A stretch of 64,000 bases of DNA from an uncultured Methanosarcinales archaeon (GTDB lineage Archaea > Nanobdellota > Nanobdellia > Woesearchaeales > ARS49), in assembly GCA_964572035.1 (NCBI GenBank), contig CAZNDX010000001.1, positions 60,437-124,436 on the forward strand, in the 5' to 3' direction. Shown one piece after another: positions 1 to 64,000 of this stretch. The translations under genes and the position numbers were made by a program. The notes under the pieces were generated by a model. That model saw only the letters and a list, made by a program, of their open reading frames with translations. It did not search any database and had not been told where the DNA came from. Positions within the stretch are counted from its first letter, which is position 1. Each line of letters opens with the position of its first letter.

Positions 1-245
1 CCAATTCTAACATTGTTTTCCCAAACACCCGCGTAAAACCTCGCGAACTGCAAAGAAACATTAGGGCCAGACAGGAATTCAGCGTTGCCTCCATCCACGA
101 AAATTATTTTTTTGGAAGACTCGGGCGAAAGGGTGAAAAAAGCGTCCTTTCTAATCGGAATCCGCTCCTTTCCCACCAAAATAACAGAGCCGGAATTAAC
201 CAACTTGCCCTGCAAAAACGGAATCAGCCTGTCAAAAACGGACAT
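1..245 (-). CDS. hypothetical protein, N-terminal fragment; the gene continues past the window edge
   Basis: Minus-strand ATG at 243-245 (cat on plus) opens a frame reading MSVFDRLIPFLQGKLVNSGSVILVGKERIPIRK... with no stop before position 1. It is missing from the ORF track because it is truncated. Confidence 0.4.
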   Translation of the reverse strand, partial: MSVFDRLIPFLQGKLVNSGSVILVGKERIPIRKDAFFTLSPESSKKIIFVDGGNAEFLSGPNVSLQFARFYAGVWENNVRI

Positions 246-285
246 ATGAAAGAATCAAACATTCCAATTAAAAAGAATATCGCAA

Positions 286-750
286 CTACAAACCAAGAAT
301 GTGGAACCCGCCAACGGAAATCGCCAAAACAATCAAACCCTCCACAAAACGCCCCGCAACCAAAGCGGCATAGCTCTTCCATCTTGACAAATCAAAAAAC
401 CACGCGGCAAGAGCACCAGTATAGCCTCCAGTTCCAGGAAACGGAAGGGAGACAAACAAAAGCAAGCCCCACGCGCCATATTTCTCGACATAAGGATGCG
501 CCTTGTGCCTTGTCTTCTCCATAAACTTGTCAAACAAAGAACGATAATGGCCGTGATGCATAAAACGGTGATGAATGTAATCAAGAAAGAAAAAAACAAA
601 GGGAAGCGCGGCAATATTCGCGATAACGCACAAAAAATAAGCAGCTATCGGATGAAGACCAGCGGCCATCGCCACAGGAATACCCCACCTAACTTCCAAA
701 ATCGGCAAAAAGCTGCCAATAACCGCAAGAGCAATCAGCCAGTAATCCAT
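286..750 (-). CDS. small polytopic membrane protein (COG2426 / small multidrug-export-like)
   Basis: 154-aa ORF with 4 hydrophobic segments and a GIP/Pro-rich TM pattern. The coding strand is A-rich. Confidence 0.45.
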   Translation of the reverse strand: MDYWLIALAVIGSFLPILEVRWGIPVAMAAGLHPIAAYFLCVIANIAALPFVFFFLDYIHHRFMHHGHYRSLFDKFMEKTRHKAHPYVEKYGAWGLLLFVSLPFPGTGGYTGALAAWFFDLSRWKSYAALVAGRFVEGLIVLAISVGGFHILGL

Positions 751-1970
751 ACCTTCTTCACCCTCGATTTAACATAATCGTCCTTGAACAAATCCTTAAC
801 AACATGCTCAGGCCTTGTTTCCTCACGCTCAATTTTCGCCCAAACACGGCCGTCTTTCACAAACGTTTTTGAATATCTCTTTTTGAATTCTTTGACAGCA
901 GACTCAATCTTCAACGGAGGACCCATCCAGTCCATAACCTTCGGAAGCTCTCTCGTCTTGAGCAAAAACCACCACTGGCCCTCATCATTACGATTCCAAC
1001 TCCAGCCGGAATCCAAAACAACAAAATCAGACAAATGATTTCTAATAAACTCAAAAGCGCGGACAAACTTGGTGCCGGAAATATCCTCTTTGTCAATAAG
1101 AGACAGAACGCCAACCTTAACAACGTGACCTTTCTTTCTCAACTTCTCAAAATCAATCTCTTTTTCCTCAAAACAATCAAGAGATGGCTTTTTAACGTAA
1201 GATTTCGCAGCTTCAATAAAACGATAAAAATTCTCATCAGTCAAGGCGGCGGCCGCGTTTCGGTTTGGCTGAACGGGATCAACCAATACCAAAGGACCTT
1301 CAGTCTTGCTCTTGTTAAGCACCAGCAAAGCCCTGCCCTTCAACGCGTTGTTGTAATCAAGAACAACCTTAGAACTCCACTTAGTCGCGGCCCTAATGAG
1401 CTTATCAAAACCGCCGTAATAAATCGTCAAAATATCAACAACATGGCCGGAAAAACCGCGAATATAACTCTCAGCGCCATAACACTTCGAGGCTTTGCAA
1501 AACTTTTTCACAAGACGAATGTCATCCTTAAACTTTTTCCCCTTCTTATTTACCCACGCGACGTGCAACGGCGAGAAATCAGTAACATTAACAGCATCCT
1601 TCGCCTTTCTTATGTCAAGAACGGGAACAAGCTCATATTTGACTTCATCCCGCACCCAAAAATAATCACGGCTGCCGTGCAAACGCTCAAACTTAAAAGG
1701 TTTCAAGGCCCGCTCAAGCAAATCGCTAATGTTATGGTCTTTATGCTTAAGATTGAACTTCACGAAAACATCAACATCATAATCGCCGGACAGCCAAGTG
1801 TCCTTCGCGTAACTGCCGCCCAAAACCGCCTTCGCAGCGATTTTATTTTTTTTAAGACTTTTATTGACAGAATCCAAAAACGCCTTAACAGACTTCAAAA
1901 CCTTTGAACGCTCCACCTTGCTCGGAACAATCTTGGACAAAACCTCTTTTCTAACTGAATTTTTCGACAT
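735..1970 (-). CDS. cca: archaeal CCA-adding enzyme (class I tRNA nucleotidyltransferase)
   Basis: 411 aa. It contains a GGSYAKDTWLSGDYDVDVFV nucleotidyltransferase motif (GS...D.D pair) and has length and architecture typical of archaeal CCA enzymes. Confidence 0.85.
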   Translation of the reverse strand: MSKNSVRKEVLSKIVPSKVERSKVLKSVKAFLDSVNKSLKKNKIAAKAVLGGSYAKDTWLSGDYDVDVFVKFNLKHKDHNISDLLERALKPFKFERLHGSRDYFWVRDEVKYELVPVLDIRKAKDAVNVTDFSPLHVAWVNKKGKKFKDDIRLVKKFCKASKCYGAESYIRGFSGHVVDILTIYYGGFDKLIRAATKWSSKVVLDYNNALKGRALLVLNKSKTEGPLVLVDPVQPNRNAAAALTDENFYRFIEAAKSYVKKPSLDCFEEKEIDFEKLRKKGHVVKVGVLSLIDKEDISGTKFVRAFEFIRNHLSDFVVLDSGWSWNRNDEGQWWFLLKTRELPKVMDWMGPPLKIESAVKEFKKRYSKTFVKDGRVWAKIEREETRPEHVVKDLFKDDYVKSRVKKVWITG

Positions 1971-2067
1971 TGAACAAAGATATGGAATATCCCTTTAAAA
2001 AATATGAGGAAAAAAACCATTTGGAGTAGTAACTAAACTTTATAAACACACGACGGATACAACACGT

Positions 2068-3255
2068 ATGATGGACGCGCTGCAAATAACGACATCAATC
2101 GCGGTACTCTTGTTCATAGGACTCATTTGCAGCTGGATAGGAAGGCAAATAAAACTGCCAGACGTTCTTTTGCTGCTTGGAGTCGGAATATTATTTGGGC
2201 ACTTGCAATACAAAGGACTGCCACTAGTGGACTTTCCACCCGCGTTTCTAAGCAGCCTCGCGATATTAGCGCTGGCGATGATAGTATTCGACGGAACCGC
2301 AAGATTACGTCTTCGCGAGCTAGACACGTTCTCATTAAAGGCAGTTAAACTCATAACAATATTCACACTGTTCATACTGATATTTTTCGCAATAGCCGCT
2401 CACTACATACTCGGGCTGGACTTCTGGACAAGCCTTCTTTTCGCGGCGATAATGACAGGAACAGGACCAGAAGCAGTGTTCGCGTTCACCCAAAAACTGC
2501 GAGTGTTCACAATTTTGAAATTGGAGAGCATTTTCAACACGCCGGTCAGCGTCATCCTGCCATTTTTGATACTTGACCTTTCAAAAAACGTGGCAACTGG
2601 AGCGGTAACAGAATTCGCAGAACAACTCGTGCCATTCATACTCGCGCTAGTCGTTGGAATCGGCTCAGGAGTATTCGTCGGAATAATACTGTTCAAAATC
2701 GTCCAAAAAGTATACGCGGACATCTACTCACCACTCGCAGTAATCGTCGCCGCACTTCTGTCATACGTCCTCGCTGAAAACCTAGGAGGAAGCGGAGTCC
2801 TCGCAGTAACAGCGCTCGGAGTATTCTTCGGAAACGTCTACGTAAAAGAAAAAATGACACTATTGGACATAGAATCAGTATTCGCCAAAACACTCCACAT
2901 ACTAGTCTTCATTTTGGCAGGAGTCGTCATTAAACTGCCACTGACAGCGGAATTTTTCATAAAATCAGGACTATTATTCGCAGCGTACCTCGCAATAAGA
3001 TTCATCTGCGTCTATCTGTCATTCAGAGACTTCACAAAAGGAGAGCTCGCAATACTCACACTATGCGCTCCAAAAGGAATCGCGACAGCCGCAGTAATTT
3101 TCATTTTGGCAGTCAGCGGAGCGCCTGACATCGTCGTTGACATGACCTTCGCGTTCGTGATATACAGCATATTCGTCGCGGCAATCGCCAGCTTCATAGT
3201 ATCAAGACACCTAGACCATGAAAACCATTTTGCTAGACACAAGCTTCCTCGTTGA
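2068..3255 (+). CDS. cation:proton (Na+/H+) antiporter, CPA1/NhaP-like
   Basis: 395 aa with about 11 TM segments. The N-terminus IGRQIKLPDVLLLLGVGILFG resembles the Na_H_exchanger family signature. Confidence 0.7.
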   Translation: MMDALQITTSIAVLLFIGLICSWIGRQIKLPDVLLLLGVGILFGHLQYKGLPLVDFPPAFLSSLAILALAMIVFDGTARLRLRELDTFSLKAVKLITIFTLFILIFFAIAAHYILGLDFWTSLLFAAIMTGTGPEAVFAFTQKLRVFTILKLESIFNTPVSVILPFLILDLSKNVATGAVTEFAEQLVPFILALVVGIGSGVFVGIILFKIVQKVYADIYSPLAVIVAALLSYVLAENLGGSGVLAVTALGVFFGNVYVKEKMTLLDIESVFAKTLHILVFILAGVVIKLPLTAEFFIKSGLLFAAYLAIRFICVYLSFRDFTKGELAILTLCAPKGIATAAVIFILAVSGAPDIVVDMTFAFVIYSIFVAAIASFIVSRHLDHENHFARHKLPR

Positions 3256-3604
3256 CTGCGTCAAAAACAAAGTAGACATCTGGCGCGAACTAGACAGAAT
3301 ACTCCCCCATAACTTCATGGTGGGAATACTTGACAGAACAATGGACGAGCTTGACACCATAATCACGACAAAAAAAGGAAAAGAAAGGGATGGAGCAAAA
3401 CTCGCAAAAACAATATTACTAACCAAACACGTCACGATTTACCCAACAGAAGGAGGACATACTGATACCCTGCTTCTTCGAAAAGCCGACGAGAACCACG
3501 TTGTGGCGACAAGCGACGGGGCGCTCAAGAAAAAACTAAAGGCAAAAAAACAAAGCGTCGTGATTTTACGAGGACAGAAAAAACTCGCACTAATTGAAGC
3601 CTAA
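3218..3604 (+). CDS. PIN-domain nuclease, Fcf1/Utp24-like
   Basis: 128 aa. LLDTSFLV... acidic residues are spaced as in archaeal Fcf1-type PIN domains. It overlaps the antiporter 3' end by 38 nt. Confidence 0.5.
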   Translation: MKTILLDTSFLVDCVKNKVDIWRELDRILPHNFMVGILDRTMDELDTIITTKKGKERDGAKLAKTILLTKHVTIYPTEGGHTDTLLLRKADENHVVATSDGALKKKLKAKKQSVVILRGQKKLALIEA

Positions 3605-4287
3605 TAATTCCAATTCAACTTCTTCGCGACTTCCTCAGTCATTCTGGAACGCAATAAGCCGAGAAAATTTTTCTTAAAATAATCCTCCGCCCCAGAAATC
3701 ATGATCTTCTCTGCCCTGCTCAAATGAAGAGAGCAAAAATACTCCAAAGCGGAACGCTCAGCCTCATCAATATAACCCTTGTATGAATTAAGAACAACAT
3801 CAAAAACCTGGCGAGTTAAACTCACTCCCTTAACGCAATCTTTCGCGCACTTTCTGGCCCTGTCGACAAGACTCGCAGCGATAGTGGTCGCCTGATAGGA
3901 AGAAACAAGAGTATCCAACGAAGCGAGCTTAAACGGATCTTCATCAGGAAAAATAAACAAAGGATCAACAACACGATCAATAACAAACCAAGGCTCATAC
4001 GAAAAAGAAGTCTTTAACGAACCGCTTTCATTCACAGAATCCACCAAAAGCTTGAAACCAGCAGAATAATAGTCCCTACCAATAGGAACGCACAAACAAA
4101 AATCAGGCCAGTCAAACTTTTTCAACTCCTCAACCTGGCGCTTATAGCCATTAAGCTCGTTCACAACAGAAGGAAGCTTAACCTTGGGCCTGACAACGGA
4201 ATCATACAAATCAGACCCCAACTTCCTTGAAATGTCAATATTCAACTCCTTAATGTGCCACTTCTTAGCGTTGCGATTGCCGGACAT
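3601..4287 (-). CDS. hypothetical protein
   Basis: 228-aa ORF with A-rich sense strand and no recognisable motif. A TATA-like ttaatata at 4305-4312 sits upstream on its strand. Confidence 0.4.
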   Translation of the reverse strand: MSGNRNAKKWHIKELNIDISRKLGSDLYDSVVRPKVKLPSVVNELNGYKRQVEELKKFDWPDFCLCVPIGRDYYSAGFKLLVDSVNESGSLKTSFSYEPWFVIDRVVDPLFIFPDEDPFKLASLDTLVSSYQATTIAASLVDRARKCAKDCVKGVSLTRQVFDVVLNSYKGYIDEAERSALEYFCSLHLSRAEKIMISGAEDYFKKNFLGLLRSRMTEEVAKKLNWNY

Positions 4288-4350
4288 GGAAAAGTTGGAT
4301 GAATGGTTGGTTAATATAGTTTGTTAGTGGGAAAAACAATAAAACCATAA

Positions 4351-4379
4351 TGAGGGGGCTCTCGGTCGCCGCCCCCTCA
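4351..4379. promoter_or_regulatory. GC-rich hairpin (9-bp stem tgagggggc/gccccctca) in the intergenic region upstream of rpoE
   Basis: Perfect inverted repeat read directly from the sequence. It is one of two GGGGGC-containing hairpins in the leader region. Confidence 0.4.
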
Positions 4380-4401
4380 TACTCCCCGCGACAGCGCAAC
4401 C

Positions 4402-4409
4402 TTTATAAA
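4402..4409 (+). promoter_or_regulatory. TATA box (tttataaa) for the rpoE-spt4-rps24e-rps27ae operon
   Basis: Canonical archaeal TATA octamer about 65-80 nt upstream of the candidate start codons 4473/4488. Confidence 0.5.
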
Positions 4410-4439
4410 CCCCCTTCAGGGAATATCGACTATAATGAG

Positions 4440-4470
4440 ATAGCGGGGGCGTCTAATTGCAGCCCGCTAT
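4440..4470 (+). promoter_or_regulatory. 5' leader hairpin (atagcggg...cccgctat, 8-bp stem) immediately before the rpoE start codon
   Basis: Inverted repeat located between the predicted TSS (about 4435) and the start codon. Confidence 0.4.
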
Positions 4471-4487
4471 TGATGGAGACCAAAAAA

Positions 4488-5066
4488 ATGTTTTACAAAA
4501 CACAAGTCAAAGACCACATCAGAGTACCGCCTCGATTCTTCCAATACAGCGTAGAAGAAGCAGTCTTGCGCGCAGTAAAAGAAAAATACGACGGCCTAAT
4601 CGACCCAGCCCTTGGAGTCGTAATCGACGTATCAGACGTCAAAGAAGTAGGGGAAGGCATCATAATCCACGGAGACGGAGCAACATACTACGACACCACG
4701 TTCAACTTACTGTGCTTCGTTCCAGAACTGCACGAAGTATGCGGCGGAAAAATCAAAGACATCGCAGACTTCGGAGCGTTCATAACACTAGGACCAATTG
4801 ACGGCATGATACACGTCTCCCAAACAATGGACGACTTCGTAACATTCGCCAAAGAAAAAGTGTTAACCGGAAGGGACAGCAAGAAAACCCTCAAAGTAGG
4901 AGACTCCTGCGTCGCAAGAGTCATCGCAGTATCATTCAAAGACGTCACCAATCCAAAGATTGGTTTGACAATGAGACAGCCAGGACTTGGAAAAACAGAC
5001 TGGATGAAAGAAGAGCCAAAAGCCGCGGCTTCCGAAGCCGACAAGAAGGTGAAGAAAGATGAGTAA
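4488..5066 (+). CDS. rpoE: DNA-directed RNA polymerase subunit E' (Rpo7)
   Basis: MFYKTQVKDHIRVPP... N-terminal domain with an S1 domain. An in-frame ATG at 4473 is an alternative start. The track ORF begins at 4350 but includes the promoter hairpins, so it is trimmed here. It is followed by spt4, S24e and S27ae as in the conserved archaeal cluster. Confidence 0.85.
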   Translation: MFYKTQVKDHIRVPPRFFQYSVEEAVLRAVKEKYDGLIDPALGVVIDVSDVKEVGEGIIIHGDGATYYDTTFNLLCFVPELHEVCGGKIKDIADFGAFITLGPIDGMIHVSQTMDDFVTFAKEKVLTGRDSKKTLKVGDSCVARVIAVSFKDVTNPKIGLTMRQPGLGKTDWMKEEPKAAASEADKKVKKDE

Positions 5067-5247
5067 AAAACACGCCTGCAAACTCTGCAAAGCCCTATAT
5101 GAGGGAAGCGAATGCCCACTATGCAAAGCTAAACAGCCAATACAGGGCTGGAAAGGAAGAATCAACATCATTGACGCGAAACAAAGCGACATAGCCAAAA
5201 AAATCGGCGCGGAACACGACGCCGAATACGCAATCAAGGTGAACTAA
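5059..5247 (+). CDS. spt4: transcription elongation factor Spt4 / RNAP subunit E''
   Basis: 62 aa with a zinc ribbon CKLC...CPLC. Conserved position after rpoE. Confidence 0.85.
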   Translation: MSKKHACKLCKALYEGSECPLCKAKQPIQGWKGRINIIDAKQSDIAKKIGAEHDAEYAIKVN

Positions 5248-5529
5248 ATGGACATACAAATAAAAGAAAACAAACTATTACACCGAAAAGAAGTCACAGG
5301 AACACTAGCGTTCACTGGAGCCACACCAAGCAACAAAGACGTTCAAGCAAAACTGGCTGAACACTTCAAGGTAACTCCAGAACAAGTCGCTGTAAAACAC
5401 ATTTACACAGACTTCGGGAAACCGTTCGCGAAATACGAAGCGAACGTTTACGACTCAAAAGAATTCTTGGACAAACTAGAGCCAAAGAAGAAAGAACCAA
5501 AAGCGGCGGCAGCGCCAGCAGCGAAGTGA
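5248..5529 (+). CDS. rps24e: 30S ribosomal protein S24e
   Basis: 93 aa. LHRKEV...TPS.KDV.AKLA motif typical of S24e. Alanine-rich tail. Confidence 0.85.
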   Translation: MDIQIKENKLLHRKEVTGTLAFTGATPSNKDVQAKLAEHFKVTPEQVAVKHIYTDFGKPFAKYEANVYDSKEFLDKLEPKKKEPKAAAAPAAK

Positions 5530-5726
5530 TAACAATGGCAGAAAAGAAAGAAGTCAAAAAAGGACCGCCAACAACCGGCGCGTGGAAAAGATACAAAATC
5601 TCAGGCGACAAAATAGAAAAACTAAACAAAAGCTGTCCAAAATGCGGACCAGGATTCCTCTTGGCAAACCACAAGGACAGAAAAGTCTGCGGAGCCTGCG
5701 GATACGCCGAGTTTACGAAGAAGTAA
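5526..5726 (+). CDS. rps27ae: 30S ribosomal protein S27ae
   Basis: 66 aa. CPKCGPGFLLANHKDRKVCGACGY zinc ribbon characteristic of S27a/S27ae. ATGA overlap with S24e. Confidence 0.85.
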   Translation: MITMAEKKEVKKGPPTTGAWKRYKISGDKIEKLNKSCPKCGPGFLLANHKDRKVCGACGYAEFTKK

Positions 5727-5761
5727 ATATTTTTTATTATCTAATTCAATAAAAGGGGAAA

Positions 5762-6124
5762 ATGAACGGATACATAACAAACATAGAAAAAGAAACTTTG
5801 GATAATAAAAATTACAGAAAAGTTCTCTACACAGCAAAACACAGCCAACTGGTCGTAATGAGTCTCAAGCCAGGGGAAGAAATAGGCGAGGAAACACACC
5901 ACCTAGACCAGTTCATACGAATAGAACAGGGAGAGGCAAAAGCGCTGTTGAATGGAAAAGAACACAAACTGAAGGCAGACTGGGCAGTGATAATACCCGC
6001 AGGAACAAAACACAACATAATAAACACCGGCAAGAAGGAACTCAAATTATACTCAATATATTCACCTCCAGAACACAAACCGGGAACAATACACAAAACA
6101 AAAGCTGACGAGCCAGGACATTAG
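5762..6124 (+). CDS. cupin-domain protein
   Basis: 120 aa. G(X)5HXH...E...G...H pattern (PGEEIGEETHHLDQ...IIPAGTKHNIIN) of the cupin_2 fold. Confidence 0.7.
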   Translation: MNGYITNIEKETLDNKNYRKVLYTAKHSQLVVMSLKPGEEIGEETHHLDQFIRIEQGEAKALLNGKEHKLKADWAVIIPAGTKHNIINTGKKELKLYSIYSPPEHKPGTIHKTKADEPGH

Positions 6125-6189
6125 AATTCTGACTTATTAAAAAAAATCAAAATTTTCTTTTTCATCCTGAAAAATACTAAAGATAAAAG

Positions 6190-6400
6190 AAAACAGTGAA
6201 AAGAGCAGGTGTTGGTCTTTCGCTGTGCGCCTTGACACAACGCCTTTTTTGCTGCAGGGAAAGTTGCGCTCGCGTTATCCCGCGCTCATCTTTCCACTGT
6301 TTCTTTCATAATACCAAAGGGGTTGGTGCACTATAACAACATTTGGAACGAACAGTACGGCTTGTCGTATTCCCAGTCATCTATCTCCATAAATTTTTAG
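6190..6400 (+). ncRNA. candidate structured non-coding RNA (unassigned)
   Basis: About 360 bp with no ORF on either strand in an otherwise tightly packed genome. It has a locally GC-rich core (cgctcgcg / cccgcgctc hairpins). Motifs GGGAAAG and ACAGUACGGCUUG are faintly reminiscent of RNase P RNA CR-I/CR-V, but the match is weak. Confidence 0.2.
6208..6250 (+). terminator. hairpin (ggtgttg...caacgcc, 7 bp with a G-U pair) followed by T6; possible terminator or 5' element of a structured RNA
   Basis: Stem-loop plus oligo-T read from the sequence. It lies 84 nt downstream of the cupin gene stop. Confidence 0.3.
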
Positions 6401-6485
6401 AAAGCGCCGCGCATTAAATACTCTTAAGAACCAAAAATTCACAACACTTAAAAGAAGAAAATTAAGAAAATTAAGATAAAAAAAA

Positions 6486-6818
6486 TTAGACAACAGGCTG
6501 TCTTATCGAGCCAAACGGAGCGGCCTGACCAACAACGTTGTTGTGCGCGCCATACATAATCTGACAACGATTGTTGCACCATGAATCAGTCATCTGGCCA
6601 GCGCCGGCGTGAGCCGCGATAAACTGAACCTGAGACTGACCGTAATACTGAGTTCCAAGGCCGTGATCATACGGAGTATAAGGAGTAATCTGACACCAGC
6701 AACCGCGCTGAGTGGTCATTACTGCTCCAGTAGGATCCGATGACACAAGTCCTATAGCGCTGACGACGCCCACCACGAGAACCGCGGAGAGCACAAAAAT
6801 AGCATGGGAGTTTTCCAT
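6486..6818 (-). CDS. small secreted cysteine-containing protein (signal peptide plus about 85-aa mature part)
   Basis: Start placed at MENSHAIFVLSAVLVVGVVSAIGLVSS (signal/TM). The mature region has CWC...C..RC. The gene is markedly GC-richer than its surroundings. Confidence 0.45.
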   Translation of the reverse strand: MENSHAIFVLSAVLVVGVVSAIGLVSSDPTGAVMTTQRGCWCQITPYTPYDHGLGTQYYGQSQVQFIAAHAGAGQMTDSWCNNRCQIMYGAHNNVVGQAAPFGSIRQPVV

Positions 6819-6897
6819 AGCAACATGAAGACAAGTTTTACTTATTAAAGTTGGGTACGACAAAAGCTATATAATTCTTGAAAAAAACTCAAAATGA

Positions 6898-7257
6898 ATG
6901 GGCAAATACGACCACATTAATTTTAGACCGCCACTTGCTGTAAGAAAAGCGGCGAAAAGAGGGCTGGAACTGCGCAAAAAATTCCACAGAGGCGGAATCA
7001 GCACACAAAAAGCGGGCAAACTAGGAATAGGGTCAGGAATAGAAAGAGCAGTAACACTCGCGAGAGGACTTCACGTCTCACCATCAACAGCAAAAAGAAT
7101 GAACAATTATTTCAACCGCCACCAGAAAGACAGAAAACCAAATTGGGGAAACCCCGCAAAACCCACAAACGGGTACATCGCCTGGCTGTTGTGGGGCGGA
7201 GATCCAGGAAGAGCATGGGCAAGAAAATTAGTCAGGCAAATGAAGGCAGCGGACTAA
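6898..7257 (+). CDS. hypothetical basic protein, translationally coupled to the chaB-like gene
   Basis: 119 aa, lysine/arginine-rich. Its stop TAA overlaps the downstream ATG (TAATG). Confidence 0.45.
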   Translation: MGKYDHINFRPPLAVRKAAKRGLELRKKFHRGGISTQKAGKLGIGSGIERAVTLARGLHVSPSTAKRMNNYFNRHQKDRKPNWGNPAKPTNGYIAWLLWGGDPGRAWARKLVRQMKAAD

Positions 7258-7454
7258 TGCCATACCGCTCAAACACAAAATTGCCGAAACGAATAAGAGA
7301 CAATTTACCACAAGGGGCTCAAACTATTTTTAGAAAAGCGTACAATAACGCATCAAAACAATATCCCACAACAGAAATTCGCAACAAAGTCGCCTGGAGC
7401 GCAGTAAAGCGAGTTTACAAGAAAAAAAGGGAGAAATGGGTTAGAAAAACTTAG
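7257..7454 (+). CDS. chaB: ChaB-family protein
   Basis: MPYRSNTKLPKRIRDNLPQGAQTIFRKAYNNASKQY...KVAWSAVKRVYKKKREKW matches the ChaB consensus (MPY..LP..V...LP.HAQ.IY..AFN.A...KVAW.AVK..Y...KW). The track ORF (7143) is N-terminally over-extended. Confidence 0.75.
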   Translation: MPYRSNTKLPKRIRDNLPQGAQTIFRKAYNNASKQYPTTEIRNKVAWSAVKRVYKKKREKWVRKT

Positions 7455-7500
7455 AAACCCGAAAAATTTATATTACAAACACGGTCTTTTTCTAAAAGGG

Positions 7501-8031
7501 ATGGTACAGGAAGGAATAGATTACAAGATATTACACGATTCGTTATACAAAGCGGCAGACATACTAGAATCCTTTGCTAAATGTGATCTGGATGAAGTGG
7601 CAGATTACGACGATTTACAATCACGAGCTAATTACCTTTTTCTCTCCAAATACGTAAAAGAATCACTGACAATAGTTGGAAACGAACCTGAAAAATGGAA
7701 ATACATCACTGAGCAGTATCTGAAACCTCCAAGCTACAACAATCGAACAAGAAATGAGCTCCCAAAAAAATGCAAAGAGGAAGTTATACAAAGAGATGGA
7801 AACAAATGCAGAGTGTGCGGAAAAGAACAATCACTATCAATACACCACATATTGCCTCATTCATTAAACGGTCTGGACTCCCCTGAAAACTTAATGCAAT
7901 TATGTCAAGAATGCCACAAAAAAGTAAGCAAAAAAGACCCACTTGATATTCTTATAAACGCGGCAATAAAAGGAAAAGCCTCCGGGGGGAATTGCACCCC
8001 CGACCTGCTGATTACAAGTCAGCCGCAATAG
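7501..8031 (+). CDS. HNH endonuclease domain protein
   Basis: The C-terminal region CRVCGK...SIHHILPHSLNGLDSPENLMQLCQECH is a complete HNH motif. The 3' end reads into the tRNA-like element. Confidence 0.7.
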   Translation: MVQEGIDYKILHDSLYKAADILESFAKCDLDEVADYDDLQSRANYLFLSKYVKESLTIVGNEPEKWKYITEQYLKPPSYNNRTRNELPKKCKEEVIQRDGNKCRVCGKEQSLSIHHILPHSLNGLDSPENLMQLCQECHKKVSKKDPLDILINAAIKGKASGGNCTPDLLITSQPQ

Positions 8032-8049
8032 CTACTATGCTACGGAGGC
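7978..8049 (-). pseudogene. degenerate tRNA-like element (anticodon arm reads UGU/Thr-like); possible integration-site remnant
   Basis: The minus strand folds as acceptor GCCUCCG/CGGAGGC (7 bp), anticodon stem GCUGA/UCAGC with loop CUUGUAA, and T-arm GGGGG-UGCAAUU-CCCCC. The D-arm lacks GG and the T-loop has G at position 55, so it is unlikely to be functional. It is followed by T-tract. Confidence 0.4.
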
Positions 8050-8161
8050 AATAGCAACAAAAATCTTGGAACACCTTTAAAAAAGTATCTCTAACATCAC
8101 TTAAAAGTGAACATACTCGCTTAAATATTAAGGATACATATGGAATTATTCTAGTGGTGAG

Positions 8162-10945
8162 GTGAGAATGGCAAATAAAGCAATTACATTGACTCCTCTG
8201 ATTTTTATTCTAGTGGTGTTAACGTTCGTTAATGTTCAGGGAGCGGAATTAAGTCAAGAAAAAATTTTCCAGTTTGACCATGCGCCCACCCAACAAGATT
8301 ACGACAATCTCTTAATTCGAGGATGCACGGTAACATATGAACCGAGACACTTAAACCTTCTAATCGCGACATGCACTGAACAAGAAGGCGCGATGACGAT
8401 GCAGCAAACACCGCAGATCGGACAAGTTTGGGAAAATGAAATGTTCTCATCGACATTAAGCGACGGCGCCCAAATAATAGAGGCAATTCAGGCATGGAAT
8501 TCAAGTTATAACGGAAGCGGAATTACAATAGGGATAATGGATACAGGCATTAACACAAGCCACTCCGCGCTGGCAGGACAATTTGACGGCGAAATTGACT
8601 TTTACGATGGAGGAACAGCAGAAGACCTGTGCAACCACGGAACGCCCGTCGCAGGAATACTCGCTTCACTAAACGAAACATATAGGGGAATAGCGCACGG
8701 GGCGAGATTTTATAATTTGAAAACGGGACAAATAGTTACCGGCTCTTGCGGCCACTCCAGTTCGGACATAATAGAAGCAATTGACTACTCAGTTGAAAAT
8801 GGAATAGATATCATTTCAATGTCAATAGGAGGAGCAGTTAGCAACTGCGACCTTTCAATAACTGCGCTTTACGTTAATGAAACAGTATATCAAGATGGAA
8901 TTCCGATAGTAATAGGTGCAGGAAACGGAGGATCAAGCAACAACAGCATATGGTCTCCGGGCTGCGCGCAAAACGCAATAACTGTGGGCTCAGTGAACAA
9001 AGACAGGACTTTGTCAAGTTTTTCAAGCAGAGGACCCGTCAACAATTACAACAAGCCGGATGTTTTGGCTCCCGGAAACAGCATAGCCAGTACGCATCTT
9101 GACGGAACATTCGCGGGAGGATTTAGCGGCACAAGCATGGCAACTCCTTTCGCCGCAGGAGTTGTCGCATTAATTCTTCAGGCAAACCCCGAACTTAACT
9201 GGACACAAATAAAAGAAATTCTCGCCAACAGCTCAACAGATTTGGGATACGCAGAAAATGAACAAGGGGCAGGACTTGTCAACGCCAGCAGGGCAGTTGA
9301 GATCGCTCTAACCGTAAACACGACAAAACCTCCAAAAACAACAGCAACAATCACAAAAACAGACAACACAAACCCGCTCAACATATCAAATTCAACGATA
9401 TTGAAATATCAAATAAATTTCACAATCCAAAACGGAACAGCGTACAACACGATAATTGAGGAAAATTACCCGGCAAATATAATATTCATTTCCTCGACTC
9501 CAATCCCAACGACCGGCGAAAATATCTGGGCAGCAGGCAATCTAACATCGGGACAAACATACCAAATAAACATAACTGTGAATGTAAGCCAAAACCTTCA
9601 AAATGGAACAATCCTCACAAACAAAGTCAACGCGACGTTCACGAATTCCACAAACGGACTGGAAACAAAAGAATACATTAAAAACACGACAATAACAAGG
9701 GACCAAACATTCGAGGATTACCCCGGAATATTGATTCTCGCGCAAAACACAAACGGGCCAACATATTATGACATTTACGACAATCAAACATTCGGCGCGC
9801 CTCAAAATTTTGAAACAAACGGAACACCCGCATGGATATTATCTGAATCAACCGAAACCAGAAACGAAACCGCAATAGCCATACAAAACAGCGACAACGC
9901 GATACACTTCTACATCCACACGCCTCAAACGAACGTAACTGACCCAATTTTATTGACGCAAGACTCGGGAGGCTCTCAAAGAAGATTTGACCTTGAGTAC
10001 GACAAAAACGGAAACGCGCTCATAGTTTTCGCAACAGGGAACAGCACGCCATCATACAAAATATGGGACGGAAACCAATTCATATCAAGCGGAAGCCTCC
10101 CTCAAGACGCATGCACAAGCAACACGGCATGGGTGCAAACCGCGGCATCCCCTGTTGATGAAACAGTGATAGCGATATACTCCGACACAAGCGGAAGATA
10201 TTGCGCCCAAGTTTGGAACGGAAGCCAGTGGGGACAAAGCAAACATTTCGACACCGATGCCGGCACCGCAACAGAAAAATTCAGCCTAGAATTTGAAGAA
10301 ACAAGCGGACACGCGCTCGCAGTATTTGAAAGCCCAACACAAGGAATCGTGAGCTACTGCGAATGGACTGGAATTTGGTGTTCTTCAAACACAGACCTGT
10401 CGGACAGAGGAAGCCAAAACGACTGGGTAAGACTTTCTTCCGAACCAACAAGCGACAGAATAATTCTTGGAACATATCAGAGCGGAAACGCAGATATTGA
10501 TGTAGTTGAATGGAACGGAAGCAGATTTGGAACATGGAAAACAATAGATCCAAGCGTTGAAACAGGAGGCGACAGAATATTTGACGTAAGCTACATAGGA
10601 AACACAGGAAAGGCAATGATAGTTTACACTGACAGCAACCAAAAAGTCCCATCGTTCTCAACATGCGAAAATTCCAACACCTGTTTTGGCGGCACATGGA
10701 GCTCCAACAGCTTAACAACAAGCAGCGGAAATAACTGCGGAGAAAACTCCGATTTGGATTTCGTAAAACTAACTCAAAAACCAAACACAAACCAAATTTT
10801 GCTGACCGGATTAAGCCAAACCCAGCACTATAAGTGCGCCCAAGCCTACAACGGAACAACATGGCAAACATGGACTAGCAATCTCGGAAGCGGAAGCGCA
10901 GATCTTGCGGCGGAAGACATTAGCGCGACATTTGACGCCGACTAA
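8162..10945 (+). CDS. secreted subtilisin-like serine protease (S8) with a long N-glycosylation-sequon-rich C-terminal extension
   Basis: Signal peptide, then the catalytic triad motifs IMDTGI (Asp), CNHGTPVAGI (His), GTSMATPFAAG (Ser). The C-terminal 550 aa are packed with N-x-S/T sequons. Confidence 0.85.
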   Translation: MRMANKAITLTPLIFILVVLTFVNVQGAELSQEKIFQFDHAPTQQDYDNLLIRGCTVTYEPRHLNLLIATCTEQEGAMTMQQTPQIGQVWENEMFSSTLSDGAQIIEAIQAWNSSYNGSGITIGIMDTGINTSHSALAGQFDGEIDFYDGGTAEDLCNHGTPVAGILASLNETYRGIAHGARFYNLKTGQIVTGSCGHSSSDIIEAIDYSVENGIDIISMSIGGAVSNCDLSITALYVNETVYQDGIPIVIGAGNGGSSNNSIWSPGCAQNAITVGSVNKDRTLSSFSSRGPVNNYNKPDVLAPGNSIASTHLDGTFAGGFSGTSMATPFAAGVVALILQANPELNWTQIKEILANSSTDLGYAENEQGAGLVNASRAVEIALTVNTTKPPKTTATITKTDNTNPLNISNSTILKYQINFTIQNGTAYNTIIEENYPANIIFISSTPIPTTGENIWAAGNLTSGQTYQINITVNVSQNLQNGTILTNKVNATFTNSTNGLETKEYIKNTTITRDQTFEDYPGILILAQNTNGPTYYDIYDNQTFGAPQNFETNGTPAWILSESTETRNETAIAIQNSDNAIHFYIHTPQTNVTDPILLTQDSGGSQRRFDLEYDKNGNALIVFATGNSTPSYKIWDGNQFISSGSLPQDACTSNTAWVQTAASPVDETVIAIYSDTSGRYCAQVWNGSQWGQSKHFDTDAGTATEKFSLEFEETSGHALAVFESPTQGIVSYCEWTGIWCSSNTDLSDRGSQNDWVRLSSEPTSDRIILGTYQSGNADIDVVEWNGSRFGTWKTIDPSVETGGDRIFDVSYIGNTGKAMIVYTDSNQKVPSFSTCENSNTCFGGTWSSNSLTTSSGNNCGENSDLDFVKLTQKPNTNQILLTGLSQTQHYKCAQAYNGTTWQTWTSNLGSGSADLAAEDISATFDAD

Positions 10946-11097
10946 TCTTATTACAAAATAAGTATGACGAAGTATTATATACTGGAAGTTCTAGCGAGAA
11001 TAAAATTATAAAAAGAGAACAATTTAAACTACATAAAAAGTAAAAAATAACTACAAAATAAGTAAAATTACTTAAAATGTAGCAAAGAGGTGAATGA

Positions 11098-11475
11098 TTG
11101 AAGCCAGACCAACACTTCGCGCCAATAACCATTTTCAACGGAAAACTAAGCCCTGGCGAGGCGCTCGTAAAACACTTACGGGAACACCACAACCTGCGGT
11201 TCACAGACATCGCTAAACTGCTAAACAGAGACCAAAGAGGAATCTGGTGCGCGTACAAGGCATCGCAAAAAAAAGAGCCAGAACACATTCCTTTTGACCC
11301 GCACCACATATTGTTCCCTGTGAACATGTTTTCTGACCGAAACTTCAGCATACTGGAACACATCGTGATTCATCTGCGGGAAAAATACACCGTAAAAGAA
11401 ATAGCGGAACTTCTAAACAAACACCCAAGCACAATAAGCACTATTCAGACGAGAGCAAGGAGGAAACAGCCTTGA
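11098..11475 (+). CDS. DNA-binding protein with two tandem HTH_10 / sigma-70 region-4-like helix-turn-helix repeats
   Basis: TTG start with AGAGG SD 7 nt upstream. Repeat 1 is LSPGEALVKHLREHHNLRFTDIAKLLNRDQRGIWCAYKAS and repeat 2 is FSILEHIVIHLREKYTVKEIAELLNKHPSTISTIQTRARRK. Its stop overlaps the TTG start of the giant surface protein gene. Confidence 0.55.
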   Translation: MKPDQHFAPITIFNGKLSPGEALVKHLREHHNLRFTDIAKLLNRDQRGIWCAYKASQKKEPEHIPFDPHHILFPVNMFSDRNFSILEHIVIHLREKYTVKEIAELLNKHPSTISTIQTRARRKQP

Positions 11476-14400
11476 GAATTCTGCCAATTTTACTGATATT
11501 GGCACTCGCTACGGCCACAGCAGGAGTTGACATATCAGAAATACTTGGCAAAAAATTGGAAGTAAAAAATGAAGAAAACAAAAATGAGAAACTAATTTCA
11601 GATACATTGTCAAAATTCACAGAACGATTAAAGGATAAAAACGAAATATCCCTAATTGACAAAACCGGAAAAGCGCAAATAAAACAAACATCCAGAAATT
11701 GGACGATCAACGCAACAATTGAAAATCACCCGATCAGAAAAATACAACTCAACAACGTAAGAGGAAAAAACAACACTCTAAAGATAGACACCCCAATAAT
11801 AAAAGACTCAAGACAGTCATACGCGATAGACCCCACGGAAATCAACTTCACCAACGGAGAAATAGAAGTAATCGCGAAAGGGGAGCACCTTTTCAAATGC
11901 CCCGGATGGAACTACACGACGGCAATCTGCGAAGAAACCTGCAAATTGAACAATGACCAAGAAGAAGTATGCCTTGAATGGTTTTACCAAAAAGAAATCA
12001 CTCCCGGACAACCATACACAATAGAGATAGCCCCAAATGACCCCGCGTTTTATGAAACATCCGCATCATCTGACGTGTCCGCAAGCCCCTATAACAGCAC
12101 AACAATACTAATCGCGTTCACCGATGTAACCCAAACCGACGTGGGATTTAAAATAATGGACACAAACGGGACTGAAATAGTAAATACAACACTTGTTGAC
12201 ACAACGGTTGACACAAGATCAAGAGTTGACTCAGCATGGATAAACTCAACACACTTCGTAATATTCTGGGCGGACACGCTTGAAAACGACGGAACATTTC
12301 AAATATGGAACTTCAACGGAACCCACGCGACAAGCGCGACAACTCCAATAGACGCAGACACAAGCATGGGAGGAATAAATGTTGACGTATCAATAGCCAT
12401 GCTAAACGACAGATTCGTAACCTGCTACGCGAACGACGGAGACTCTGACGCCGATTTCAGGGCTTTCGACTTTTTGGGAACACAAGTAGTTGGAGAAACC
12501 GCTGTTGACGGAAACATACTTCCAAGCGCACCCCTCCAAAACCAAATCGACTGCTCAGCGACGAGCAACAACAGATGGACTTATTTCACTTATGACGACG
12601 CTACTGTCAACGACGCGACATATTACATTCAAAGCGAAACAGGCGCAAGCATAGTAGGGGCAGTCGATATAGACACGGACGTCGGAGAGGAAGGACAAGT
12701 GACAGTCATAGGACTTAACGAAAACTTGTCAGGACTTGTTTGGTATGATTCAACAGACCAAGACATAACAATCGCGGGAGTCAACAACTCAGGAACAACA
12801 ATATTCGGACCAACCGACGCAGACACGGAAGCCGGGACTTCAAGCAGAGTCGCGGCGACAGGACTCAGGCAAGACAAAACATCAACCGACCAACTCTTCG
12901 CGTTCGCCTGGTACGACTCAGCAGACACCACAATAAAAGCGGCCGTTTATAGGACAAACGGGACACAATTCACCGCGCCATTCAACGTAACAACAACTCC
13001 AAACAGCACATATCAAATCATAGACATAACCGGAAGAGATAGCATAACAGGACAAGAAATATGCCCCGGCACGTTCATCGTCGCGTTCAGCAACTCAACT
13101 GGAAGAGGGGAATTCCTTGGCTTCTGGGCGAACAGTACACCATGGAACGGAACGTGCGTTGAAAACGAGCCACCCTCAATAAAAAACGCAACAGTTGTTC
13201 CTTCAATAGTGAACATAGGAAACAACGTGTGTTTCATTTTGAACGTTACAGACGCGGACGGTATAACGAACGTCACGGCAATCATAGACCCCCCACTTGG
13301 AGCCAACCAAACTCTGACTTTGAACGAAGGGTTATCATGCAACAGCATCCCAGGGGATAATTTATGGACAAACATTTACTTCCCAATAATTGACGCGACA
13401 CACATTTGGGGAACTGTAAACATAACAGACGGATTAGGGGTAACAACAACTCACGCGATTAATGTTAGTTTCGATGTATTACTCCCTTCGATATCAATTG
13501 AGGGAATTTACCCTCCAACTTTCGCAGCGTATAACGACGGAACAAACTTCAACGTCAGCCTGATTAATGTCTCGGATAACGTTTATACGACACAAACAAT
13601 ACCCGCAAATGTAAACACTCGAACATTCTTCAACTGGACACAGTTCAACTTAACCGACAAACAAATAAAAAACGCAGTTATTATAGTTGAGCATTCATAC
13701 TCGAACTCAACCAATCTCAACATAAGCCTTGACCAATTCAACGGAAGCGAATGGATCAGCAGATGCACACTCAGCGCAAGCCAAACTGACACAACCCACT
13801 TTTGCAACATAACCGTATTTGTAAATTCAACAACATTAAACAATCTTCAACTGAGATTGAACGCGAGCGCGACTTCAAATAGAACACAAAATGTGGACTA
13901 TATTGTTCTCAACCTAACCACAAACACGCCGCCAACAATCAACCACGACATAAACCAAACATACCTTTTGAACCAAACGGCGCTTCTAAGACTCAACGTC
14001 ACAGACCTCGAAAATGACACAATAATCAGAGTGAACGCCACAGTCACATCTCCAAGTGGAGCAACACTATTTTACAACTTCACAAACACAAACGGAACAT
14101 TATGGGACGCGACGCATGCCGACATGAAACTAAAAGGAATCTACAACATAACCATAAGGGCAACAGACAACCAAGGCAGCACAAGAGTAATTCAAACATT
14201 CTTCACAAGAAGAGCGTTTAACGTTGTCGACATAATAGAGCCAAAAGAAGAAGGAGTCCCAACGCTTCAGAATTTCAGCTTCCACAATTACACCGCCCAG
14301 ATAATCTCAAACCAATCAAACATACTTGCCCTATCCATAAACCTCACGGGAGCAGAAGTTAAACAAATTAACATAACTGGATACAACGAAAGCTCCCCAT

Positions 14401-16655
14401 ACAGCATAATTGAACTTAAAGACGATGAAGAAAACACGCCAAAAACAGTATCATTCACAGGATATCAAATAAACCCTGAAGGCCTTGACTTCACGAACGC
14501 GACACTTCTCCTGAACGCGAGCGGAAACCACTCATTATGGAAATGCGCGAACTACAACTTCACGGAAGAAAAATGCTTTGAAGGAAACTGGATAGAACAC
14601 CGAAACATAACAAAAGGCCAACTTTACACCGTAAATATAAACGCAACGGACCCCGCTTTTATCGAAACAACGGCGGCAGGAGACGTCGCAATGGACCCAC
14701 TAAACAACACAATATTCCTAATAGGATTTGTTGACATAGCTCAAACAGAGGTCTCATTTGAAATACTAAACACGAACGGAACAATAATCATTAATACAAC
14801 AGACGTGGACACAACAGTAACAACAAACGCAAGAGTTGACGTCAACTGGATAAACAGCAGCCACTTCGTAATATTCTGGGCAGACACAAACGATAACGAC
14901 GCGACATTCCAAATATTTAGCTTCAACGGAACAGCAACAACAAGCGTCGCAGGACCAATAGATGTCGACACATCAATGGGAAGCGCAAATGTTGACGTAT
15001 CACTCGCAATGCTAGACAACAGATTCGTAACGTGCTACGCGAACGACGCAGACTCTGACGCGGACTTTCAAGCATACAATTTCGCCGGAACACAAGTGGT
15101 TGTTGAAACCGCAGTGGATGGAAATATACAACCAAGCTCGCCGCTTCAAAATCTAATAGACTGCTCGGCAACAAACAACACCAGATGGACATATTTCACA
15201 TTTGATGACTCGACAGTCAACGACGCGACATACTACATTCTCGACAACACAGGAGGAACAATAGTGGGCGCGACAGACATAGACACAGACGTAGGAGAAA
15301 CAGGACAAGTAGCAGTAATTGGACTTAACAACAACCTTTCAGGGCTGGTATGGTATGACAGCACGGACCAAGACATATCAATCGCAGGAGTCAACAATTC
15401 AGGAACAACCACCTTCGGACCAACAGACGTCGACACAGGAGCCGGAACAGAAAGCAGAGTAGCAGGAGCAGCAGTCCGACAAAACAAAACATCAACCGAC
15501 CAACTATTCGCGTTCGCCTGGTGGTCACAAAGTAACGGAACGGTAAAGGCGTCAATTTACAGAACAAACGGAACGCAGTTCACGGCGCCGTTCAACGTAA
15601 GCGCATCGATAAACTCAACATTCCCAATAATAGACATAACCGGAAGGGACAACATAACAGGACAAGAAATATGCCCCGGCGCATTTTTAGTCGCTTTCAG
15701 TAACGGATCAACCGGCCAATTTGTCGGATACTGGGTGAACGGAACACCATGGAATGGAACATGCCCTATTGATTTAATAGCAACTCAACTAAACGCGAGC
15801 GACTTAAACCCTGATGAACTGGAAAACGTAACATTCAACGGAAGCATTTTCAACAACGGAACAAGCACCGCGTTTAATTTTATCTCAGCTATCGTGGATG
15901 GAAACTGCACTACTGGAACAATGATACAAAACAGAACAGTCAATCTCTCGGCGGGACAAAACACAACCCTAAACTTCAGCTGGAGCGCGACACCAGTGGG
16001 ACCGCACAACATAAGCTTTTGCGTCAACTACATAAACAATGTTCTGGAGGACAATTACACCAACAACAACATAACAATAACAATAAACGTCAAAGCGTAC
16101 AACGATTACTTCGGCAATATAACAGGAAATCTGACTCTTGACACAAACACAAACAACACTGAATACGACTGGAGATTCAATGACTCAGGAAACATCATCT
16201 TCACAAACTCACAAGTAACTGTGAACTTCACCGCGCTATACGCACTAGGAAGAAACACAACAGGCGGAATAGCGGTTAACGATTTTCTTGAAGCCGACCA
16301 AGCGCTGAACATGACAGGATTCAACGACAGCATACAAACACTATGGTCGACAAACGCAAGCCAGCCAAGACAAACAACAAACTTCACGGTGCGCGGAAGA
16401 ACAATAGAAAATGTGCCGTACATCAACAGCACAAACACAAGCAACTTCATAACAGGCATTTTGTGGCAATCTGTAAACAGCACAAGCAGAGAATTCAACG
16501 CGACGCAAAAGCAACCATTGCTGTTTGTAACAATGATAAACCGCAACCAAACAGGATTCTACGGAAGATATGATTATGAGGCGCACGTACCTGTGCTTCT
16601 GCGCTCCTATAATAGTACGTCCAACGCTTTGCAATATTTTGTTGAACTGAAATAA
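11472..16655 (+). CDS. giant secreted surface glycoprotein candidate (1727 aa) with a large internal duplication
   Basis: TTG start preceded by AGGAGG. Sec signal MRILPILLILALATATAG. There are more than 150 N-x-S/T sequons and acidic DxDxD motifs. Two modules of about 400 aa are roughly 75% identical. Confidence 0.8.
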   Translation: MRILPILLILALATATAGVDISEILGKKLEVKNEENKNEKLISDTLSKFTERLKDKNEISLIDKTGKAQIKQTSRNWTINATIENHPIRKIQLNNVRGKNNTLKIDTPIIKDSRQSYAIDPTEINFTNGEIEVIAKGEHLFKCPGWNYTTAICEETCKLNNDQEEVCLEWFYQKEITPGQPYTIEIAPNDPAFYETSASSDVSASPYNSTTILIAFTDVTQTDVGFKIMDTNGTEIVNTTLVDTTVDTRSRVDSAWINSTHFVIFWADTLENDGTFQIWNFNGTHATSATTPIDADTSMGGINVDVSIAMLNDRFVTCYANDGDSDADFRAFDFLGTQVVGETAVDGNILPSAPLQNQIDCSATSNNRWTYFTYDDATVNDATYYIQSETGASIVGAVDIDTDVGEEGQVTVIGLNENLSGLVWYDSTDQDITIAGVNNSGTTIFGPTDADTEAGTSSRVAATGLRQDKTSTDQLFAFAWYDSADTTIKAAVYRTNGTQFTAPFNVTTTPNSTYQIIDITGRDSITGQEICPGTFIVAFSNSTGRGEFLGFWANSTPWNGTCVENEPPSIKNATVVPSIVNIGNNVCFILNVTDADGITNVTAIIDPPLGANQTLTLNEGLSCNSIPGDNLWTNIYFPIIDATHIWGTVNITDGLGVTTTHAINVSFDVLLPSISIEGIYPPTFAAYNDGTNFNVSLINVSDNVYTTQTIPANVNTRTFFNWTQFNLTDKQIKNAVIIVEHSYSNSTNLNISLDQFNGSEWISRCTLSASQTDTTHFCNITVFVNSTTLNNLQLRLNASATSNRTQNVDYIVLNLTTNTPPTINHDINQTYLLNQTALLRLNVTDLENDTIIRVNATVTSPSGATLFYNFTNTNGTLWDATHADMKLKGIYNITIRATDNQGSTRVIQTFFTRRAFNVVDIIEPKEEGVPTLQNFSFHNYTAQIISNQSNILALSINLTGAEVKQINITGYNESSPYSIIELKDDEENTPKTVSFTGYQINPEGLDFTNATLLLNASGNHSLWKCANYNFTEEKCFEGNWIEHRNITKGQLYTVNINATDPAFIETTAAGDVAMDPLNNTIFLIGFVDIAQTEVSFEILNTNGTIIINTTDVDTTVTTNARVDVNWINSSHFVIFWADTNDNDATFQIFSFNGTATTSVAGPIDVDTSMGSANVDVSLAMLDNRFVTCYANDADSDADFQAYNFAGTQVVVETAVDGNIQPSSPLQNLIDCSATNNTRWTYFTFDDSTVNDATYYILDNTGGTIVGATDIDTDVGETGQVAVIGLNNNLSGLVWYDSTDQDISIAGVNNSGTTTFGPTDVDTGAGTESRVAGAAVRQNKTSTDQLFAFAWWSQSNGTVKASIYRTNGTQFTAPFNVSASINSTFPIIDITGRDNITGQEICPGAFLVAFSNGSTGQFVGYWVNGTPWNGTCPIDLIATQLNASDLNPDELENVTFNGSIFNNGTSTAFNFISAIVDGNCTTGTMIQNRTVNLSAGQNTTLNFSWSATPVGPHNISFCVNYINNVLEDNYTNNNITITINVKAYNDYFGNITGNLTLDTNTNNTEYDWRFNDSGNIIFTNSQVTVNFTALYALGRNTTGGIAVNDFLEADQALNMTGFNDSIQTLWSTNASQPRQTTNFTVRGRTIENVPYINSTNTSNFITGILWQSVNSTSREFNATQKQPLLFVTMINRNQTGFYGRYDYEAHVPVLLRSYNSTSNALQYFVELK
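11893..13157 (+). repeat. intragenic direct repeat, copy 1 (about 1.26 kb)
   Basis: Protein FKCPGWNYT...TPWNGTC. It shares identical nucleotide runs of at least 20 nt (e.g. cacttcgtaatattctgggc) with copy 2. Confidence 0.7.
14538..15764 (+). repeat. intragenic direct repeat, copy 2 (about 1.23 kb)
   Basis: Protein WKCANYNFT...TPWNGTC. About 75% aa identity to copy 1, offset about 2.6 kb. Confidence 0.7.
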
Positions 16656-16716
16656 AGCGAAATTTTGACTGATTTGGGATGTTTTTTTCGCTGTTTAATT
16701 ATTTTCAATATAAAAG

Positions 16717-16746
16717 ATATTTATCGATGCATGTATCGATAAATAT
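16717..16746. promoter_or_regulatory. inverted repeat ATATTTATCGAT-gcatgt-ATCGATAAATAT (12-bp arms) upstream of the winged-helix regulator gene
   Basis: Perfect arms read from the sequence. It shares a TGCATG core with the second palindrome. Confidence 0.5.
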
Positions 16747-16769
16747 TTAAACAAAACGGCAATAGAAGA

Positions 16770-16783
16770 CCTTGCATGCAAGG
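16770..16783. promoter_or_regulatory. 14-bp perfect palindrome CCTTGCATGCAAGG centred on the regulator start codon
   Basis: Read from the sequence. The ATG of ORF 16776 is the palindrome centre. Confidence 0.5.
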
Positions 16784-17246
16784 GGATCGCGTTCGAGAGA
16801 TAGTACTGAGTATAATCTCTAATTCTCAAACCCCGCTCGAAACCCCAGAAATCCTCGAACGCGTTCTTCAACAAACCAAGACGACAAGAACAATCGTCTT
16901 CAAACGCCTCACAGATTTGCGAGGCGACGGCGAGATATTCGGAGCGCACATCGGTTCCGGAAAAGGAACGTGGATTTGGTGGAACAAAGAACTGCACAAA
17001 GACGAGCAGAAAGCACCAACTTCCGACGACAAAATCGCCTCAAAAGTTCTCGAGACAATCTTCACTTCTCAAACTCCTCTAGAAACTAAGCAAATTGAGA
17101 AAATCGTGCAGGACGCGATCCCAACAACCCGCACGATAATTTTCAAACGCTTGACAGACTTGCGCGGCGACGGCAAAGTCAGAGGAAAACACGTCGGTTC
17201 CGGAAAGGGCGCCTGGATATGGTGGAGGGAAAATGCGACTAGATAA
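16776..17246 (+). CDS. tandem winged-helix DNA-binding protein (two ~70-aa repeats)
   Basis: Repeats SQTPLET.EI...TTRTI(V/I)FKRLTDLRGDG...G.H(I/V)GSGKG(T/A)WIWW occur twice. It lies just upstream of the paralogous secreted-protein genes and overlaps the first by 14 nt. Confidence 0.6.
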   Translation: MQGDRVREIVLSIISNSQTPLETPEILERVLQQTKTTRTIVFKRLTDLRGDGEIFGAHIGSGKGTWIWWNKELHKDEQKAPTSDDKIASKVLETIFTSQTPLETKQIEKIVQDAIPTTRTIIFKRLTDLRGDGKVRGKHVGSGKGAWIWWRENATR

Positions 17247-17916
17247 AAGTCTAGGCAAAGCGCTGATCGCAATCGCAATGGCCCTCATTATGGTAGCTGC
17301 AGCCTTCGCCCAGCCAGTAGGAGCGGGCGTGCAAACCGGAACACCAGTAACCAAGTCATTCATCAGCTCCGGAACAATAGGAGCGCAGGGAGGAAACGCG
17401 ACAACACTCAGCGCAACAACAGAAACGCAAACATTGTCCTGGCAGGGCTTCTACGGAGAAGTATCGGCCAATATGAGCCTGGAGAATTCAAACGGCAGCG
17501 TACTATACAGCTGGACCAACGCGACAAACGGAACAATATATCTCAGCAGAAAGGCAGCTGTCAACTTCGCCAACATAACAGCAGTAAACGTATGTACCGT
17601 CGATGAAAGCATCACAGGAACTGGCAGCGCAAGAGTAAACAACACATTCAGGTCAAGCAACAACACCGAGCTAATAGTTGGAGGAACAGTGATTCCACCT
17701 GGAACAGCGTGCGCGATGAACTCATACGTCAATAACGCAAGCCAGAGTAGCGCGTTCGAAGAAATCATCCTGACAGATGACGGAGTAACAACCATATACG
17801 CGACGCAGATAGAGGAGAACGCTCCAGGATTCGACGGACAGCCACACGACTGGCAGGCGCTAGTGCCATCCAACCTAACAACACTAACGTACTACGTATA
17901 CGTCGAATTCGAATAA
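17233..17916 (+). CDS. Sec-secreted protein, paralog family member A
   Basis: Signal peptide ending AFA-QP. Conserved AQGGNxT...WQGFYG core shared with 18010 and 20358. Sequon-rich. Confidence 0.65.
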   Translation: MRLDKSLGKALIAIAMALIMVAAAFAQPVGAGVQTGTPVTKSFISSGTIGAQGGNATTLSATTETQTLSWQGFYGEVSANMSLENSNGSVLYSWTNATNGTIYLSRKAAVNFANITAVNVCTVDESITGTGSARVNNTFRSSNNTELIVGGTVIPPGTACAMNSYVNNASQSSAFEEIILTDDGVTTIYATQIEENAPGFDGQPHDWQALVPSNLTTLTYYVYVEFE

Positions 17917-18009
17917 GCAAAACGAAATATTTAAATATCAGTATAGTCATATAAAAGGTCACCAGTATACGAAAACATATACTATAGTTGAGGGAAAAGA
18001 GGGATTTCA

Positions 18010-18690
18010 ATGAGAATAAAGACGCTAATTATCGGCATATTGATTTTAGCAGCAATGACAGTAATGGCTTACGCGCAACCACTCGGAGCGAGCACGCAAG
18101 TAGGAACCCCCCAAACAATCACGTCCGGGACTCCTGGCAACGCCACCGCGCAAGGTGGGAACATAACACTAGTCAACCTGACAGGGAGAGGAAGAGTAAA
18201 CGCCTGGCAAGGTTTCTACGGACAAGTAAGCGGAAACTTCTCACTTGAGGATACTACAGGGGACGTCCTTTACGCTTGGGATATCACAAACCACACAGGC
18301 GAAGTGTTCGCAAGCAGATTCTCAACAATCGATTTCACAACAGTCGCAGGAGTAACAACTTGCACAGTAGATGAAGATTTAACAGGGAACGGAAGAGAAC
18401 GAACAAACAGAACGTTCACAAACGCAACTGTAAACTTCACAATAGGAACCGTGAGCATAACTGAGGCGTGCAGAACATACACATACGTAAGCAACGCGAC
18501 TTCCACAAACTGGGAAGAAATAATCATCAACGCAACAGGCGTAACCAGCATTTACGTCGTCAAAATTAACGAATCCACACCAGTGTTTGACGGAACATCC
18601 CAGGACTACCAAATGATTGTGCCTGATAACAGAACGGCCGCGACAACAGTTTACTACTTTTACGCGGAATTTGACTCGACGAGCGAGTAA
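18010..18690 (+). CDS. Sec-secreted protein, paralog family member B
   Basis: Signal peptide ending AYA-QP. AQGGNITLVNLTG...AWQGFYGQVSG aligns with members A and C. Confidence 0.65.
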   Translation: MRIKTLIIGILILAAMTVMAYAQPLGASTQVGTPQTITSGTPGNATAQGGNITLVNLTGRGRVNAWQGFYGQVSGNFSLEDTTGDVLYAWDITNHTGEVFASRFSTIDFTTVAGVTTCTVDEDLTGNGRERTNRTFTNATVNFTIGTVSITEACRTYTYVSNATSTNWEEIIINATGVTSIYVVKINESTPVFDGTSQDYQMIVPDNRTAATTVYYFYAEFDSTSE

Positions 18691-18729
18691 ACAGATACCT
18701 TTTTAATATTCTTTTTTATTTGAATTTTT

Positions 18730-20394
18730 ATGAAAAAGGGATTTTTGCTAATATTTCTCATATTCGCGACAGCGGTCAGCGCTCAAGAAGTATACGTCGC
18801 CAACACAGCATCCTGGGAAAACATTTACAGCGCAGGAATATACAGCGCGCTATTAGGAAAAGAATTCTACTACCTCGTAAACGCGAGACATGCGGAAGCA
18901 TTGACAGCAGAACTGCCAAGAGGAGCAGACGTAACAGTAATCGAATCTGACAGAATCCCCTACGTAAAAAAATACGCAAACCGCTTAACAAACGCCGGAA
19001 TGAAATCACAAACAGTACTAGTTCCCGAGGATGACGCAAATCTTGACCTCGCAAAAAGACTCCCTCAAATAAACAGCTATTATCTAGTAAACCCAGTATT
19101 CGGATATGACGCGATAAGCGCCGCACCCCTCGCGATACAAACAAAATCATATGTGCTATTCGCCACAAAGGAAAACGCCAAAGAACTAGCCGAATTCCTC
19201 AGCAGCAAAACATTGTCAGGACTGACCATAGTTGGAGACGCAGACCAAGAAGTCATCAGCGCAGTCTCCCATCTAAACCCAAAAATAACCAACGAAGGAA
19301 ACAGATTCAAAAACAACATAGCCCTCGCCGAACAATACAGACAAGCAACAAACGCGCAACAAGCAATACTAACAAACGGAGAATTCCTAGAATACGACAT
19401 ATTCACAGCACAAAACCAGCCAATAGTATTCATAGGAAGAGACAGAGTCCCAGAACAATCACTCGAATACCTAAGGTCAGCACCATACAAAACATTCGTA
19501 GTCCTAGGGAAAGACCTCCTAGGAAGCAGCCAGTCAATAAAAACCTCAACACAAAAACCAGTATTCCTCAAATTCGCCAAAGGAACAACAGGACCAAACG
19601 GATTCCAAAACGTAAGAGGACTCGACCTATTCCCAACACCAGTATTCGAAATGCTCCTCTCATTCAAAACAATATACTACAACATCGACCAGCAGAAAGT
19701 AGAAATGGCAGTTCAAAACGAAAAGCCAGCAAGAACATACCTAGAAGCAAACATACTCCTCCAAGAAGGAGACACTCCAATCATAACACTAGGAGGAGAC
19801 GGATTCAGAATAGAAGGAAATACACAGCACACGTTCAGCTACGCCCAAGACTTAAGCGCCTACGCAACAAAAAACGTAACAGCGCAAGTAACAATACCAT
19901 ACGGCGAAAGCGAAGACACAATAGAAAGAGTTCTAACAGCAACACAACAACTAATATTCTTCTCAGAAAAAGACCTATGCAAACTAAGCATAAACGACGC
20001 AGAATACGACGACACAACACAGCGCTTCAAAATAACAGTCAAGTCGGACAAAGAATGCTACGCGCAAGCGACAATGCTAAACCTGACCATTAGCGATGAA
20101 ATCACCAACCCACAAAGCGGAACGGTAAGAATCGATGGAAAAACAACCATTGACGTCAAACAAAGAATGGACGAAGTTGACATCGCCGACAACCCAACAA
20201 TCACTGTAAGCGTCCGCTACGGAAGCGAGCCAAACGCGCTCATCAAAGAAATAACAAAAACAATGCCATTCAAGAGGACAAGCAGCATTAGCATGACGCT
20301 AATAATCGGAATCGCCGCAATAGCCGCAGTCGTATTACTAATAATTTTCATAATACTATGGAAACGAAAAAAACAACGGCGCTACTCGTACTGA
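18730..20394 (+). CDS. cell-envelope protein with putative cell-wall-binding (CW_binding_2-like) repeats and a C-terminal TM anchor plus basic tail
   Basis: Signal peptide. Segments such as DAISAAPLAIQTKSYVLFATKENAKEL resemble CW_binding_2 repeats. C-terminus LIIGIAAIAAVVLLIIFIILWKRKKQRR. Confidence 0.55.
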   Translation: MKKGFLLIFLIFATAVSAQEVYVANTASWENIYSAGIYSALLGKEFYYLVNARHAEALTAELPRGADVTVIESDRIPYVKKYANRLTNAGMKSQTVLVPEDDANLDLAKRLPQINSYYLVNPVFGYDAISAAPLAIQTKSYVLFATKENAKELAEFLSSKTLSGLTIVGDADQEVISAVSHLNPKITNEGNRFKNNIALAEQYRQATNAQQAILTNGEFLEYDIFTAQNQPIVFIGRDRVPEQSLEYLRSAPYKTFVVLGKDLLGSSQSIKTSTQKPVFLKFAKGTTGPNGFQNVRGLDLFPTPVFEMLLSFKTIYYNIDQQKVEMAVQNEKPARTYLEANILLQEGDTPIITLGGDGFRIEGNTQHTFSYAQDLSAYATKNVTAQVTIPYGESEDTIERVLTATQQLIFFSEKDLCKLSINDAEYDDTTQRFKITVKSDKECYAQATMLNLTISDEITNPQSGTVRIDGKTTIDVKQRMDEVDIADNPTITVSVRYGSEPNALIKEITKTMPFKRTSSISMTLIIGIAAIAAVVLLIIFIILWKRKKQRRYSY

Positions 20395-21887
20395 TATTTC
20401 TCGCAGGAATAGCGTTCGCGCAAGTTCCAGGGAGCGCTCCCGCTCAAGGAGGCAACATAACAATGGTGAACCTGAGCGTTTTCAATGAAACTCAGCGCTG
20501 GCAAGGATGGGTAGGAACAGTATTTTTCACAGGACCACTCACGCCACCAAGCGTTCCAGCAATAGGCGGAGAAATAAACTTCACACAAATAAACGTAACA
20601 AGCCCCTGCACCAGCCCAACAGCAGTAAGCGGATTCATACTGTTCAGCAACTCAAGCACAGCGCCAACAGGACTTGTCGCCGGAAATTTAACAATCCTTG
20701 ACCAATTCACAGGAGGAGGACCTGACAAGGGAAGCAGCACATTCACAGTCAACACAACATTCACAATCGGCGCGCCAATCACAAACGTACCAACAGCATA
20801 CCCGTACGTCAACAACGGAAGCCAAAGCACAGTATTCAGAGAAGGCTACCTGAACGACGCAGGAGGAAACATAGTTTTCGCGGTAGAAGTAAACCTGAAC
20901 ACCCAAGGATACAACAGCAGCTTCTTTGACTTCCAAGCGCTTCTCCCAGCAAGAAACAAAACAGCCGCAACTTGGTATTTGACAACAGACCTGCAAATAA
21001 CATGCCCGCCAGTCACCCCTCCATCTGGCGGAGGAGGCGGAAGACCATACTACCCACTATGCACTCCGTCGTGGAACTGCACAGGATGGGGGCCATGCCA
21101 AGACGGACTAATGCTAAGAAACTGCACATCTAACTTCTGCGGAAGAGCAATAGCAAGACCGCCAACAGCAAAAACCTGCGAAGCGATAATTTCACCTGAA
21201 ATGCAAGAACCGGAACTCATCGACAAACTGCACGGGACACAAATACTCGTTCAAGCGCCACAAGAGATAGAAATAGTCGCTGGGCAACTCACTCAAGTAT
21301 TAATCACCATACACAACCCAAATGACTACAGCATAGAAGACCTCAGCGCGACAATATCAACACCGTTCGTCACGCAAACATACACGCCACTCCAAACAAA
21401 ACCAAAGCTCTACCAACTTTTCGGAGTAATACCCAAAATAAAAAACATAGAAGAACACGCGATACGCTCAAGAACAACACCTACCCTAATGCTTCCAAAA
21501 GAAACCATAACACTCCCAGCATACCTTATAGGCCCTCCAATCATTCCGCAAAGAATATCAGCAACCCTCACGATAAAAAGCGGAGACATAACAATATTCA
21601 CACAACCAATAATTATAATAACAGAAGTCAACTCGCTAACACTAATGACTAACAAACAAGGAAGCACTATAACAGCATACATCATTCTAGATAACAGAGA
21701 ACAAAAAAGACAAAAAAAGTCTCTCGAACTGGATTTAAACCAAGGACGCACAACAAAACACGCAGACCTATTTGACATCACAATTGAACAAAACAAAGTC
21801 GCGACATACGCGCAAACATACAGAACAACATTCGATTACGACGCCGTTCGAGCGAGAACAGACAACGCAGTAATAGAGGTACGCTAA
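20358..21887 (+). CDS. Sec-secreted protein, paralog family member C with a Cys-rich linker and long C-terminal domain
   Basis: Signal ending AFA-QV. AQGGNITMVNLS...WQGWVG core. Linker PPSGGGGGRPYYPLCTPSWNCTGWGPCQDG...C..NFC. Overlaps the previous gene by 37 nt. Confidence 0.65.
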   Translation: METKKTTALLVLIFLAGIAFAQVPGSAPAQGGNITMVNLSVFNETQRWQGWVGTVFFTGPLTPPSVPAIGGEINFTQINVTSPCTSPTAVSGFILFSNSSTAPTGLVAGNLTILDQFTGGGPDKGSSTFTVNTTFTIGAPITNVPTAYPYVNNGSQSTVFREGYLNDAGGNIVFAVEVNLNTQGYNSSFFDFQALLPARNKTAATWYLTTDLQITCPPVTPPSGGGGGRPYYPLCTPSWNCTGWGPCQDGLMLRNCTSNFCGRAIARPPTAKTCEAIISPEMQEPELIDKLHGTQILVQAPQEIEIVAGQLTQVLITIHNPNDYSIEDLSATISTPFVTQTYTPLQTKPKLYQLFGVIPKIKNIEEHAIRSRTTPTLMLPKETITLPAYLIGPPIIPQRISATLTIKSGDITIFTQPIIIITEVNSLTLMTNKQGSTITAYIILDNREQKRQKKSLELDLNQGRTTKHADLFDITIEQNKVATYAQTYRTTFDYDAVRARTDNAVIEVR

Positions 21888-22009
21888 TGTACGTATTCGG
21901 AATAGACATACCAATAACACTGATTTTTCTATTCATTCTAGCCACGCAAATAATCATCATTATAGAGCTACTAATTTTAAGGAGGAAACATGATCGTCGC
22001 AGGAATTAA
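21887..22009 (+). CDS. hydrophobic micro-protein (40 aa) MYVFGIDIPITLIFLFILATQIIIIIELLILRRKHDRRRN
   Basis: ATG overlaps the TAA of the upstream gene (TAATG). Single TM helix plus basic tail. Too short for the ORF track. Paralogous to the next micro-ORF. Confidence 0.35.
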   Translation: MYVFGIDIPITLIFLFILATQIIIIIELLILRRKHDRRRN

Positions 22010-22088
22010 CCTCCCAATAACTGAAGCGATAATAATTCTGCAAACAGGCATCGCGCTATACTTTCTTTGGAAGATACTAAAGAATTAG
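21990..22088 (+). CDS. hydrophobic micro-protein (32 aa) MIVAGINLPITEAIIILQTGIALYFLWKILKN
   Basis: GGAGG 6 nt upstream of the ATG. N-terminus (M-x-V-x-GI-D/N-I/L-PIT) matches the preceding micro-ORF. Confidence 0.35.
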   Translation: MIVAGINLPITEAIIILQTGIALYFLWKILKN

Positions 22089-22116
22089 CAAAATCTTTAT
22101 AACAGGCACAAATTGG

Positions 22117-22581
22117 GTGAAGAATATGAAAGCCGAAGACTACAAACAGCTGCAAGCAAAACACAAAGACCTTCCTTCATTTGAGACACTAGACCAAGAA
22201 TTCTCAATATCACAGATTGACGCTGAAACACACCTGCTAATTGAAATTAAAAAGAAAATGGCGGAAAAACTAGAGCCGACAATAGACTTCCTCGCCGGAC
22301 TATTGAACCCAGAAGGGCTCACAAACATGTTTGAATGCAGAAACATGACAAAAAAAGACCAACAATCAATACTACAAACATACCAACACCTGATGGAGCA
22401 CTACCGGTACCTCCTTGAAACGGACATAATCTCAACTGATAACGCGCACGCCGACGCCATAGCAAGCATAACAAAAGCATGGCTCTCAAACAAAAAACCC
22501 CTTCTTGAGATAATAGGAAAAACACGCTGCAGCTGGCAGAAAAACATCGAGCCAAAAGAAATACTGGAGTACCTTGGATGA
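22117..22581 (+). CDS. hypothetical protein
   Basis: 154 aa. 4-nt overlap with adk suggests co-translation. No recognisable motif. Confidence 0.4.
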   Translation: MKNMKAEDYKQLQAKHKDLPSFETLDQEFSISQIDAETHLLIEIKKKMAEKLEPTIDFLAGLLNPEGLTNMFECRNMTKKDQQSILQTYQHLMEHYRYLLETDIISTDNAHADAIASITKAWLSNKKPLLEIIGKTRCSWQKNIEPKEILEYLG

Positions 22582-23108
22582 ACATAATAATTTTCGGGCC
22601 GCAAGGCTCGGGAAAAGGAACACAAGCCCAACTGCTTTCTGAAACGTTCGGAATGCACCACATAAGCTCAGGAGACATACTCCGCGACGGGGCGACACTT
22701 GGCGACAAAAAACTTCAAAAACTCAAAAAACTTTTAGACACAGGAGAAATGGTTCCCGACAAAGAAATCATCTCAGTCGTCAAAGAACACATCAAAGAAG
22801 ACGACAACATATTTGACGGATTCCCAAGAACACTGGAACAGGCGCACAAACTCGACGACATAATAGAAATCGACCTCGTCATAGAGCTTAACGTCCCAGA
22901 TGAAGAAGTCATCAAAAGAATGAAGCTGCGCAAAAGAGACGACGATAAAGAAGAACTAATCAAAAAAAGACTTGAGAACTATCACGACGAAACGGAACCG
23001 TTAATTGAATACTACAGGCCAAGAGGAATCGTCCACACGATCAACGCAAACAGACCAGTACAGGAAATATTCAACGACCTAGTAAAAATTGTTGAAAAGA
23101 CAAAATAA
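22578..23108 (+). CDS. adk: adenylate kinase
   Basis: P-loop IIIFGPQGSGKGTQA, an NMP-binding segment and a LID-less short form. Confidence 0.9.
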   Translation: MNIIIFGPQGSGKGTQAQLLSETFGMHHISSGDILRDGATLGDKKLQKLKKLLDTGEMVPDKEIISVVKEHIKEDDNIFDGFPRTLEQAHKLDDIIEIDLVIELNVPDEEVIKRMKLRKRDDDKEELIKKRLENYHDETEPLIEYYRPRGIVHTINANRPVQEIFNDLVKIVEKTK

Positions 23109-24056
23109 TCACGCGGGTTCAAATAACTGGCGTATAAATTCCGTCGCGTAGCATCCCTTCGGAAGCATAAACTCAATTGTAAATTTCTTCTTATCTGGGA
23201 AAAACTCATCATCAGACAACTCAGAAACCCTAATACCTGCGGCCTCAGCATAAACATTTCTCTGCGAACCTTCGGAAGAAACTTCCGGAAACTCCTTAAT
23301 AACAAAATCACGAGGAGTAATGCCTTCTTCCCTCAAAATGTCGCGAATAGAATCATCAACAACCGTATCAAAACCGACAAGCGGCAAAACATCCTTCTTC
23401 GACTTCAGCGCAGCATTATTCCAAAGCTCGCTCTGATAAGAATGAACAAACAACAACAAAAGCTTCCTCTGAACAAGACGCAAAGCGCCAATAAAATCAT
23501 TTTTGTCAACAAAAATTTTCATCTTAGGCGCAAGAGAAGGGTTATCATCCATAATCATCAACGCGGCGCTCTTAAAATCACGCTTGACAATCGCGCGGCC
23601 AATTGACGCATTTCTTTTTGAAAAACGCTGTTCGCCAAACAAATTGACAAATTTGGTTTTAACCTCGGGAATCGAGTCAACATTTCTCACAACCAAACAG
23701 AATTTATTTCCAATCAATTCGCCAGTATGAACGGGCTCCTTTCTCCTGCCCAAAAACTCAGCGGACATCATAGAATCATCAAGAGCGTCAATGATTTCCT
23801 TTTTCAAACCCTTAACAGAGCAAACTTGCGATGTGACGCCCTGACGGTCCTTATTTCCCGCGCAGGAAATATCACCTATGTTAACGCGCCACAACCGGGC
23901 AAGTCGCGAAACAGCCTCATAAGTAGTAAGGTCACGCTTCTTCAATCTAAAAATTGAGAACTTGCCATCCCCCTCATCCTTGACATCGCTGATTTCAGTA
24001 ACAGCGAAATCCTCCGGAACATGCTTAATCACATACATAACTCCATTCCGCCCCAT
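23109..24056 (-). CDS. truD: tRNA pseudouridine synthase TruD/Pus7-like, paralog 1 (315 aa)
   Basis: N-terminal VIKHVPEDFAVTEI and motif II CAGNKDRQGVTSQVCSV (the catalytic Asp context GxKDxxxxT.Q). Confidence 0.7.
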   Translation of the reverse strand: MGRNGVMYVIKHVPEDFAVTEISDVKDEGDGKFSIFRLKKRDLTTYEAVSRLARLWRVNIGDISCAGNKDRQGVTSQVCSVKGLKKEIIDALDDSMMSAEFLGRRKEPVHTGELIGNKFCLVVRNVDSIPEVKTKFVNLFGEQRFSKRNASIGRAIVKRDFKSAALMIMDDNPSLAPKMKIFVDKNDFIGALRLVQRKLLLLFVHSYQSELWNNAALKSKKDVLPLVGFDTVVDDSIRDILREEGITPRDFVIKEFPEVSSEGSQRNVYAEAAGIRVSELSDDEFFPDKKKFTIEFMLPKGCYATEFIRQLFEPA

Positions 24057-24093
24057 AAATGTTTAAATAATCTTCGAAACACTCAGGAAGACG

Positions 24094-24573
24094 ATGAGCG
24101 CGCCAAAACTATACTACTTTTCCTGCCTGTTTTTCTCATACACGCGCCTGCATTACCCAAAGGACAAAATCACGTTCCCGGAATATGACTTCCTTGAATC
24201 GTACAAATCAGTTCTAGAAACAATCAAAGACTCAAAAAAAGCGTACAAAGAAATCAGCGAGATATTCAATTTTGTAAGAGTAAAACGAACAATATACAGC
24301 CCGCGCATACAGGAAATAATACAATTCGGAGCCAACGCGGGGCTCGTCAACCCGATTGATGGAAAATTTGAACAATGCAAAATCACAGTAATGAGGGAAG
24401 GGGCTCACGGAATAATACACTATTTTGGACCAGACAAACAACTCGAAGAAACAATAGAAAAGGCGTGCAATCAAATGGCAGAAGCAAAAGACTTCCTTCT
24501 TCCCAAAAGACTTCGCGAAATCAGGAACGCGAGAAAAACAAGCCATCCGAAAGAGATAGAAACAACATATTAA
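24094..24573 (+). CDS. hypothetical protein
   Basis: 159-aa ORF with A-rich sense strand and no recognisable motif. Confidence 0.35.
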   Translation: MSAPKLYYFSCLFFSYTRLHYPKDKITFPEYDFLESYKSVLETIKDSKKAYKEISEIFNFVRVKRTIYSPRIQEIIQFGANAGLVNPIDGKFEQCKITVMREGAHGIIHYFGPDKQLEETIEKACNQMAEAKDFLLPKRLREIRNARKTSHPKEIETTY

Positions 24574-24613
24574 CGCAATTCTTATAAGACACTTGCAAAG
24601 AAAACAAGATTAT

Positions 24614-24688
24614 GCGCCGGTAGCTCAGCTTGGATAGAGCGTTCGGTTCCTAACCGAAAGATCGGGGGTTCGAATCCCCTCCGGCGCG
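24614..24688 (+). tRNA. tRNA-Arg (anticodon CCU)
   Basis: Cloverleaf with acceptor GCGCCGG/CCGGCGC, D-stem GCUC/GAGC, anticodon stem UUCGG/CCGAA with loop UUCCUAA, and T-arm GGGGG-UUCGAAU-CCCCU. Confidence 0.85.
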
Positions 24689-25927
24689 CTACCATTTTCT
24701 TTTTGTCTTAAACACTTCGTGCGCGATAGAAGAAATCCAATTCGCGGCGGTAAAGTAAGGCATAACAACCAAATAGCCTACAATCGACAAAGCGTTCTGC
24801 TTAATAGGCTCTTTAAAAGCCTTGTGCGCAACATACCACATATACGCGCCAAAGATAAACACTAAAATCAAAGGAACAGTAACCTGAACGTTTCTCGCCA
24901 AAACAAACTCCTTAATTGTAGGCCAATCGAGCAAAGTAGTCAAAAAATAATTGTCAATTGTCAAACTTCTGTACAAAAAGTCAAGACCCCTTGAGCCAAA
25001 ATCAAACGAAATCAGCGCGGCGTTCGCGATAAGAAGCAAAATAGCCGCTACGTTAATCGGCATCTGGAACATACCAAAAATACCGTGCTTCTGAGAAAAG
25101 AACAACTTTCTGTATCTTATATGGTTGAAAATGTAACCTCTCGTCCATCTGATTCTCTGACGCCACAAGTCACCCATTGTATTCGGAACAGAAGTGTAAG
25201 TAACGCTTTCGTGCTCCATCTTGATGTTGTAGCCATTCGCCTTCAAACGCATAGCGATTTCCAAATCCTCAGTAAGATTATCACGATTCTCATCAAAACC
25301 GCCAAGCTTTCTCAAAACATCCATTCTGTAAATAGAAAGAACGCCAGGAGTCATGGACAATGTGCCGAAGTTGGCCATAACGTTTCTAACAAGAGCAGAC
25401 ATAATATACTCAACCTTCTGAAGATTCTCAAGCAAAGACTTAGGATTATCAACACGAATTCTGCTAATGACCGCGCCAACATTTTTGTCAGTAAAATTGC
25501 TTAATGACTTCTCAATGCTACCTTTTGAAATACGGCTGTCAGCATCCATAACTGAGAAGAACTCGCCTTTCGCGTGCTTGATAGCAACATTGACCGCGCT
25601 TGACTTACCGCCGTTCTTCTTTGTGAAAACACGAAGAGGAAGTTTTGGATTCGCTTTTTTAAATGCGACAAGACGCCTGTAAGTATCGTCCTCACTGCCG
25701 TCATCAACAACAATAACATCAAGCAAAGAAAGCGGATAACCTGAATCAAAAACAGACTTGACAGTCTTTATGGCATCCTTGTCATGATTTCTACTAAAGA
25801 CAGGAATGCCAATCGATACCAATCCACGCACCCTTTTTGTAGGCTTTTTGTCGTAAATGAAATGAAGCCACACAAGGGTGAGCCACAAAGTGAGGAACGT
25901 GATGCTCCACACTACAAGCTGCACCAT
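24689..25927 (-). CDS. membrane-bound family-2 glycosyltransferase (processive polysaccharide/chitin-synthase-like)
   Basis: N-terminal TM, GT-A core (VIVVDDGSED ... DADS ... QRIRWTRG, i.e. a Q(R/Q)xRW motif) and C-terminal TM helices. Confidence 0.8.
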   Translation of the reverse strand: MVQLVVWSITFLTLWLTLVWLHFIYDKKPTKRVRGLVSIGIPVFSRNHDKDAIKTVKSVFDSGYPLSLLDVIVVDDGSEDDTYRRLVAFKKANPKLPLRVFTKKNGGKSSAVNVAIKHAKGEFFSVMDADSRISKGSIEKSLSNFTDKNVGAVISRIRVDNPKSLLENLQKVEYIMSALVRNVMANFGTLSMTPGVLSIYRMDVLRKLGGFDENRDNLTEDLEIAMRLKANGYNIKMEHESVTYTSVPNTMGDLWRQRIRWTRGYIFNHIRYRKLFFSQKHGIFGMFQMPINVAAILLLIANAALISFDFGSRGLDFLYRSLTIDNYFLTTLLDWPTIKEFVLARNVQVTVPLILVFIFGAYMWYVAHKAFKEPIKQNALSIVGYLVVMPYFTAANWISSIAHEVFKTKRKW

Positions 25928-26012
25928 ATCGTCAATAAATCAACCCTCCCTTTATAAAGGTTTCGGTAGATTTAAATACTAATAAAGAAGTGTTGTCACT
26001 GAGGGGTAACTC

Positions 26013-26684
26013 ATGAACAGAGATATATTAAGCGTAACAATCATCAGCATTCTCATATACGCAATACTCATACCCATATCATATTTCTACGGAACACAAG
26101 GATTCGTGCCAGAACTCATATTATTCATGGCAGTTGGCGTGTTTTTCGCATGGATGTACAACACACTGAAACTCAACATACCAATTTTGACCCTGCTTCA
26201 CATTGGATTAATACTACACTCGTTCGGAATATTCGGGTGGTACCACACATCGCCAATACCAATCAGCTGGGAAAGAATAACCCACTTCTTCGGAATACTC
26301 CCAATGTCAATGATGTTTTACACCTGGATGAGCCAATTCACGGACGCCAAACTTTTTACGAGAAAAAATCTATTCATGATAATCACTGTGTTCTTCGCGG
26401 CAACTGGAGTCGGAGCGTTAGTTGAAGTCGGCGAATTCGTCGGCTATTTGACACTCGGATACGGAGAAGGCGCGCTAATGTTCGGAGACGGAGACAGTGT
26501 TGGCGGATCAGACGTCATAGACACAATCGGTGGCGGATGGATAAACGCCAGCTGGGACATGATATTCAACATATTCGGAGCGATAACAGGAATAATCATA
26601 ATGCTCTGCACAAAAATATTCTACAAAAAACCAACAAAAGCATACTACTTTGAGCCAATGGAAAGCTTTTCAAGAAAATTATAA
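26013..26684 (+). CDS. hypothetical polytopic membrane protein
   Basis: 223 aa with about 6 TM segments. Confidence 0.4.
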   Translation: MNRDILSVTIISILIYAILIPISYFYGTQGFVPELILFMAVGVFFAWMYNTLKLNIPILTLLHIGLILHSFGIFGWYHTSPIPISWERITHFFGILPMSMMFYTWMSQFTDAKLFTRKNLFMIITVFFAATGVGALVEVGEFVGYLTLGYGEGALMFGDGDSVGGSDVIDTIGGGWINASWDMIFNIFGAITGIIIMLCTKIFYKKPTKAYYFEPMESFSRKL

Positions 26685-28502
26685 TCAAACCAACTTCTTA
26701 AGCATCTCAACAATCTTCTGACCGGGAGCTTTTCCCCTAAGCTCAGCCATCGCCTTGCCAATCAAAGCGTTAAGTTGAAGACCTTTGTTTTTGTCAACAA
26801 TCTTTTTCAAAGCGGACTTCAAATCAGCATCAGACATCTGCTTAAAATTCTGCAAAACATCGACAACAGGCTTGTTCTCTTTCAGAATATCAATAACATT
26901 TTCCTTTGAAATTTTGCCATTTGACAAAGCGTCAAACAATTCAAAATAATCATCATCATTTGGATTAATCTCCACATTGAACTCACGGCGAATCTGGGCA
27001 GCAGCGCCAACCAAAACCTCCGCAATATAAGACGGCTTAACATCCTTGAACTTCCTCACGCAATCCTCAAACAACAAAACACTCTCAGACCTGGCCACTG
27101 CGCTTGCTACATCCTTTGAAAGACCGAGCTTTTCAAATCTAACAATTTTTTTCTCAATAAGCTCAGGAACAGGAACGCTGTCCAACAATTTTTTAGTGAT
27201 TCTAACCGGAAGAACGTCAGTCTCAGGGTACATTCTCGCGGCGCCAGGCATAGGACGCATAAAAGTAGTTGTGCCGTCAGGATTCGCCCTTCGGACTTCT
27301 TTCGGAACACCCTTCAACGCAATTCCCGCGCGGAAAGCCGCTGTTTCCAACGCTTTCTCCGCTTTATGCTTTAAGTCGGCGACAAGAATAAACGCGTCAT
27401 TAGCACCGCACTTAAAATGCTCCTTCAGCATCTCAACTTCATCAGGAGTAACGCCATAATTTGGAAGCTCATCGCTATGAAATAAACCGCCAACACCTGA
27501 AGCAACCTTAGCGCGGTCAGAAAGCTCAGTGCCAAAACGCTTGTTCGGCTGGAGTTCCTTTCCAAGCAAACCAGCGAAACCAATCAAACGCATACCCAAA
27601 ACAGCGCCACCCTTCGCAAGAGTTGACGCTATAACTTTGCTCTTAGAACTCTTGAGAATATCCGAAACGTTGGAAATGTTCGTTTCAACAACCCAAATCT
27701 TTCGCTTCTTCAACTCAGACATAATCTCAAGAAGACCCTCTTGACGCTTCGCTTCAACTTCTACAAGAGTTGGGATCATAGCCAAATCCTGAGCCCCCTT
27801 GATCTCAACACGAGAACCGCCCTCAACAGAAACGTTAACGTCCTGACGAATAGTTCCAAGACCTCTCTTGCACAAACCAGTGCTTCTCAACAATAAACCA
27901 AGACGCTCAGCAACTTCCTGTACCTGCTTAGAATCGTGCAAATCGGGGCCTGTCGAGACTTCAAGCAGAGGAATGCCCAAACGATCAAGACGATACGTTT
28001 GACGCTCAGAATTGCCTTCCATATTTCTCGCGCTATCCTCTTCCACAATAATAGTAGGAATTGAAACAGCACCCTTTGAAGACTCAATACTTCCACCATA
28101 CGCAACAAGAGAAGAACGCTGAAAACCACTGGTGTTGCTTCCATCAACAACCGTTTTTCTCATCACTTGAACTTCATCAACAACCTTGGCGCCAGTAAGC
28201 TCAGCCATCATCAACGCAGCCTTCAGAGCATCTTCCCTCAAATTATTTGGAGGAGCCTCATCAAGCTCAATAAGACTTGAAGACTTAGGAGTCGCCTCGT
28301 AAATGAACAGCTTTCCTTTTTCCGCCTCACTCGCGGCAGCCGCGTCAATCTCGCCTGTTTCTCCCACGACGGCGTGCTGACGGCGCTCGGCAACAAAAGA
28401 AGGAGGAATATCCTCAATAACAGAATCCATCTCGCTAAACAACTTTTTAGTGTTCAACTGCTGGTGAATCTCAAGACCGCAAGTTATCTTCGCCATTTTC
28501 AC
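26685..28502 (-). CDS. gatE: Glu-tRNA(Gln) amidotransferase subunit E
   Basis: N-terminal KITCGLEIHQQL signature and 605-aa length. Directly downstream of gatD with 4-nt overlap. Confidence 0.9.
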   Translation of the reverse strand: MKMAKITCGLEIHQQLNTKKLFSEMDSVIEDIPPSFVAERRQHAVVGETGEIDAAAASEAEKGKLFIYEATPKSSSLIELDEAPPNNLREDALKAALMMAELTGAKVVDEVQVMRKTVVDGSNTSGFQRSSLVAYGGSIESSKGAVSIPTIIVEEDSARNMEGNSERQTYRLDRLGIPLLEVSTGPDLHDSKQVQEVAERLGLLLRSTGLCKRGLGTIRQDVNVSVEGGSRVEIKGAQDLAMIPTLVEVEAKRQEGLLEIMSELKKRKIWVVETNISNVSDILKSSKSKVIASTLAKGGAVLGMRLIGFAGLLGKELQPNKRFGTELSDRAKVASGVGGLFHSDELPNYGVTPDEVEMLKEHFKCGANDAFILVADLKHKAEKALETAAFRAGIALKGVPKEVRRANPDGTTTFMRPMPGAARMYPETDVLPVRITKKLLDSVPVPELIEKKIVRFEKLGLSKDVASAVARSESVLLFEDCVRKFKDVKPSYIAEVLVGAAAQIRREFNVEINPNDDDYFELFDALSNGKISKENVIDILKENKPVVDVLQNFKQMSDADLKSALKKIVDKNKGLQLNALIGKAMAELRGKAPGQKIVEMLKKLV

Positions 28503-29767
28503 AACAAGAAAGTCCGCGGGTCTTCAGAACTCGTAATCTCACCCGCGACATTCTGCCTCATAAAATCAACAGGATTCTTCTCCTTAAGCGCGACCATCAC
28601 CTTCGCGTAAGCGACTTCAGGAAGCATATCCTCCAAATAAACAGCGCCAAGACCAACGCTCAACTTTCTCAAATTAGTGTAAACGTAAGGATTCGCGCGC
28701 CCATAAATCGTTTGTGAGCAAATAAAGACGTGAACACCTTTCTTAATAGCCTTCTGAAGCTCAGGCTCCAAAGACTTTTTGTTATTAAGAGGAACGTGAC
28801 CAAGCGCCGTGCCGGCAATGACTATTGCCTTGACACCTTCTTTAACATGATAACCAATAATCCCTGGGTCCATATCAGGATAAGCGTAAATCAAAGCAAC
28901 ATCTGAAGACAAAGCGCGGACGGAAGTTTTTGAATGAGAACGCGGAGAACAATTTTGCACAGACTCAATCTTTCCATCAGGATAAACCTTCGCCAACGGA
29001 AAATCATTAATCGGACGGAAAGCGTCACGCCTTGTGGTGTGCATCTTTCTAACCTTAGTTCCACGAATTAAATAGCAAAAACTGTCGGAAGAAGTCGCGT
29101 GCATACAAGTCGCGACACAAGCGCCATTCCATCTCGCAGCTGCAATAACCGCGCACTGCAAATTATCAAAGGCATCAGAACTGCCACGATCAATGCTACG
29201 CTGCGCTCCCGTAATAATTACTGGCTTTGAAAGATCCTTCAACAAAAACGAAAGAGCCGCGCTCGTGAAATGCATGGTGTCAGTACCGTGAGTAATTACA
29301 ACGCCGTCAACATCAGGCAAAATTTTCGCAACAGAATTCGCCATCTTGACCCAATCTGAAGACATAGCGTCCTCGGACATCATACTCATAACAGGAACAG
29401 AGATAATATTCGCGACATCCTTAAGCTTCGGACACATAGCCACAAAATCAGAAGCGTCATAATCAGCGTAAACACCACCAGTACGATAATCAATTCTTGA
29501 AGCAATAGTGCCTCCAGTAGACAAAATAGCAACAGTAGGAAGCTTTGAATTCTTTTTCATCTCTTCCTTCTTAACTGGCTTTTCCTTAAACGATTCCAAA
29601 ATCTCCATATTTTTGATTTTTTTTGTTTCAATACCCATATTATAACCAGTTGTAAGTTTAAGAACAGTGATGTCATCCGACAAAAGCTCAGGCCTTGGCA
29701 GCAAAATACCCTCAAAAACTCCGTCAGAAGTTGTGACTTTGACCTTATCACCGGCTTTAGGTTTCAT
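28499..29767 (-). CDS. gatD: Glu-tRNA(Gln) amidotransferase subunit D (asparaginase-like)
   Basis: Asparaginase motifs ILSTGGTIAS and HGTDTM plus the N-terminal GatD-specific domain. Confidence 0.9.
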   Translation of the reverse strand: MKPKAGDKVKVTTSDGVFEGILLPRPELLSDDITVLKLTTGYNMGIETKKIKNMEILESFKEKPVKKEEMKKNSKLPTVAILSTGGTIASRIDYRTGGVYADYDASDFVAMCPKLKDVANIISVPVMSMMSEDAMSSDWVKMANSVAKILPDVDGVVITHGTDTMHFTSAALSFLLKDLSKPVIITGAQRSIDRGSSDAFDNLQCAVIAAARWNGACVATCMHATSSDSFCYLIRGTKVRKMHTTRRDAFRPINDFPLAKVYPDGKIESVQNCSPRSHSKTSVRALSSDVALIYAYPDMDPGIIGYHVKEGVKAIVIAGTALGHVPLNNKKSLEPELQKAIKKGVHVFICSQTIYGRANPYVYTNLRKLSVGLGAVYLEDMLPEVAYAKVMVALKEKNPVDFMRQNVAGEITSSEDPRTFLL

Positions 29768-29810
29768 AAAACATATTGACGAAACAGTCTTTAAAAGGAT
29801 TACTGTTTAA

Positions 29811-31340
29811 TTATTGCTTAAAAAAGTCCAAAAAGTCCTTTGTGACATAAGATATATCGACGCTGGAATAACCAATATCCTTGGCGAGTTCATCAAGAGT
29901 TTTACCAGTAGCGCCCCACTGCCACAAAGATTTCAAGAATTGACCCGCATCCTTTGACTTATACCATTCTTTTCCAAATTTCTCTTCAAGTCTTTTTCTA
30001 AGCATCGCCTCAAAAAGCCACGCGCGAACATAATCAGCGGCGTACAAACCCGAGTCAACATCTCTCAAGTAATTGTCTTTGCGATACTTAATCTTTGTCG
30101 CTTTAGTAAGAATATCCTTATACATCTCCGCGGCTGACTCATACTCGCCAGATTCAGGCTCAAACTTATCATTAAGTCTCTTCAAATCATTCCGGTGGAG
30201 CTTCAGCTCGTAAAGAACTTTAGAAGCGTAACGCCTGAAAAAGTAAAGTTTTTGCTGCATAATGAAATTCGCAAAACGCTTCGCGGCATCATCAGGCATT
30301 CCAACAAACTCTTTCAGCCAGTCAGGATTTGCGAGAAGGTATTCGCAAAGGAAAGCATAAGATTCTGAAACTGCATGGCCACCCATATGCTTTAGCTCAT
30401 AGGGAAGGTCTGGATTCACGTTAGCGAAATGCTCAGTGTGGCCGGACTCGTGCAAGAAAGCCTGGAAATCGTCCTGCCCGCCATGCGGCTTGATAACAAG
30501 AACAACTTCTTCTGGAACACGAATAGGCATACAAAAAGCTCTCGGAACTTTCTTTTCACGCTCCTCAATGTCAAGCTTGACGTTAGACTGTTTTGTAATC
30601 TCAAAACCAAGACCGCGCCAGAATTTTTCAGCGGTTGGAACAAGACGCTCTTTCTTAAAATAATCGTCAAACATTTTCGCCCGCGCGAGATAAGCAAAAT
30701 CCCAAGGATTCGCGTCAGAAAGCTTAACCTTGATGTGAGCAAACTGCTCAGCCATCTGCTTGGTGAACAATTCATCAGTATCAACCAAAAACTTTCTCAG
30801 CTGCTTCGCAAGAGAATCATAATCAGTTTCCTTTTCCAACGCGCAAAAATCAACATACTCAAGACCAGTAAGGTCCTTAATCATCCTATAATCCTTTTTC
30901 CAAAGCTTCTTGTCATAACTTGTGAGTTTCTTCTTTACCTTGTCCATTGACAAATAAAACTGCTTACGCTTCTTTCTATCATCCTCATTCATCAACAATG
31001 TAGGCACTTGGCGATAAGCGATATTTTTTCCACCTATACTGACTTCAGCCTTGGCCTCAAAAGCGTCAGCCTCATCGCTAATCTTTTTGACCTTATTGCC
31101 TACAAAAGCGCCAACCATAAAAGCGTACAAAAGACGAGCCTTGCGCTTTTCCTGAGTCCCATTCGCTAACTCGAATAACTTCTTAGCCTCAACAACATTC
31201 TTTTTAGAAAACAACTGAGGATATTTATCAAAAATAGCCGCCGAATTAATATCATCCTTCAAACCAGCGCTGTGAGCATACTCCTCGCGCATCAATTCCT
31301 CCTCAAACTTCGCAATATCAGATACAAGATGTGAGACCAT
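29811..31340 (-). CDS. zinc metallopeptidase, M3/M32-like (oligoendopeptidase F / carboxypeptidase Taq-like)
   Basis: 509 aa, largely helical, with HESGHTEHF (HExxH) at the position expected for these families. Confidence 0.55.
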   Translation of the reverse strand: MVSHLVSDIAKFEEELMREEYAHSAGLKDDINSAAIFDKYPQLFSKKNVVEAKKLFELANGTQEKRKARLLYAFMVGAFVGNKVKKISDEADAFEAKAEVSIGGKNIAYRQVPTLLMNEDDRKKRKQFYLSMDKVKKKLTSYDKKLWKKDYRMIKDLTGLEYVDFCALEKETDYDSLAKQLRKFLVDTDELFTKQMAEQFAHIKVKLSDANPWDFAYLARAKMFDDYFKKERLVPTAEKFWRGLGFEITKQSNVKLDIEEREKKVPRAFCMPIRVPEEVVLVIKPHGGQDDFQAFLHESGHTEHFANVNPDLPYELKHMGGHAVSESYAFLCEYLLANPDWLKEFVGMPDDAAKRFANFIMQQKLYFFRRYASKVLYELKLHRNDLKRLNDKFEPESGEYESAAEMYKDILTKATKIKYRKDNYLRDVDSGLYAADYVRAWLFEAMLRKRLEEKFGKEWYKSKDAGQFLKSLWQWGATGKTLDELAKDIGYSSVDISYVTKDFLDFFKQ

Positions 31341-31372
31341 AAAGCGCCAGTAGATACGATTAGTATAAAAAG

Positions 31373-31720
31373 GTGATGAACTTGCACTTTACCATGGCAA
31401 CCATAACCCAAGAAATCGAAGCAGACTGCCTAAACGTTGAGCACACAATCCAACGATTCCTAAAAGACACAACAGCAAACAACGAAGATTACGTTCTTCT
31501 CTTCGGATTCCTGGAACAGCTAAAAAAACATTTGAAGGAAATGCCCTTAAAATCGAAAACAACAATACAAGAATTCAACGAAGACCTATTGTCCCTAAAA
31601 TATTTGCACCAAAAAGAAGGAGAACTCTCGCTCATAAACAGACAATTCAGAAACATACTTGTAAAAATGCTTTCATACGTAAATATATTCAAAAGAGACA
31701 TCGCACTTGAGAGAAAATGA
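31373..31720 (+). CDS. hypothetical small helical protein
   Basis: 115 aa. 4-nt overlap with the next ORF. Confidence 0.35.
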   Translation: MMNLHFTMATITQEIEADCLNVEHTIQRFLKDTTANNEDYVLLFGFLEQLKKHLKEMPLKSKTTIQEFNEDLLSLKYLHQKEGELSLINRQFRNILVKMLSYVNIFKRDIALERK

Positions 31721-32163
31721 CACAATTCACACCAGAACTCGCCAAAAAAATGCTTGAAAGAATACTCACAAACAGCACGCCAGACATAAATCTACAAACA
31801 GTTGAAAGAATTGAAGCAGACATATACACACTCGAACACCTTGAACCGCCAAAAACTGAAAACAAACTATACAACACCACAATAATGACAGCGAAGAACT
31901 TGAGAATTCTTCTAAACATAATCATTGAAAACAGAAAACAATTCACGACCGCCATAAAAAGAATAGAAAAATCCACACCGCCACCAAAAGTCAGAACAAA
32001 AGAAGAGATTAAAGACGCGACTCAGGCACTAGACGTTTACGAAAAAGAAATCTTTGAACACGATAAGTTCGTCAAAACCGCCACAAAACCATACGAAAAA
32101 TCATACCATGCGCTTCTCGATATGTTCAGAAAAGAAATTTTTAATCTGGTGAAAAAATTATAA
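31717..32163 (+). CDS. hypothetical small helical protein
   Basis: 148 aa, co-directional and coupled with 31373. Confidence 0.35.
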   Translation: MTQFTPELAKKMLERILTNSTPDINLQTVERIEADIYTLEHLEPPKTENKLYNTTIMTAKNLRILLNIIIENRKQFTTAIKRIEKSTPPPKVRTKEEIKDATQALDVYEKEIFEHDKFVKTATKPYEKSYHALLDMFRKEIFNLVKKL

Positions 32164-32170
32164 AACTAAA

Positions 32171-34426
32171 TTAGCCGAAATAAATCGGCAACTCCTGCTT
32201 CATTTCCTTCGCGCGGGCGGAACGGAACCTCTCGCGCAAGTCCTCATACATCTTCTCAACATCCTTTGTAACAGATGGAGGGACTTTCTTCAAAGCTTCC
32301 TCAAAATCTTTCATCGTAACTTCTTTCGCACTCATATTAGCGCGCAAAGCAAGAATCGCAGCTTCCCTGCAAACAGCCTCGATGTCAGCGCCAACGTAAC
32401 CGTCAGTCTTGTGCGCCAAATCATCCAAATCAACATCCTGAAGAGGCATACTCTTGGAATGGACCTTGAACGCCTCCAAACGACCCTGGAAATCAGGAAC
32501 AGGACACAAAATAATCCTGTCAAAACGCCCCGGACGCAAAAGGGCAGTGTCCATAATATCCGGACGGTTAGTCGCGCCAATAACAACAATATCGTGCATG
32601 CCTTCCAAACCATCAATCTCGGTCAAAAGCTGGTTAACAACACGCTCGGTAACATTTGAGTCGCTACTCATCCCTCTTCTTGGGGCAATGCTGTCAACCT
32701 CATCAAAGAAAATAATTGTTGGGGATGTCTGGCGGGCCTTCTTGAAAACTTCCCTAACCGCTTTTTCAGACTCGCCAACCCACTTGCTGAGCAACTCAGG
32801 ACCTTTAACGCTAATGAAGTTCGCCTCGCTCTCGTTCGCGACAGCCTTGGCAAGCAAAGTTTTACCGGTGCCAGGAGGACCATACAACAAAATACCCTTC
32901 GGAGGCTTAACACCCAAACGACGGAAAGCGTCAGGACGCTTCAAGGGCCACTCAACAGCCTCCTTCAACTCCTGCTTGACAATTTCCAAACCACCAATAT
33001 CAGCCCACTTAACAGTCGGAACCTCAACAAGCACCTCTCTCAATGCAGAAGGTCGTACAACTTTCAAGGCTTCCTTGAAATCCTTCTTCCTAATCATCAA
33101 CTTCTCAAGCAACTCCTTTGGAAGAGGCTCATCCTTATCCTTATTCGCCTTGAGCTCAGGCAAAATCCTTCTCAAAACAATCATCGCGGCTTCCTTCGCC
33201 AACGCGGCAATATCCGCGCCAACAAAACCGTGAGTCACAGCGGCAATTTCTTTCAAATTGACATCCTTGTCAAGCGGCATATGACGAGTGTGAATTTTAA
33301 GCACGTTAAGGCGGCCTTCCTTATTTGGAACACCGATTTCCAACTCCCTATCGAAACGGCCCGGACGGCGAAGGGCAGGATCCAAAATGTTTGGCACGTT
33401 AGTCGCGGCAATAACAACAACCTTGCCACGGCTTTTTAGACCGTCCATCAAAGTCAACAATTGGGCGACAACACGACGCTCAACCTCGCCACGGGTTTCC
33501 TCACGCTTGGAAGCAATGGCGTCAACCTCATCAATAAAAATAATACTTGGAGCGTTCTTCTCCGCTTCCTCAAACTTCTTTCTGAGATTTTCTTCCGACT
33601 GACCGTAATATTTGGACATAATCTCAGGACCATTGATAAGGATGAAATGAGCATTAGTTTCGTTCGCGACAGCTTTCGCAAGAAGAGTTTTACCAGTGCC
33701 CGGAGGACCGTGGAGGAGAACACCTTTAGGCGCGTCAACACCCAAACGCTCAAAAACTTCCGGATGCTTAAGCGGAATCTCAATCATCTCACGAACCTTG
33801 GTAATCTCATCCTCCAAACCACCAATATCCTCGTAAGTAACCTCAGGAACTTCCTCGTCGCTAACTTCAATAGCTTCAGGATTCAGAACAACCTCGGTCT
33901 GCTCGGTAATTATGACGGCGCTCTTCGGATTTGTTTCGGCAACGACAAACTTCAAATCACCAAAACCAACCGCCATCATCTGCTCTTCCATCATATTGAA
34001 AACTTCATCAAAACTTCTGCGACGCCTTGGACCACCCAAAGAAATGATATCACCCTTAACCATTGCGCGACCCATCAAGCCCTGCTTGAAAATAACAGGA
34101 GACGCGCGAACAACAATTCCCTCTCTAGCCGGAGCAATAACAACTTTTTTCGCAGGCTGAACCTTCGCCTTTGTAACAGCAATAAGCTCGCCAATAGAAG
34201 TCTTGCAATTCTTTCTGGTCAGACCGTCCATTCTGACAATATTCAAACCAATATCGCCGGGATAAGCGCGGTCAACAATAGCAACGGTTTTTCTCTGGCC
34301 CTCAATCTCAACAATATCCCCAGGTCTGACATCTATCTCACGCATAAAACTGCTATCCATTCTAACAATACCCTTATGGACGTCGTCCTGAATAGCTTCC
34401 GCGACCTTTAACTTAACATCCGCCAT
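32171..34426 (-). CDS. cdc48: CDC48/VCP-like AAA+ ATPase (N domain plus D1 and D2)
   Basis: Two Walker A GPPGTGKT motifs, two DExD Walker B motifs, an SRH, and a CDC48 N-terminal double-psi barrel sequence. Confidence 0.9.
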
Positions 34427-34481
34427 AAACCACTCTCTAATAGATACTACATTATTTAAAAAACTTATGAAAGCCCAACAA

Positions 34482-34889
34482 CTACTTCATATTGACTTTT
34501 GGAAGAGGAATTGGAGGAGGCAAGTTAACCTCGCGTGAAAGAACCATAGCTTCCACGTTGGACCTCGCAAGAATGGTGTTAAGAACACTAGTCATAACTT
34601 CTTTTGGAACATTCTTGTCCTTTTTCCAAGACTTCACAATATCCGCCGATTTCTCAGGCGTCTCAAAGAAAGTAAGCGTGCCATTCAAAATCATAGTCGC
34701 GATTTTTGGCTCATAATTCGCGGTAAACTCAAAACGGAACTTAAGCGCGCTTTGCTTGCTCGCGCCAATCGCGACATCCGCTTTCTCAACATCCTGAATC
34801 GCGACATTATTGTTAACAGTAACTTTACCCTTTACAGGAGAATGCTTCTCCACAACAATCTTATCAAACTGCAATCCAACAACTGGCAT
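34482..34889 (-). CDS. hypothetical protein
   Basis: 135-aa ORF with correct strand composition. Confidence 0.35.
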
Positions 34890-34958
34890 ACCCTTGGAAA
34901 ACCCACAACCCTTTTAAATAGTTATCGCTTCTCGAATAAATAATAAAAGAGGCAATAA

Positions 34959-35921
34959 ATGGCGTTTTTCGAGATATTTACACACCCAATCGTGTTCAGC
35001 TTGTTCATACTAATCGCCAGCCTTTACATCCTTCTCAAAAGCGCAGACTACATAGTTCTAAGCATAGGAAGCTACGCGAAAAGACTGGGACTATCGGACG
35101 CAATAATTGGAATTGTCGTAATCGCCATGGCCGCATCAGCGCCGGAAATCATCAGCTCACTCACTGGATTTTTATCAAGCGGGGAGTCAGTAGGGTTCGG
35201 AAGCATCCTTGGAGCAAATATGGTACACGTCGGCTTCGCCCTAGGAATACTCTGCCTAGTTGGACGAAAAGTCAAACTTGAACCAAACATCTTCACCAAA
35301 AGACGACTACTAATGTGGGCGTTCCTAATGCTGCCGTTTATTCTGGCTCTCGATGGACAACTGTCGAGACCAGACGGAGCGATACTCGTCATCGCGTTCT
35401 GCACATACTTCGGAATATTATGGAAACTAGAAGGAACACTTGGAAAAATCAAGAAAAACGTCCACCTAAAACACATCTGGAAAGACGCACTCGTATTTCT
35501 TCTCGCATTTGTAGCCTTGATGCTATCAGGAAGATGGCTAGTATTCTCATCAGTCACAATCGCGAACGAACTAAACGTTCCAGCATACTTCGTCGCGTTA
35601 ACAATCATCGGAATCGGAACAACAATACCAGACATCGCAATAGAACTAAAATCAGTTTTTTCCAAAAGGGAAGGAATTGGACTTGGAGACTTACTCGGGT
35701 CGCTAGTCATTGAACTCTTGTTGTTTTTTGGAATATTGGCGCTAGTAAAACCAATAGACGTGAACTTAGGACTTGTGCTAAACGCGTTCATATTCCTTGT
35801 ATTGCTAATCAGCGCGATGATATTCTTCCTCAACAAAAAAGAACTCACTTGGAAACATGGCGCGTTCTTCATGGGCGGATACTTGCTGTTCCTTCTCATA
35901 GAAATTTACAAAATCATATAA
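34959..35921 (+). CDS. Ca2+/Na+ antiporter (CaCA family, YrbG-like)
   Basis: Two alpha-repeat signatures (GIVVIAMAASAPEIISS and TIIGIGTTIPDIAIEL) and about 10 TM segments. Confidence 0.8.
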   Translation: MAFFEIFTHPIVFSLFILIASLYILLKSADYIVLSIGSYAKRLGLSDAIIGIVVIAMAASAPEIISSLTGFLSSGESVGFGSILGANMVHVGFALGILCLVGRKVKLEPNIFTKRRLLMWAFLMLPFILALDGQLSRPDGAILVIAFCTYFGILWKLEGTLGKIKKNVHLKHIWKDALVFLLAFVALMLSGRWLVFSSVTIANELNVPAYFVALTIIGIGTTIPDIAIELKSVFSKREGIGLGDLLGSLVIELLLFFGILALVKPIDVNLGLVLNAFIFLVLLISAMIFFLNKKELTWKHGAFFMGGYLLFLLIEIYKII

Positions 35922-35944
35922 ACCACAACAAATGAAACAACAAT

Positions 35945-36739
35945 ATGATACTGTTTGACGACCATTGCCACTTAACGCACGAATTATACAAACAAGACTT
36001 AGACGCCGTGCTTGAGAGAGCGCGCAAGGCAGGAGTTAAAGCAATAATTTGCGCAGGAGTAAACGTCCCAACGAACAGAGAAGTCTTGGCGCTCGCGAAA
36101 AAATACGCACCATTAGTTCGATGCAGTCTTGGAATATATCCAACAGACGCAATAGGACTCGGAAGCGACGAAACAGGACTCAGCAGACAGACGGTTCCAT
36201 TCAACGTTGACGACGAACTGGAATTCATACGCTCACAAAAAGACCACATCGCAGCAGTCGGAGAAGCGGGATTAGACTACCACTGGACCAAAAAACCAGA
36301 ACACATCAAGGCGCAAAAAGAAAACTTCGCCAAGGTGATTAAGTTGTGCGAGGAGATTGGAAAACCACTAGTAGTTCACACGCGCGACGCGGAAGCGGAC
36401 TGCATAGAAATGCTCGCGAGCAGCAGTCTGAAGAAAGTCGTTCTGCACTGCTTCACCGGACGCAAAAACATCGTTAAAAGAGCGGCAGAATTAGGATACT
36501 ACTTTTCAATACCCGCAGTCATTGAAAAACTGCAACACTTCAAAATGGTCGCTGAAATGGTAAACATCAACCAATTATTGTCTGAAACAGACGGACCATG
36601 GCTGTCTCCAGTTCCAGGAAAACCAAACGAGCCGGCGAACGTCATTTATACAGTTCGCAATATAGCAAAAGTCAAAGGATTCACGGAAGAAGAAACCGCG
36701 AACAATTTGTGGCTTAACTATCAAAGGGTGTTTGGCTAA
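35945..36739 (+). CDS. tatD: TatD-family metal-dependent nuclease
   Basis: LFDDHCHL start. Motifs GEAGLDYH, VVHTRDA and the C-terminal ETDGP are typical of TatD. Confidence 0.85.
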   Translation: MILFDDHCHLTHELYKQDLDAVLERARKAGVKAIICAGVNVPTNREVLALAKKYAPLVRCSLGIYPTDAIGLGSDETGLSRQTVPFNVDDELEFIRSQKDHIAAVGEAGLDYHWTKKPEHIKAQKENFAKVIKLCEEIGKPLVVHTRDAEADCIEMLASSSLKKVVLHCFTGRKNIVKRAAELGYYFSIPAVIEKLQHFKMVAEMVNINQLLSETDGPWLSPVPGKPNEPANVIYTVRNIAKVKGFTEEETANNLWLNYQRVFG

Positions 36740-37260
36740 AGAGACAAAATATTTTCAAGCGACTCGACTTTTTTCAACAGCGCATTCTTTTTTTCGCCGT
36801 CCAAAACAAGAATCTTATCTTTCGCATCAGAGACTGCCTTTCTAACCAAATCGTACTCATGAGCAAACAAATACATATTCGCCTGACTAAGATACGCAGC
36901 CGCACTCTCCTCTGGCTTGGTAGTCGACGCCCACAGTCCAAAATGCGCAGCAATATCCAGCGCAACACGCTCCTCCCACCACTCTCCCTTGTCAAAATCC
37001 CTCTCCAAAAGAATAAGGCCAATATAACGATTCGCCTCACAAGCAGCATCTATTGAGCGATAAGATGAAGACAAAAAGTTCTCCTGCAAAGAAGCGTTAA
37101 AAAAATGCAAAGCCAAATTATAATCCCTGCTATTATACGCCCTCTTCGCGGAATCCAAAAAAGAGGCATACAACGGAATATCAGCAGCGCGGGGTTTGGG
37201 CTTTCCAAAAAACAAATTTCTCAAAAAAACATACGCCTTGTCAAAAAAAGATTCATTCAT
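36736..37260 (-). CDS. hypothetical helical (TPR-like) protein
   Basis: 174-aa ORF overlapping the tatD stop by 4 nt. Confidence 0.35.
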   Translation of the reverse strand: MNESFFDKAYVFLRNLFFGKPKPRAADIPLYASFLDSAKRAYNSRDYNLALHFFNASLQENFLSSSYRSIDAACEANRYIGLILLERDFDKGEWWEERVALDIAAHFGLWASTTKPEESAAAYLSQANMYLFAHEYDLVRKAVSDAKDKILVLDGEKKNALLKKVESLENILSL

Positions 37261-37294
37261 AAGATTTCACAGACGCAACACAAACATAAAAAGA

Positions 37295-37990
37295 TTACTG
37301 ATAACCCCATTCATACTTGAAAACTTCCCTTTTAATAGGACCTTTCAACAAAGTAATCGCGACTCCGTACAAACTCTTTGACAAAAATTTAACTCTGCCC
37401 TCTTTTTCCAGACGGCGAACAGAGACAAAAACCGGGGAGGGAAGAACATCAAAACGAGCGCCATAAGAACAAACACGAGAAACAAACTCAGCATCCTCCG
37501 CCCAAACAACACTCTCATCAAAACCCTTTGAAGCGTTAAACAAACCCTTTCTAACAAAAATATGAAAGCCGCAACACGCAGGCTTCACATTCTTAATAAC
37601 TTTGTAACCGGCGTTCCAAGCAGCGTGAATAACCCTATCATCAAAACGAGAACTTAACGGACGAAGCGTGGTTGTGGCTATATCAAGGTCGCGTTTCTTG
37701 AATAAGGAAACATTCTTTTCCAGAAAATCACTCGGCAAAATAACATCAGAATCCAAAAACAAAAGCAAATCACCCTTCGCCACTTTGGCACCTCTGTTTC
37801 TGCCAACACCAGGAAGACCACCATCAACAACCTTCGCCCCAAACTTTTTCGCAATTAAACGAGTTTTGTCAGAACTATTCGCGTCAGCGACTATGACCTC
37901 AAAATCCTGAAAAGACTGGCGCCTCAAACTGCGAAGAAGATTAGGAAGAAACTTCTCCTCATTCTTCGCAGGAATAATAACTGAAAGCAT
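37295..37990 (-). CDS. family-2 glycosyltransferase (Dpm1/GtrB-like, soluble form)
   Basis: LSVIIPAKNEE...VIVADANSSDKT...LFLDSDV (DxD) GT-A motifs. 231 aa. Confidence 0.8.
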   Translation of the reverse strand: MLSVIIPAKNEEKFLPNLLRSLRRQSFQDFEVIVADANSSDKTRLIAKKFGAKVVDGGLPGVGRNRGAKVAKGDLLLFLDSDVILPSDFLEKNVSLFKKRDLDIATTTLRPLSSRFDDRVIHAAWNAGYKVIKNVKPACCGFHIFVRKGLFNASKGFDESVVWAEDAEFVSRVCSYGARFDVLPSPVFVSVRRLEKEGRVKFLSKSLYGVAITLLKGPIKREVFKYEWGYQ

Positions 37991-38559
37991 CAGAAAAGTT
38001 TTCCTCCCTGATAATTTGACTCCTTTTGGGACTCGTAATGCGCGTGACCCTTAAGCTCAACAAAAGAAAACTGAGCAAACCTAGCGCCAAGCTCAATCTC
38101 TCCATCCATAAAAGGCAACAGCATAAAAGCGTGATAACCCTTATAGCCCGCTTCAGTAAAACCACAACCAAGAATGCTTTGAGTCAGCCTAAACAAAGAA
38201 GTTCGAAGCGCGGCGTGAATCATTAAATCAGAAGGAGTATTAACCTCCTCACAAGTCAAAACAAAATAAGGCTTTAACTTCTCAAGCTTGACTGAACCAG
38301 AAGTCATAACAAATTTCTCCTTAACATCATAACCGTCAAGGCGATTCTCAAAACCTTTTAGCACAAAAGCGCGCCCGAGCTTAGGAGCACGATTATCCAA
38401 TTTGCTAACAGCGAGCTTACCCCCGTCAACAATCTCCACAACACACGCAAGACGAACATCAAAACCATTAGCAGTAAGCTGAGCGTCAATATCGGCATAA
38501 TTAGTAATCAGATTTTTTTCCAAAATCAACTGTTTCAACACATCCCTTGAAAGATTCAT
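37990..38559 (-). CDS. dcd: dCTP deaminase / dUTPase-superfamily protein
   Basis: FDVRLA, and GFTEAGYKGYHAFMLLPFMDGEIELGARFAQ resembling the Dcd/Dut beta-clip motifs. Confidence 0.65.
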   Translation of the reverse strand: MNLSRDVLKQLILEKNLITNYADIDAQLTANGFDVRLACVVEIVDGGKLAVSKLDNRAPKLGRAFVLKGFENRLDGYDVKEKFVMTSGSVKLEKLKPYFVLTCEEVNTPSDLMIHAALRTSLFRLTQSILGCGFTEAGYKGYHAFMLLPFMDGEIELGARFAQFSFVELKGHAHYESQKESNYQGGKLF

Positions 38560-38590
38560 AACAAAAAAACAGCCGAATTGCTATATAAAA

Positions 38591-39115
38591 TTACCCCAAA
38601 ACGCCGTATAAGAAAACCCTCGGAGCCTTTGAGTGATGATTGACCCTTTTAACAAAGTGACGCAGACCTTTGGCGTTGACAAGCGTCAGAGTATTCTTTT
38701 CAGCGATTACTCTGGCGACTTCCCCAGAATCACCAATAAAAGAAGAGTAACCACCCCACTCCTGCTCTCTAGGAACAATGTCAACCATAACAACAAAACC
38801 GGATTCAGGCTTCAAACTATCATAAAGCAAAGTGTAATCCTTGTGCTTGAACTTTCTCCACTCAAGTTGTTTGAATTTCAGCCGTTTTCCAGCGATTTTT
38901 GACAAGAAAGCCTCCAATTCTGATTTCCACACCGGACCTTTCGCAAAAGAGTATGAAAATTTCAACGGCTCATATTTTTGTTTCCATTTCAAACCCAAAA
39001 CATCAGCCAACGCGGAAGGCATCAAAACATCATTCAAAGAAACGACGCCCTTCTTTCTAAAAGAAGAAGAAATTTCATCAATCATTTCATCAAAACCTGA
39101 GTTAATTCTAGCCAT
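38591..39115 (-). CDS. DSBH-like protein resembling the non-catalytic C-terminal domain of Tpa1/OGFOD1-type hydroxylases
   Basis: Start taken at MARINSGFDEM (ATG 39113-39115), 8 nt before the stop of the upstream oxygenase gene and in a different frame. Beta-rich with no HxD...H triad. Confidence 0.35.
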   Translation of the reverse strand: MARINSGFDEMIDEISSSFRKKGVVSLNDVLMPSALADVLGLKWKQKYEPLKFSYSFAKGPVWKSELEAFLSKIAGKRLKFKQLEWRKFKHKDYTLLYDSLKPESGFVVMVDIVPREQEWGGYSSFIGDSGEVARVIAEKNTLTLVNAKGLRHFVKRVNHHSKAPRVFLYGVLG

Positions 39116-39701
39116 GGAACCACCCTGCGAAGCTAACACGCTTTTGACCAATGACTTCTTCCACTTCGTGAAGGGATTTATTTGAAACTTCAAAAATAGT
39201 TAACGTATTGAATCTTGGCACTATTCTTTTCACGACATTCTTACCCTTGAACAAAGCAAGCGCGCCGCCATTTTCATCCTTAAAATTCTCAGAAAGATTA
39301 ACGACGTAAGCTATTTTTCTGCCCTCCAAACGATCATCATGGGGCAACAAATAATCAGTATCGCCATAAATAAAACCAGACATATCTATCGATGTTAATT
39401 TTTTACCAGTTATCTCAGAAATGAATGACAGGAATTCACGCGAGCCGAAAAATTTGTGAAAATCCTGCACAACTTTGGTTTTAGCTTTACTGCAATCGTT
39501 TGTTTGATGAAACTGAAACAAATCACTATTCTGATAATGAAACTTCTCCTTGAGCAAGGCAGACTTCAATTCCTTCGCGTTTTTGAAAAAATTAGGCAAA
39601 ACAAGATGAGGAAAAGGTTTTGCTGACTTGAAATCTTTTTTTAACTCGGAAAGCTTGCCAACATAGGAATCAGACAACCAATTCATACAATCAAAATACA
39701 C
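39108..39701 (-). CDS. 2-oxoglutarate/Fe(II)-dependent oxygenase, Tpa1/OGFOD1-like catalytic domain
   Basis: N-terminal FPHLVLPNFF, HxD in LLPHDDRLEG, a distal His in SLHEVEEV, and RVSFAGWFHG (Arg-x-Ser 2OG-binding context). Confidence 0.6.
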   Translation of the reverse strand: MYFDCMNWLSDSYVGKLSELKKDFKSAKPFPHLVLPNFFKNAKELKSALLKEKFHYQNSDLFQFHQTNDCSKAKTKVVQDFHKFFGSREFLSFISEITGKKLTSIDMSGFIYGDTDYLLPHDDRLEGRKIAYVVNLSENFKDENGGALALFKGKNVVKRIVPRFNTLTIFEVSNKSLHEVEEVIGQKRVSFAGWFHG

Positions 39702-39765
39702 AACAAACCTTTTAAACCCTTTCGAAAAGAAAATGACTAAAACTCTGAAGAACGAACCTATGATC

Positions 39766-39779
39766 TCGCCCGAGGCGGA
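39766..39779 (+). repeat. 14-nt copy of the tRNA-Val 5' end (cgaacctatgatct) located 50 nt upstream of the intact gene
   Basis: Exact match to 39816-39829. The flanking sequence does not fold as a tRNA. Confidence 0.6.
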
Positions 39780-39816
39780 ATCACAGGCTCGACTATTGCA
39801 TAGGAAATTAGACTTC

Positions 39817-39888
39817 GAACCTATGATCTAGTGGTTAGGATGCCTCCTTCACAGGGAGGATGCCCCAGTTCGAATCTGGGTAGGTTCA
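39817..39888 (+). tRNA. tRNA-Val (anticodon CAC)
   Basis: Acceptor GAACCUA/UAGGUUC, D-stem AUCU/GGAU, anticodon stem CCUCC/GGAGG with loop UUCACAG, and T-arm CCCAG-UUCGAAU-CUGGG. Confidence 0.8.
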
Positions 39889-39946
39889 TTAAGCGAAACA
39901 GATTCGAAAGTCTAGCCACTTCGTGGCTATCCCCCGAACAAGTTCG

Positions 39947-39970
39947 GGGTTCGAATCTGGGTAGGTTCAT
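39947..39970 (+). repeat. 23-nt copy of the tRNA-Val 3' end (ggttcgaatctgggtaggttcat) 57 nt downstream of the intact gene
   Basis: Exact match to the 3' T-arm/acceptor of tRNA-Val. It is preceded by two perfect hairpins (tagccac-ttc-gtggcta and cccgaac-aa-gttcggg) but lacks a cloverleaf. Confidence 0.6.
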
Positions 39971-39972
39971 AA

Positions 39973-40043
39973 GGGGTTGTGGTCCAGTGGTAAGATACAA
40001 GGTTCGGGACCTTGTGACCGGAGTTCGATCCTCCGCAACCCCA
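39973..40043 (+). tRNA. tRNA-Pro (anticodon CGG)
   Basis: Acceptor GGGGUUG/CAACCCC, 3-bp D-stem with loop CAGUGGUAA, anticodon stem CAAGG/CCUUG with loop UUCGGGA, and T-arm CGGAG-UUCGAUC-CUCCG. Confidence 0.8.
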
Positions 40044-41186
40044 TCACATCTCGAACAAAGACTTCAAAACAACAGTGGCATAACTGCCCTTTTGCAAATA
40101 GAATGAGACAACAACTTTCTTGAAACCCTTATGGCGCTCATCATCTTTCACTTCAAAAGACAAACCTTCAGGAACAACAACCAAATCACGCTCTCTCGCG
40201 ATAAAAGAGTACTTTGAAGTAAAAAAGTCCTCCAACTTCATATCTTCCACCTTGAGAACACTTTTGATAATCTCCATATTCTCCTTTGAAGTTCTCATAT
40301 CACCAGCAATCAATGGGAATGTCCCAGACAGGGACAACTGCCTCGCGAAAAACAAGCTGCCCGCCTCATACTTCACTGAAAAAAACGATTTGGACGTTTG
40401 CTTAATGAGACGCATAACACACTCATTCCAAATGTACGCTTGATACGATGAGAAAAACAACTCACGAACACCGCCAAAAACTTTGTCAAGAGCGCCGTCA
40501 AAATCCTTTGGATTCTTCGCAAGATGAGAAACAATAGACATCTCACCAGTTCGCTCAAGACCTTCCTTTCTCAAATAACCCTCGCACAACGCCCATGCAC
40601 CCCAATGAGCAAGAATAAACTTCCTCGCGTTTCTAACTTTAGCTTTCTGATGACGATTTGTAGCAGTAACTACTTTTTTGACAGCTTCTTCAACTTCACC
40701 GCGCAAAACATCCTTGGCAATAAATCCATCCGTTCCCTTCAAACTGCCAAAACGCTGGCTGTCAAAATAATTCGGAACACCCTTCTTGACCCAATCAACA
40801 TTCTTTTGCGCCCTCTCAATCTCGCCATCCCTCAACGCGCGAATCGCAATGGTGAACTTATTGCCTTTCAAACTGCCAGTTTTCAACATTTCATCAGAAA
40901 AACCAGCCAGTTCAGACTTCACGTTCTTCTCTTCAAACACTCCTTTTTGCGGGTCATCCGTTTCAACAGAAAAAAATTGAGAAGTTCTCGCGTGAGTATC
41001 CTTAAGACCAGCCACACCAATTCGCTTAAAGTTAACACCGCAACGCTTCGCCAAAACTTTCTCAGCGGCGAAAGTAGTCATATTAACCTTTGAAAGACGG
41101 AACACAGGGTACTTGCCCTTTGGTTTAATATCTACACTAGGCACTTCCTCAACAACGAAATCATCAGGAATTTCACGAAGCCTCAT
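40044..41186 (-). CDS. truD: tRNA pseudouridine synthase TruD/Pus7-like, paralog 2
   Basis: MRLREIPDDFVVEEV start (the track ORF is extended 40 codons upstream from a TTG). Motif II VAGLKDTHARTSQFFSV. The C-terminus resembles paralog 1. Start coordinate is +/-1. Confidence 0.8.
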   Translation of the reverse strand: MRLREIPDDFVVEEVPSVDIKPKGKYPVFRLSKVNMTTFAAEKVLAKRCGVNFKRIGVAGLKDTHARTSQFFSVETDDPQKGVFEEKNVKSELAGFSDEMLKTGSLKGNKFTIAIRALRDGEIERAQKNVDWVKKGVPNYFDSQRFGSLKGTDGFIAKDVLRGEVEEAVKKVVTATNRHQKAKVRNARKFILAHWGAWALCEGYLRKEGLERTGEMSIVSHLAKNPKDFDGALDKVFGGVRELFFSSYQAYIWNECVMRLIKQTSKSFFSVKYEAGSLFFARQLSLSGTFPLIAGDMRTSKENMEIIKSVLKVEDMKLEDFFTSKYSFIARERDLVVVPEGLSFEVKDDERHKGFKKVVVSFYLQKGSYATVVLKSLFEM

Positions 41187-41265
41187 ACGACGAAAATATA
41201 GGCACCAGTTTAAAAACCAATAGGTATAAAAACGAGCGACAGGGAATTGGAAAGCGAGTGACGAC

Positions 41266-41754
41266 ATGAACTTAAAGCATATAGTCTTTGAACAAACAAG
41301 CCTCAAATATTACCGACAGCTGGAAGAATACTGGGGCGACAACAGACGCAAAAAAGAAGGAGAGAACTACGCGAGAATAATACAAACAATAACAGATGAC
41401 GACCCAGAACGCCTTCTAAGAACCTTCTTTTCTTTGCCAATAACAGGAACAATAAACGTAAGGCACCCAGACAACCTCTGGCTAAAATTCCCATTATGCG
41501 ACGGGGAACCAGAAAATCTGGAAGCAGTTTGCGACTTCATAATGAACGACCCAGGAAGCAAAAACTTCCTTGAAATTGTGTTCTTACACAGAGGCCACGG
41601 ATACATAGAATTCGCCAAAGACAGGGAAAAACTTTACGCCTACAAAATCAACATAAACAAAAGACAACTGAAATTATTCAGCATAATAGGCGAAAAACCC
41701 CGCAACGGATTATACACACAAGGACTTCTTCTTCCGCCCGCGAAAACTATATAA
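41266..41754 (+). CDS. hypothetical protein
   Basis: 162-aa ORF divergent from truD. Confidence 0.4.
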   Translation: MNLKHIVFEQTSLKYYRQLEEYWGDNRRKKEGENYARIIQTITDDDPERLLRTFFSLPITGTINVRHPDNLWLKFPLCDGEPENLEAVCDFIMNDPGSKNFLEIVFLHRGHGYIEFAKDREKLYAYKININKRQLKLFSIIGEKPRNGLYTQGLLLPPAKTI

Positions 41755-41784
41755 ACGCACTTACGCTTGATGTCCTGAAAAGAG

Positions 41785-42078
41785 ATGAAACTAACAATAG
41801 ACACAAAACTTGATTCTAAAGAGGAAATACGCAAAGCAATCAAACTCTTGATGGGCATAGTTGGAGGCGCTCACGAAGTCTACAGCAACGAACTTCCGGA
41901 AGGGCCAAAACCAATCAGCCCGCCAAACATTTTTGAAAACCCTCCAAGCAACGGCTCAAATTTCATGAACATGTTTGACGTTCCAACGCCAACAGAAACG
42001 CCACAAACAACAACTCTTGCACCTCAACAACCAGAAGAACAAAAAGAGGACGATATTCCTTCGCTAGAGTTCTACTAA
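41785..42078 (+). CDS. hypothetical acidic, Pro-rich protein
   Basis: 97 aa. The C-terminal half is low-complexity (PTPTETPQTTTLAPQQPEEQKEDD). Confidence 0.35.
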   Translation: MKLTIDTKLDSKEEIRKAIKLLMGIVGGAHEVYSNELPEGPKPISPPNIFENPPSNGSNFMNMFDVPTPTETPQTTTLAPQQPEEQKEDDIPSLEFY

Positions 42079-42079
42079 A

Positions 42080-42550
42080 ATGGCAAAAATAGAAGAAATA
42101 GCGACGGATGTCAGAATTCTTCGCGAGAGATTGGTTGAAAAAATACCTGCACATTTCACAATAAGACAGGTGGTCGTGGCATTCTTTGGAGCCCTCTTTT
42201 TTGGATTCACCTTCGTTCTCAAAGGATTACTGCTGGACGTAGGGCTAAGACTTGACACGCTACAACTCGCGCTAATAACACTTTGCACCTGGATAATACT
42301 CACCGCAGAGATTTACTTCGTCGGATACCACCGAGTTCCAGACAAAAACAAAAGACACTTCGGACAATTCTGGGCAAAAAGATTCTTCACATACTACTTC
42401 ATCTCGCTATTTGTAGCTTACCTGCTGCTGTCAGTTTACGGAATCACCGCAATAGCCGGAAGCGCGGCAAACATGGCGAAACTGGTTGTCGCAGTAAGTT
42501 TCCCGGCAGCAATTGGAGCAGCGGCGTCAGACCTTCTAGGCAAATACTAA
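42080..42550 (+). CDS. hypothetical membrane protein (4 TM)
   Basis: 156 aa. It starts 2 nt after the previous stop. Confidence 0.4.
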   Translation: MAKIEEIATDVRILRERLVEKIPAHFTIRQVVVAFFGALFFGFTFVLKGLLLDVGLRLDTLQLALITLCTWIILTAEIYFVGYHRVPDKNKRHFGQFWAKRFFTYYFISLFVAYLLLSVYGITAIAGSAANMAKLVVAVSFPAAIGAAASDLLGKY

Positions 42551-42601
42551 TTCTTGTACAGTTTAGAAAAGCATAAAAGCAACTGATTAAGCCAAAATAT
42601 T

Positions 42602-43213
42602 ATGAAAGGGGCGTTTATCGCAGTTGAAGGAATTGACGGATGCGGAAAAGGAACTGTACTGACAAGACTCGCCGCAGACGTATTCAACCACAACAAAGAC
42701 TACAACATATTCCTAACAAGAGAGCCATACAAAAGAGACTGGGTAAAAAAATTCTTATCACAACTAGACCCCGTATCACAAGGCGAGCAGGCAGTGTCCT
42801 TATTTGTTGAGGACCGCAAGAAGCACCTAAAAGTCGTTGAACCACTGCTGAACAAAGGAGCAATAGTTCTCTGCGACAGATACCTGCACTCAACATTCGC
42901 CTACCAAATGGCACAAGGCATCAGCTTCGAGAAAATAAAAAAACTGCACACTGACATCAGAATGCCAGACCTTTGCATAATCATAGACATACCCGCGAGC
43001 GAATCAGTAAAAAGAATAGCTACGGGCAGAGAAAACACGCACGCATTTGAGCGAGAAGAATTTTTGGCCAAAGTAAGGGAAAATTATTTGAAAGTTGGAA
43101 AGGATTTGCACCACAACTGCCACACTGTGGACGGCAACAGAGACAGAGATTCCGTTTACAACGACGTGAAAAAAATAGTCATTTCTTTCTTGGAATCACG
43201 TAAAGATTTATAA
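42602..43213 (+). CDS. tmk: thymidylate kinase
   Basis: AFIAVEGIDGCGKGT P-loop, DRY motif (CDRYLHS), and a lid region. Confidence 0.9.
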   Translation: MKGAFIAVEGIDGCGKGTVLTRLAADVFNHNKDYNIFLTREPYKRDWVKKFLSQLDPVSQGEQAVSLFVEDRKKHLKVVEPLLNKGAIVLCDRYLHSTFAYQMAQGISFEKIKKLHTDIRMPDLCIIIDIPASESVKRIATGRENTHAFEREEFLAKVRENYLKVGKDLHHNCHTVDGNRDRDSVYNDVKKIVISFLESRKDL

Positions 43214-43237
43214 AAGCACCAAACGGCTTTAACAAGC

Positions 43238-43657
43238 ATGCCATACAAATTCCTAGAAGACGTCACATACGCAGACGTAGCGTTTGAAGCAAAAGGAAAA
43301 ACACTCAGCGAACTATTCCGCGAATCAGCTCTAGCGTTATTTGAAAGCATGGCAAATACTCAAACCGTCAAATCAGAGATAACAAAAGAAATAACACTCA
43401 GCGCCGACACAATAGAAAGACTGCTGTTTGAGTTTTTGGAAGACATAGTAGTAATGAAAGACACTGACGTAATGGTATTTCACGACTTAGATGTCACCGT
43501 TGATGAAGCAAAAAAAAGCGTCCACGCGACTCTACACGGCGACAAAATAAACCACCAAACACAAGAGCTGCACCAAGACGTCAAAGCGGTAACAATGCAC
43601 TATTTTAAAGTTGAAAAACAAAAAGAATGGACAGCGCGCGTGGTGCTCGACATATGA
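43238..43657 (+). CDS. archease (RtcB activator)
   Basis: MPYKFLEDVTYADVAFEAKGKTLSELF matches the archease N-terminal signature. It lies immediately upstream of rtcB with ATGA overlap. Confidence 0.85.
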   Translation: MPYKFLEDVTYADVAFEAKGKTLSELFRESALALFESMANTQTVKSEITKEITLSADTIERLLFEFLEDIVVMKDTDVMVFHDLDVTVDEAKKSVHATLHGDKINHQTQELHQDVKAVTMHYFKVEKQKEWTARVVLDI

Positions 43658-45105
43658 TAAACCGAAACATCGAAAAGCCAAAACTGGAAAGAAGCGGAGA
43701 CTACACCTGGGACATTCCAACAACATACAAAAAAGGAATGAAAGTCCCAGGAAGAATATACGCAAGCGAGGAATTAGTCAAAGAAATGGACCTCGCAGTA
43801 TTCGACCAACTGTCAAACGTAGCCTGCCTGCCAGGAATACAAGACTACGCATTCTGCATGCCAGACGCCCACTCAGGATACGGATTTCCAATCGGAGGAG
43901 TCGCGGCATTCGACCCAGAAAAAGGAATCATATCACCAGGCGGAATAGGATTTGACATCAACTGCGGAATGAGACTCGTTACAACTAATCTAACTTACAA
44001 AGATGTCAAGGACAAACTGCACAAACTTGTGGACTTGCTTTTTGAAAGAGTGCCATCAGGAGTAGGATGCACAGGATTCGTAAAGCTCGCGCGAGGCGGA
44101 TTCAAAACAGTAATGGAACAGGGAAGCAAATGGTGCGTTGACAACGGATACGGATGGACAGAGGATTTGGAAAGAACGGAGGATAACGGATGCTTCCCAT
44201 TCGCCGACGCAAGCAACGTATCAGACAAAGCAACAGGCAGAGGAATGAACCAACTAGGCACTCTTGGAAGCGGAAATCACTATCTCGAAATTCAAAGAGC
44301 GGCAGACATAGCAGACGAGAAAATCGCCGAGAAACTCGGCATTTACAAAAAAGACCAAATCTGCGTAATGATACACTGCGGAAGTAGAGGATTCGGACAC
44401 CAAATTGGAACAGATTATTTGAAAAAATTCACGGACGTAATGCCAAAATACAACATCTCAGTCAAAGACCCAGAACTCGCATGCGCGCCGTTCAACAGCA
44501 AAGAAGGACAAGCGTACTTCTCAGCAATGGCGTGCGCGGCAAACACAGCATTCGCAAACAGACAAGTCATACTCCATAGAGTAAGAGAAGTGTTCTCAAA
44601 AGTATTCGAACAAAGCGCCGAGAAATTGGATATGAACCTGGTTTATGACGTGGCTCACAATACGGCAAAACTGGAAGAACACGACGGACGCAAACTAGTG
44701 GTTCACAGAAAAGGAGCCACAAGAGCATTCGGACCCGGACGCAAAGAGCTGGCTCCACTCTTTAGAAAAATCGGACAACCAGTTATACTTGGCGGCTCAA
44801 TGGAAACAGGAAGCTACCTGCTCCTCGGAACAGAAGGAGCCATGAAGCAAACATACGGCTCAACAGCCCACGGAAGCGGAAGAACAATGAGCAGAACACA
44901 AGCAAGACGGGAAGTCAAAGGGCAGGAACTGCAAAAAGAAATGGAAAAACACGGCATATATGTCAGAACAGCAAGCTACTCAGGACTCGCCGAGGAAGCG
45001 GGAAAAGCGTACAAACCAATCTCAGAAGTTGTTGACGTGCTGCACAATTCAGGAATTTCTAAAAAACTAGTAGCGTTCAAACCAATAGGAAACGTCAAAG
45101 GCTAA
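43654..45105 (+). CDS. rtcB: RNA-splicing ligase RtcB
   Basis: Start at MINRNIEK (track ORF over-extended). Motifs include PDAHSGYGFPIGGV, GSGNHY, HCGSRGFGHQ and the STAHGSGR region with the catalytic His. Confidence 0.9.
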   Translation: MINRNIEKPKLERSGDYTWDIPTTYKKGMKVPGRIYASEELVKEMDLAVFDQLSNVACLPGIQDYAFCMPDAHSGYGFPIGGVAAFDPEKGIISPGGIGFDINCGMRLVTTNLTYKDVKDKLHKLVDLLFERVPSGVGCTGFVKLARGGFKTVMEQGSKWCVDNGYGWTEDLERTEDNGCFPFADASNVSDKATGRGMNQLGTLGSGNHYLEIQRAADIADEKIAEKLGIYKKDQICVMIHCGSRGFGHQIGTDYLKKFTDVMPKYNISVKDPELACAPFNSKEGQAYFSAMACAANTAFANRQVILHRVREVFSKVFEQSAEKLDMNLVYDVAHNTAKLEEHDGRKLVVHRKGATRAFGPGRKELAPLFRKIGQPVILGGSMETGSYLLLGTEGAMKQTYGSTAHGSGRTMSRTQARREVKGQELQKEMEKHGIYVRTASYSGLAEEAGKAYKPISEVVDVLHNSGISKKLVAFKPIGNVKG

Positions 45106-46257
45106 CTATTTAATAAAACCAAGAACAATATTGACGATTATTAAAGCCGCAAGAGTAAAGCTAACAAAAGACCAAATTCTCAAACCATGCCTCTTTGAAA
45201 CCTTAAGGCAAACAAGCTGGAACATCCTTCCGCCATCAAGAGGCCCCAAAGGAAGAAGATTGAACAAGCCAATACCCAGATTGAGCATAAAGAGCCAAAA
45301 CAAAAGACCTGAGGACCACTTCACAACAGGAGGCGCCCAGTTTCCGTAAGAACCAGCGAACTCAGAATTTGGAACACTATACGGTCTTGCAGATATTCCC
45401 AAAGTTTTAGACTCATTAAGCACCACTGAAAACAAAGAATCCCGAGTCTTAAGAGAAACAACTTCACCAGACGAATAACTCTCAAGCTTTGAACTCATCT
45501 CCTTAACATTCAAAACACGCTCGCCATCAACATGCGTTATAATTTCTCCAACATTCATTCCCGCCAAAGCCGCGCGAGAACCATCCGCAACAGTCACAAC
45601 CTCAACACCAACAGGAGAATAAGCGGCGCTCAACAAAGGAGACATCGCAAAAAACAAACCAAGAGCGAACAAAGCGAAAACCATATTCGCCATCGGACCC
45701 GCGGCGAAAACGGCAAGCCTTGCCCTCTTTGACTTACGATTCAAAACTTCCTCATCAGGCTCAACAAAAGCAGCAGGAACAACCGGCAAAACAAGGCACA
45801 AGAAAGCGAAACCGCTGCTCTTAACAGGAATACGATGCGCGAAAGACAACATACCATGAGCGAACTCGTGAGCAATAGCAAGAAGGAAAATGCTGATAAT
45901 CCAATAAGAGAAAGGAACAAAGAAAATTCCGTCAGCCTGCACTGGAAGAACAGGAGCGATACCTGGAGCCGCTCCACCAATGAATACCTTAACAGAAGAC
46001 CAGACAAGCTCGAGCGTGATTAAAATCATACCCAAAAAGCCAAGAACAATTCCAACGTCGCCAAAAATTCTCACCAAACGAGGATATTTCTTCGCGACCT
46101 TCTCCATCCAGTCAACGCCCCACTTGGACTTATACATTACAACGTAAATAATCGGAAAAAGGGCGCGCTGCAAAGTCAAGCGCTTTCGCTTAACCAACAA
46201 AAAAATACCAAGAAGAACAGCAAACACAATCGCCGCAATCGTGTCAGGACTCATCAC
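45106..46257 (-). CDS. site-2 protease (M50 family intramembrane zinc metalloprotease) with PDZ domain
   Basis: HEFAHGM (HExxH) inside a TM helix, the LDGG motif (LPLGPLDGGRM), and a central PDZ-like segment. GTG start at 46255-46257. Confidence 0.8.
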   Translation of the reverse strand: MMSPDTIAAIVFAVLLGIFLLVKRKRLTLQRALFPIIYVVMYKSKWGVDWMEKVAKKYPRLVRIFGDVGIVLGFLGMILITLELVWSSVKVFIGGAAPGIAPVLPVQADGIFFVPFSYWIISIFLLAIAHEFAHGMLSFAHRIPVKSSGFAFLCLVLPVVPAAFVEPDEEVLNRKSKRARLAVFAAGPMANMVFALFALGLFFAMSPLLSAAYSPVGVEVVTVADGSRAALAGMNVGEIITHVDGERVLNVKEMSSKLESYSSGEVVSLKTRDSLFSVVLNESKTLGISARPYSVPNSEFAGSYGNWAPPVVKWSSGLLFWLFMLNLGIGLFNLLPLGPLDGGRMFQLVCLKVSKRHGLRIWSFVSFTLAALIIVNIVLGFIK

Positions 46258-46415
46258 TTCTTACGCTTCGGCTTGAGCTTTTTATAATTACACTTGCGAC
46301 ACTTGACAAGGCCTTCAGCGATCATACGGGCAGAGGCTCTCTTAACCGACTTGCACTTGCGGCAAACAAACTTGTTCTTGAAAATTCGCGCGTCCGCCTC
46401 AGGGAACTTGACCAT
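46254..46415 (-). CDS. rpl40e: 50S ribosomal protein L40e
   Basis: 53-aa ORF missed by the track: MVKFPEADARIFKNKFVCRKCKSVKRASARMIAEGLVKCRKCNYKKLKPKRKK. The C4 zinc ribbon and basic tail are typical of L40e. Its stop overlaps the S2P start, and its start overlaps the aIF5A stop. Confidence 0.7.
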   Translation of the reverse strand: MVKFPEADARIFKNKFVCRKCKSVKRASARMIAEGLVKCRKCNYKKLKPKRKK

Positions 46416-46819
46416 TATTCATCCGCCCCCTGCTTTAGCTGTTTCATAACTTTCTCGCCCATAATAACCCAATAAAGGATTTTGCAATTTGGAACAACCT
46501 GATCCTTCATTTCCTCAGGAATCTTAAGGTCAAAAGTCTCAAAAGAAGTCTCATCCATAACGTTGGCGATGTCGCCAGTAACGGACAAAACTTGAGCAGT
46601 ATTTTTATCAATAAGAGGAACTTCAACGTTATCGTGCGCAGGCATAACAACTTCGCGCTTCTTCTCATCCAGAAGACCAATAGCCACAATGCGAACCTTC
46701 GCGTGACCGTGCTTTCCAGATTTTGAGGTATCCGTGCTAGAAATTCTGCAAGGAGCGCCATCAACCATAATGTAGCTGCCCTCCTTCAAGGTTCCCGCAC
46801 TAACAACTTTCGTTGACAT
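46415..46819 (-). CDS. eif5a: translation initiation factor 5A (aIF-5A)
   Basis: STKVVSAGTLKEGSYIMVDGAPCRI...SKSGKHGHAKV contains the hypusination loop (GKHG) and an OB-fold C-terminus. Confidence 0.9.
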   Translation of the reverse strand: MSTKVVSAGTLKEGSYIMVDGAPCRISSTDTSKSGKHGHAKVRIVAIGLLDEKKREVVMPAHDNVEVPLIDKNTAQVLSVTGDIANVMDETSFETFDLKIPEEMKDQVVPNCKILYWVIMGEKVMKQLKQGADE

Positions 46820-46859
46820 AACAACGAAAAGAAAAGAAGGGGTTTAAAAAGGTTACTAT

Positions 46860-47369
46860 TCAGCGGACATTAAGCTGCTGAATAGGGGTCACGACCTTTG
46901 TCTTACCCTTATAATAGACTGAAACCACGTAGCTTATCTTTGTTTTAATCTCGCCACGCGCGACAAACTTGTCATTTACCCATGCCTGCTCGTTAGGGTC
47001 AAACGCGAAGACATTGGAAGGCAATATACCCTCAACGCCATAGCCATAAAGCTCGGTTTCCCCATTCGGATAAATAACAGTTATCAGGAAAGAAACATCA
47101 TTTGCTATAGCAGGACTTCCAACTTCAGCCCTTGAAAGCAAAAGACGGCCAACAAGAGGAGTATTTGGACGAACACTCGCGGAAGGCTTATTGCCAATCA
47201 AATACGGATGCAAAGTGAACTGAATTCTGCCAAGACTTCCATCAGATACTGCGGCGCCGGTGGGACTTTTGAACTTGTAAAAACTATTGTACGGATTACG
47301 ATACGACGCCGCGGAAACCAAAGAGGCGCAAAAAACAACCAACAAAATCACAACAAGCAATTTTTTCAT
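46860..47369 (-). CDS. hypothetical secreted protein
   Basis: Signal peptide MKKLLVVILLVVFCASLVSAAS, then a beta-rich 150-aa domain. Confidence 0.45.
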   Translation of the reverse strand: MKKLLVVILLVVFCASLVSAASYRNPYNSFYKFKSPTGAAVSDGSLGRIQFTLHPYLIGNKPSASVRPNTPLVGRLLLSRAEVGSPAIANDVSFLITVIYPNGETELYGYGVEGILPSNVFAFDPNEQAWVNDKFVARGEIKTKISYVVSVYYKGKTKVVTPIQQLNVR

Positions 47370-47685
47370 GAAACATCACCTTTTTTAGAACAAAAAGAGA
47401 AAGAAGTATAAAAAACATTACGCCGCCAAATAGCCGCGCATAAAGCACAAATCAGAGGAATCCATATCCTCTTCCTCCTCAAAATAATCAATCGCCTGAT
47501 CATCGTAGAAGTCTACCATGCTCTCAACCTCAACTCCTGACGGCAAGTTTCCTTGGTCAGCAATTTCATCTGGTCAAAAAATATGTTTTGGATTTCCTGG
47601 GTTTCGTTCATATGTATCACCTCTTGAGAAAAATAGTTCATTTAGAGGTTTAAAAGCGCCATTTCACACAGTCCAGTGTCCAGTG

Positions 47686-48096
47686 TTAATGCCTCAAAGA
47701 AGCATGAAGAAGATCAAGCAAAGACTCTTCCCTCGCAATAATTAATGACAAAGCTTTTCTTACAGGCTCAGGACTGAATTCCGCACCCCTCGCGGCCAAA
47801 CGGACATGGTCTAAAACACTCACGCCCAAATCTTTGTTCTTTGAAGTTAAAATGTGAAGCTCATCAACAAGCTGATTCTGACACTGAGCATCCTTACACA
47901 AAGCGAGCTGGTCCTTCGCCTTTCCAACAATGGACTCAAGATTCGCGTTAAGAACCTCAAGACCCTGCTTAACAATCTGTTCCTCACCAAGAACGCCAGC
48001 GTCAATAATTCTGATTAAAACACTGAGCAAGCGCTTGGCGCGCTGAACCTTGAACTTCTGCAACTCCTCAAAACGCTGAACGTTTTTTACGTCCAT
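47686..48096 (-). CDS. hypothetical helical protein (possibly PhoU/DUF47-like)
   Basis: 136 aa, all-helical. Abuts the next gene with no gap. Confidence 0.3.
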   Translation of the reverse strand: MDVKNVQRFEELQKFKVQRAKRLLSVLIRIIDAGVLGEEQIVKQGLEVLNANLESIVGKAKDQLALCKDAQCQNQLVDELHILTSKNKDLGVSVLDHVRLAARGAEFSPEPVRKALSLIIAREESLLDLLHASLRH

Positions 48097-48669
48097 TTAG
48101 TCACGCCCCACCAAGTCAGCAGTGCACGCGCCAATAACCGCGCTCAAAGTGACCGTGGCAAGCTGTTTATACGCAAGGACACTGTCAGTCATAAACTCCG
48201 GATTGAAAAGCCAAAGCGAAAGGAAAGCAGTAATCAGCGCGACAACATACAAAACAGTCAAACGAAGAGGCAAAAACTTGGCCAACTTCGGATCCTTTAT
48301 TCTCCTGAAACCAGTAAAGTACATGAAAACACCGCCAAAACAATACGCGATTGGAAACAAAAGAGTCGCGCGAACAACATCAATCTCAGCCGCAACTTTG
48401 ATTCCATAAACAAAAGTGTAATGAGCCGCCACACCCAAGAAAGCACCTATAACTCCTTTAGAAATGTCCTTCAAAGTCAACTTTCTCAAAGGATGCTCGC
48501 CAACTTCCTCAGAAATCTTCTTCTCAAACGCCTCAAGCTCCCTAAGCTCGCGAAGCTCTTCCTTCTCCTCTTCGTGAACAAGCTGCTCCTCCTTCTCAAG
48601 ACGAGACTGATTTTTAAGAATTCTATCAAGCTTGCTATTGATATCTTCCAAAGACACCTTCTTTTTCAT
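48097..48669 (-). CDS. hypothetical membrane protein with N-terminal coiled coil
   Basis: 190 aa. N-terminal charged heptads (EKEEQLVHEEEKEELRELRELEAFEKK), then 4 TM. Confidence 0.4.
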   Translation of the reverse strand: MKKKVSLEDINSKLDRILKNQSRLEKEEQLVHEEEKEELRELRELEAFEKKISEEVGEHPLRKLTLKDISKGVIGAFLGVAAHYTFVYGIKVAAEIDVVRATLLFPIAYCFGGVFMYFTGFRRIKDPKLAKFLPLRLTVLYVVALITAFLSLWLFNPEFMTDSVLAYKQLATVTLSAVIGACTADLVGRD

Positions 48670-48711
48670 TAACAGAAATAAACACTCGAGTATATATAAA
48701 GATTGTTGGAG

Positions 48712-49770
48712 TTATAATGAGTTATTCTTCCAAGAAACCAAAGTGGTTGTGCCTTCCTTGCCGCCAACAACCTTCTTGGTATCAACAAAACCGCCCTGCG
48801 CGAGACGCTCAATTCTGCGCTGGAAAGTCTTATAGTTAGCCTCAGGGTCTTTTTCCTGGTACAATTTGAAGAGGTCGCCAATCTTCAGCTCTTCCTGGTT
48901 CTTGATTAAAGCCAAAATAGCTTTCGCGTCATCGCCAAGGTCCTCCTCCGGCTTAATACTAAAACCATCCATTTTCTCAAGCGCCTTTTTCACGTGCGCG
49001 TCTGAAATTTTCTTTGATAAAGAATCTTCCGCGGCAAAACCGGACTCTCTCAACAAGTGAAGACCAACACGAACATCGCCGGACTGGAACGCGCGGTCAG
49101 CGATTAATGAAATAGCAGTCTGGTCCCAAGAGCCAGGAACAAACGCAAAATCAACACGATGCTTCAAAATTCCCAAAATCTCATCCTTCGTGTATTTCTT
49201 GAAATCAATTCTTTCCGGAAGCAGTCTTGAACGGACACGCTCATCAACGTGATTATACCATTCAGGATGGTTGGTAATCATAATAATGGATTTCTTGAAG
49301 ACTTCAGTAAGAATGTCGTACAAAAAGTCAACATCAGAAACCTTGTCAACCTCGTCAAAAGCGAAAACAACAGCACTCTTATTGACGATGTTAAGAATAA
49401 TTTTGAAGAGGTCTTCAGTATTTTTGTTTTGGGTGAACTTATAGCCAAGCTGCTCGCAAAAATCGACAAAAATCTTGTAAGTAGAGTTTTTCTGCCAACA
49501 ATTGACATACAAAACGTGGACATCAGGAGCGTTAACATCAGGATGCTCTTCAAGTTCTTTTAGGACCAGCTTGACAGCCGCAGTCTTTCCAATACCAGGA
49601 GAGCCGGATATGATGCAGTTCCTTCCATTCCTGCCCTGAAGAAGAGGACTAATCATATGCGCAATCTGGTGATGCTGGGCCTCCCTATACGGAAGATTTT
49701 TTGGAAGCCACTCCGCATCAAGCGCATCCTCATTCTTAAAAACAGACTCCTGATTGCTAAACACACCCAT
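48712..49770 (-). CDS. orc1: Orc1/Cdc6 replication initiator
   Basis: The LPYREAQ motif, Walker A GSPGIGKTAAVK, Walker B VVFAFDEVDK, and a C-terminal winged helix. Confidence 0.85.
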   Translation of the reverse strand: MGVFSNQESVFKNEDALDAEWLPKNLPYREAQHHQIAHMISPLLQGRNGRNCIISGSPGIGKTAAVKLVLKELEEHPDVNAPDVHVLYVNCWQKNSTYKIFVDFCEQLGYKFTQNKNTEDLFKIILNIVNKSAVVFAFDEVDKVSDVDFLYDILTEVFKKSIIMITNHPEWYNHVDERVRSRLLPERIDFKKYTKDEILGILKHRVDFAFVPGSWDQTAISLIADRAFQSGDVRVGLHLLRESGFAAEDSLSKKISDAHVKKALEKMDGFSIKPEEDLGDDAKAILALIKNQEELKIGDLFKLYQEKDPEANYKTFQRRIERLAQGGFVDTKKVVGGKEGTTTLVSWKNNSL

Positions 49771-49820
49771 AACAAAAAGACCATAGATTAAGATTTAATA
49801 AGATTGTGGTGGTTGAATAA

Positions 49821-50135
49821 TTATCTAACTCTCGTCCCGCAATACCTGCAGAAAAAGTCAGCAGGAGAAACATTGGCCATGCAACGCGGGCAAAGCGCTT
49901 TTTGAGACTGAGCGTACTCCCTGACTCTTGGAGAGACCTGAGGGTGCGCCGCTTGGGAATGGGCAACCGGTTTTTCTTCCCTTGAGCCAAGCATGTAAAA
50001 CAAAGCAAGCTTGGCAACACCAACAACAACAAAAATTATTCCAACCCACACAAAAAAAGTCAAATCAGCAAAAATAGAAACGCCAGTAACAATCACTCCA
50101 ACGCCAAGCCAAGTCCACCACGGAATAGCGGCCAT
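49821..50135 (-). CDS. small membrane protein with C-terminal zinc ribbon
   Basis: Two TM helices, then CPRC...CRYC. Confidence 0.4.
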   Translation of the reverse strand: MAAIPWWTWLGVGVIVTGVSIFADLTFFVWVGIIFVVVGVAKLALFYMLGSREEKPVAHSQAAHPQVSPRVREYAQSQKALCPRCMANVSPADFFCRYCGTRVR

Positions 50136-51403
50136 TATTTCATCACCTCAAAGCCAGTATACTTCTGCAAAACCTTAGGAACATTAACGCTACCATCCTT
50201 ATTCTGGAAGTTTTCAATAATAGCAACAAGCGCGCGAGTTGTAGCGACGCACGTACTGTTTAGCGTGTGAGCGTACTCTCTTTTGTCCCCAATTTGAACC
50301 CGAATATTACATCCAACAGACTGGTAACTCGTGCAATTAGAACAAGAAACAACCTCGCGGAAAGCGTTCTGAACAGGATACCAAACTTCAATATCATACT
50401 TCTTCGCGGCAACAATACCCAAGTCACCAGTGCAGACATTAACAACCTGAAAATGCAAACCAAGGCTCTCAAAAAACTCCATCGCGTTCTTGATTAATTC
50501 TTCATGAATCTTCCACGACTGGTCAGGCTTGCAAAAAACAAGCTGCTCAACCTTATTGAACTGGTGGACTCTAAATATTCCTTTCTGGTCCTTGCCGTGA
50601 GCTCCCGCTTCCTTTCTGAAATTAGTAGAGATTCCGGCGTACTTAATTGGCAAATCTTTCTCTTCAAGAACTTCATTCATATACATCGCTGTCAAAGGAT
50701 GTTCGGAGGTCGCGATGGTGTACAAATCCTCACCCTCAATCTTGTACATAACTTCCTCAAAATCACCCAAGCTGGTTACACCCTCATAAGCTTGGCGGGA
50801 CATCATAAAAGGAGGAACAACAGGAACAAAACCCTTTTTTCTCATAAAATCCAAAGCATACTGGATTAAGGCATACTCAAGAACCGCCAGATCTCCTTTC
50901 AAAAAATACCATCTCGCGCCACTGATTTTAGCTGCGCGCTCAAGGTCAGCCCAGCCTTTCTCAACAATTAAGTCAGTATGGCTTTTCGGAGTAAACTTAA
51001 AACTTGGCTTCTTGCCAACAGTCTTAACCACTTGGTTTTCAGAATCGTCTTTTCCCTTAGGAACGGAATCGTGCATAATATTTGGAATTCTCAAAAGAAA
51101 ACCGCGAATACGACCTTCAAGCTCGGCAAGCTCCTTCTCGCCTTCCGCAATAATTTTTGGAATCTCTTTAGCTTCGGCGACAACCTTTGAAGCGTCCTTC
51201 CCATCCTTCTTCGCCTTGTTAATCTCCTCAGAAATCTTGTTTCTTCTAGCCCTCGCGGCGTCAACCTTGCCCTTCAACGCGCGCCAAAGCTCATCCTTCT
51301 TCAAAAGCTCATCAAGCAGTTCAATTAACTTAGAATCATTACGGCGACGCAAGTTCTCACGCACAATCTCAGGGTTTTCACGAACAAAATTAATGTCAAG
51401 CAT
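50135..51403 (-). CDS. serS: seryl-tRNA synthetase
   Basis: N-terminal coiled coil and class II motifs (FRKEAGAHGKD, GDLG..A.KYD.E.W). Confidence 0.9.
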   Translation of the reverse strand: MLDINFVRENPEIVRENLRRRNDSKLIELLDELLKKDELWRALKGKVDAARARRNKISEEINKAKKDGKDASKVVAEAKEIPKIIAEGEKELAELEGRIRGFLLRIPNIMHDSVPKGKDDSENQVVKTVGKKPSFKFTPKSHTDLIVEKGWADLERAAKISGARWYFLKGDLAVLEYALIQYALDFMRKKGFVPVVPPFMMSRQAYEGVTSLGDFEEVMYKIEGEDLYTIATSEHPLTAMYMNEVLEEKDLPIKYAGISTNFRKEAGAHGKDQKGIFRVHQFNKVEQLVFCKPDQSWKIHEELIKNAMEFFESLGLHFQVVNVCTGDLGIVAAKKYDIEVWYPVQNAFREVVSCSNCTSYQSVGCNIRVQIGDKREYAHTLNSTCVATTRALVAIIENFQNKDGSVNVPKVLQKYTGFEVMK

Positions 51404-51435
51404 AAAGAAAAAAGACGCACGTGTGTTTATAAATT

Positions 51436-53349
51436 TTAGGGCAATATACTCAAAATAGCGCCAACAATCCTCTTATACCACGGGACGCCATCAACAACCA
51501 TTCGAGCTTTAGCCTCAGACTCATAAGTCACACCCTTCTCATCCTCAAACTCCGCCAAAATAGTAAAAACAGGATTTGAAGAATAAAGCTGGGACGCCTC
51601 GACAACAACTGTGACATCCTGATCAATCAACAAATCGCCCATCGCCAAATTAGAAACCGCGCCAGCGCCAGAAACTCTGACCTTCACATTCCTCGGAACA
51701 GCAACACTTTGACGCTTCACCATAAAATTAATCTCAAAAACATCACCGGCTGAAACTTTCTGAGGCAAAATAACATCAGAAATCTCAACACTAGGGGAAT
51801 CAAGACGAATCAAAGACAACTGAGCCTTTGCGACATCAGAACCAAGCGTGGCGACAACCTCAACAGGATGAACGCCAGCTGACTTGGCAGGAACATTAAA
51901 CGAAACCTTAGACGCGCCTCTAGCTTCAAGAGTGACATCAACACAATTGGCTGAGCAAACCCTCGCGACACCACTCGGGCCATACGATTTCAAGACACAA
52001 TCAACAAAACCGACATCAGAAGAAATCATATCCTCCCTCAAAACGCAAGCCAACTCTATCGGATTAGGCTTTCTAACAGACGCCTGCTCAATCGCGGCAT
52101 CAACAACATTTTCCGACAAAGGAGACTCAAACTGACCAACACCAAAAGAAGTTGAAACGGTATCATTTCTAATCGTTGAAACAACAATCGGAACAGAATA
52201 CTGCATATTCTTGTTTATGTCATCCTTTATTTTTACTTTCCAACCGACGGCAGCTCTTGACTTCGGAGGCAAAATAACCTGCCTCGCAAAACCCTTTGAA
52301 ACCTCAAGCTCCTGAACAGGCGACAAAGTAAATTCCTTCGCCACATAATAATCGGCAAAATTCTCAAGCTCAAGAACAACCCCGTTATAGCTGCCGAAAC
52401 TCACGCGGTCGCGAACAACCTTCAAATTCATAGAAACATCATTGGGAACAGAACCTTCACTTGACAACTTATTCGCCTTAATAGTCAACGGATTCGTCTT
52501 AACACGACCGCCAAGCCATTCAACAGAAGTCGTCGGCTCACTAGGATCAAAACTTTCTTTCAACTTGATATGGCCTGGGTCAACCCAAGCGAACTCGCCA
52601 AAAGTAGGATCAAAAGGAACCCAGCCAACTCCCGGGAAATAAACCTCCGCCCAGCCGTGAGCGCCCCACGCGCCTGGGAAAGCGGGATTATCAGTATAAG
52701 CAACACCAGAAACAAACTTCGCGGGAATACCCAAAGAACGAACCATGGCTATAAACAAGCTCGTCATCTCATCACAAACACCATAACGATTCTCCAAAAC
52801 CCACGAAGCGGGCTGAGAAACATCCGCGGTCAGCGTACTAAGATTATAATCAACGTTAGTCTTAACCCACATCGCCAACTTAGACACAACAACAAACAAA
52901 TCATCCTCGCCATCCGCCAACGCCCTCGCCTGAGCGACTATAGCCGGATGGTTTGAATCAATATTCTTAGTCGGCTGCTGAAACTGCTTGAAAACATCAA
53001 TCCCAACAGGAAAAGGAATCTTCGCTCGAACACGAGGAGCGTCATTAGCAACGTCAACAACCGCGCGATAAGAATAAGACAAAGTCGGACCCTGAGGCCT
53101 TGACCAACCATAACGAACCCTATCGGATGAAATTACCGCAGGAGGATTCGCCTTGATTTCCCTAATCGCGGAAAACTCGCTGTTCTGAGGAACAAACATA
53201 ACATCAACAGCCAAATTCTTAACGTCACCATCCAAGTTCAACGAAGAAGAAACCTCGAGCTCAGTTTTGACAAGACCGGCTGAAAACCAATCAGTACTCG
53301 CGGCGAAAGCAAACGGGAGAATCAACAAAAATAAAAGAAGCCTCTTCAT
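51436..53349 (-). CDS. secreted transglutaminase-like (cysteine protease fold) protein
   Basis: Signal peptide. Core GVCDEMTSLFIAMVRS (Cys), HGWAEVYFPGVGWVPFDPT (His, Asp). Confidence 0.75.
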   Translation of the reverse strand: MKRLLLFLLILPFAFAASTDWFSAGLVKTELEVSSSLNLDGDVKNLAVDVMFVPQNSEFSAIREIKANPPAVISSDRVRYGWSRPQGPTLSYSYRAVVDVANDAPRVRAKIPFPVGIDVFKQFQQPTKNIDSNHPAIVAQARALADGEDDLFVVVSKLAMWVKTNVDYNLSTLTADVSQPASWVLENRYGVCDEMTSLFIAMVRSLGIPAKFVSGVAYTDNPAFPGAWGAHGWAEVYFPGVGWVPFDPTFGEFAWVDPGHIKLKESFDPSEPTTSVEWLGGRVKTNPLTIKANKLSSEGSVPNDVSMNLKVVRDRVSFGSYNGVVLELENFADYYVAKEFTLSPVQELEVSKGFARQVILPPKSRAAVGWKVKIKDDINKNMQYSVPIVVSTIRNDTVSTSFGVGQFESPLSENVVDAAIEQASVRKPNPIELACVLREDMISSDVGFVDCVLKSYGPSGVARVCSANCVDVTLEARGASKVSFNVPAKSAGVHPVEVVATLGSDVAKAQLSLIRLDSPSVEISDVILPQKVSAGDVFEINFMVKRQSVAVPRNVKVRVSGAGAVSNLAMGDLLIDQDVTVVVEASQLYSSNPVFTILAEFEDEKGVTYESEAKARMVVDGVPWYKRIVGAILSILP

Positions 53350-53990
53350 TGTATAACCGTCCCCACAAACTGCTTTCCATCAATACACCTTGAAAGATTG
53401 GGAAAATTTTTACCGCTAAGCACTATAACTTTCATCTTAAACTTTTTCGCAAGCTTTGACGCAACAGGGTCAAACGGCGCGTGCATACCAGAAACAAACT
53501 TTGACGAAATAAGACCAAGATAAGCATCCCAAGAAAGCCAGTTAAACGGCCTCGCGCCAAACTTTTTCGGATCCTTATTGTAAACGAAATCAACATTAGT
53601 GCAATTTATCACTTCTTTCACGCCGTTCTTCTTCGCCCACAAAACAGCGTCAACATCAGTAGAACCGCCGGTTTTCCAGCCACCAGCGACAATGATGTTA
53701 TCATTAGACTTCTTTGGCTCCTGTTTTACAGAGTTAACGCCAAGAACAACACGAACCAACTCCGCATTAAGCAAAGTCGCAGCAATACCGACATCATCGC
53801 GGGAATCGGACGAAACACCCAAAGAAGACGCGGCGCTCATATAATCTCTCGCGGGCTTTCCACCGCCGCACACAACAAAAAATTGCGCTTTCCTGCTTTT
53901 TATCAAAGAACGAAACGATTTTAGAAATTTAACATCAATTTTTCCAGAATTAATCAGACTACCGCCAACAGACAGCACCACTTTTTTCAT
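53346..53990 (-). CDS. pyrH: UMP kinase (amino-acid kinase family)
   Basis: MKKVVLSVGGS, FVVCGGG and GGWKTGGSTD motifs. Start taken at M7 of the track ORF. 4-nt overlap with the downstream gene. Confidence 0.8.
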   Translation of the reverse strand: MKKVVLSVGGSLINSGKIDVKFLKSFRSLIKSRKAQFFVVCGGGKPARDYMSAASSLGVSSDSRDDVGIAATLLNAELVRVVLGVNSVKQEPKKSNDNIIVAGGWKTGGSTDVDAVLWAKKNGVKEVINCTNVDFVYNKDPKKFGARPFNWLSWDAYLGLISSKFVSGMHAPFDPVASKLAKKFKMKVIVLSGKNFPNLSRCIDGKQFVGTVIQ

Positions 53991-54042
53991 AAAACACAAT
54001 AAATTCACACAATTTATAAAGGTTTTCAGACGAAATTAACAC

Positions 54043-54981
54043 ATGGACAAAATACCTGTAACAATCGTAACAGGCGCGCTAGGAAGCGGAAAAACAACAT
54101 TCGTAAACCAAGTGTTAACAGCCGAACACGGACTGCGCGTCGGAGTAATCGTAAATGAATTTGGCGAAATAGGAATAGACTCAGAACTTATTGTTTCCAG
54201 CAAAGAACAAATGATTGAGCTGGCAAACGGATGCGTGTGCTGCACAGTCCGCGGAGATTTGGTGGAAGCGGCAAAGCAACTCATCGCCACAAACAGAATT
54301 GATTACTTGCTTGTTGAAACATCAGGACTCGCAGAAGTCATACCAGTCGCGATGGCTTTTACAGTTGGTGATTTAGAAGAAAAATGCGACCTAGACAGCA
54401 TCATATGCGTAATAGACGCTGAAAATTATTATGATAATACAAGAAGACATCTTAGCGCGCTTGAACAATTACAGGCGAGCGACATAGTTCTCTTAAACAA
54501 AGTAGACTTGGTCACACCTGAAAGAATTGAAGACATCAAGGAAGATATCAAGAAAAAACTGCCAAACGCCACAATAATAGAAACGGTCAAAGCCACAGCT
54601 CCATTGAAAATGTTGTTGGGTGTTGGAAAGTTTGACATAGAAAAAACAAAAAGCTGGACTATAGAAGAAGACGAACACACCCACGAACACGTCGAAAGCT
54701 GCGTCGCCAAAACAGGACCGGTAGACTCCGACAAAGTGCAAGAGTTTTTGGAAAATCTGCCTGACAACATCTACCGCGCCAAAGGAATACTATGCATGAA
54801 AGAAAGCAAACCCGGCGAGGCTGATGAACTGCGAATTATTTTTCACAAGGTTGGAAAAAGGACTGGATTGGAATTCTCAAGACCATTTGAAGAAGGCGAG
54901 GCAAGGGAAACAAAGATTGTATTTATTGGGACAGAATTGGAGCCAAAGGAATTGCAGAAGAAATTGGAGAAGTGCGCGTGA
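54043..54981 (+). CDS. CobW/COG0523-family metallochaperone GTPase
   Basis: GALGSGKTT P-loop, GCVCCT metal-binding motif, and a C-terminal CobW_C-like domain. Confidence 0.8.
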   Translation: MDKIPVTIVTGALGSGKTTFVNQVLTAEHGLRVGVIVNEFGEIGIDSELIVSSKEQMIELANGCVCCTVRGDLVEAAKQLIATNRIDYLLVETSGLAEVIPVAMAFTVGDLEEKCDLDSIICVIDAENYYDNTRRHLSALEQLQASDIVLLNKVDLVTPERIEDIKEDIKKKLPNATIIETVKATAPLKMLLGVGKFDIEKTKSWTIEEDEHTHEHVESCVAKTGPVDSDKVQEFLENLPDNIYRAKGILCMKESKPGEADELRIIFHKVGKRTGLEFSRPFEEGEARETKIVFIGTELEPKELQKKLEKCA

Positions 54982-54992
54982 AAGAAAAAAAA

Positions 54993-55067
54993 TAGCGGGA
55001 GGTGGATTTGAACCACCGAGCTATGGGTTATGAGCCCATCGGGAACTCCTGGCTTCCCTACCCCGCT
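54993..55067 (-). tRNA. initiator tRNA-Met (anticodon CAU)
   Basis: A1:U72 terminal pair, three consecutive G:C pairs in the anticodon stem (GGG/CCC), loop CUCAUAA, and T-arm GGUGG-UUCAAAU-CCACC. These are archaeal initiator hallmarks. Confidence 0.8.
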
Positions 55068-55159
55068 GTGTTGTTGTTTGTTCTGGAAGTCTTTTATAAA
55101 GGTTTGCGTCACGAAACGTTTAAATAGCATCACACAGCGTTTTTGAATAATATCGATAT

Positions 55160-55245
55160 GCCGGCGTGGCACAACCTGGTACTGCGCGGGATTGCTAATC
55201 CCGTTTCCCGAAAGGGATTTCCCGGTTCAAATCCGGGCGCCGGCG
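55160..55245 (+). tRNA. tRNA-Ser (anticodon GCU), class II with long variable arm
   Basis: Acceptor GCCGGCG/CGCCGGC, anticodon stem CGGGA/UCCCG with loop UUGCUAA, variable stem CCC-GAAA-GGG, and T-arm CCCGG-UUCAAAU-CCGGG. Confidence 0.85.
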
Positions 55246-55249
55246 TTTT

Positions 55250-55756
55250 ATGAACAAATACGTTATCCACATCAAGCCATCAGTAGACTTAGAAGAAAGA
55301 CTAAAACAAGTCCAGCAAATAATCAAACCGCACACAAACAAACTCACAACATACTTTCACTCAACACTTCTTGTTGTCCGCGCGCAAAGTCCGGACTATC
55401 TTTGCGAACAACTAGAAAAAATACAACACTCGCCATTCTGCGTCGAGCCATCATCAGAACCATACGCGGCGTTTGACAAAGGCGCAATAGTTTTGAAACT
55501 GAGCTCACTTGGAATGAAAAGCCTTCACAATGAAGTGTTAAACTCACTAAGAGACGTTTACGAACAACAACCAAGCACGCCATACGTTGGGGAAAACTAC
55601 AACCCGCACATAACAATCGCTGACGGAAAACCTGAAGCGATAAAAAACATACCCTTCGTCAGGCTATGCGCGTTTCACTCAAACGAGTTTATCATTTCTG
55701 AGAAAAACGGCGGATGGAAAGAAATCGCCAAATATGAACTGAAAATAAAGAATTAA
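55250..55756 (+). CDS. 2H phosphoesterase (ThpR/LigT-like RNA 2',3'-cyclic phosphodiesterase / 2'-5' RNA ligase family)
   Basis: Two H-x-(T/S)-x motifs (FHSTL and PHITI) at the spacing typical of the 2H family. It starts 5 nt after tRNA-Ser. Confidence 0.65.
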   Translation: MNKYVIHIKPSVDLEERLKQVQQIIKPHTNKLTTYFHSTLLVVRAQSPDYLCEQLEKIQHSPFCVEPSSEPYAAFDKGAIVLKLSSLGMKSLHNEVLNSLRDVYEQQPSTPYVGENYNPHITIADGKPEAIKNIPFVRLCAFHSNEFIISEKNGGWKEIAKYELKIKN

Positions 55757-56088
55757 TATCTGTCCTTGTGCTGAAGCTGATTGTGAACGCTCTCAAACGC
55801 CTTGTGAAGCGCAGTTGGCAAATCCCAATCATCGTGGTTTGAACTGTCAATCAAAAACTTTGAAAACTGCAATTTCAAATGCATAGAATACTTCTTGCGA
55901 TCGCCTTCCTTACTGTAAACCTTAACTTGAAGACTTCCATTAATAGAATCGTTAGGGCGCTTTCTCTTGAGCTTGTCAAGTTCGCCCTCAACAACCGAGT
56001 TAAGAACTTCCCTTTCACCAGCCTGCAAGTCACCAACACCAATGTACTGAATGACTTGCGGTTTCTCGCTAGATTTTGTGCTAGACAT
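55753..56088 (-). CDS. hypothetical protein (possible HPF/RaiA-like beta-alpha-beta-beta-beta-alpha fold)
   Basis: 111 aa. Only topology-level resemblance to HPF/RaiA. Confidence 0.3.
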   Translation of the reverse strand: MSSTKSSEKPQVIQYIGVGDLQAGEREVLNSVVEGELDKLKRKRPNDSINGSLQVKVYSKEGDRKKYSMHLKLQFSKFLIDSSNHDDWDLPTALHKAFESVHNQLQHKDRY

Positions 56089-56151
56089 ACATTTTCTGGA
56101 AGAACACCCTTATTTAAACATTATGGTAGCAAAGATTTTTAATATTGACAG

Positions 56152-56814
56152 ATGAATAAAGAACACATGAAAATCTGCGGAATAGACGAAGCGGGACGAG
56201 GATGCGTAATAGGCCCCCTTGTAATCTGCGGCGCAATGATAGAAGAGGACAAACAGGAAAACCTCAAAAACATGGGCGTCAAAGACAGCAAACTACTGAC
56301 TCCGCTAAAAAGAGAAAGACTATTTGACGATTTGCAGGAAGTCGTGAAATATGAAATAATAATAATCAGCCCCTCCGAAATAGACTCGTACGTTCTTTCA
56401 GAAACTGGCGATAACCTAAACTGGCTTGAAGCGCAAAAAAGCGTGGAAATCATCAACAGACTAAAACCGGAAAAAGCAATACTCGACTGCCCAAGCCAAA
56501 ACACCAAAGCATACAAAGAATACGTCACCGAAAGACTGCTTCACAAGAAACTAGACATTAAAGCGGAACACAAGGCAGATTTCAATTACCCAATTGTAGC
56601 TGCCGCGAGCATACTCGCAAAAGTAACGCGCGACGCCGAACTCGCAAAAATCAAAAAAGACGTCGGCGAAGACTTTGGAAGCGGATACATGGCAGACCCA
56701 AAAACAGCGGCGTTCCTCAAAAAAAACTGGAACAAATACCCATCAATATTCAGACAAAGCTGGGCACCATACCAAGCATTACAAAAAGGCGGAGCTCAGA
56801 AAAAACTCATTTAG
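56152..56814 (+). CDS. rnhB: ribonuclease HII
   Basis: ICGIDEAGRGCVIGPLVI catalytic DEAGRG motif. 220 aa. Confidence 0.9.
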   Translation: MNKEHMKICGIDEAGRGCVIGPLVICGAMIEEDKQENLKNMGVKDSKLLTPLKRERLFDDLQEVVKYEIIIISPSEIDSYVLSETGDNLNWLEAQKSVEIINRLKPEKAILDCPSQNTKAYKEYVTERLLHKKLDIKAEHKADFNYPIVAAASILAKVTRDAELAKIKKDVGEDFGSGYMADPKTAAFLKKNWNKYPSIFRQSWAPYQALQKGGAQKKLI

Positions 56815-56817
56815 ATT

Positions 56818-57699
56818 CTAAATAGCAATAATAGCAGCACCAACAACAATAACGACAGCGCTCAAAACTTTCTTCAAAACTACGCTTCTCGACCAGTCCT
56901 CTTTCAAAACGCTTGGAACAAACAAACTAAAAAACAGAGACAAACAAAGAACAAACAAAGGCTGAACAGAACTCAAAGCGCTAACCAGGGAAACAGGCGC
57001 CAAAGCAAAAGCAGCAAGCAAAACAATCTTAGCAGTGAAAGCGAAAATCTCAGAAATACCCAAAATATGAACATTCTTCAAAACATGACCAAAATGTTTT
57101 CTGACACTTGGCATAAAAATTGTTGACGAAAGGCCAACAAACAATCCAAAAGACTGCGCAGAAAAAATCTGCCAATAACCAACACCCTCAAGGGAAAACT
57201 TCAAACCAACACTCACCAAAGCGGAAATAACACAGTTAAGCATAAGCCACCAAAAACCTTTTCTAACCGCAAATCCCTCGGGCAGCCTGTTTATCCCCAA
57301 AACAACAGCGCCACAAACACAAAGCAAAACACCCGCGACTTTAAACAAAGGAACTGCTTCACCTAAAAAAACAAACGCGAACAGCAAGACAAAAACAGGC
57401 TGAACATACCAAATTGAAATAACCCTTGAAACTTCCTCAGTTGAAAGAACAAAATAATACAACAAATAAAGAAAAGAGCCAACAACCCCTAAACCAAACG
57501 CTATCGCGAGCTTTGAAACTGGAACTCCCTCGAAAGAAACAAACAACCAGGAACCAACGCCAAACAACAAAGCGAAAAAACCAGCAACCGGCAAAATAGC
57601 GAAACAATTGACCATTCTTTTGCCGACCAAAAACTTATCGGCAACATTAGCCAACGCGGAAAGAAACGGCGCAAGAATAGCAAGAAAAACCCAATTCAT
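56818..57699 (-). CDS. EamA/DMT-superfamily transporter
   Basis: 10 TM arranged as two EamA repeats. 293 aa. Confidence 0.7.
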   Translation of the reverse strand: MNWVFLAILAPFLSALANVADKFLVGKRMVNCFAILPVAGFFALLFGVGSWLFVSFEGVPVSKLAIAFGLGVVGSFLYLLYYFVLSTEEVSRVISIWYVQPVFVLLFAFVFLGEAVPLFKVAGVLLCVCGAVVLGINRLPEGFAVRKGFWWLMLNCVISALVSVGLKFSLEGVGYWQIFSAQSFGLFVGLSSTIFMPSVRKHFGHVLKNVHILGISEIFAFTAKIVLLAAFALAPVSLVSALSSVQPLFVLCLSLFFSLFVPSVLKEDWSRSVVLKKVLSAVVIVVGAAIIAI

Positions 57700-57986
57700 T
57701 TCGCCTCAACGACCTTAACAATATGCCAGCCAAACTGCGTCTTGCACTTGCCAAGCTCATTAACAGGCAAAGAGAAAGCCAAAGTTTCAAACTCTTTAAC
57801 CATCTGATTACGGCCAAACCAGCCAAGGTCTCCGCCTTTTTTCCCTGACGGACAAATGGACTTCGCTTTCGCGAGCTCGCCAAAATCTTTTCCGCGGCGC
57901 AAATCAAACAACAACTCGTTCGCCTCCGCTTCAGACTTTACAAGAATATGCAACGCGTGAACTTTACTTGCCACGACTCTCACCAA
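57696..57986 (-). CDS. parvulin-type peptidyl-prolyl cis-trans isomerase
   Basis: HILVK...GGDLGWF...FGWHIVK rotamase motifs. 96 aa. Confidence 0.8.
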   Translation of the reverse strand: MVRVVASKVHALHILVKSEAEANELLFDLRRGKDFGELAKAKSICPSGKKGGDLGWFGRNQMVKEFETLAFSLPVNELGKCKTQFGWHIVKVVEAK

Positions 57987-58434
57987 GCTTAAACTCGTAC
58001 AATTTTACCGCACGACCTGAGTTGTCAGTTCCAACAATGTACAAAGTTTTGCCAAGTAAATTCTCAGGATTTTTCAAAGTCAATTTCGCCGACTTCATGC
58101 CATCCTCAATCGGTAATGGAGCGGAATAATTAATGCTTGGAACCTCGCAAGTCAAAGGAACATAAGACATCCACTTATCACGCTGATACTTCTCAATTTC
58201 AAGCTTGAAACCACTATGCATGCCAGAAATTTCGGACCTGTAAATGTCAACACGAACACCATCATGAGCGAAAACACCCTGAAGCTTGTCCTCAAGAGAC
58301 TTTTCTTTAGGCTTGTCTTGTGAGTTAGGCGAACTGTTTCGTTCACCAGAACGCGTACTGTTGTAAAAGACACTCGCGCCAGCAGCCAAGCCAATAATAG
58401 CCGCAATACCCAAAGCCCATTCTTTCTTGTTCAT
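57964..58434 (-). CDS. hypothetical membrane-anchored or secreted protein
   Basis: Start taken at MNKKEWALGIAAIIGLAAGASVF (ATG 58432-58434), which sits about 25 bp downstream of a palindromic TATA box, so it is likely leaderless. Confidence 0.45.
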   Translation of the reverse strand: MNKKEWALGIAAIIGLAAGASVFYNSTRSGERNSSPNSQDKPKEKSLEDKLQGVFAHDGVRVDIYRSEISGMHSGFKLEIEKYQRDKWMSYVPLTCEVPSINYSAPLPIEDGMKSAKLTLKNPENLLGKTLYIVGTDNSGRAVKLYEFKLGESRGK

Positions 58435-58456
58435 AGACGATAAGCCACACAGCCCC

Positions 58457-58488
58457 TTTATAAAGGTTGCCACCCTAATATTTATAAA
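58457..58488. promoter_or_regulatory. divergent promoter region with two TTTATAAA TATA boxes (58457-58464 palindromic; 58481-58488)
   Basis: Each TATA centre is about 24-26 nt from a start codon on the appropriate strand (ATG 58434 minus; GTG 58511 plus). This is consistent with leaderless transcripts. Confidence 0.5.
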
Positions 58489-58510
58489 CAACAAGTTCGC
58501 TAAAACCCTT

Positions 58511-61500
58511 GTGGAAACAGAGGCGAAACCGGTTGCAGAGCAGGTAACTCAAAAGCTAGCGAAAGCCACAAAAATCAACAGGCTCATCCTTGACGGTTTC
58601 AAATCATTCGGCAAATACACAGAACTGCAATTCGGGGAAGACTTCAACGTAATTCTCGGACCAAACGGAAGCGGAAAATCAAACGTCCTTGACGCGCTAT
58701 GTTTCGTCCTTGGAAAATCAAGCAGCAAACAACTAAGAGCTGAGAAATCAGCCAACCTGATCTACAATGGCGGAAAAACAAAACAGCCGGCAAAAGCCGC
58801 GGAAGTTTCAATAGTATTCGACAACAAAAACAAAATGTTCCCTCTTCCAGATGAAGAGATTAAAGTCTCACGAATAGTAAGAGCTGATGGCCAAAGCAAA
58901 TACAAAATCAACGGAACAACAAAAACAAGACAAGAACTCATTGAATTGCTAAATAACGCAAACATAAATCCTGACGGATACAACATCATACTCCAAGGAG
59001 ACATCATACGCCTTGTAGAAATGAGCCCAATAGAAAGAAGACAAATAATCGAGGAAATAGCAGGCATCGGAATGTATGAGGAAAAGAAACAACAGGCGCT
59101 CAACGAACTCCAAAAAGTCGGTGAAAGACTAAACGAAGCGGAAATAATTCTGAAAGAAAGAGAGACACACTTGAAGGAGCTAAAAAAAGACAGGGACCAC
59201 GCGCTAAGATACAAGGAACTCAACGACAAAATAAAACAAAACAAGGCAAGCTATCTCAAACGCAAAATCAACAGAAAACTCGATGAAATAGAGCAGCTTG
59301 AGAAAAAAAGCTCAGGACACAAGAAAAAACTCGAGCAATACAGAAACGAAATAAACAAACTTCGCAATGAAATAGGCGAGCGCAAACAAAAGATAGCGGA
59401 CATCAACAAGGAAATAGAACAAAAAGGAGAAGTAGAACAGCTCAAAATTCAAAAAGACCTAGAAAAACTGCGAATAGAACTCGTCACAAACAAAACAAGA
59501 GTATCAACAATAACAACAGACCTCTCAAGAATAGAACAACGCAAAGAACAGCTTGAAAAAAACCAAGAAGACCTCAGCCTCCGCATCAAAGACTTAACTG
59601 ACCAAAAAAACAACCTCGAAGCGCAACACAAAAGCATAATCAAAACACTATCCGACCTCGAAGGCACCATAAAAGCATTCAAAGCCAAAAACAATCTCGC
59701 GGACCAAGCAGACATCGACCAAAAATTCGCCGAACTCGACAAACAAGCAGAAGAAAAACAACGCGAAATACAAATTCTTCACGAAAAACAACAGAATTTA
59801 CTCAGGGAAAAAGACAAAGCAGAATTCCAACTCACAACAATAGACCAAAAAATAGCCAAAGTCGCAGAACTTCAAGGCGCGCACAAAGAAGAACTCAGCA
59901 TCCTCAACAAAAGAAAAGACGAATTCAAAAAAATAGTACTCGAGCTAAACGACCTGCTCAACCAGGACAGCAAAGACGCGAACACCCTTGCGCGAAGCAG
60001 AACAGAATTGCAACAACTCCGCGAAGAAGAACACAAACTCGCATTAAAAGACGCATCAGTCCGCGAATCACTCGGACAAAACATCGCAGTCAAAAAAATC
60101 CTTGAAAACAAAAACAAATTCGGAAGCGTGCACGGAACAGTCGCCGAACTAGGCAGCTCAGAAGGAAAATACGCAGCAGCACTTGAAGTCGCGGCAGCAC
60201 AAAAAATCAACAGCATAGTTGTGGACGACGACAAAACGGCCGCGAACTGCATCAACTATTTGAAAGACAACCAGTTCGGCACAGCGACATTTTTGCCGAT
60301 GAACAAAATAAAGCCGGCAGCAATCAAAGATGACGTCAAATCTTTGCTCAAGAAGAAAGGAGTTCACGGCCTCGCCATCGACTTAATTGACTTTGAACCG
60401 CAATTCAAAAACATATTCTCACACGTATTCGGAAACACAATAGTAGTTGACGACATACAAACCGCGCGAACAATAGGAATCGGCGAAGCAAGAATGGTAA
60501 CGCTTGATGGAGACATCTGCGAAACATCAGGCGCCATGACAGGAGGATTCAGGCACAAAAAATCAGGAAGCTTCAAAGAAAAAGAAGTCGGCAAAAAACT
60601 CGAACAAACCAGAGAACGACTCTCAGAACTTGAAAATGACCTATCAAAAACAGAACAACGAAGAAAAGAAAGCGAAGAAAAAATCCAAAGACTCAGAGAA
60701 TTAAAAGCAACCCTTGAAGGCGACATCATCAAACAAGAAAAAAGTCTGCACTTGGACACAGGCGACCTGGAAGCCACAAAAACATACAAAGAAGAGCTCG
60801 CCAAAACAAAAACCCACATAGAAAAAGAACTCCTCGCGCTTGAAGACCAAATAAGCGGAGAAACAGACACAATAACACAAATCAAAATCCAAAAAGAACA
60901 ATTGAGAGCAAAACTAACAGAAGCCCGCAACCCAAGAGTTCTCGCTGAACTACACGCGTTTGAGGAAAAAAGAAGACAACTAGACTCAGAAAAAGTCCGA
61001 GTAGAAACAGAGCAGAAAAACACAATTTCACAACTCAACGAAGTAATCTCTAGAGACCAAGACAACATCAAAAAAATACTCAAAGACCTAGATAAAGAAA
61101 GAGAAGCATTCACATCAGAAAAAGAAAACTTGGGAAAAATAATCGCGCAAGAAGAAAAAGAACTCAAAATAAAAGAAGAAGAGCAGGCTAAATTCTTCAC
61201 ACAATTCAAAGGATTACTTGAACAAACCAAAAAGTTCAACGAGGAAATCAACGGAAGAGAAAGCGCAATACTTGGCGTAGAGGAGCATTCAAGGCAAGAA
61301 GAACTGCGCGTAAACACACTCAGCATAGAAGAAGCGAGACTCAAAGCTGAAAACGCGGGATTCACCGCGGAATTTGAGCAATACGCGGGCGTAGAACTCG
61401 ACATGGAAAAGCCGGAAGAACAGCTCAAAAAGGAGATCAACGAGTTTGAAAGAATGATGACCAACATAGGAAACGTCAACATGAGAGCCCTCGAAATCTA

Positions 61501-62059
61501 CGAGACCGTCGAGAAAGAGTATCAGGTATTGACTGAGAAAAAAGGAACACTCCTCAAAGAAAGAGACTCAGTCCTTGGACTGATGGGAGAAATAGAAGGC
61601 AAGAAAAAAGAACTGTTCGTAGCTTCGCTAAACACAGTAAATGGGCAGTTTAAACGCATATTCTCACAGATAACAACCAAAGGAGAAGCGTATCTTGAAC
61701 TTGAAAACCCACAAGACCCATTCGCGGAAGGACTCAAAATAAACGTCAAAATCACAGGAAACAAGTTTTTAGACATAAGATCATTATCAGGCGGAGAGAA
61801 AACAATGACCGCCCTCGCGTTCTTATTCGCAATCCAAGAACACGAACCAGCAAACTTCTACGTCTTAGACGAAGTTGACGCGGCGCTGGACAAGGGAAAC
61901 AGCGAAAAACTCGCCAAATTAATCAGAAGCTACTGCACCAAAGCGCAATACTTAGTCATATCGCACAACGACGCGATAATAGCCGAAGGAGACGTTCTGC
62001 ACGGAGTATCAATGAACCAGGAAGCAGGACTCTCAAACATTGTCAGCCTTAGAGCGTAA
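58511..62059 (+). CDS. smc: chromosome segregation protein SMC
   Basis: N-terminal Walker A (ILGPNGSGKSN), long coiled coils, hinge (GSVHGTVAELG...), and C-terminal signature LSGGEKTMTALAFLFAI plus Walker B YVLDEVDAALD. The start is probably GTG 58511. The track ATG 58427 would overlap the divergent gene and both TATA boxes. Confidence 0.85.
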   Translation: METEAKPVAEQVTQKLAKATKINRLILDGFKSFGKYTELQFGEDFNVILGPNGSGKSNVLDALCFVLGKSSSKQLRAEKSANLIYNGGKTKQPAKAAEVSIVFDNKNKMFPLPDEEIKVSRIVRADGQSKYKINGTTKTRQELIELLNNANINPDGYNIILQGDIIRLVEMSPIERRQIIEEIAGIGMYEEKKQQALNELQKVGERLNEAEIILKERETHLKELKKDRDHALRYKELNDKIKQNKASYLKRKINRKLDEIEQLEKKSSGHKKKLEQYRNEINKLRNEIGERKQKIADINKEIEQKGEVEQLKIQKDLEKLRIELVTNKTRVSTITTDLSRIEQRKEQLEKNQEDLSLRIKDLTDQKNNLEAQHKSIIKTLSDLEGTIKAFKAKNNLADQADIDQKFAELDKQAEEKQREIQILHEKQQNLLREKDKAEFQLTTIDQKIAKVAELQGAHKEELSILNKRKDEFKKIVLELNDLLNQDSKDANTLARSRTELQQLREEEHKLALKDASVRESLGQNIAVKKILENKNKFGSVHGTVAELGSSEGKYAAALEVAAAQKINSIVVDDDKTAANCINYLKDNQFGTATFLPMNKIKPAAIKDDVKSLLKKKGVHGLAIDLIDFEPQFKNIFSHVFGNTIVVDDIQTARTIGIGEARMVTLDGDICETSGAMTGGFRHKKSGSFKEKEVGKKLEQTRERLSELENDLSKTEQRRKESEEKIQRLRELKATLEGDIIKQEKSLHLDTGDLEATKTYKEELAKTKTHIEKELLALEDQISGETDTITQIKIQKEQLRAKLTEARNPRVLAELHAFEEKRRQLDSEKVRVETEQKNTISQLNEVISRDQDNIKKILKDLDKEREAFTSEKENLGKIIAQEEKELKIKEEEQAKFFTQFKGLLEQTKKFNEEINGRESAILGVEEHSRQEELRVNTLSIEEARLKAENAGFTAEFEQYAGVELDMEKPEEQLKKEINEFERMMTNIGNVNMRALEIYETVEKEYQVLTEKKGTLLKERDSVLGLMGEIEGKKKELFVASLNTVNGQFKRIFSQITTKGEAYLELENPQDPFAEGLKINVKITGNKFLDIRSLSGGEKTMTALAFLFAIQEHEPANFYVLDEVDAALDKGNSEKLAKLIRSYCTKAQYLVISHNDAIIAEGDVLHGVSMNQEAGLSNIVSLRA

Positions 62060-63148
62060 AAGCTCAGCAAGCTTCTCAGCAGACTTATCCCAAGAATAAC
62101 TCTTCAGCATAACATTTCTTCCGGCAGAGCCAATCTTTTTTCTTAAACGAGCGCTGGAAAGCAAACCAGTCAAAGCCTTCTCAAGCTCAGAAACATCATG
62201 CCTTGAAAAAATAAAACCAGTCCTCTCATCACGAACATACTCAGGAACACTTCCAACAGGAGTCGCTATGACCGGCACGCCGCAAGACATCGCTTCCATC
62301 GTCGCCAACGAAGAAGTTTCTGTCAAACTTGGAAGGACAAAAACATCCATCGCCTGCAAATACTTAACAACATCATTTTGAGGCCCTGTCAAAACAACAC
62401 TCGAATCCTTTGGAACCTCATCAGCAACGCCGCCTCCAACCAAAAGCAGGACAACTTTCGGGAACTTTCTCTTGATTTTAATAAACGCGTGATACAACGT
62501 TCCCAAGTCTTTCTCCCTCGCCAAGCGGCCAACATAACCAACAACCAGCCTCGTCGGCAAAATGCCAACCTTTGCCTTCGCGGCAGGCTTTGACGCAGGA
62601 GGAACAAACACATCAGTCTGAACGCCAAGCTGAACAATCTCCTTCCTCGCTTTTATTCCATTAGCCGACAAAATATCCGCGACCTGATTCGAAGGACAAA
62701 TAAGCAAAGAACACCTGTTGTACAAACGCCTCGCGATAAGACGAACCGCTCGCTTCACAAGCCACTTGCCGTGCTTAACAGCGCCTTTCGCCAAATCCCA
62801 CTCAATGCTATGAATGAAACTCACAACAGGCTTTTTGTATTTCTTGGCTAGCTTAATGCCAGCCATACCGATAGGACCAATGGTTTGATTGAAAACTATA
62901 TCAGCCGACCTAATGTGCTCAGCCATCTTGCTCTTATCAGGACTTGAAAAATAAATATCACCAAACTTGATTTTCACAAGAGGAAAACGAATAACGTTAA
63001 CACCCAAATCAATCGGCTTCCCCTCAAACTTGGGGGCGAAAACAACAACTTGAGCGTTCTTTTTCAGAACAGGAATGAGCAATGAGAGAAATCTAGCTAC
63101 GCCGTCCCACCTTGGCAAAAACGAATCAGTAGTAATGACGACTTTCAT
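62033..63148 (-). CDS. family-4 glycosyltransferase (GT-B, glycosyl transferases group 1)
   Basis: C-terminal E-x7-E region with LPSLTETSSLATMEAMSCGVPVIAT. 371 aa. Confidence 0.8.
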   Translation of the reverse strand: MKVVITTDSFLPRWDGVARFLSLLIPVLKKNAQVVVFAPKFEGKPIDLGVNVIRFPLVKIKFGDIYFSSPDKSKMAEHIRSADIVFNQTIGPIGMAGIKLAKKYKKPVVSFIHSIEWDLAKGAVKHGKWLVKRAVRLIARRLYNRCSLLICPSNQVADILSANGIKARKEIVQLGVQTDVFVPPASKPAAKAKVGILPTRLVVGYVGRLAREKDLGTLYHAFIKIKRKFPKVVLLLVGGGVADEVPKDSSVVLTGPQNDVVKYLQAMDVFVLPSLTETSSLATMEAMSCGVPVIATPVGSVPEYVRDERTGFIFSRHDVSELEKALTGLLSSARLRKKIGSAGRNVMLKSYSWDKSAEKLAELLRSKADNV

Positions 63149-63786
63149 CTCAAACGATAAAACACCTCAGCAAACTGAGTTCCATTAACCAGACCGGAAA
63201 GCCAGTCTTTGAGAACCATTTTCCAAATTAGAACAGTAATTGCGACCTTTTGACTTTCGTGAGCAAGGAACGCCTTGACTTTTTTAGTAAAGGTTCCTGA
63301 AATGTCAACAACCAGTCTTGGAACGTTTCGGTTTTTCATCTTAAACAAAGACCAAATATCAAACGAATAAACGGGACACTTGATAGTCCCATCATCGCAC
63401 AAACGCATAACGAAATCGTGAACAGCACGATGGTCAGGATGAGCGTCAAGGTCGTGAGTAAAAATTTTCTCCGGCTTTTCTCTCGCAATTATTTTTTTAA
63501 CTTCTTTTACGACTTTTGGGTTGCTTAAACCTTCAATAAATTTGCCTTCCTGAATGTTAAGATACGCGACACCAGAACCGCCCATAATCTTGTCGGCCTT
63601 TAGGGACTCTGTGACTCTCTTTTTTATTATAACACCACGCTCAAGATGAGGATGAGACTGCTCTCCGTACGAACAGATAATCGTGAAGAATCTTTTACCT
63701 TCCTTCGCGTATTTGGTTAGAGCACCACCTGCACCAATAAGATGGTCATCATTATGGGCGGAAATGGCCAATATGGTGGATTTCAT
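63145..63786 (-). CDS. PIG-L/LmbE-family N-acetylglucosaminyl deacetylase
   Basis: ILAISAHNDDHLIGAGG (AHPDDE-type motif) and HPDH. 4-nt overlap with the GT4 gene. Confidence 0.8.
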   Translation of the reverse strand: MKSTILAISAHNDDHLIGAGGALTKYAKEGKRFFTIICSYGEQSHPHLERGVIIKKRVTESLKADKIMGGSGVAYLNIQEGKFIEGLSNPKVVKEVKKIIAREKPEKIFTHDLDAHPDHRAVHDFVMRLCDDGTIKCPVYSFDIWSLFKMKNRNVPRLVVDISGTFTKKVKAFLAHESQKVAITVLIWKMVLKDWLSGLVNGTQFAEVFYRLR

Positions 63787-63887
63787 ACGTAGAAGTTTTG
63801 GTGAAAAGGGTTTTTAAGGATGTCGCTAAAAAACGAGGTCAAAACCCCACAATCTTTTTAAACCCCAACCTGAGCAAAACACATTAA

Positions 63888-63958
63888 GCGCCGATAGTAT
63901 AGTGGTAGTACATCAGCCTTCCAAGCTGACTGCCTGGGTTCGAATCCCAGTCGGCGCA
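63888..63958 (+). tRNA. tRNA-Gly (anticodon UCC)
   Basis: Acceptor GCGCCGA/UCGGCGC, D-loop AGUGGUA, anticodon stem UCAGC/GCUGA with loop CUUCCAA, and T-arm CUGGG-UUCGAAU-CCCAG. Confidence 0.85.
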
Positions 63959-64000
63959 TCTATTTCAACGCTGCCTTCAAATTCTCAATAAACCTGTCAA

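Follow-up and report, generated by a model that had tools for sequence, protein, structure and literature searches.

A tRNA-Thr(UGU)-side recombination hot spot in a Woesearchaeota chromosome, probably held by a homing-endonuclease-like gene

Genes and composition of the locus

Positions 6486 to 8050 of the analysed window (the whole 64,000-nt stretch of DNA studied here, from contig CAZNDX010000001.1 of assembly GCA_964572035.1, an uncultured Methanosarcinales archaeon that GTDB places in Woesearchaeales, ARS49) hold a divergently transcribed pair formed by the gene of a small cysteine protein and a gene that we call p119, followed by a ChaB-family gene, an orphan HNH nuclease gene and, convergent with p119, a tRNA-Thr(UGU) gene. 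Native and inserted DNA are combined in this part of the chromosome, which belongs to a member of the Woesearchaeota, a DPANN archaeon. The first-pass annotation had described it as a GC-rich, foreign-looking islet, but windowed GC proved to be average (0.432 versus a window mean of 0.434, at the 47th percentile of equal-sized windows), with the small cysteine ORF as the sole GC-rich part (0.52-0.53, the top value among 62 ORFs). The ORFs of ChaB and HNH are rich in AT: their GC3 values of 0.369 (2nd percentile) and 0.364 (the lowest of all), respectively, against a mean of 0.451, are the lowest of the 62 ORFs, whereas their synonymous codon choice is typical for the window (54th-59th percentile, measured against a crude reference ORF set). 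The composition cue judged by eye had pointed to the wrong genes: the strain-specific part is the ChaB-HNH segment (~7254-7976), and the small cysteine protein and p119 are native.

The small cysteine protein (6486..6818, minus strand; 110 aa, ORF GC of 0.526) is predicted to be secreted, as first proposed, or membrane-anchored, with a hydrophobic N-terminal segment (Kyte-Doolittle maximum of 2.83 centred at aa 16) and four cysteines, all of which are kept in relatives. It matched no Pfam, PHROG, NCBIfam or PADLOC family, and a search for viral relatives found none. Homologs occupy the corresponding position in the related loci L002/L003, L100, L183 and L186. The gene and p119 follow the RpoE'-Spt4-S24e-S27ae operon in L002/L003, L100 and L183; in L186 they follow a cupin gene, as in the window, and the contig starts too late to include the operon, while in the more distant L019 the operon lies ~2.4 kb upstream of p119 and the small cysteine homolog is absent. 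The dN/dS values (0.11-0.15 for the small cysteine ORF, 0.07-0.15 for the two genes together) point to purifying selection and, along with this conserved order, mark both genes as native. Synteny in close relatives covers this pair, whereas ChaB-HNH is confined to particular strains.

Beside the pair lies a block of ultra-conserved non-coding DNA (6183-6381, ~150-200 nt). Its presumed resemblance to the CR-I and CR-V motifs had raised the suspicion of an RNase P RNA, which was rejected: there is no Rfam match even at E up to 10, and the copy in L183 alters the supposed CR-V, which is merely a hairpin loop.

The p119 gene (6898..7257, plus strand) encodes a very basic helical protein of 119 aa (pI 11.6) from an unnamed family. 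More than 200 relatives were found, the closest in Woesearchaeota chromosomes, and the protein is homologous to PHROG 2859 (E 6.9e-14); relatives are also encoded by at least 590 viral contigs, where genes for portal, terminase and head protease lie nearby. By these homology searches, the family is maintained throughout Woesearchaeota and, outside them, is frequent in phage head modules. Unlike the phage copies, the Woesearchaeota genes stand alone in chromosomes, encode ~120 aa and have no phage genes around them, their neighbours being TspO, UvdE, UvrD, a flavodoxin or a tRNA. A phage head-module protein family appears to have become fixed in Woesearchaeota beside UV/oxidative-stress genes. 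The tRNA neighbour is tRNA-Thr in the window type and in L098, L100, L102 and L183. In the window lineage the p119 C-terminus is shortened, and the TAA stop overlaps the ATG of ChaB as TAATG, the coupling that had already been described.

ChaB (7257..7454, plus strand; 65 aa, pI 11.2), part of the strain-specific insertion, matches PF06150 over profile positions 1-60 of 60 (E 6.4e-18, 65.6 bits versus a cut-off of 27) and Escherichia coli ChaB (PDB 1SG7, E 1.2e-8), which upholds its family assignment. The protein shares with E. coli ChaB the full-length domain, small size and basic character, but is without ~10 loop residues and is encoded by a gene coupled to p119, not in a chaABC context. 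Its best relatives are 63-67% identical and include chromosomal Woesearchaeota genes, one of which adjoins SOD, MsrA, MsrB and FMN reductase. ChaB had been read as a sign of foreign origin, which such relatives do not support, and it need not have travelled with HNH. Jackhmmer and hmmsearch runs over 182 loci placed it beside p119 in the window's own lineage alone, ChaB being absent from that position in every other locus examined, and the idea that p119 and ChaB form a conserved module was rejected.

The HNH ORF (7501..8031, plus strand; 176 aa) carries a PF01844 domain over aa 103-144 (E 7.4e-11, 42.5 bits versus a cut-off of 21.4) with an intact CxxC...HH...N...CxxCH motif (C103/C106, H114-H115, N122/N129, C135/C138-H139), in agreement with the initial reading of an HNH endonuclease. 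Full-length relatives were found neither in 5.8 billion proteins (only the protein itself) nor in 1.84 billion representatives, and IMG/VR contained no viral relative. Nearly all best matches listed by an exhaustive HMMER search are confined to the core (~aa 76-153), and none of those listed extends into the first 22 residues or to the very end of the protein. The window contains one copy of the gene. PADLOC gave weak matches to the generic HNH core only, and membership in a defence system was rejected on that basis. The ORF overlaps the opposite-strand tRNA by 55 nt, its last 18 codons being the tRNA antisense strand.

The tRNA-Thr(UGU) gene

ARAGORN calls a tRNA-Thr(tgt) at 7977..8049 on the minus strand, and the sequence matches Rfam RF00005 over model positions 1-71 of 71 with 65.5 bits (gathering score 29), the third best of the seven tRNAs in the window. 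The first-pass annotation had seen here a 72-nt cloverleaf (7978-8049) at a degenerate tRNA-like end; the strand, the UGU anticodon and the overlap with HNH were right, the gene is one base longer, and the ARAGORN call, the Rfam score and a conserved ortholog contradict degeneration. The D-arm without GG and the G at T-loop position 55 had been observed correctly. The D-loop reads AGUAGCUA and the T-loop UGCAAUU, with G55, no G18-G19 and a U13-U22 mismatch, and the gene therefore lacks the canonical elbow (G18-G19, U55). The other tRNAs on the examined loci, read in the correct register, all start the T-loop with TTC in a rough survey. The ortholog in L098 has the T-loop UGCAAAU and keeps both G55 and the GG-less D-loop, so that the deviation is no sign of decay; this elbow variant is conserved.

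The L098 ortholog is 84% identical, with four pairs changed on both sides and one wobble change. In the stems of these two distinct sequences, window and L098, 95% of cells are paired, compared with 44-55% when the partners are slid. A gene identical to that of the window, which is an intron-less allele, lies in an unrelated context in L092, the only further ortholog returned by a metagenome scan (the remaining matches were unrelated), and identical exons interrupted by a 40-nt intron occur in L100/L101 and L183; the gene was seen in four other contexts overall, with or without the intron. Across the alleles seen, whether the tRNA has the intron shows no correlation with whether a nuclease gene is there. 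The upstream (promoter) region (8050..8093, minus strand) is conserved with the gene in other contexts: window 7974-8093 and L092 584-702 are 87.7% identical, all other flanks differing, and the upstream sequence recurs in L183. We infer an A/T-rich, TATA-like box in this region. Judged by its sequence conservation, the tRNA gene is intact and functional, not decayed.

A polymorphic slot beside the tRNA

The insertion that carries ChaB and HNH (7254..7976, plus strand; ~0.72 kb, AT-rich) extends from the p119 stop to the 3' end of the tRNA, which it abuts. All comparison loci are short-read metagenome contigs (Logan or JGI), and their alleles fall into types A (L001-L007, several runs), B (L100, L101 and L186), C (L183, L184 and L185) and D (L098 and L099). 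Homology to the window ends at 7253 in L100, L101 and L186 and at 7242 in L183, and resumes at the tRNA (7966-7974); L186, whose left flank shares 97% identity with the window as far as 7253, diverges beyond that point. Related genomes do contain the site without ChaB-HNH, as the first-pass annotation had suggested looking for (L186, L100/L101 and L098/L099), and both genes are also absent from L183/L184; the HNH gene is thus polymorphic for presence or absence at a fixed site between close genomes.

The alternative alleles are diverse. In L098/L099 the slot between p119 and the tRNA is empty (~100 nt), and L098 carries a partial copy of the tRNA comprising 13 nt of its 3' end. Close relatives have a rearranged slot, in which the tRNA is inverted and accompanied by a 22-nt copy of its own 5' end (L100/L101; with a 1-nt insertion in L186), so that both orientations of the tRNA relative to p119 are found across loci. 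The partial copies in related strains indicate that the tRNA-Thr gene is a recombination hot spot. In L183/L184 the slot is occupied by a gene whose 431-aa product contains an endonuclease domain of phage type; this protein gave no sequence match in Pfam, NCBIfam or PDB and matched only PHROG families, its C-terminal domain hitting PHROG 559 ('HNH endonuclease', 1.8e-18) and PHROG 9084 ('homing endonuclease', 2.1e-12). At least four alleles therefore exist at the slot, and two unrelated endonuclease genes are among them. Elsewhere in the window, the ORFs abutting other tRNAs (24689-25927 and 40044-41306) have no similarity to the two nuclease proteins; judged by eye, they resemble a glycosyltransferase and a TruD-type protein. 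One outgroup (L098/L099), the base composition and the shortened p119 C-terminus suggest that the difference arose by insertion rather than loss.

The insertion lies within a tract of near-identity between diverged strains (7231..8592), which also takes in the tRNA and the initial 430 nt of an S8 peptidase gene. Over this tract the window and L002 differ at 4 of 1,362 nt, with no difference between 7293 and 8376, compared with 92 of 771 columns (12%) in the left flank and 176 of 791 (22%) in the right flank. The same strains share further blocks of near-identity, such as 8960-9259 relative to L003, and the tract could therefore be a product of ordinary homologous recombination in a mosaic population.

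Origin of the insertion and known systems

We propose that AT-rich DNA of ~0.72 kb entered this lineage in the interval from the p119 stop to the 3' end of the tRNA. The acquisition would have brought in the HNH gene and the ChaB gene, the latter now in translational coupling with p119, replaced the final p119 codons and left the HNH ORF without a stop codon of its own, which would be why its reading frame continues for 55 nt through the tRNA on the antisense side. The HNH gene may act like a free-standing homing endonuclease gene: its product, which we infer to be an active nuclease capable of homing, would cut an HNH-less allele in or near the tRNA-Thr region, and repair from the HNH-bearing copy would transfer the gene together with adjacent DNA. 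Such repair would explain the 1.36-kb near-identical tract in otherwise diverged strains, and the tract is compatible with homing. Related HNH copies that would testify to its spread were found neither in the 5.8 billion proteins, the 1.84 billion representatives and IMG/VR nor in the window. On the sum of these comparisons, the locus is probably a recombination hot spot on the side of the tRNA, held by a homing-endonuclease-like selfish gene within a composite of native and inserted DNA. A bolder version, which we regard as doubtful, is that HNH is an active free-standing homing endonuclease of a DPANN chromosome whose target in competing alleles, perhaps those with the intron, is the region of tRNA-Thr(UGU), so that homing would swap both the nuclease-gene slot and the tRNA allele, intron loss included, with the second, unrelated endonuclease gene competing for the same slot.

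The insertion had originally been interpreted as part of a decayed integrated element or viral remnant that used the tRNA as its attachment site, and a remnant of integrase-mediated integration into tRNA-Thr, its integrase and far att repeat since lost, would account for several features: the insertion abuts the 3' end of the tRNA, which is the usual side in tRNA-targeted integration, partial tRNA copies occur in L100/L101 and L186 (5' end) and in L098 (3' end), either orientation of the tRNA with respect to p119 occurs, and the p119 family is abundant in phages. The position at the tRNA is as claimed. Neither the Pfam families of the called genes over ~4,400-18,000 (examined in L001, identical to window 4364-18031) nor the homologous genes upstream and downstream in L183 include an integrase, no recombinase appears among the L001 genes or the upstream genes of L183, and the ORFs of 6486-8031, scanned directly, yielded no integrase either. 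A repeat search of positions 1-20000 returned no repeat involving the tRNA, no tRNA match of at least 9 nt exists at either junction (5000-12000), and exact scans of IMG/VR for a viral attP with the tRNA 3' half, its 5' 21 nt and the L100 spacer found no contig. With an insert of just 0.72 kb, an intact tRNA, and p119 and the small cysteine protein native, such an element is unlikely.

That ChaB and HNH are instead ancestral, non-selfish accessory genes of the chromosome (a p119-ChaB stress pair and a housekeeping or defence HNH), lost or replaced elsewhere through ordinary deletion and recombination, strikes us as unlikely. The chromosomal Woesearchaeota relatives of ChaB beside SOD, MsrA/B and FMN reductase would fit, as would the TspO, UvdE, UvrD and flavodoxin neighbours of p119 relatives, the typical codon choice of both genes and the mosaic identity blocks, indicative of frequent homologous recombination; HNH, however, has no full-length relative, the lowest GC3 in the window and no PADLOC system match past the generic core, L183/L184 hold a different endonuclease gene in the slot, and the outgroup allele is empty. 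Because every comparison locus is a short-read metagenome contig, and chimeras of co-occurring strains yield mosaic identity patterns, we also considered that misassembly produced both the allele differences and the near-identical tract; each allele type was obtained independently from at least two samples and the junction positions are reproducible, which makes this highly improbable.

We thus favour the hot spot held by a homing-endonuclease-like gene, a finding that is in itself fairly ordinary. The locus is a small and clear case of a hot spot adjoining a tRNA gene in a DPANN archaeon that has not been cultivated, and the analysis removes a false lead from its annotation, the tRNA being genuine and the islet not GC-rich.

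One known class for comparison is formed by the integrative elements and genomic islands that target tRNA genes in archaea and bacteria, namely tyrosine-integrase elements. The locus resembles them in having foreign DNA at a tRNA 3' end and partial tRNA copies in related strains, but differs in that the window has no integrase or att direct repeat, the insert measures 0.72 kb, and neither a virus nor a plasmid was found to match it.

The closer parallel is with the free-standing homing genes of phages. The gene of the homing endonuclease SegB belongs to the T4/T6 tRNA gene cluster; the enzyme cleaves inside the phage tRNA genes, with co-conversion of the flanking DNA (PMC13096335, where Brok-Volchanskaya 2008 is cited). 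As with SegB, the nuclease ORF described here lies outside any intron or intein and occupies intergenic DNA immediately next to a tRNA gene. Also as in phage free-standing homing genes, presence varies between close genomes, another endonuclease gene sits in the slot of another strain, and near-identity extends over the gene and the DNA next to it, the pattern to be expected of co-conversion. The host, in contrast, is an archaeal (DPANN) chromosome rather than a phage, the nuclease is of the HNH type whereas SegB is a GIY-YIG enzyme of unrelated sequence, and homing is here a candidate behaviour. If HNH does home, the behaviour of phage-style free-standing homing endonucleases beside tRNA genes would extend to archaeal chromosomes.

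Native genes and base composition

The window comes from the chromosome of a member of the Woesearchaeota (DPANN), and the local proteins have their closest named relatives in Candidatus Woesearchaeota genome bins. ORF, Pfam and ARAGORN/Rfam searches recovered every element listed for 6486-8050 by the first-pass annotation, just downstream of an RpoE'-Spt4-S24e-S27ae operon (4350-5726): a small Cys protein of 110 aa with an N-terminal hydrophobic segment and four cysteines (6486-6818, minus strand), a basic protein of 119 aa and pI 11.6, here p119 (6898-7257, plus strand), a ChaB protein of 65 aa (7257-7454, plus strand; PF06150, E = 6.4e-18; E. coli ChaB, PDB 1SG7, E = 1.2e-8), an HNH protein of 176 aa (7501-8031, plus strand; PF01844, E = 7.4e-11) with an intact CxxC/HH/N/CxxCH motif, and a tRNA-Thr(UGU) on the minus strand (7977-8049; ARAGORN, Rfam RF00005). 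The predicted TAATG coupling was confirmed, the ChaB ATG overlapping the p119 stop codon, as was the run of the HNH gene into the tRNA, which shares the last 55 nt of that ORF.

The region had been described as a GC-rich islet, yet its GC content is 0.432 against 0.434 for the window, at the 47th percentile of equal-sized windows. The only GC-rich part is the small Cys ORF (0.526, top of 62 reference ORFs), and ChaB and HNH have the lowest GC3 of the set (0.369 and 0.364; mean 0.451, s.d. 0.037), percentiles being approximate because the reference ORFs were a crude greedy selection. Synonymous codon choice in ChaB and HNH is typical of the window ORFs. The compositional cue indicated the wrong genes.

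Contigs of related strains and species, all from short-read metagenome assemblies, were obtained by exact-protein look-up and pattern scans. The operon is followed by the small Cys gene and p119 in L002/L003, L100 and L183/L184; in L186, which starts downstream of the operon position, the pair comes after a cupin gene, as in the window, and in L019, a more distant contig, the operon precedes p119 and no small Cys homolog is present. Both genes are native, with dN/dS values of 0.11-0.15 for the small Cys protein and 0.07-0.08 for p119. The cupin gene (5762-6124) is itself a strain-variable cassette (5745-6135), replaced in L002/L003 by a GNAT acetyltransferase and AlaE, present in L186 and missing from L100 and L183. 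Between the convergent cupin and small Cys genes lies a non-coding block (6183-6381, core 6183-6335) that is 94-100% identical in five strains versus 76-92% for the flanking genes, and its sole ORF is broken by a 1-nt indel in L002/L003. The block is a candidate small RNA; relaxing the Rfam threshold to E = 10 gave no match, folding yields a z-score of only -1.5 to -2.0, and the L183 copy contradicts an assignment to RNase P.

The p119 family is large and unnamed (234 matches), with copies 65-75% identical in Woesearchaeota and Pacearchaeota genomes. Its neighbours in other Woesearchaeota are TspO, UvdE, UvrD, flavodoxin and DnaJ; among the loci of its relatives (L009-L018, L023, L098), TspO adjoins in 11 of 19 compared, and a DUF523/DUF1722 protein is also nearby. 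More remote homologs, at 42-58% identity, are plentiful in bacteria and occur in at least 590 contigs of the viral collection IMG/VR, where they are head-module genes neighbouring those for the portal, terminase and head-maturation protease and are in some cases fused into large proteins; p119 also matches PHROG 2859 (E = 6.9e-14). The neighbourhood suggests a role in light, UV or oxidative stress for a phage-derived basic protein. One contig fetched through a p119 relative (L030, WJJK01000240.1, binned as Altiarchaeales) carries 11 tRNA genes in a 10-kb locus and probably represents a large phage wrongly placed in an archaeal genome bin.

The tRNA-Thr(UGU) gene

The tRNA had been read as a degenerate, tRNA-like end. 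ARAGORN calls it tRNA-Thr(tgt), and it scores 65.5 bits against RF00005 (gathering score 29), ranking third among the seven tRNAs of the window. The odd elbow noted at the outset is real: GG is missing from the D-loop, AGUAGCUA, position 55 in the T-loop (UGCAAUU) is a G, and U13 and U22 are mismatched as well. The ortholog in L098/L099, 84% identical, has the same type of D-loop, the same mismatch and the T-loop UGCAAAU. Between the two genes, four stem pairs are altered on both sides and one more by a wobble change, and stem pairing is 95%, versus 44-55% with the partners slid (two distinct sequences, from the window and L098/L099). G55, the lack of G18-G19 and the U13-U22 mismatch are thus kept in two species despite 11 other changes (window 7977-8049; L098 8472-8543). 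L092 carries an identical gene, with about 45 nt of its upstream region, in surroundings that are otherwise unrelated, and in a rough survey the other tRNAs on all compared loci have T-loops starting with TTC where the register is correct. The gene is functional, and its elbow variant is particular to the lineage and may be a co-varying change at the D-loop/T-loop contact.

In L100/L101 (L100 1931-2045) and L183 (about 11769-11881), exons 100% identical to this tRNA flank a 40-nt intron located at the anticodon loop, a presence/absence polymorphism of the intron within one population. The intron-bearing genes were overlooked by ARAGORN without its intron option, and the L183 copy was miscalled as tRNA-Val. 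p119 adjoins tRNA-Thr(UGU) in five lineages (the window type, L098/L099, L100/L101, L102 and L183), and the adjacency is therefore old.

A variable slot between p119 and the tRNA

Homology of the window to alleles lacking HNH ends at 7242-7253, a few codons short of the p119 stop, and restarts at 7966-7974, in the T-run of the tRNA terminator or at the tRNA 3' end. ChaB and HNH, which fill the intervening slot, are strain-specific; L186, without them, shares 97% identity with the window across 5762-7253. The slot has at least four states. The first, with ChaB and HNH and an intronless tRNA on the minus strand, is found in the window and L001-L007. In the second (L100, L101, L186), the tRNA is on the plus strand, with an intron in L100/L101, and the slot holds a 22-nt copy of the tRNA 5' end, 116 nt upstream of the gene (L100 1814-1835, L101 777-798), plus a spacer (96 nt in L100/L101); in L186 the fragment contains an extra nucleotide and lies at the 3' end of the contig, which stops in the spacer before the tRNA. 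The third (L183-L185; minus-strand tRNA, intron seen in L183) encodes a 431-aa protein whose stop codon abuts the tRNA 3' end, the L185 contig stopping inside the gene. No Pfam family matched this protein, and its C-terminal 130 residues match PHROG 559 ('HNH endonuclease', 1.8e-18) and PHROG 9084 ('homing endonuclease', 2.1e-12). The fourth (L098, L099; minus-strand tRNA, no intron) is empty, about 100 nt long, with a 13-nt copy of the tRNA 3' end 50 nt downstream of the gene (L098 8421-8433). The partial copies, together with a tRNA that stands in either orientation to p119, resemble scars left by earlier recombination at tRNA-Thr, and the p119 C-terminus, 2-5 residues shorter in the window allele than in the others, fits an insertion that replaced the last codons.

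The HNH protein is an orphan. A word-indexed search of 5.8 billion proteins returned no full-length relative but itself, and exhaustive HMMER over 1.84 billion representatives found nothing else below 1e-30; of the best matches listed, nearly all are confined to the HNH core (about aa 76-153). PADLOC and NCBIfam gave generic core matches only, no relatives were found in IMG/VR, and the window holds no second copy. The domain ends at about nt 7960 and the remaining 22 codons come from the tRNA terminator and antisense strand; the ORF therefore borrows a stop codon inside the tRNA. Among the nearest relatives of ChaB (63-67% identity) are genes on Woesearchaeota chromosomes, one of them adjoining SOD, MsrA, MsrB and FMN reductase; adjacency of ChaB to p119 is confined to the window's lineage among the compared loci. 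Public annotation of the identical contigs L001, L005 and L006 omits the ChaB ORF, and the exact protein was not in the collection searched; ChaB is an unannotated gene, probably masked by an overlapping 103-aa ORF (7143-7454).

Origin of the insertion

The first-pass annotation proposed a decayed integrated element that had used the tRNA as its attachment site. Part of this stands, as the insertion does sit at the tRNA and related strains bear partial tRNA copies. Against it, half of the proposed islet is native, its base composition was a cue to the wrong genes, no integrase occurs among the called genes of the window (about 4,400-18,000, via L001) or the homologous genes of L183, neither a repeat search of 1-20000 nor a 9-mer tRNA scan of 5000-12000 found an att repeat, and the tRNA halves matched no viral contig in IMG/VR. 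The best-supported reading of the compared sequences is instead a native gene pair and a native, functional tRNA, with a hot spot of recombination and insertion between p119 and the tRNA 3' end. ChaB and an orphan HNH gene resembling a free-standing, homing-endonuclease-type selfish gene occupy this slot in the window's lineage.

From the left edge of the insertion, across the tRNA and into the first 430 nt of an S8 peptidase gene, the window and L002 are nearly identical (4 differences in 1,362 nt over 7231-8592, none in 7293-8376), versus 92 differences in 771 columns on the left flank and 176 in 791 on the right; L003 shows the same pattern. Co-conversion around a homing endonuclease gene would leave such a tract. 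Further identical blocks elsewhere between the window, L002 and L003 indicate that ordinary recombination is frequent, and the tract is therefore compatible with homing and no proof of it. We consider it unlikely that homing is active in this DPANN chromosome and also converts the tRNA allele, including intron loss. Past the first 400 nt of the secreted S8 peptidase gene (8162-10945), the strains diverge strongly in a mosaic pattern (identity per 100 nt of 63-100% over 8563-9450, alternating between L002 and L003), and L100 lacks the gene entirely.

A tRNA-adjacent variable slot with selfish nuclease genes is a kind of locus already known. The closest described analogue of the HNH gene is phage SegB, a free-standing homing endonuclease among the tRNA genes of T4/T6 that cleaves inside those genes, with co-conversion of neighbouring DNA (PMC13096335). 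The likeness is one of behaviour only: SegB is a GIY-YIG enzyme, whereas that of the window is a predicted HNH enzyme.

What the first reader, a model, noticed from the sequence alone, without database searches (positions are those of the whole stretch)
11098..11475. Tandem sigma-70-region-4/HTH_10-like regulator translationally coupled to the giant surface protein gene
A 125-aa protein is built from two HTH repeats resembling bacterial sigma region 4 or the archaeal HTH_10 domain. It uses a TTG start with an SD, and its TGA overlaps the TTG start (preceded by AGGAGG) of the 5.2-kb surface protein gene. An AT-rich upstream region (10946-11097) contains a 12-nt direct repeat, acaaaataagta, at 10952 and 11054. 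This suggests a dedicated activator co-transcribed with its target.
Basis: partly seen in the sequence, partly recalled or inferred. Interest (0 to 1): 0.55.

Follow-up and report, generated by a model that had tools for sequence, protein, structure and literature searches.

The report
Surface-protein regulator with conserved operator repeats
A small two-headed DNA-binding protein of a tiny symbiotic (DPANN) archaeon sits just ahead of a giant cell-surface protein gene, is preceded by four copies of a DNA motif that recurs at the same place in distant relatives, and in some relatives is fused to the inner tail of the giant protein, so it probably controls how these giant surface proteins are made.

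Summary
ORF 11098-11475 encodes a 125-aa protein made of two sigma-region-4/LuxR-like HTH repeats (AF2 pLDDT 91.6). Its TGA overlaps the TTG start of a 1727-aa secreted protein gene.

The motif TACA-N5-AGTA occurs four times in the 64-kb window, all within 10952-11081. One copy ends 10 nt upstream of a TATA-like box.

The same motif recurs upstream of homologous genes in Woesearchaeota, Nanoarchaeota and Pacearchaeota genomes: 57 same-strand hits against 0.41 expected.

In about 26 of 32 related loci the HTH gene overlaps the start of a very large ORF by 4-11 nt. In other relatives the module is the cytoplasmic C-terminal tail of the giant protein, after a membrane helix.

The family has about 2,170 cluster representatives. 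It has no dedicated Pfam model, and I found no description of it in the literature searches.

Best reading: a dedicated, probably autoregulatory, DNA-binding factor of a giant-surface-protein operon. DNA binding and activator versus repressor are both untested. The HTH_10 resemblance was not reproduced. This is a new variant of a known kind of regulator, of moderately high interest.

The parts
10952..10964 (+). Distal TACA-N5-AGTA site (TACAAAATAAGTA); it ends 10 nt upstream of the TATA-like box
   Evidence: 20.2 bits with a matrix built from other clades. Site-to-TATA gaps of 9-14 nt recur in 12 loci.
10975..10981 (+). TATA-box-like TTATATA, the putative archaeal core promoter element
   Evidence: Sequence. 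Invariant in close relatives. TTTATA(T)A boxes sit at the same offset from a site in other clades. The TSS was not mapped.
11030..11042 (+). Proximal site 1 (TACATAAAAAGTA)
   Evidence: 18.6 bits. Invariant in L033-L037.
11052..11064 (+). Proximal site 2 (TACAAAATAAGTA), 22 bp after site 1
   Evidence: 16.6 bits.
11069..11081 (-). Proximal site 3 in inverted orientation (TACATTTTAAGTA on the minus strand). With site 2 it forms a 32-bp imperfect palindrome, 11051-11082.
   Evidence: I1; 20.1 bits. The half-sites are invariant while the spacers vary in relatives. As RNA it is a weak hairpin, -9.7 kcal/mol, z -2.2.
11087..11093 (+). Shine-Dalgarno-like GAGGTGA, 4 nt before the TTG start
   Evidence: Conserved in L033-L037. 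SD-like motifs precede only 5 of 56 long ORFs in the window.
11098..11475 (+). Gene for the 125-aa tandem HTH protein (TTG start, TGA stop)
11152..11274 (+). HTH repeat 1 (aa 19-59), carrying the family-invariant LLNRDQRGIW at the turn and recognition helix
   Evidence: Invariant columns in A1. Helices 19-30, 35-42 and 46-59 in the model.
11350..11466 (+). HTH repeat 2 (aa 85-123), similar to ECF-sigma region 4.2 (PSTISTIQTRARRK)
   Evidence: HTH_38 32.2 bits (cut-off 27), HTH_23 26.8 (24.6), Sigma70_r4 22.1 (24.1). TIGR02937 E 4e-6, below its cut-off.
11458..11463 (+). AGGAGG Shine-Dalgarno for the giant gene, embedded in the conserved Arg-Arg-Lys codons of the HTH gene
   Evidence: GGAGG is kept at this position in 18 of the 27 junctions listed, while other Arg codons nearby vary.
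11472..16655 (+). Giant secreted protein gene (1727 aa). It has a signal-peptide-like N-terminus, a CARDB domain and an internal 380-aa duplication. It lacks the membrane anchor and HTH tail found in some relatives.
8162..10945 (+). S8 subtilase-domain protein gene, a conserved neighbour of the HTH/giant pair
   Evidence: Peptidase_S8 E 1.6e-49. Homologues lie next to the HTH gene, divergently oriented, in L003-L006, L009 and L018.

Best explanation
The 125-aa protein is a sequence-specific DNA-binding regulator dedicated to the giant surface-protein operon.

Its two sigma-region-4/LuxR-like HTH repeats are packed in one chain, like a built-in dimer. I infer that they read the two halves (TACA and AGTA, about one helical turn apart) of the 13-bp site TACA-N5-AGTA.

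Four such sites flank the likely promoter: one just upstream of a TATA-like box, and three between that box and the start codon. The protein would therefore control transcription of its own bicistronic operon (autoregulation).

Because its stop codon overlaps the start codon of the giant gene, and the giant gene's ribosome-binding site lies inside its last codons, the two proteins are made from one mRNA in coupled fashion. The amount of regulator would then track synthesis of the giant protein.

In relatives the same module is tethered to the membrane as the cytoplasmic tail of the giant protein. The window carries the free-standing version of that module.

Shown here: the fold, the gene coupling, the fusions, and the conserved motif array. 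Inferred: that this protein binds that motif, and the transcriptional outcome. My guess is activation from the upstream site, limited by repression from the downstream sites.
For: Fold:
- The AF2 model has pLDDT 91.6 and pTM 0.84, with two equivalent units.
- EnfR is an archaeal factor with a sigma-r4-like HTH that binds a pseudo-palindrome in its target promoter (PMC10570040).
- Pfam HTH_38 and HTH_23 score above their cut-offs.

Conservation:
- The recognition region LLNRDQRGIW is invariant in 25 sequences that are only about 50% identical overall.

Coupling to the giant gene:
- An overlap of -4, -8 or -11 nt with the start of a very large ORF (up to 5577 aa) occurs in about 26 of 32 related loci.
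- GGAGG is kept inside the Arg-Arg-Lys codons.
- The junction is conserved while the start codon switches between TTG and GTG.

Cis element:
- The window has 4 sites, all within 10952-11081.
- Across 28 loci there are 63 hits in 8.9 kb of upstream windows (7.1 per kb) against 19 in 443 kb elsewhere (0.043 per kb).
- On the gene strand there are 57 hits against 0.41 expected from dinucleotide shuffles of the same windows, with a maximum of 3 in 200 shuffles.
- A TATA-like box starts 9-14 nt after a site in 13 cases, in 12 loci.
- Site spacings cluster at 20-22, 32-33, 41-46 and 72-73 bp.
- In close relatives the half-sites are invariant while the spacers vary.

Link between module and motif:
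- L022 has no free HTH gene, only a giant protein with the HTH module at its C-terminus. It still has sites at 2604 and 2750, just upstream of the giant gene's start at 2763.
- The loci with the most divergent recognition helices (L027-L029) lack the canonical motif and carry other repeats instead.
Against: - There is no experimental evidence of any kind: no DNA-binding data, no TSS, no transcript data.
- The link between this protein and this motif rests on co-occurrence. Another factor could bind the sites.
- About a third of the loci (L002, L007, L008, L026-L030) lack the strict motif and show only looser variants.
- Most sites share one orientation, which would also fit an RNA-level element.
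- The three proximal sites lie downstream of the presumed TATA box, so simple activation is not the obvious outcome.
- The spacing periodicity is not specific to 10.5 bp, and the loci are phylogenetically related, so that statistic is weak.
The claim that the two recognition helices are about one helical turn apart was not measured.
Confidence: 0.68

Rival explanations
1. The module is mainly a protein-protein or assembly adaptor for the giant surface protein, for example a cytoplasmic docking or chaperone domain, rather than a DNA-binding regulator. On this reading the free gene is a split-off copy of the giant protein's tail, and the HTH fold has been co-opted.
For: The module occurs as the cytoplasmic C-terminal tail of giant membrane proteins, often in two copies. 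Many free homologues carry an N-terminal helix resembling the linker of the fused forms. Tight translational coupling is typical of partners that assemble together.
Against: The fold and the basic recognition helices are those of DNA-binding HTHs. The conserved motif array at the operon promoter would be left without a reader. The window's giant protein has no cytoplasmic segment to dock to: it has a signal peptide only and no C-terminal anchor.
Confidence: 0.1
2. The TACA-N5-AGTA array is read by a different factor, or is a lineage-specific core-promoter or high-expression element of surface-protein operons. The HTH protein would then regulate something else or bind elsewhere.
For: The association is correlative only. 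Sites sit at a fixed distance from TATA-like boxes, and in L023 and L025 whole site-plus-TATA units are tandemly repeated.
Against: In the 64-kb window and the roughly 440 kb of flanks examined, the motif is almost confined to the region upstream of this gene family. It persists where the HTH is present only as a fused tail. It changes where the recognition helix changes.
Confidence: 0.12
3. The repeats act at the RNA level, in the 5' leader of the operon mRNA, as hairpins or protein-binding sites that control translation or stability.
For: There is a strong orientation bias: 57 hits on the gene strand against 5 on the other. The three proximal sites lie between the TATA-like box and the start codon. 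Positions 11051-11082 can form a hairpin of -9.7 kcal/mol, z -2.2.
Against: The distal site lies upstream of the TATA-like box, and in 12 loci a site precedes such a box. The inverted copy that creates the hairpin exists only in the window's own clade. There is no Rfam match. The HTH type is a DNA binder.
Confidence: 0.05
4. The protein is a remnant of a bacterial sigma factor or of an IS30-type transposase DNA-binding domain, with no dedicated role at this locus.
For: Sigma70_r4, r4_2 and ECF-sigma hits are sub-threshold, and the HTH_38 (IS30-type) hit is above its cut-off. JGI names some homologues 'sigma24' or 'IS30 family transposase'.
Against: There is no sigma region 2 and no transposase catalytic domain. 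Archaea do not use sigma factors. Synteny with giant genes is conserved across DPANN lineages and the family is large and well conserved. The window holds a single copy.
Confidence: 0.02

Closest known systems
Archaeal Tfx-family regulator EnfR (TON_1525, PDB 8HNO)
   Different: EnfR has one HTH plus an acidic alpha+beta domain and acts as a homodimer. This protein has two HTHs in one chain, no second domain, no sequence-level match, and a different 13-bp site.
LuxR/GerE-type (NarL/FixJ, RcsB) DNA-binding domains and bacterial sigma-factor region 4
   Different: There is no receiver domain and no sigma regions 2 or 3. The Pfam Sigma70_r4 score is below its cut-off, and no GerE hit was listed. 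The two HTHs are tandem in one chain, and no solved structure matches the two-repeat arrangement (Foldseek TM at most 0.39).
Membrane-tethered one-component transcription regulators (bacterial ToxR/CadC type)
   Same: In relatives the HTH module is joined to a membrane helix and a large extracellular part. In L022 such a fusion carries the motif sites at its own promoter. This is the logic of a membrane-bound DNA-binding sensor.
   Different: ToxR and CadC carry an N-terminal OmpR-type winged helix and a small periplasmic sensor. Here the HTH is sigma-r4-like and C-terminal, and the outside part is a giant adhesin-like protein of up to 5919 aa. The window's own protein is soluble and unfused.
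Archaeal activators that bind just upstream of BRE/TATA (e.g. Ptr2 of Methanocaldococcus; from my own knowledge)
   Same: A site at a fixed short distance upstream of a TATA-like box (9-14 nt) is the layout used to recruit TBP or TFB.
   Different: Ptr2 is an Lrp-family protein. No activation data exist here, and additional sites lie downstream of the box.

Membership tests
Pfam HTH_38 (PF13936) / HTH_23 (PF13384) generic HTH domains | Score at or above Pfam's gathering cut-off | tested here: met
   HTH_38 scores 32.2 bits against 27, and HTH_23 scores 26.8 against 24.6, both on repeat 2 (aa 88-119). Repeat 1 is recognised only through its similarity to repeat 2.
Sigma-70 family (region 4) | Sigma70_r4 or r4_2 score above the cut-off | tested here: not met
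   The scores are 22.1 against 24.1 and 21.8 against 25.7. TIGR02937 scores 26.5 against 42.9.
Sigma-70 family (region 4) | Presence of region 2, which binds core RNA polymerase and the -10 element | tested here: not met
   The protein has 125 aa consisting of two region-4-like repeats only. The host lineage is archaeal.
Sigma-70 family (region 4) | Region-4-type fold | tested here: met
HTH_10 (PF04967, bacterio-opsin activator type) | Detectable match to the Pfam model | tested here: not met
   No HTH_10 hit was listed at E<=1. HMMER's filters drop most matches above about 0.1, so a very weak match cannot be excluded. HVO_A0114 (PF25212) is sub-threshold at 22.2 against 27.6.
LuxR/GerE-type regulators | Match to the GerE Pfam model, and a regulatory (receiver or ligand) domain | tested here: not met
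Tfx / EnfR family | N-terminal sigma-r4-like HTH plus an acidic C-terminal alpha+beta domain, acting as a homodimer | tested here: not met
   Only the HTH superimposes (46 residues). The profile search of PDB sequences found nothing significant.
Membrane-tethered transcription regulators | A transmembrane segment in the same polypeptide as the DNA-binding domain | tested here: not met
   The window protein has no hydrophobic segment. Relatives do: all 12 giant proteins fetched, plus L017, L021, L022, L023 and L025, have a hydrophobic helix and a K/R cluster directly before the module.
Autoregulated operon with operator repeats | Repeated, conserved sites at its own promoter | tested here: met
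Autoregulated operon with operator repeats | The protein binds those sites and changes transcription | not testable with these tools
   This needs EMSA or footprinting, and reporter or transcript data.

The most novel reading that the evidence does not exclude
The tandem HTH module is the output end of a surface-to-chromosome signalling or positioning device that is widespread in DPANN archaea. In the fused forms, a giant adhesin-like protein carries a promoter-specific DNA-binding tail on the cytoplasmic side. Completion, membrane insertion, host contact or cleavage of the giant protein would then feed back directly on transcription of its own gene, or would hold the gene at the membrane for co-translational export. 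The free protein in this window is the soluble partner or derivative of that device. This would be the first membrane-tethered, self-targeting transcription factor system described in archaea, and a handle on how episymbiotic archaea regulate their attachment proteins.
Probability: 0.3. Interest if true: 0.85.

Novelty: new variant of a known kind. Interest (0 to 1): 0.68.

Why it matters
Giant surface proteins are a hallmark of DPANN archaea and are thought to mediate attachment to host cells. To my knowledge, nothing has been reported about how they are regulated.

This locus supplies three things:
- a candidate regulator family, with about 2,170 cluster representatives at 50% identity and no dedicated Pfam model;
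- a defined 13-bp candidate operator that can be tested with simple in-vitro assays using proteins from uncultured organisms;
- natural fusions that place a promoter-specific DNA-binding domain on the cytoplasmic tail of the surface protein itself.

Together these turn "how do these cells control their giant adhesins" into an experiment. They also allow regulon prediction in DPANN genomes by motif scanning.

Tried and rejected
- PDB sequence search with the family profile: nothing significant.
- Foldseek against PDB for the whole two-repeat model: no match to the arrangement, TM at most 0.39.
- The afdb50 library was unavailable.
- Rfam scan of 10700-11700: no hit.
- RNA hairpin at 11051-11082: weak (z -2.2) and specific to this clade, so it was set aside as the main explanation.
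- Search for further copies of the HTH family in the window: none.
- HTH_10 resemblance: not reproduced.
- Helical-phase test of site spacings: the Rayleigh statistic is similar for periods from 9.5 to 10.7, and the loci are related, so only the clustering of spacings is reported.
- Literature searches for DPANN giant proteins with HTH, regulators or membrane-bound factors: nothing on this family.
- Transposase or sigma remnant reading: rejected on synteny, and on the absence of catalytic domains or region 2.
- The bacterial promoter/terminator scanner was not used, because the host is archaeal.

Full report
**1. The observation**

The ORF at 11098-11475 (+) is real as described.
- An in-frame TGA sits at 11095-11097. 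TTG at 11098 is the only canonical start before the first family-invariant residue, P9.
- GAGGTGA (11087-11093) lies 4 nt upstream of the TTG.
- The stop TGA (11473-11475) overlaps the TTG (11472-11474) of a 1727-aa ORF. That ORF begins with a signal-peptide-like MRILPILLILALATATAG and contains a CARDB domain.
- AGGAGG (11458-11463) lies 8 nt before that start, inside the codons for the conserved C-terminal Arg-Arg-Lys.
- In close relatives the junction AGGAGGAAACArCC[T/G]TGA is conserved. The start codon switches between TTG and GTG while the 4-nt overlap is kept.
- SD-like motifs precede only 5 of 56 long ORFs in this window. Two of those five are these genes (ORF starts were taken mechanically).
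- The intergenic region 10946-11097 is 22% GC against 43% overall.
- The 12-nt repeat exists, but at 10953 and 11053. With the preceding T it is a 13-mer at 10952 and 11052, 100 bp apart.

**2. The protein**

- The two halves are homologous: 30% identity, E 2e-7.
- Pfam places repeat 2 in HTH_38 (32.2 bits, cut-off 27) and HTH_23 (26.8, cut-off 24.6). Sigma70_r4 and r4_2 fall just below their cut-offs, and HTH_10 is not listed at E<=1.
- NCBIfam gives only sub-threshold ECF-sigma hits.
- With the 25-sequence alignment, AlphaFold2 gives a confident model: pLDDT 91.6, pTM 0.84. It shows two equivalent units, each a short strand followed by helices.
- EnfR is an archaeal factor whose HTH resembles sigma-70 region 4. 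It binds a pseudo-palindrome in its target promoter (PMC10570040).
- No solved structure matches the two-repeat arrangement as a whole (Foldseek TM at most 0.39). A profile search of PDB sequences found nothing significant.
"HTH_10-like" was not reproduced.

**3. The family and its context**

- Homologues (24 at 90% clustering) share an invariant LLNRDQRGIW in repeat 1.
- A genome scan places the family in DPANN archaea: Woesearchaeota, Nanoarchaeia/Nanoarchaeota and Pacearchaeota MAGs. It includes the complete genome archaeon GW2011_AR20, CP010426.1.
- Archaeal markers (Rpb7, Spt4, S24e, S27e) lie near one homologue.
- An exhaustive profile search finds 2,167 representatives at 50% identity with E<=1e-3, of which 444 have E<=1e-30.
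- In about 26 of 32 related loci the HTH gene's stop overlaps, by 4, 8 or 11 nt, the start of a very large ORF (up to 5577 aa). These ORFs begin with a signal peptide or with a cytoplasmic coiled coil plus a membrane helix.
- GGAGG is kept inside the Arg-Arg-Lys codons in 18 of the 27 junctions listed, while neighbouring Arg codons vary.
- An S8 subtilase gene is a recurrent neighbour. Paralogues of the window's 227-aa and 226-aa proteins follow the giant gene in L002, and follow the HTH gene directly in L029 and L030.

**4. Fusions**

- In L017 (twice), L021, L022, L023 and L025 the same module forms the extreme C-terminus of the giant protein. It follows a hydrophobic helix and an Arg/Lys cluster.
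- Of the best 150 representatives, 24 are at least 500 aa long (up to 5919 aa) with the module or modules at the C-terminal end.
- All 12 such proteins that I fetched show the pattern of helix, then K/R cluster, then module. Many also have an N-terminal coiled coil plus a membrane helix.
- The positive-inside rule places the module in the cytoplasm. That rule is established knowledge; its application here is an inference.
- L021, L023 and L025 have both a free HTH gene and a fused tail.
- The window's giant protein ends exactly where relatives continue into the membrane helix. The window therefore carries the unfused arrangement.

**5. The cis element**

The window has four copies: 10952 (+), 11030 (+), 11052 (+) and 11069 (-). 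There are none elsewhere in the 64 kb (the pattern was derived from these sites).
- An independent test used a weight matrix built only from sites in other clades. The top four hits of the whole window, on both strands, are these four (16.6-20.2 bits). The next best hit scores 13.2.
- Across 28 non-redundant loci the strict pattern occurs 63 times in 8.9 kb of 330-nt upstream windows, against 19 times in the remaining 443 kb.
- On the gene strand there are 57 hits, against 0.41 expected from dinucleotide-preserving shuffles of the same AT-rich windows. The maximum in 200 shuffles was 3. Only 5 hits are on the other strand, and 18 of 28 loci have at least two hits.
- The extended consensus is tAyTACAwAnnrAGTA.
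- In 13 sites from 12 loci, a TATA-like box starts 9-14 nt after a site (mode 13). In the window the site ends at 10964 and TTATATA lies at 10975-10981.
- Spacings between sites cluster at 20-22, 32-33, 41-46 and 72-73 bp. The periodicity statistic is not specific and the loci are related, so I give it little weight.
- Among close relatives (89-92% protein identity) the half-sites are invariant and substitutions fall in the spacers. The sequence upstream of the distal site is unrelated in L035-L037.
- L022 has only the fused form of the HTH, yet it has two sites directly upstream of the giant gene.
- Loci with the most divergent recognition helices (L027-L029) lack the canonical motif and carry other local repeats. 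L026 and L030 have TATTA/TTACT..AAGTA variants.

**6. Mechanism**

Shown:
- a conserved tandem HTH of DNA-binding type;
- a conserved start/stop overlap with giant surface-protein genes;
- fusion of the module to the cytoplasmic tails of such proteins;
- a conserved, oriented, multi-copy 13-bp motif around a TATA-like box at these operons.

Inferred:
- The protein binds this motif, one HTH per half-site (TACA and AGTA, about one helical turn apart).
- It regulates its own bicistronic operon.
- Translational coupling keeps its level proportional to synthesis of the giant protein.

The position of the distal site fits activation, by recruiting TBP or TFB as with Ptr2-type activators (my own knowledge). 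The three proximal sites, downstream of the presumed TATA box, fit repression at higher occupancy. The sign of regulation is open.

Rival readings are scored in the report sections: an assembly adaptor, a motif read by another factor, an RNA-level element, and a sigma or transposase remnant.

**7. Comparison and novelty**

- The protein works like a small autoregulatory HTH factor. It is not a member of the sigma-70, LuxR/GerE, HTH_10 or Tfx families by their defining features (see the membership table).
- The fused relatives resemble bacterial membrane-tethered regulators such as ToxR and CadC in logic only. They differ in domain type and in topology.
- Literature searches found no description of this family, its motif, or its link to DPANN giant proteins. 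The held library is incomplete, so absence there is not proof.
- I rate it a new variant of a known kind. It matters because it gives a testable regulator-operator pair for the giant surface proteins of uncultured symbiotic archaea.

Noticed in passing
window 11472-16655: The giant protein contains an internal duplication of about 380 aa (roughly aa 167-545 and 1035-1415; 71% identity). Its C-terminus (..HVPVLLRSYNSTSNALQYFVELK) resembles the conserved segment that precedes the membrane anchor in relatives, but it stops before any anchor or HTH tail.
   Followed up: partly
window 16776-17246: Directly after the giant gene lies a 156-aa protein made of two winged-helix-like repeats. It has 68 homologues, several on the same contigs as the HTH family (for example P0190 on the 323-kb contig of L001). 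JGI names single-repeat relatives 'repressor of nif and glnA expression'. It may be a second regulator of the cluster.
   Followed up: partly
window 17233-17916 and 18010-18690: These are two paralogous proteins of about 226 aa; the first begins with a hydrophobic signal/anchor-like segment (N-terminus of the second not examined), and neither has a Pfam match. Relatives follow the giant gene in L002. In L029 and L030 they are the gene directly coupled to the HTH gene, in place of a giant ORF.
   Followed up: partly
window 8162-10945: An S8 subtilase-domain protein (927 aa) lies upstream. Homologues lie next to the HTH gene, divergently oriented, in six other loci, and S8 domains occur inside some giant proteins (L021, L025, L026). 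Residues 393-513 match segments of relatives' giant proteins at 43-48% identity.
   Followed up: partly
L023 9480-9820 and L025 4200-4510: In the AR20-like clade, whole units of site plus TATA-like box (TACATATTAAGTA, about 12 nt, TTTATATAT) are tandemly repeated 3-7 times with a period of roughly 44-58 bp upstream of the HTH gene. This forms an array of promoter-like units.
   Followed up: no
52 proteins P0025, P0027, P0029, P0031: Many family members of about 300-370 aa carry two complete tandem-HTH modules (four HTHs) in one soluble protein. Some giant proteins carry two modules in their tail.
   Followed up: no
window 1-64000: SD-like motifs precede only 5 of 56 long ORFs (background 3% per 15-mer). 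This suggests that most genes here start without an SD, while the HTH gene and the giant gene both have strong ones. The window also shows a persistent excess of A over T on the plus strand (AT skew 0.08-0.48).
   Followed up: partly
window 7501-8049: The 3' end of an HNH-endonuclease ORF (7501-8031, +) overlaps a tRNA-Thr gene on the opposite strand (7977-8049).
   Followed up: no
L002 3866-5017: A site-2-protease-type Peptidase_M50 gene lies two genes upstream of the HTH/giant pair in L002. It is of possible interest if the tethered HTH tails are released by intramembrane cleavage. It was seen in one locus only.
   Followed up: no

What the first reader, a model, noticed from the sequence alone, without database searches (positions are those of the whole stretch)
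21887..22088. Two overlapping, paralogous hydrophobic micro-ORFs (40 and 32 aa) at the end of the surface island
MYVFGIDIPIT... and MIVAGINLPIT... share 7 of 11 N-terminal residues. Each is a single predicted TM helix with a short basic or aromatic tail. The first starts on the TAATG stop/start overlap of the upstream gene, and the second has a GGAGG SD. They overlap by 20 nt in different frames. The ORF track misses them by its size filter. They could be membrane-active peptides or small subunits of the surface system.
Basis: seen in the sequence. Interest (0 to 1): 0.5.

Follow-up and report, generated by a model that had tools for sequence, protein, structure and literature searches.

The report
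Conserved micro-protein pair ending archaeal surface cassette
The two tiny overlapping genes are real, related, single-helix membrane proteins, and they always sit at the end of a conserved, fast-evolving cell-surface gene cassette of Woesearchaeota-type (DPANN) archaea, so they are probably its small membrane-embedded parts.

Summary
ORF1 (21887-22009, 40 aa) starts in the TAATG overlap with the 509-aa gene. ORF2 (21990-22088, 32 aa) has GGAGG upstream and overlaps ORF1 by 20 nt.

Both are real coding genes. dN/dS is 0.1-0.3 in the claimed frames and 0.5-4.7 with stops in the others. Invariant residues use several synonymous codons, and codon position 3 varies most.

In 24 loci with a 509-like gene (down to about 30% identity), an ORF1-like gene starts 19 nt before to 12 nt after its stop. 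An ORF2-like gene follows directly. One further cassette (L043) lacks the pair. A Shine-Dalgarno-like motif precedes 24/24 ORF1 and 22/24 ORF2 starts, against 3.5% of background ATGs.

The two families are paralogous (hhalign 95.5%) and match nothing in Pfam, NCBIfam or PDB. Charges indicate an N-out/C-in topology.

The conserved cassette is giant CARDB protein, an optional wHTH protein, p226/227, p554 (C-terminal TM anchor), p509, ORF1, ORF2. Downstream genes vary.

Best reading: new small single-pass subunits of this surface system, probably a membrane anchor or assembly module. The mechanism is inferred. A toxin or bacteriocin role is unlikely.

The parts
21887..22009 (+). ORF1, a 40-aa micro-protein. 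It has a conserved acidic N-terminal motif (MYxF[GW]hDhP), one TM helix and an Arg/Lys-rich tail.
   Evidence: dN/dS is 0.11-0.44 in frame. Orthologues are present in 24 loci. Profile search hits are P0007 and P0008.
21990..22088 (+). ORF2, a 32-aa micro-protein paralogous to ORF1. It has the motif MIhhGhNLPhxE, an invariant E12, Q/H18, one TM helix and a short basic tail.
   Evidence: dN/dS is 0.19-0.65 in frame. Orthologues are present in 24 loci. hhalign against the ORF1 family gives 95.5%.
21876..21880 (+). Shine-Dalgarno-like GAGGT, 6 nt before the ORF1 ATG and inside the 3' end of the 509-aa gene.
   Evidence: An SD-like 5-mer of GGAGGTGA is present before 24/24 ORF1 starts, against 3.5% of background ATGs. 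It is kept in L020 although the overlapping codons of the 509-like gene differ.
21981..21985 (+). Shine-Dalgarno GGAGG, 4 nt before the ORF2 ATG. It is encoded within the Arg-Arg-Lys tail codons of ORF1.
   Evidence: 22/24 ORF2 starts have such a motif.
20358..21887 (+). p509, a secreted all-beta glycoprotein without a membrane anchor of its own. Its N-domain is paralogous to p226/p227, followed by a Cys-rich linker and two beta-sandwich domains. It is the gene the pair is always coupled to.
   Evidence: The AF2 model has pLDDT 79.6. Fold searches give generic Ig-like matches only.
18730..20394 (+). p554, a cassette protein with a signal peptide and a C-terminal TM anchor plus basic tail (...LLIIFIILWKRKKQRRYSY). 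It is the only other membrane-spanning cassette component.
   Evidence: It is conserved in all cassettes. There is a weak CWB2 hit below the cut-off.
17233..18690 (+). p227 and p226, two paralogous secreted proteins that share the N-domain of p509.
16776..17246 (+). A 156-aa internally duplicated protein, wHTH-like by eye with no Pfam family above cut-off, at the conserved left edge of the variable island.
11472..16655 (+). Giant CARDB-domain surface protein that precedes the cassette in all loci long enough to show it.
22089..22125 (+). Conserved 37-nt spacer with TTTATAA (22096-22102), 24 nt before the ATG of the next gene (22126). It is probably an archaeal promoter and marks the operon boundary after ORF2.
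   Evidence: The spacer is identical in L018 while coding DNA differs by about 10%, and two different MITE-like elements are inserted just upstream of it in other strains.

Best explanation
ORF1 and ORF2 are two translated, paralogous micro-proteins of a previously undescribed family. Each is a single-pass membrane protein.

- About 8-12 acidic, highly conserved residues lie outside the cell: MYxF[GW]hDhP in ORF1 and MIhhGhNLPhxE in ORF2.
- One TM helix carries conserved polar residues: E12 and Q/H18 in ORF2, and Q/S/H21 in ORF1.
- A Lys/Arg-rich tail lies in the cytoplasm.

They are the last two cistrons of a conserved surface-protein cassette of Woesearchaeota-type DPANN archaea. The order is giant CARDB protein, an optional wHTH protein, p226/227, p554, p509, ORF1, ORF2. 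They are translated by coupling to p509 through their own Shine-Dalgarno sites.

The most likely role (inferred, not shown) is a small membrane-embedded module, probably a heteromer and possibly including the C-terminal helix of p554. Its exposed N-terminal motifs would tether or organise the otherwise anchorless secreted cassette proteins, p509 first of all, at the membrane. In kind this resembles the small single-helix accessory subunits encoded inside operons of larger membrane complexes.
For: Shown:

1. Coding. dN/dS is 0.11-0.44 for ORF1 and mostly 0.19-0.31 for ORF2 (0.65 in the closest pair, which has only 6 differences). The other frames give 0.5-4.7 and carry stops. Length and frame are kept in all strains. 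Invariant residues use 2-6 synonymous codons, and entropy by codon position is 2 < 1 < 3.
2. Deep conservation. An exhaustive profile search of 1.84 billion proteins found divergent members P0006-P0008. In 24 loci with a full-length 509-like gene, plus further contigs of the same lineages (L028/29, L039, L047, L070/71, L073), an ORF1-type gene starts 19 nt before to 12 nt after its stop, and an ORF2-type gene follows.
3. Translation signals. An SD-like 5-mer of GGAGGTGA precedes 24/24 ORF1 and 22/24 ORF2 starts. The rate is 3.5% for background ATGs and 3/42 for long ORFs of the window. ORF2 overlaps the ORF1 stop by ATGA in 17 loci and by 20 nt in 6.
4. Cassette membership. The upstream gene order is conserved in all loci while downstream genes differ. 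HMMs of both families hit once per cassette and nowhere else in the window or in loci holding only N-domain homologues.
5. Topology signature. In the N-terminal segments K+R is 1 (ORF1) and 0 (ORF2) against D+E of 25 and 24. In the tails K+R is 134 and 76.
6. Paralogy. hhalign gives 95.5%.
7. Anchoring. p509, p226 and p227 have signal peptides but no anchor, and only p554 has a C-terminal TM helix.

Inferred: the physical association with p509 or p554 and the anchoring or organising role.
Against: - There is no direct evidence of translation, membrane insertion or interaction.
- One natural cassette (L043) has p509 without the pair, so the pair may be dispensable or supplied in trans.
- Between strains the micro-ORFs are much better conserved (78-84% nt) than the adjacent p227-p509 island (55-65%). 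That argues against allele-specific co-evolution with the variable surfaces of p509.
- Conservation along the helices shows no significant helical periodicity, so no single packing face is evident.
- An exposed segment of only about 8-12 residues is short for a docking site.
- The cassette itself matches no characterised system.
Confidence: 0.6

Rival explanations
1. The pair are cassette-specific helpers of a general membrane machine (Sec translocon, signal peptidase, oligosaccharyltransferase or a lipid flippase). They would be needed to export or glycosylate the heavily N-glycosylated cassette proteins and would not be structural anchors.
For: - The cassette proteins are rich in N-x-S/T sequons and all have Sec-type signal peptides.
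- The invariant membrane-embedded E12 and Q/H18 of ORF2 suggest a specific contact inside the membrane.
- The pair is conserved while the surface proteins vary. That fits a partner that does not vary.
Against: - No gene for such a machine is linked to the cassette in any locus.
- Strict coupling to p509 suggests a stoichiometric rather than catalytic relation.
- Nothing was tested directly.
Confidence: 0.15
2. ORF1 is the detached C-terminal membrane anchor of p509 and is rejoined to it by programmed frameshifting or readthrough. The real product would then be an anchored p509, like p554.
For: - ORF1 has the layout of a C-terminal anchor: a short motif, a TM helix and a basic tail.
- It starts at the stop codon of an anchorless secreted protein, in the -1 frame, which is open for 33 codons upstream.
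- p554 in the same cassette ends in just such an anchor.
Against: - The ORF1 start lies at -19, -18, -3, 0, +4, +5, +7 or +12 nt from the p509 stop, in all three relative frames. No recoding geometry is conserved.
- Every ORF1 has its own ATG (GTG in one lineage) and an SD-like motif (24/24).
- The SD is kept in L020 although the overlapping p509 codons changed.
- By eye, no slippery heptamer is conserved in the aligned strains. No systematic scan was run.
- An origin by gene fission remains possible, but that concerns history, not mechanism.
Confidence: 0.05
3. The pair are membrane-active peptides: a type I toxin pair, holin-like peptides or a leaderless two-peptide bacteriocin.
For: - They are small, very hydrophobic, cationic at one end and tandem paralogues.
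- From general knowledge, several toxins and two-peptide bacteriocins look like this.
Against: - They are single-copy, strictly syntenic and vertically conserved inside a structural cassette.
- Strong SD sites and translational coupling to an upstream structural gene are the opposite of the tight repression of type I toxins.
- No immunity gene, ABC exporter or known RNA family is found nearby. An antisense RNA was not searched for specifically.
- The charges follow the positive-inside rule of stable integral proteins.
Confidence: 0.05
4. The ORFs are chance open frames, and the sequence is conserved for a non-coding reason such as a terminator, a promoter or an RNA.
For: - The ORFs are very short.
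- ORF1 was not called by gene finders on several contigs.
Against: - Purifying selection is specific to the claimed frames.
- Amino-acid motifs are kept with different codons across relatives whose p509 is about 30% identical.
- No Rfam match was found.
- The profile search recovers independent gene calls from other lineages.
Confidence: 0.02

Closest known systems
Operon-encoded single-helix accessory micro-proteins of membrane complexes (for example KdpF, CydX, AcrZ, MgtS in bacteria; Ost4 in eukaryotes). This comparison rests on general knowledge.
   Same: - They are 30-50 aa with one TM helix.
- They are encoded inside the operon of their partner, often with overlapping stop and start codons.
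- They are conserved together with the partner.
- Annotation often misses them.
   Different: - There is no sequence similarity to them.
- The cassette here holds no polytopic membrane enzyme or transporter. Its proteins are secreted or single-anchor surface glycoproteins.
- Here there are two paralogous micro-proteins in tandem, and the conserved motif faces outside.
C-terminal membrane anchors and tripartite sorting signals of surface proteins (TM helix plus basic tail as in p554 of this cassette; PGF-CTERM/archaeosortase, LPXTG/sortase, PEP-CTERM/exosortase signals). This comparison rests on general knowledge.
   Same: - The layout is a short signature motif, a hydrophobic helix and an Arg/Lys cluster.
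- The position is directly after a secreted surface protein.
   Different: - They are separate genes with their own SD and ATG, in variable frames relative to p509.
- The motif is at a free N-terminus and is neither PGF, LPXTG nor PEP.
- No sortase-type enzyme was looked for or seen.
WxL / Csc cell-surface complex gene clusters of Firmicutes (PMC10599100, PMC1534035).
   Same: - Both are conserved multi-gene surface cassettes.
- Both hold a small and a large secreted protein that share one domain.
- Both add a TM-anchored partner protein that holds them at the cell surface.
   Different: - This is an analogy of architecture only.
- There is no WxL, DUF916 or DUF3324 domain.
- The shared domain is N-terminal here.
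- The host is an archaeon without peptidoglycan.
- The papers cited for WxL clusters do not mention a micro-protein pair.
Type I toxin-antitoxin hydrophobic toxins (Hok, Ldr, TisB, Fst, Ibs). This comparison rests on general knowledge.
   Same: They are short, have one hydrophobic helix and a charged end.
   Different: See the membership test. The pair is coupled to a structural operon, has strong SD sites, is single-copy and is stably syntenic. No antisense RNA is evident.

Membership tests
Operon-encoded single-TM accessory micro-proteins (a kind, not a sequence family) | Fewer than about 50 aa with one predicted TM helix | tested here: met
   The proteins are 40 and 32 aa. The Kyte-Doolittle 19-residue maximum is 2.88 for ORF1 and 1.71 for ORF2. 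Family members are 28-41 aa, and a few ORF1 types have longer charged tails.
Operon-encoded single-TM accessory micro-proteins (a kind, not a sequence family) | Encoded within, and translationally coupled to, the operon of the partner and co-conserved with it | tested here: met
   The pair is present in 24 of 25 distinct cassettes. The overlaps are TAATG or ATGA types, and SD motifs precede 24/24 and 22/24 starts.
Operon-encoded single-TM accessory micro-proteins (a kind, not a sequence family) | Physical association with a larger membrane complex | not testable with these tools
   No multimer prediction or experiment was available. The cassette has no polytopic membrane protein, and only p554 has a TM helix.
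Type I toxins | Own tightly repressed translation and a cis- or trans-encoded antisense RNA | tested here: not met
   Strong SD sites and coupling to the upstream structural gene are present. No RNA family was found at the locus. An antisense promoter was not specifically sought.
Type I toxins | Patchy, often multicopy distribution independent of neighbouring genes | tested here: not met
   There is one copy per cassette, always after the p509-like gene, and none elsewhere in the window or in other loci.
Archaeal class III (prepilin-like) signal peptide proteins | Short basic leader ending in Gly or Ala at position -1 before the hydrophobic stretch | tested here: not met
   The N-terminal segments carry K+R of 1 (ORF1) and 0 (ORF2) over 24 sequences each. 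G5 is invariant in ORF2, but position 5 is W or Q in 8 of 24 ORF1 sequences.
Archaeal class III (prepilin-like) signal peptide proteins | Globular domain after the hydrophobic helix, and pilus ATPase, platform and peptidase genes nearby | tested here: not met
   The proteins end 5-15 residues after the helix. No such genes are in the cassette.
PGF-CTERM / LPXTG / PEP-CTERM sorting signals | The signal is the C-terminal end of the cargo polypeptide and carries the signature motif | tested here: not met
   They are separate ORFs in variable frames with their own starts. The motif is MYxFGhDhP or MIhhGhNLPhxE.
Leaderless two-peptide bacteriocins | Linked immunity and export genes, a strain-variable accessory locus, and secreted amphipathic peptides | tested here: not met
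   No such genes are present. The pair is conserved across lineages whose 509-like gene is down to about 30% identical. The helices are uniformly hydrophobic and the charges follow the positive-inside rule.
Any curated protein family (Pfam-A, NCBIfam, PDB sequences) | Significant profile match | tested here: not met
   There was no hit for either ORF. There was none for the 22 ORF2-type members in Pfam at E below 0.09, and none in PDB with either family profile.

The most novel reading that the evidence does not exclude
The pair is a 'split anchor'. Two free-standing micro-proteins would insert N-out. Through their invariant 8-12-residue ectomotifs (beta-strand-like MYVFGID and MIVAGINLP) they would dock non-covalently, for example by strand addition, to a beta-sandwich domain of the anchorless p509 or of p226/227. 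That would let a hypervariable, exchangeable set of surface proteins plug into a constant membrane socket. It would be a new way of attaching archaeal surface structures, possibly the host-contact apparatus of these DPANN cells.
Probability: 0.2. Interest if true: 0.65.

Novelty: new member of a known kind. Interest (0 to 1): 0.45.

Why it matters
Woesearchaeota-type DPANN archaea are uncultivated, and their cell surface is essentially uncharacterised. It is presumably the interface with hosts and viruses.

This analysis defines a conserved seven- or eight-gene surface cassette. Its four large genes diverge far faster than the flanking genome. Two micro-proteins, unannotated in the searched databases and with no prior description found, are constant parts of it.

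That gives a concrete, testable handle on how the variable surface proteins are held at the membrane: two 30-40-aa peptides with invariant residues.

It also adds a well-supported example to the sparse catalogue of functional archaeal micro-proteins. And it shows that gene callers handle them inconsistently, since ORF1 was skipped on several contigs.

Tried and rejected
- **Word-based homologue searches.** The search with ORF1 alone found only itself and a 95% variant. With an ORF1/ORF2 alignment it added only close ORF2 variants.
- **Genome-collection scan with p509.** It gave one partial Pacearchaeota hit at a contig end, useless for synteny.
- **Family libraries.** Pfam, NCBIfam, PDB sequence searches and Rfam gave nothing for the micro-ORFs.
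- **Naming the cassette by structure.**
- **Helical periodicity of conservation in the TM helices.** It was not significant (1250 and 3946 of 10000 shuffles).
- **Link to the downstream p151-adk genes.** Rejected, because that neighbourhood exists only in close relatives.
- **Frameshift fusion with p509.** Rejected.
- **Weak HMM hits of the ORF1 profile to p554-type C-terminal anchors.** At E 0.6-0.8 they were judged to be generic TM similarity.
- **Cluster look-up.** It gave no accession or organism name for the window's proteins.
- **Literature searches.** They found no description of these micro-proteins or of the cassette.
Full report
**1. The observation**

- ORF1 (21887-22009, 40 aa) begins with the ATG of a TAATG. 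The TAA of that TAATG ends the 509-aa gene (20358-21887).
- ORF2 (21990-22088, 32 aa) is preceded by AAGGAGG, with GGAGG at 21981-21985.
- ORF2 overlaps ORF1 by 20 nt in another frame.
- The two products share 7 of their first 11 residues.
- Each has one hydrophobic stretch and a short basic tail.

The + strand of this window is A-rich. Hydrophobic small ORFs are therefore common as junk on the minus strand but rare on the plus strand. ORF1 is the only strongly hydrophobic ATG-started small ORF on the plus strand of the 64 kb.

The similarity of the pair exceeds composition-preserving shuffles in the window (Smith-Waterman 7/5000, N-terminal identities 3/20000). It is weaker in sister strains.

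**2. Are they genes?**

Exact look-ups showed the same two ORFs called on about two dozen near-identical contigs. More useful were the diverged strains L018, L020, L022-L026 and L031.

- Both frames, both lengths and both overlaps are intact in all of them. This holds even where gene callers skipped ORF1.
- Nei-Gojobori dN/dS in the claimed frames is 0.11-0.44 for ORF1.
- For ORF2 it is mostly 0.19-0.31. It reaches 0.65 only in the closest pair, which has 6 differences.
- The two alternative frames give 0.5-4.7 and contain stops.
- One Lys-to-Arg change in the ORF1 tail took three nucleotide changes (AAA to CGC), which keeps the charge.

**3. How far does the family reach?**

Word-based searches found only close variants. 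An exhaustive HMMER profile search of 1.84 billion representatives found three more distant micro-proteins:

- P0006, an ORF2 type of 32 aa.
- P0007 and P0008, ORF1 types of 37 and 41 aa.

In their contigs the upstream gene is again 509-like. A partner micro-ORF is present even where it was not called.

I then searched with the 509-aa protein itself. This gave 46 clusters, all 'hypothetical'. The three that carry an organism name are Candidatus Woesearchaeota (two full-length) and, for N-domain-only hits, an Ainarchaeum and an Anstonellaceae archaeon. The alignment of these was used to fetch 38 metagenome loci and two more by exact look-up.

The results in these loci were as follows.

- In 24 distinct loci with a full-length 509-like gene, down to about 30% identity, an ORF1-type gene starts 19 nt before to 12 nt after its stop codon.
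- An ORF2-type gene follows. It overlaps the ORF1 stop by ATGA in 17 loci and by 20 nt in the 6 loci of the window's clade. In one locus it is separated by 6 nt.
- The only exception is L043. There, homology to its near relative L048 stops exactly at the 509-like stop codon and unrelated DNA follows.
- HMMs of both families hit once per cassette. They hit nowhere else in the window or in the loci that contain only N-domain homologues.

**4. Translation signals**

Every ORF1 start (24/24) and 22/24 ORF2 starts have a 5-mer or longer match to GGAGGTGA within 4-16 nt upstream. From general knowledge, GGAGGTGA is the complement of the archaeal 16S 3' end. The same criterion is met by 3.5% of all ATGs in the same loci and by only 3 of 42 long ORFs in the window, although those starts were not curated.

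In L020 the SD before ORF1 is retained although the overlapping C-terminal codons of the 509-like gene changed (EVR* to AEAK*).

The ORF1 start occurs in all three frames relative to the 509-like gene. That excludes a conserved frameshift or readthrough fusion.

Invariant residues are encoded by several synonymous codons. Pro9 uses all four codons and conserved Leu positions use five or six. Nucleotide entropy is lowest at codon position 2 and highest at position 3.

**5. What the proteins look like**

ORF1 family:
- M1 and F4 are invariant. Y2, D7 and P9 are nearly so.
- A helix follows, often with Q, S or H at position 21 and sometimes Glu at 24 or 27.
- The tail is Lys/Arg-rich. In a few lineages it extends to 45-90 aa with charged sequence.

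ORF2 family:
- M1, G5, P9 and E12 are invariant.
- I2, N7, L8, L17, Q/H18 and L25 are nearly so.

Charge distribution over 24 sequences of each family:
- The N-terminal segments hold 1 (ORF1) and 0 (ORF2) basic residues against 25 and 24 acidic ones.
- The tails hold 134 and 76 basic residues.

By the positive-inside rule this indicates an N-out/C-in topology, which puts the best-conserved residues at the outer membrane face. The second residue is bulky (Y or I), so from general knowledge of methionine aminopeptidase specificity Met1 should be retained.

Profile-profile comparison of the two families gives 95.5% probability and E 1.4e-8 over 35 columns. The two are therefore ancient tandem paralogues.

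Part of the ORF1 tail sequence is dictated by the SD of ORF2 (AGG-AGG = Arg-Arg, AAG-GTG-GT = Lys-Gly-Gly). In the window's clade it is also dictated by the conserved ORF2 N-terminal codons read in another frame.

Neither family matches Pfam, NCBIfam or any PDB sequence.

**6. Context**

In all loci long enough to show it, the order is:
1. A giant CARDB-domain protein.
2. Often a duplicated 156-aa protein (wHTH-like by eye).
3. One or two p226/p227-like secreted proteins.
4. A p554-like protein with a C-terminal TM anchor.
5. The p509-like protein.
6. ORF1.
7. ORF2.

Further points:
- Downstream genes vary. The p151-adk pair is there only in close relatives. Elsewhere the neighbour is a convergent gene or an unrelated one.
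- After ORF2 the window has a 37-nt spacer that is identical in L018 and contains TTTATAA 24 nt before the next ATG.
- Two different MITE-like elements have inserted immediately after the ORF2 stop in other strains. The transcription unit most likely ends with ORF2.
- The N-terminal 220 residues of p509 are paralogous to p226 and p227.
- p509, p226 and p227 have signal peptides but no anchor.
- Against L020 and L031, nucleotide identity is 55-65% across p227-p509 (17250-21850). It jumps to 78-88% from about 21900 onwards. The micro-ORFs thus sit on the conserved right edge of a hypervariable four-gene island. The 156-aa gene forms the left edge.

**7. What the cassette is**

This could not be named.
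- Sequence libraries gave nothing above cut-off.
- The AF2 model of p509 (pLDDT 79.6) is all-beta with two C-terminal sandwich domains. It matches only generic Ig-like domains.
- A preprint that predicts S-layer proteins assigns MSTP-like beta-sandwich proteins to Nanoarchaeota (10.1101/2024.05.28.596244). No MSTP-like family was among the Pfam hits for the cassette proteins.

**8. Interpretation**

Shown:
- The two ORFs are real coding genes under purifying selection.
- They are paralogous.
- Their translation signals are conserved.
- They are integral, single-copy components of this cassette across a wide span of Woesearchaeota-type archaea.

Inferred:
- They insert N-out/C-in.
- They act with the cassette proteins, most simply as a small membrane module that tethers or organises the anchorless secreted proteins. 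The p554 anchor may be part of that module.

The closest known kind is the operon-encoded single-helix accessory subunit (KdpF, CydX, AcrZ and the like). The closest architectural analogy for the whole cassette is the WxL/Csc surface-complex cluster of Firmicutes (PMC10599100, PMC1534035). Membership of either is not claimed.

Toxin, bacteriocin, prepilin and sorting-signal readings each fail defining features (see the membership test). L043, the better conservation of the pair relative to p509, and the lack of a periodic conserved helix face temper the specific anchor model.

**9. Verdict**

This is a solid, previously undescribed micro-protein pair with clear comparative support and an unknown, testable role. 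It is of moderate interest. It is a new member of a known kind (small single-pass accessory proteins), set in an uncharacterised DPANN surface cassette.

Noticed in passing
window 17250-21850: The four surface genes p227, p226, p554 and p509 form a hypervariable island. Nucleotide identity to related strains L020 and L031 is 55-65%, while both flanks are 78-94%. Protein identities are 51-64% in the island against 87-96% in the flanks. L022 looks like a recombinant within the micro-ORF region.
   Followed up: partly
window about 22088/22089; L018:10203-10370; L023:421-570: Two different MITE-like elements of about 150-168 nt are inserted exactly after the ORF2 stop in other strains. They share termini (GCGTGTTGA...AACACGCCTAATA) and an AAGTAGC flanking repeat. 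The L018 element has an internal inverted repeat GCCCTGTTGCC/GGCAACAGGGC. No other copy is in the fetched DNA.
   Followed up: partly
window 22089-22125: This 37-nt spacer is 100% identical between the window and L018, although neighbouring coding DNA differs by about 10%. It contains TTTATAA (22096-22102) 24 nt before the ATG of the 151-aa gene. That is a likely archaeal promoter for a nearly leaderless p151-adk transcript.
   Followed up: no
window, whole: Shine-Dalgarno-like motifs are rare before long ORFs (3 of 42, starts not curated). The genome seems to use them mainly for internal cistrons such as the two micro-ORFs.
   Followed up: partly
window, whole: The + strand is A- and C-rich in nearly every 2-kb bin whatever the gene orientation (AT skew +0.08 to +0.48, GC skew negative in all bins but one). 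This is a strong replication-type strand bias, and the whole window appears to lie on one replichore.
   Followed up: no
L043:7597-8330; L049:20-2512: There are two cassette variants. L043 has a 509-like gene with no micro-ORF pair, and its homology to L048 ends at the stop codon. L049 has an extra partial cassette (p226-p554) without p509 and without micro-ORFs.
   Followed up: partly
window 16776-17246; L018:4645-5352; L035:402-1356: The 156-aa protein at the left edge of the island is an internal duplication of a module of about 75 aa (...TRTI[VI]FKRLTDLRGDG...GSGKG[TA]WIWW). It is 235 aa in L018 and present as two genes in L035.
   Followed up: no
[not shown]
   Followed up: partly
window 7501-8049: An HNH-endonuclease ORF (7501-8031, +) overlaps the tRNA-Thr gene on the opposite strand (7977-8049) by about 55 nt.
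   Followed up: no
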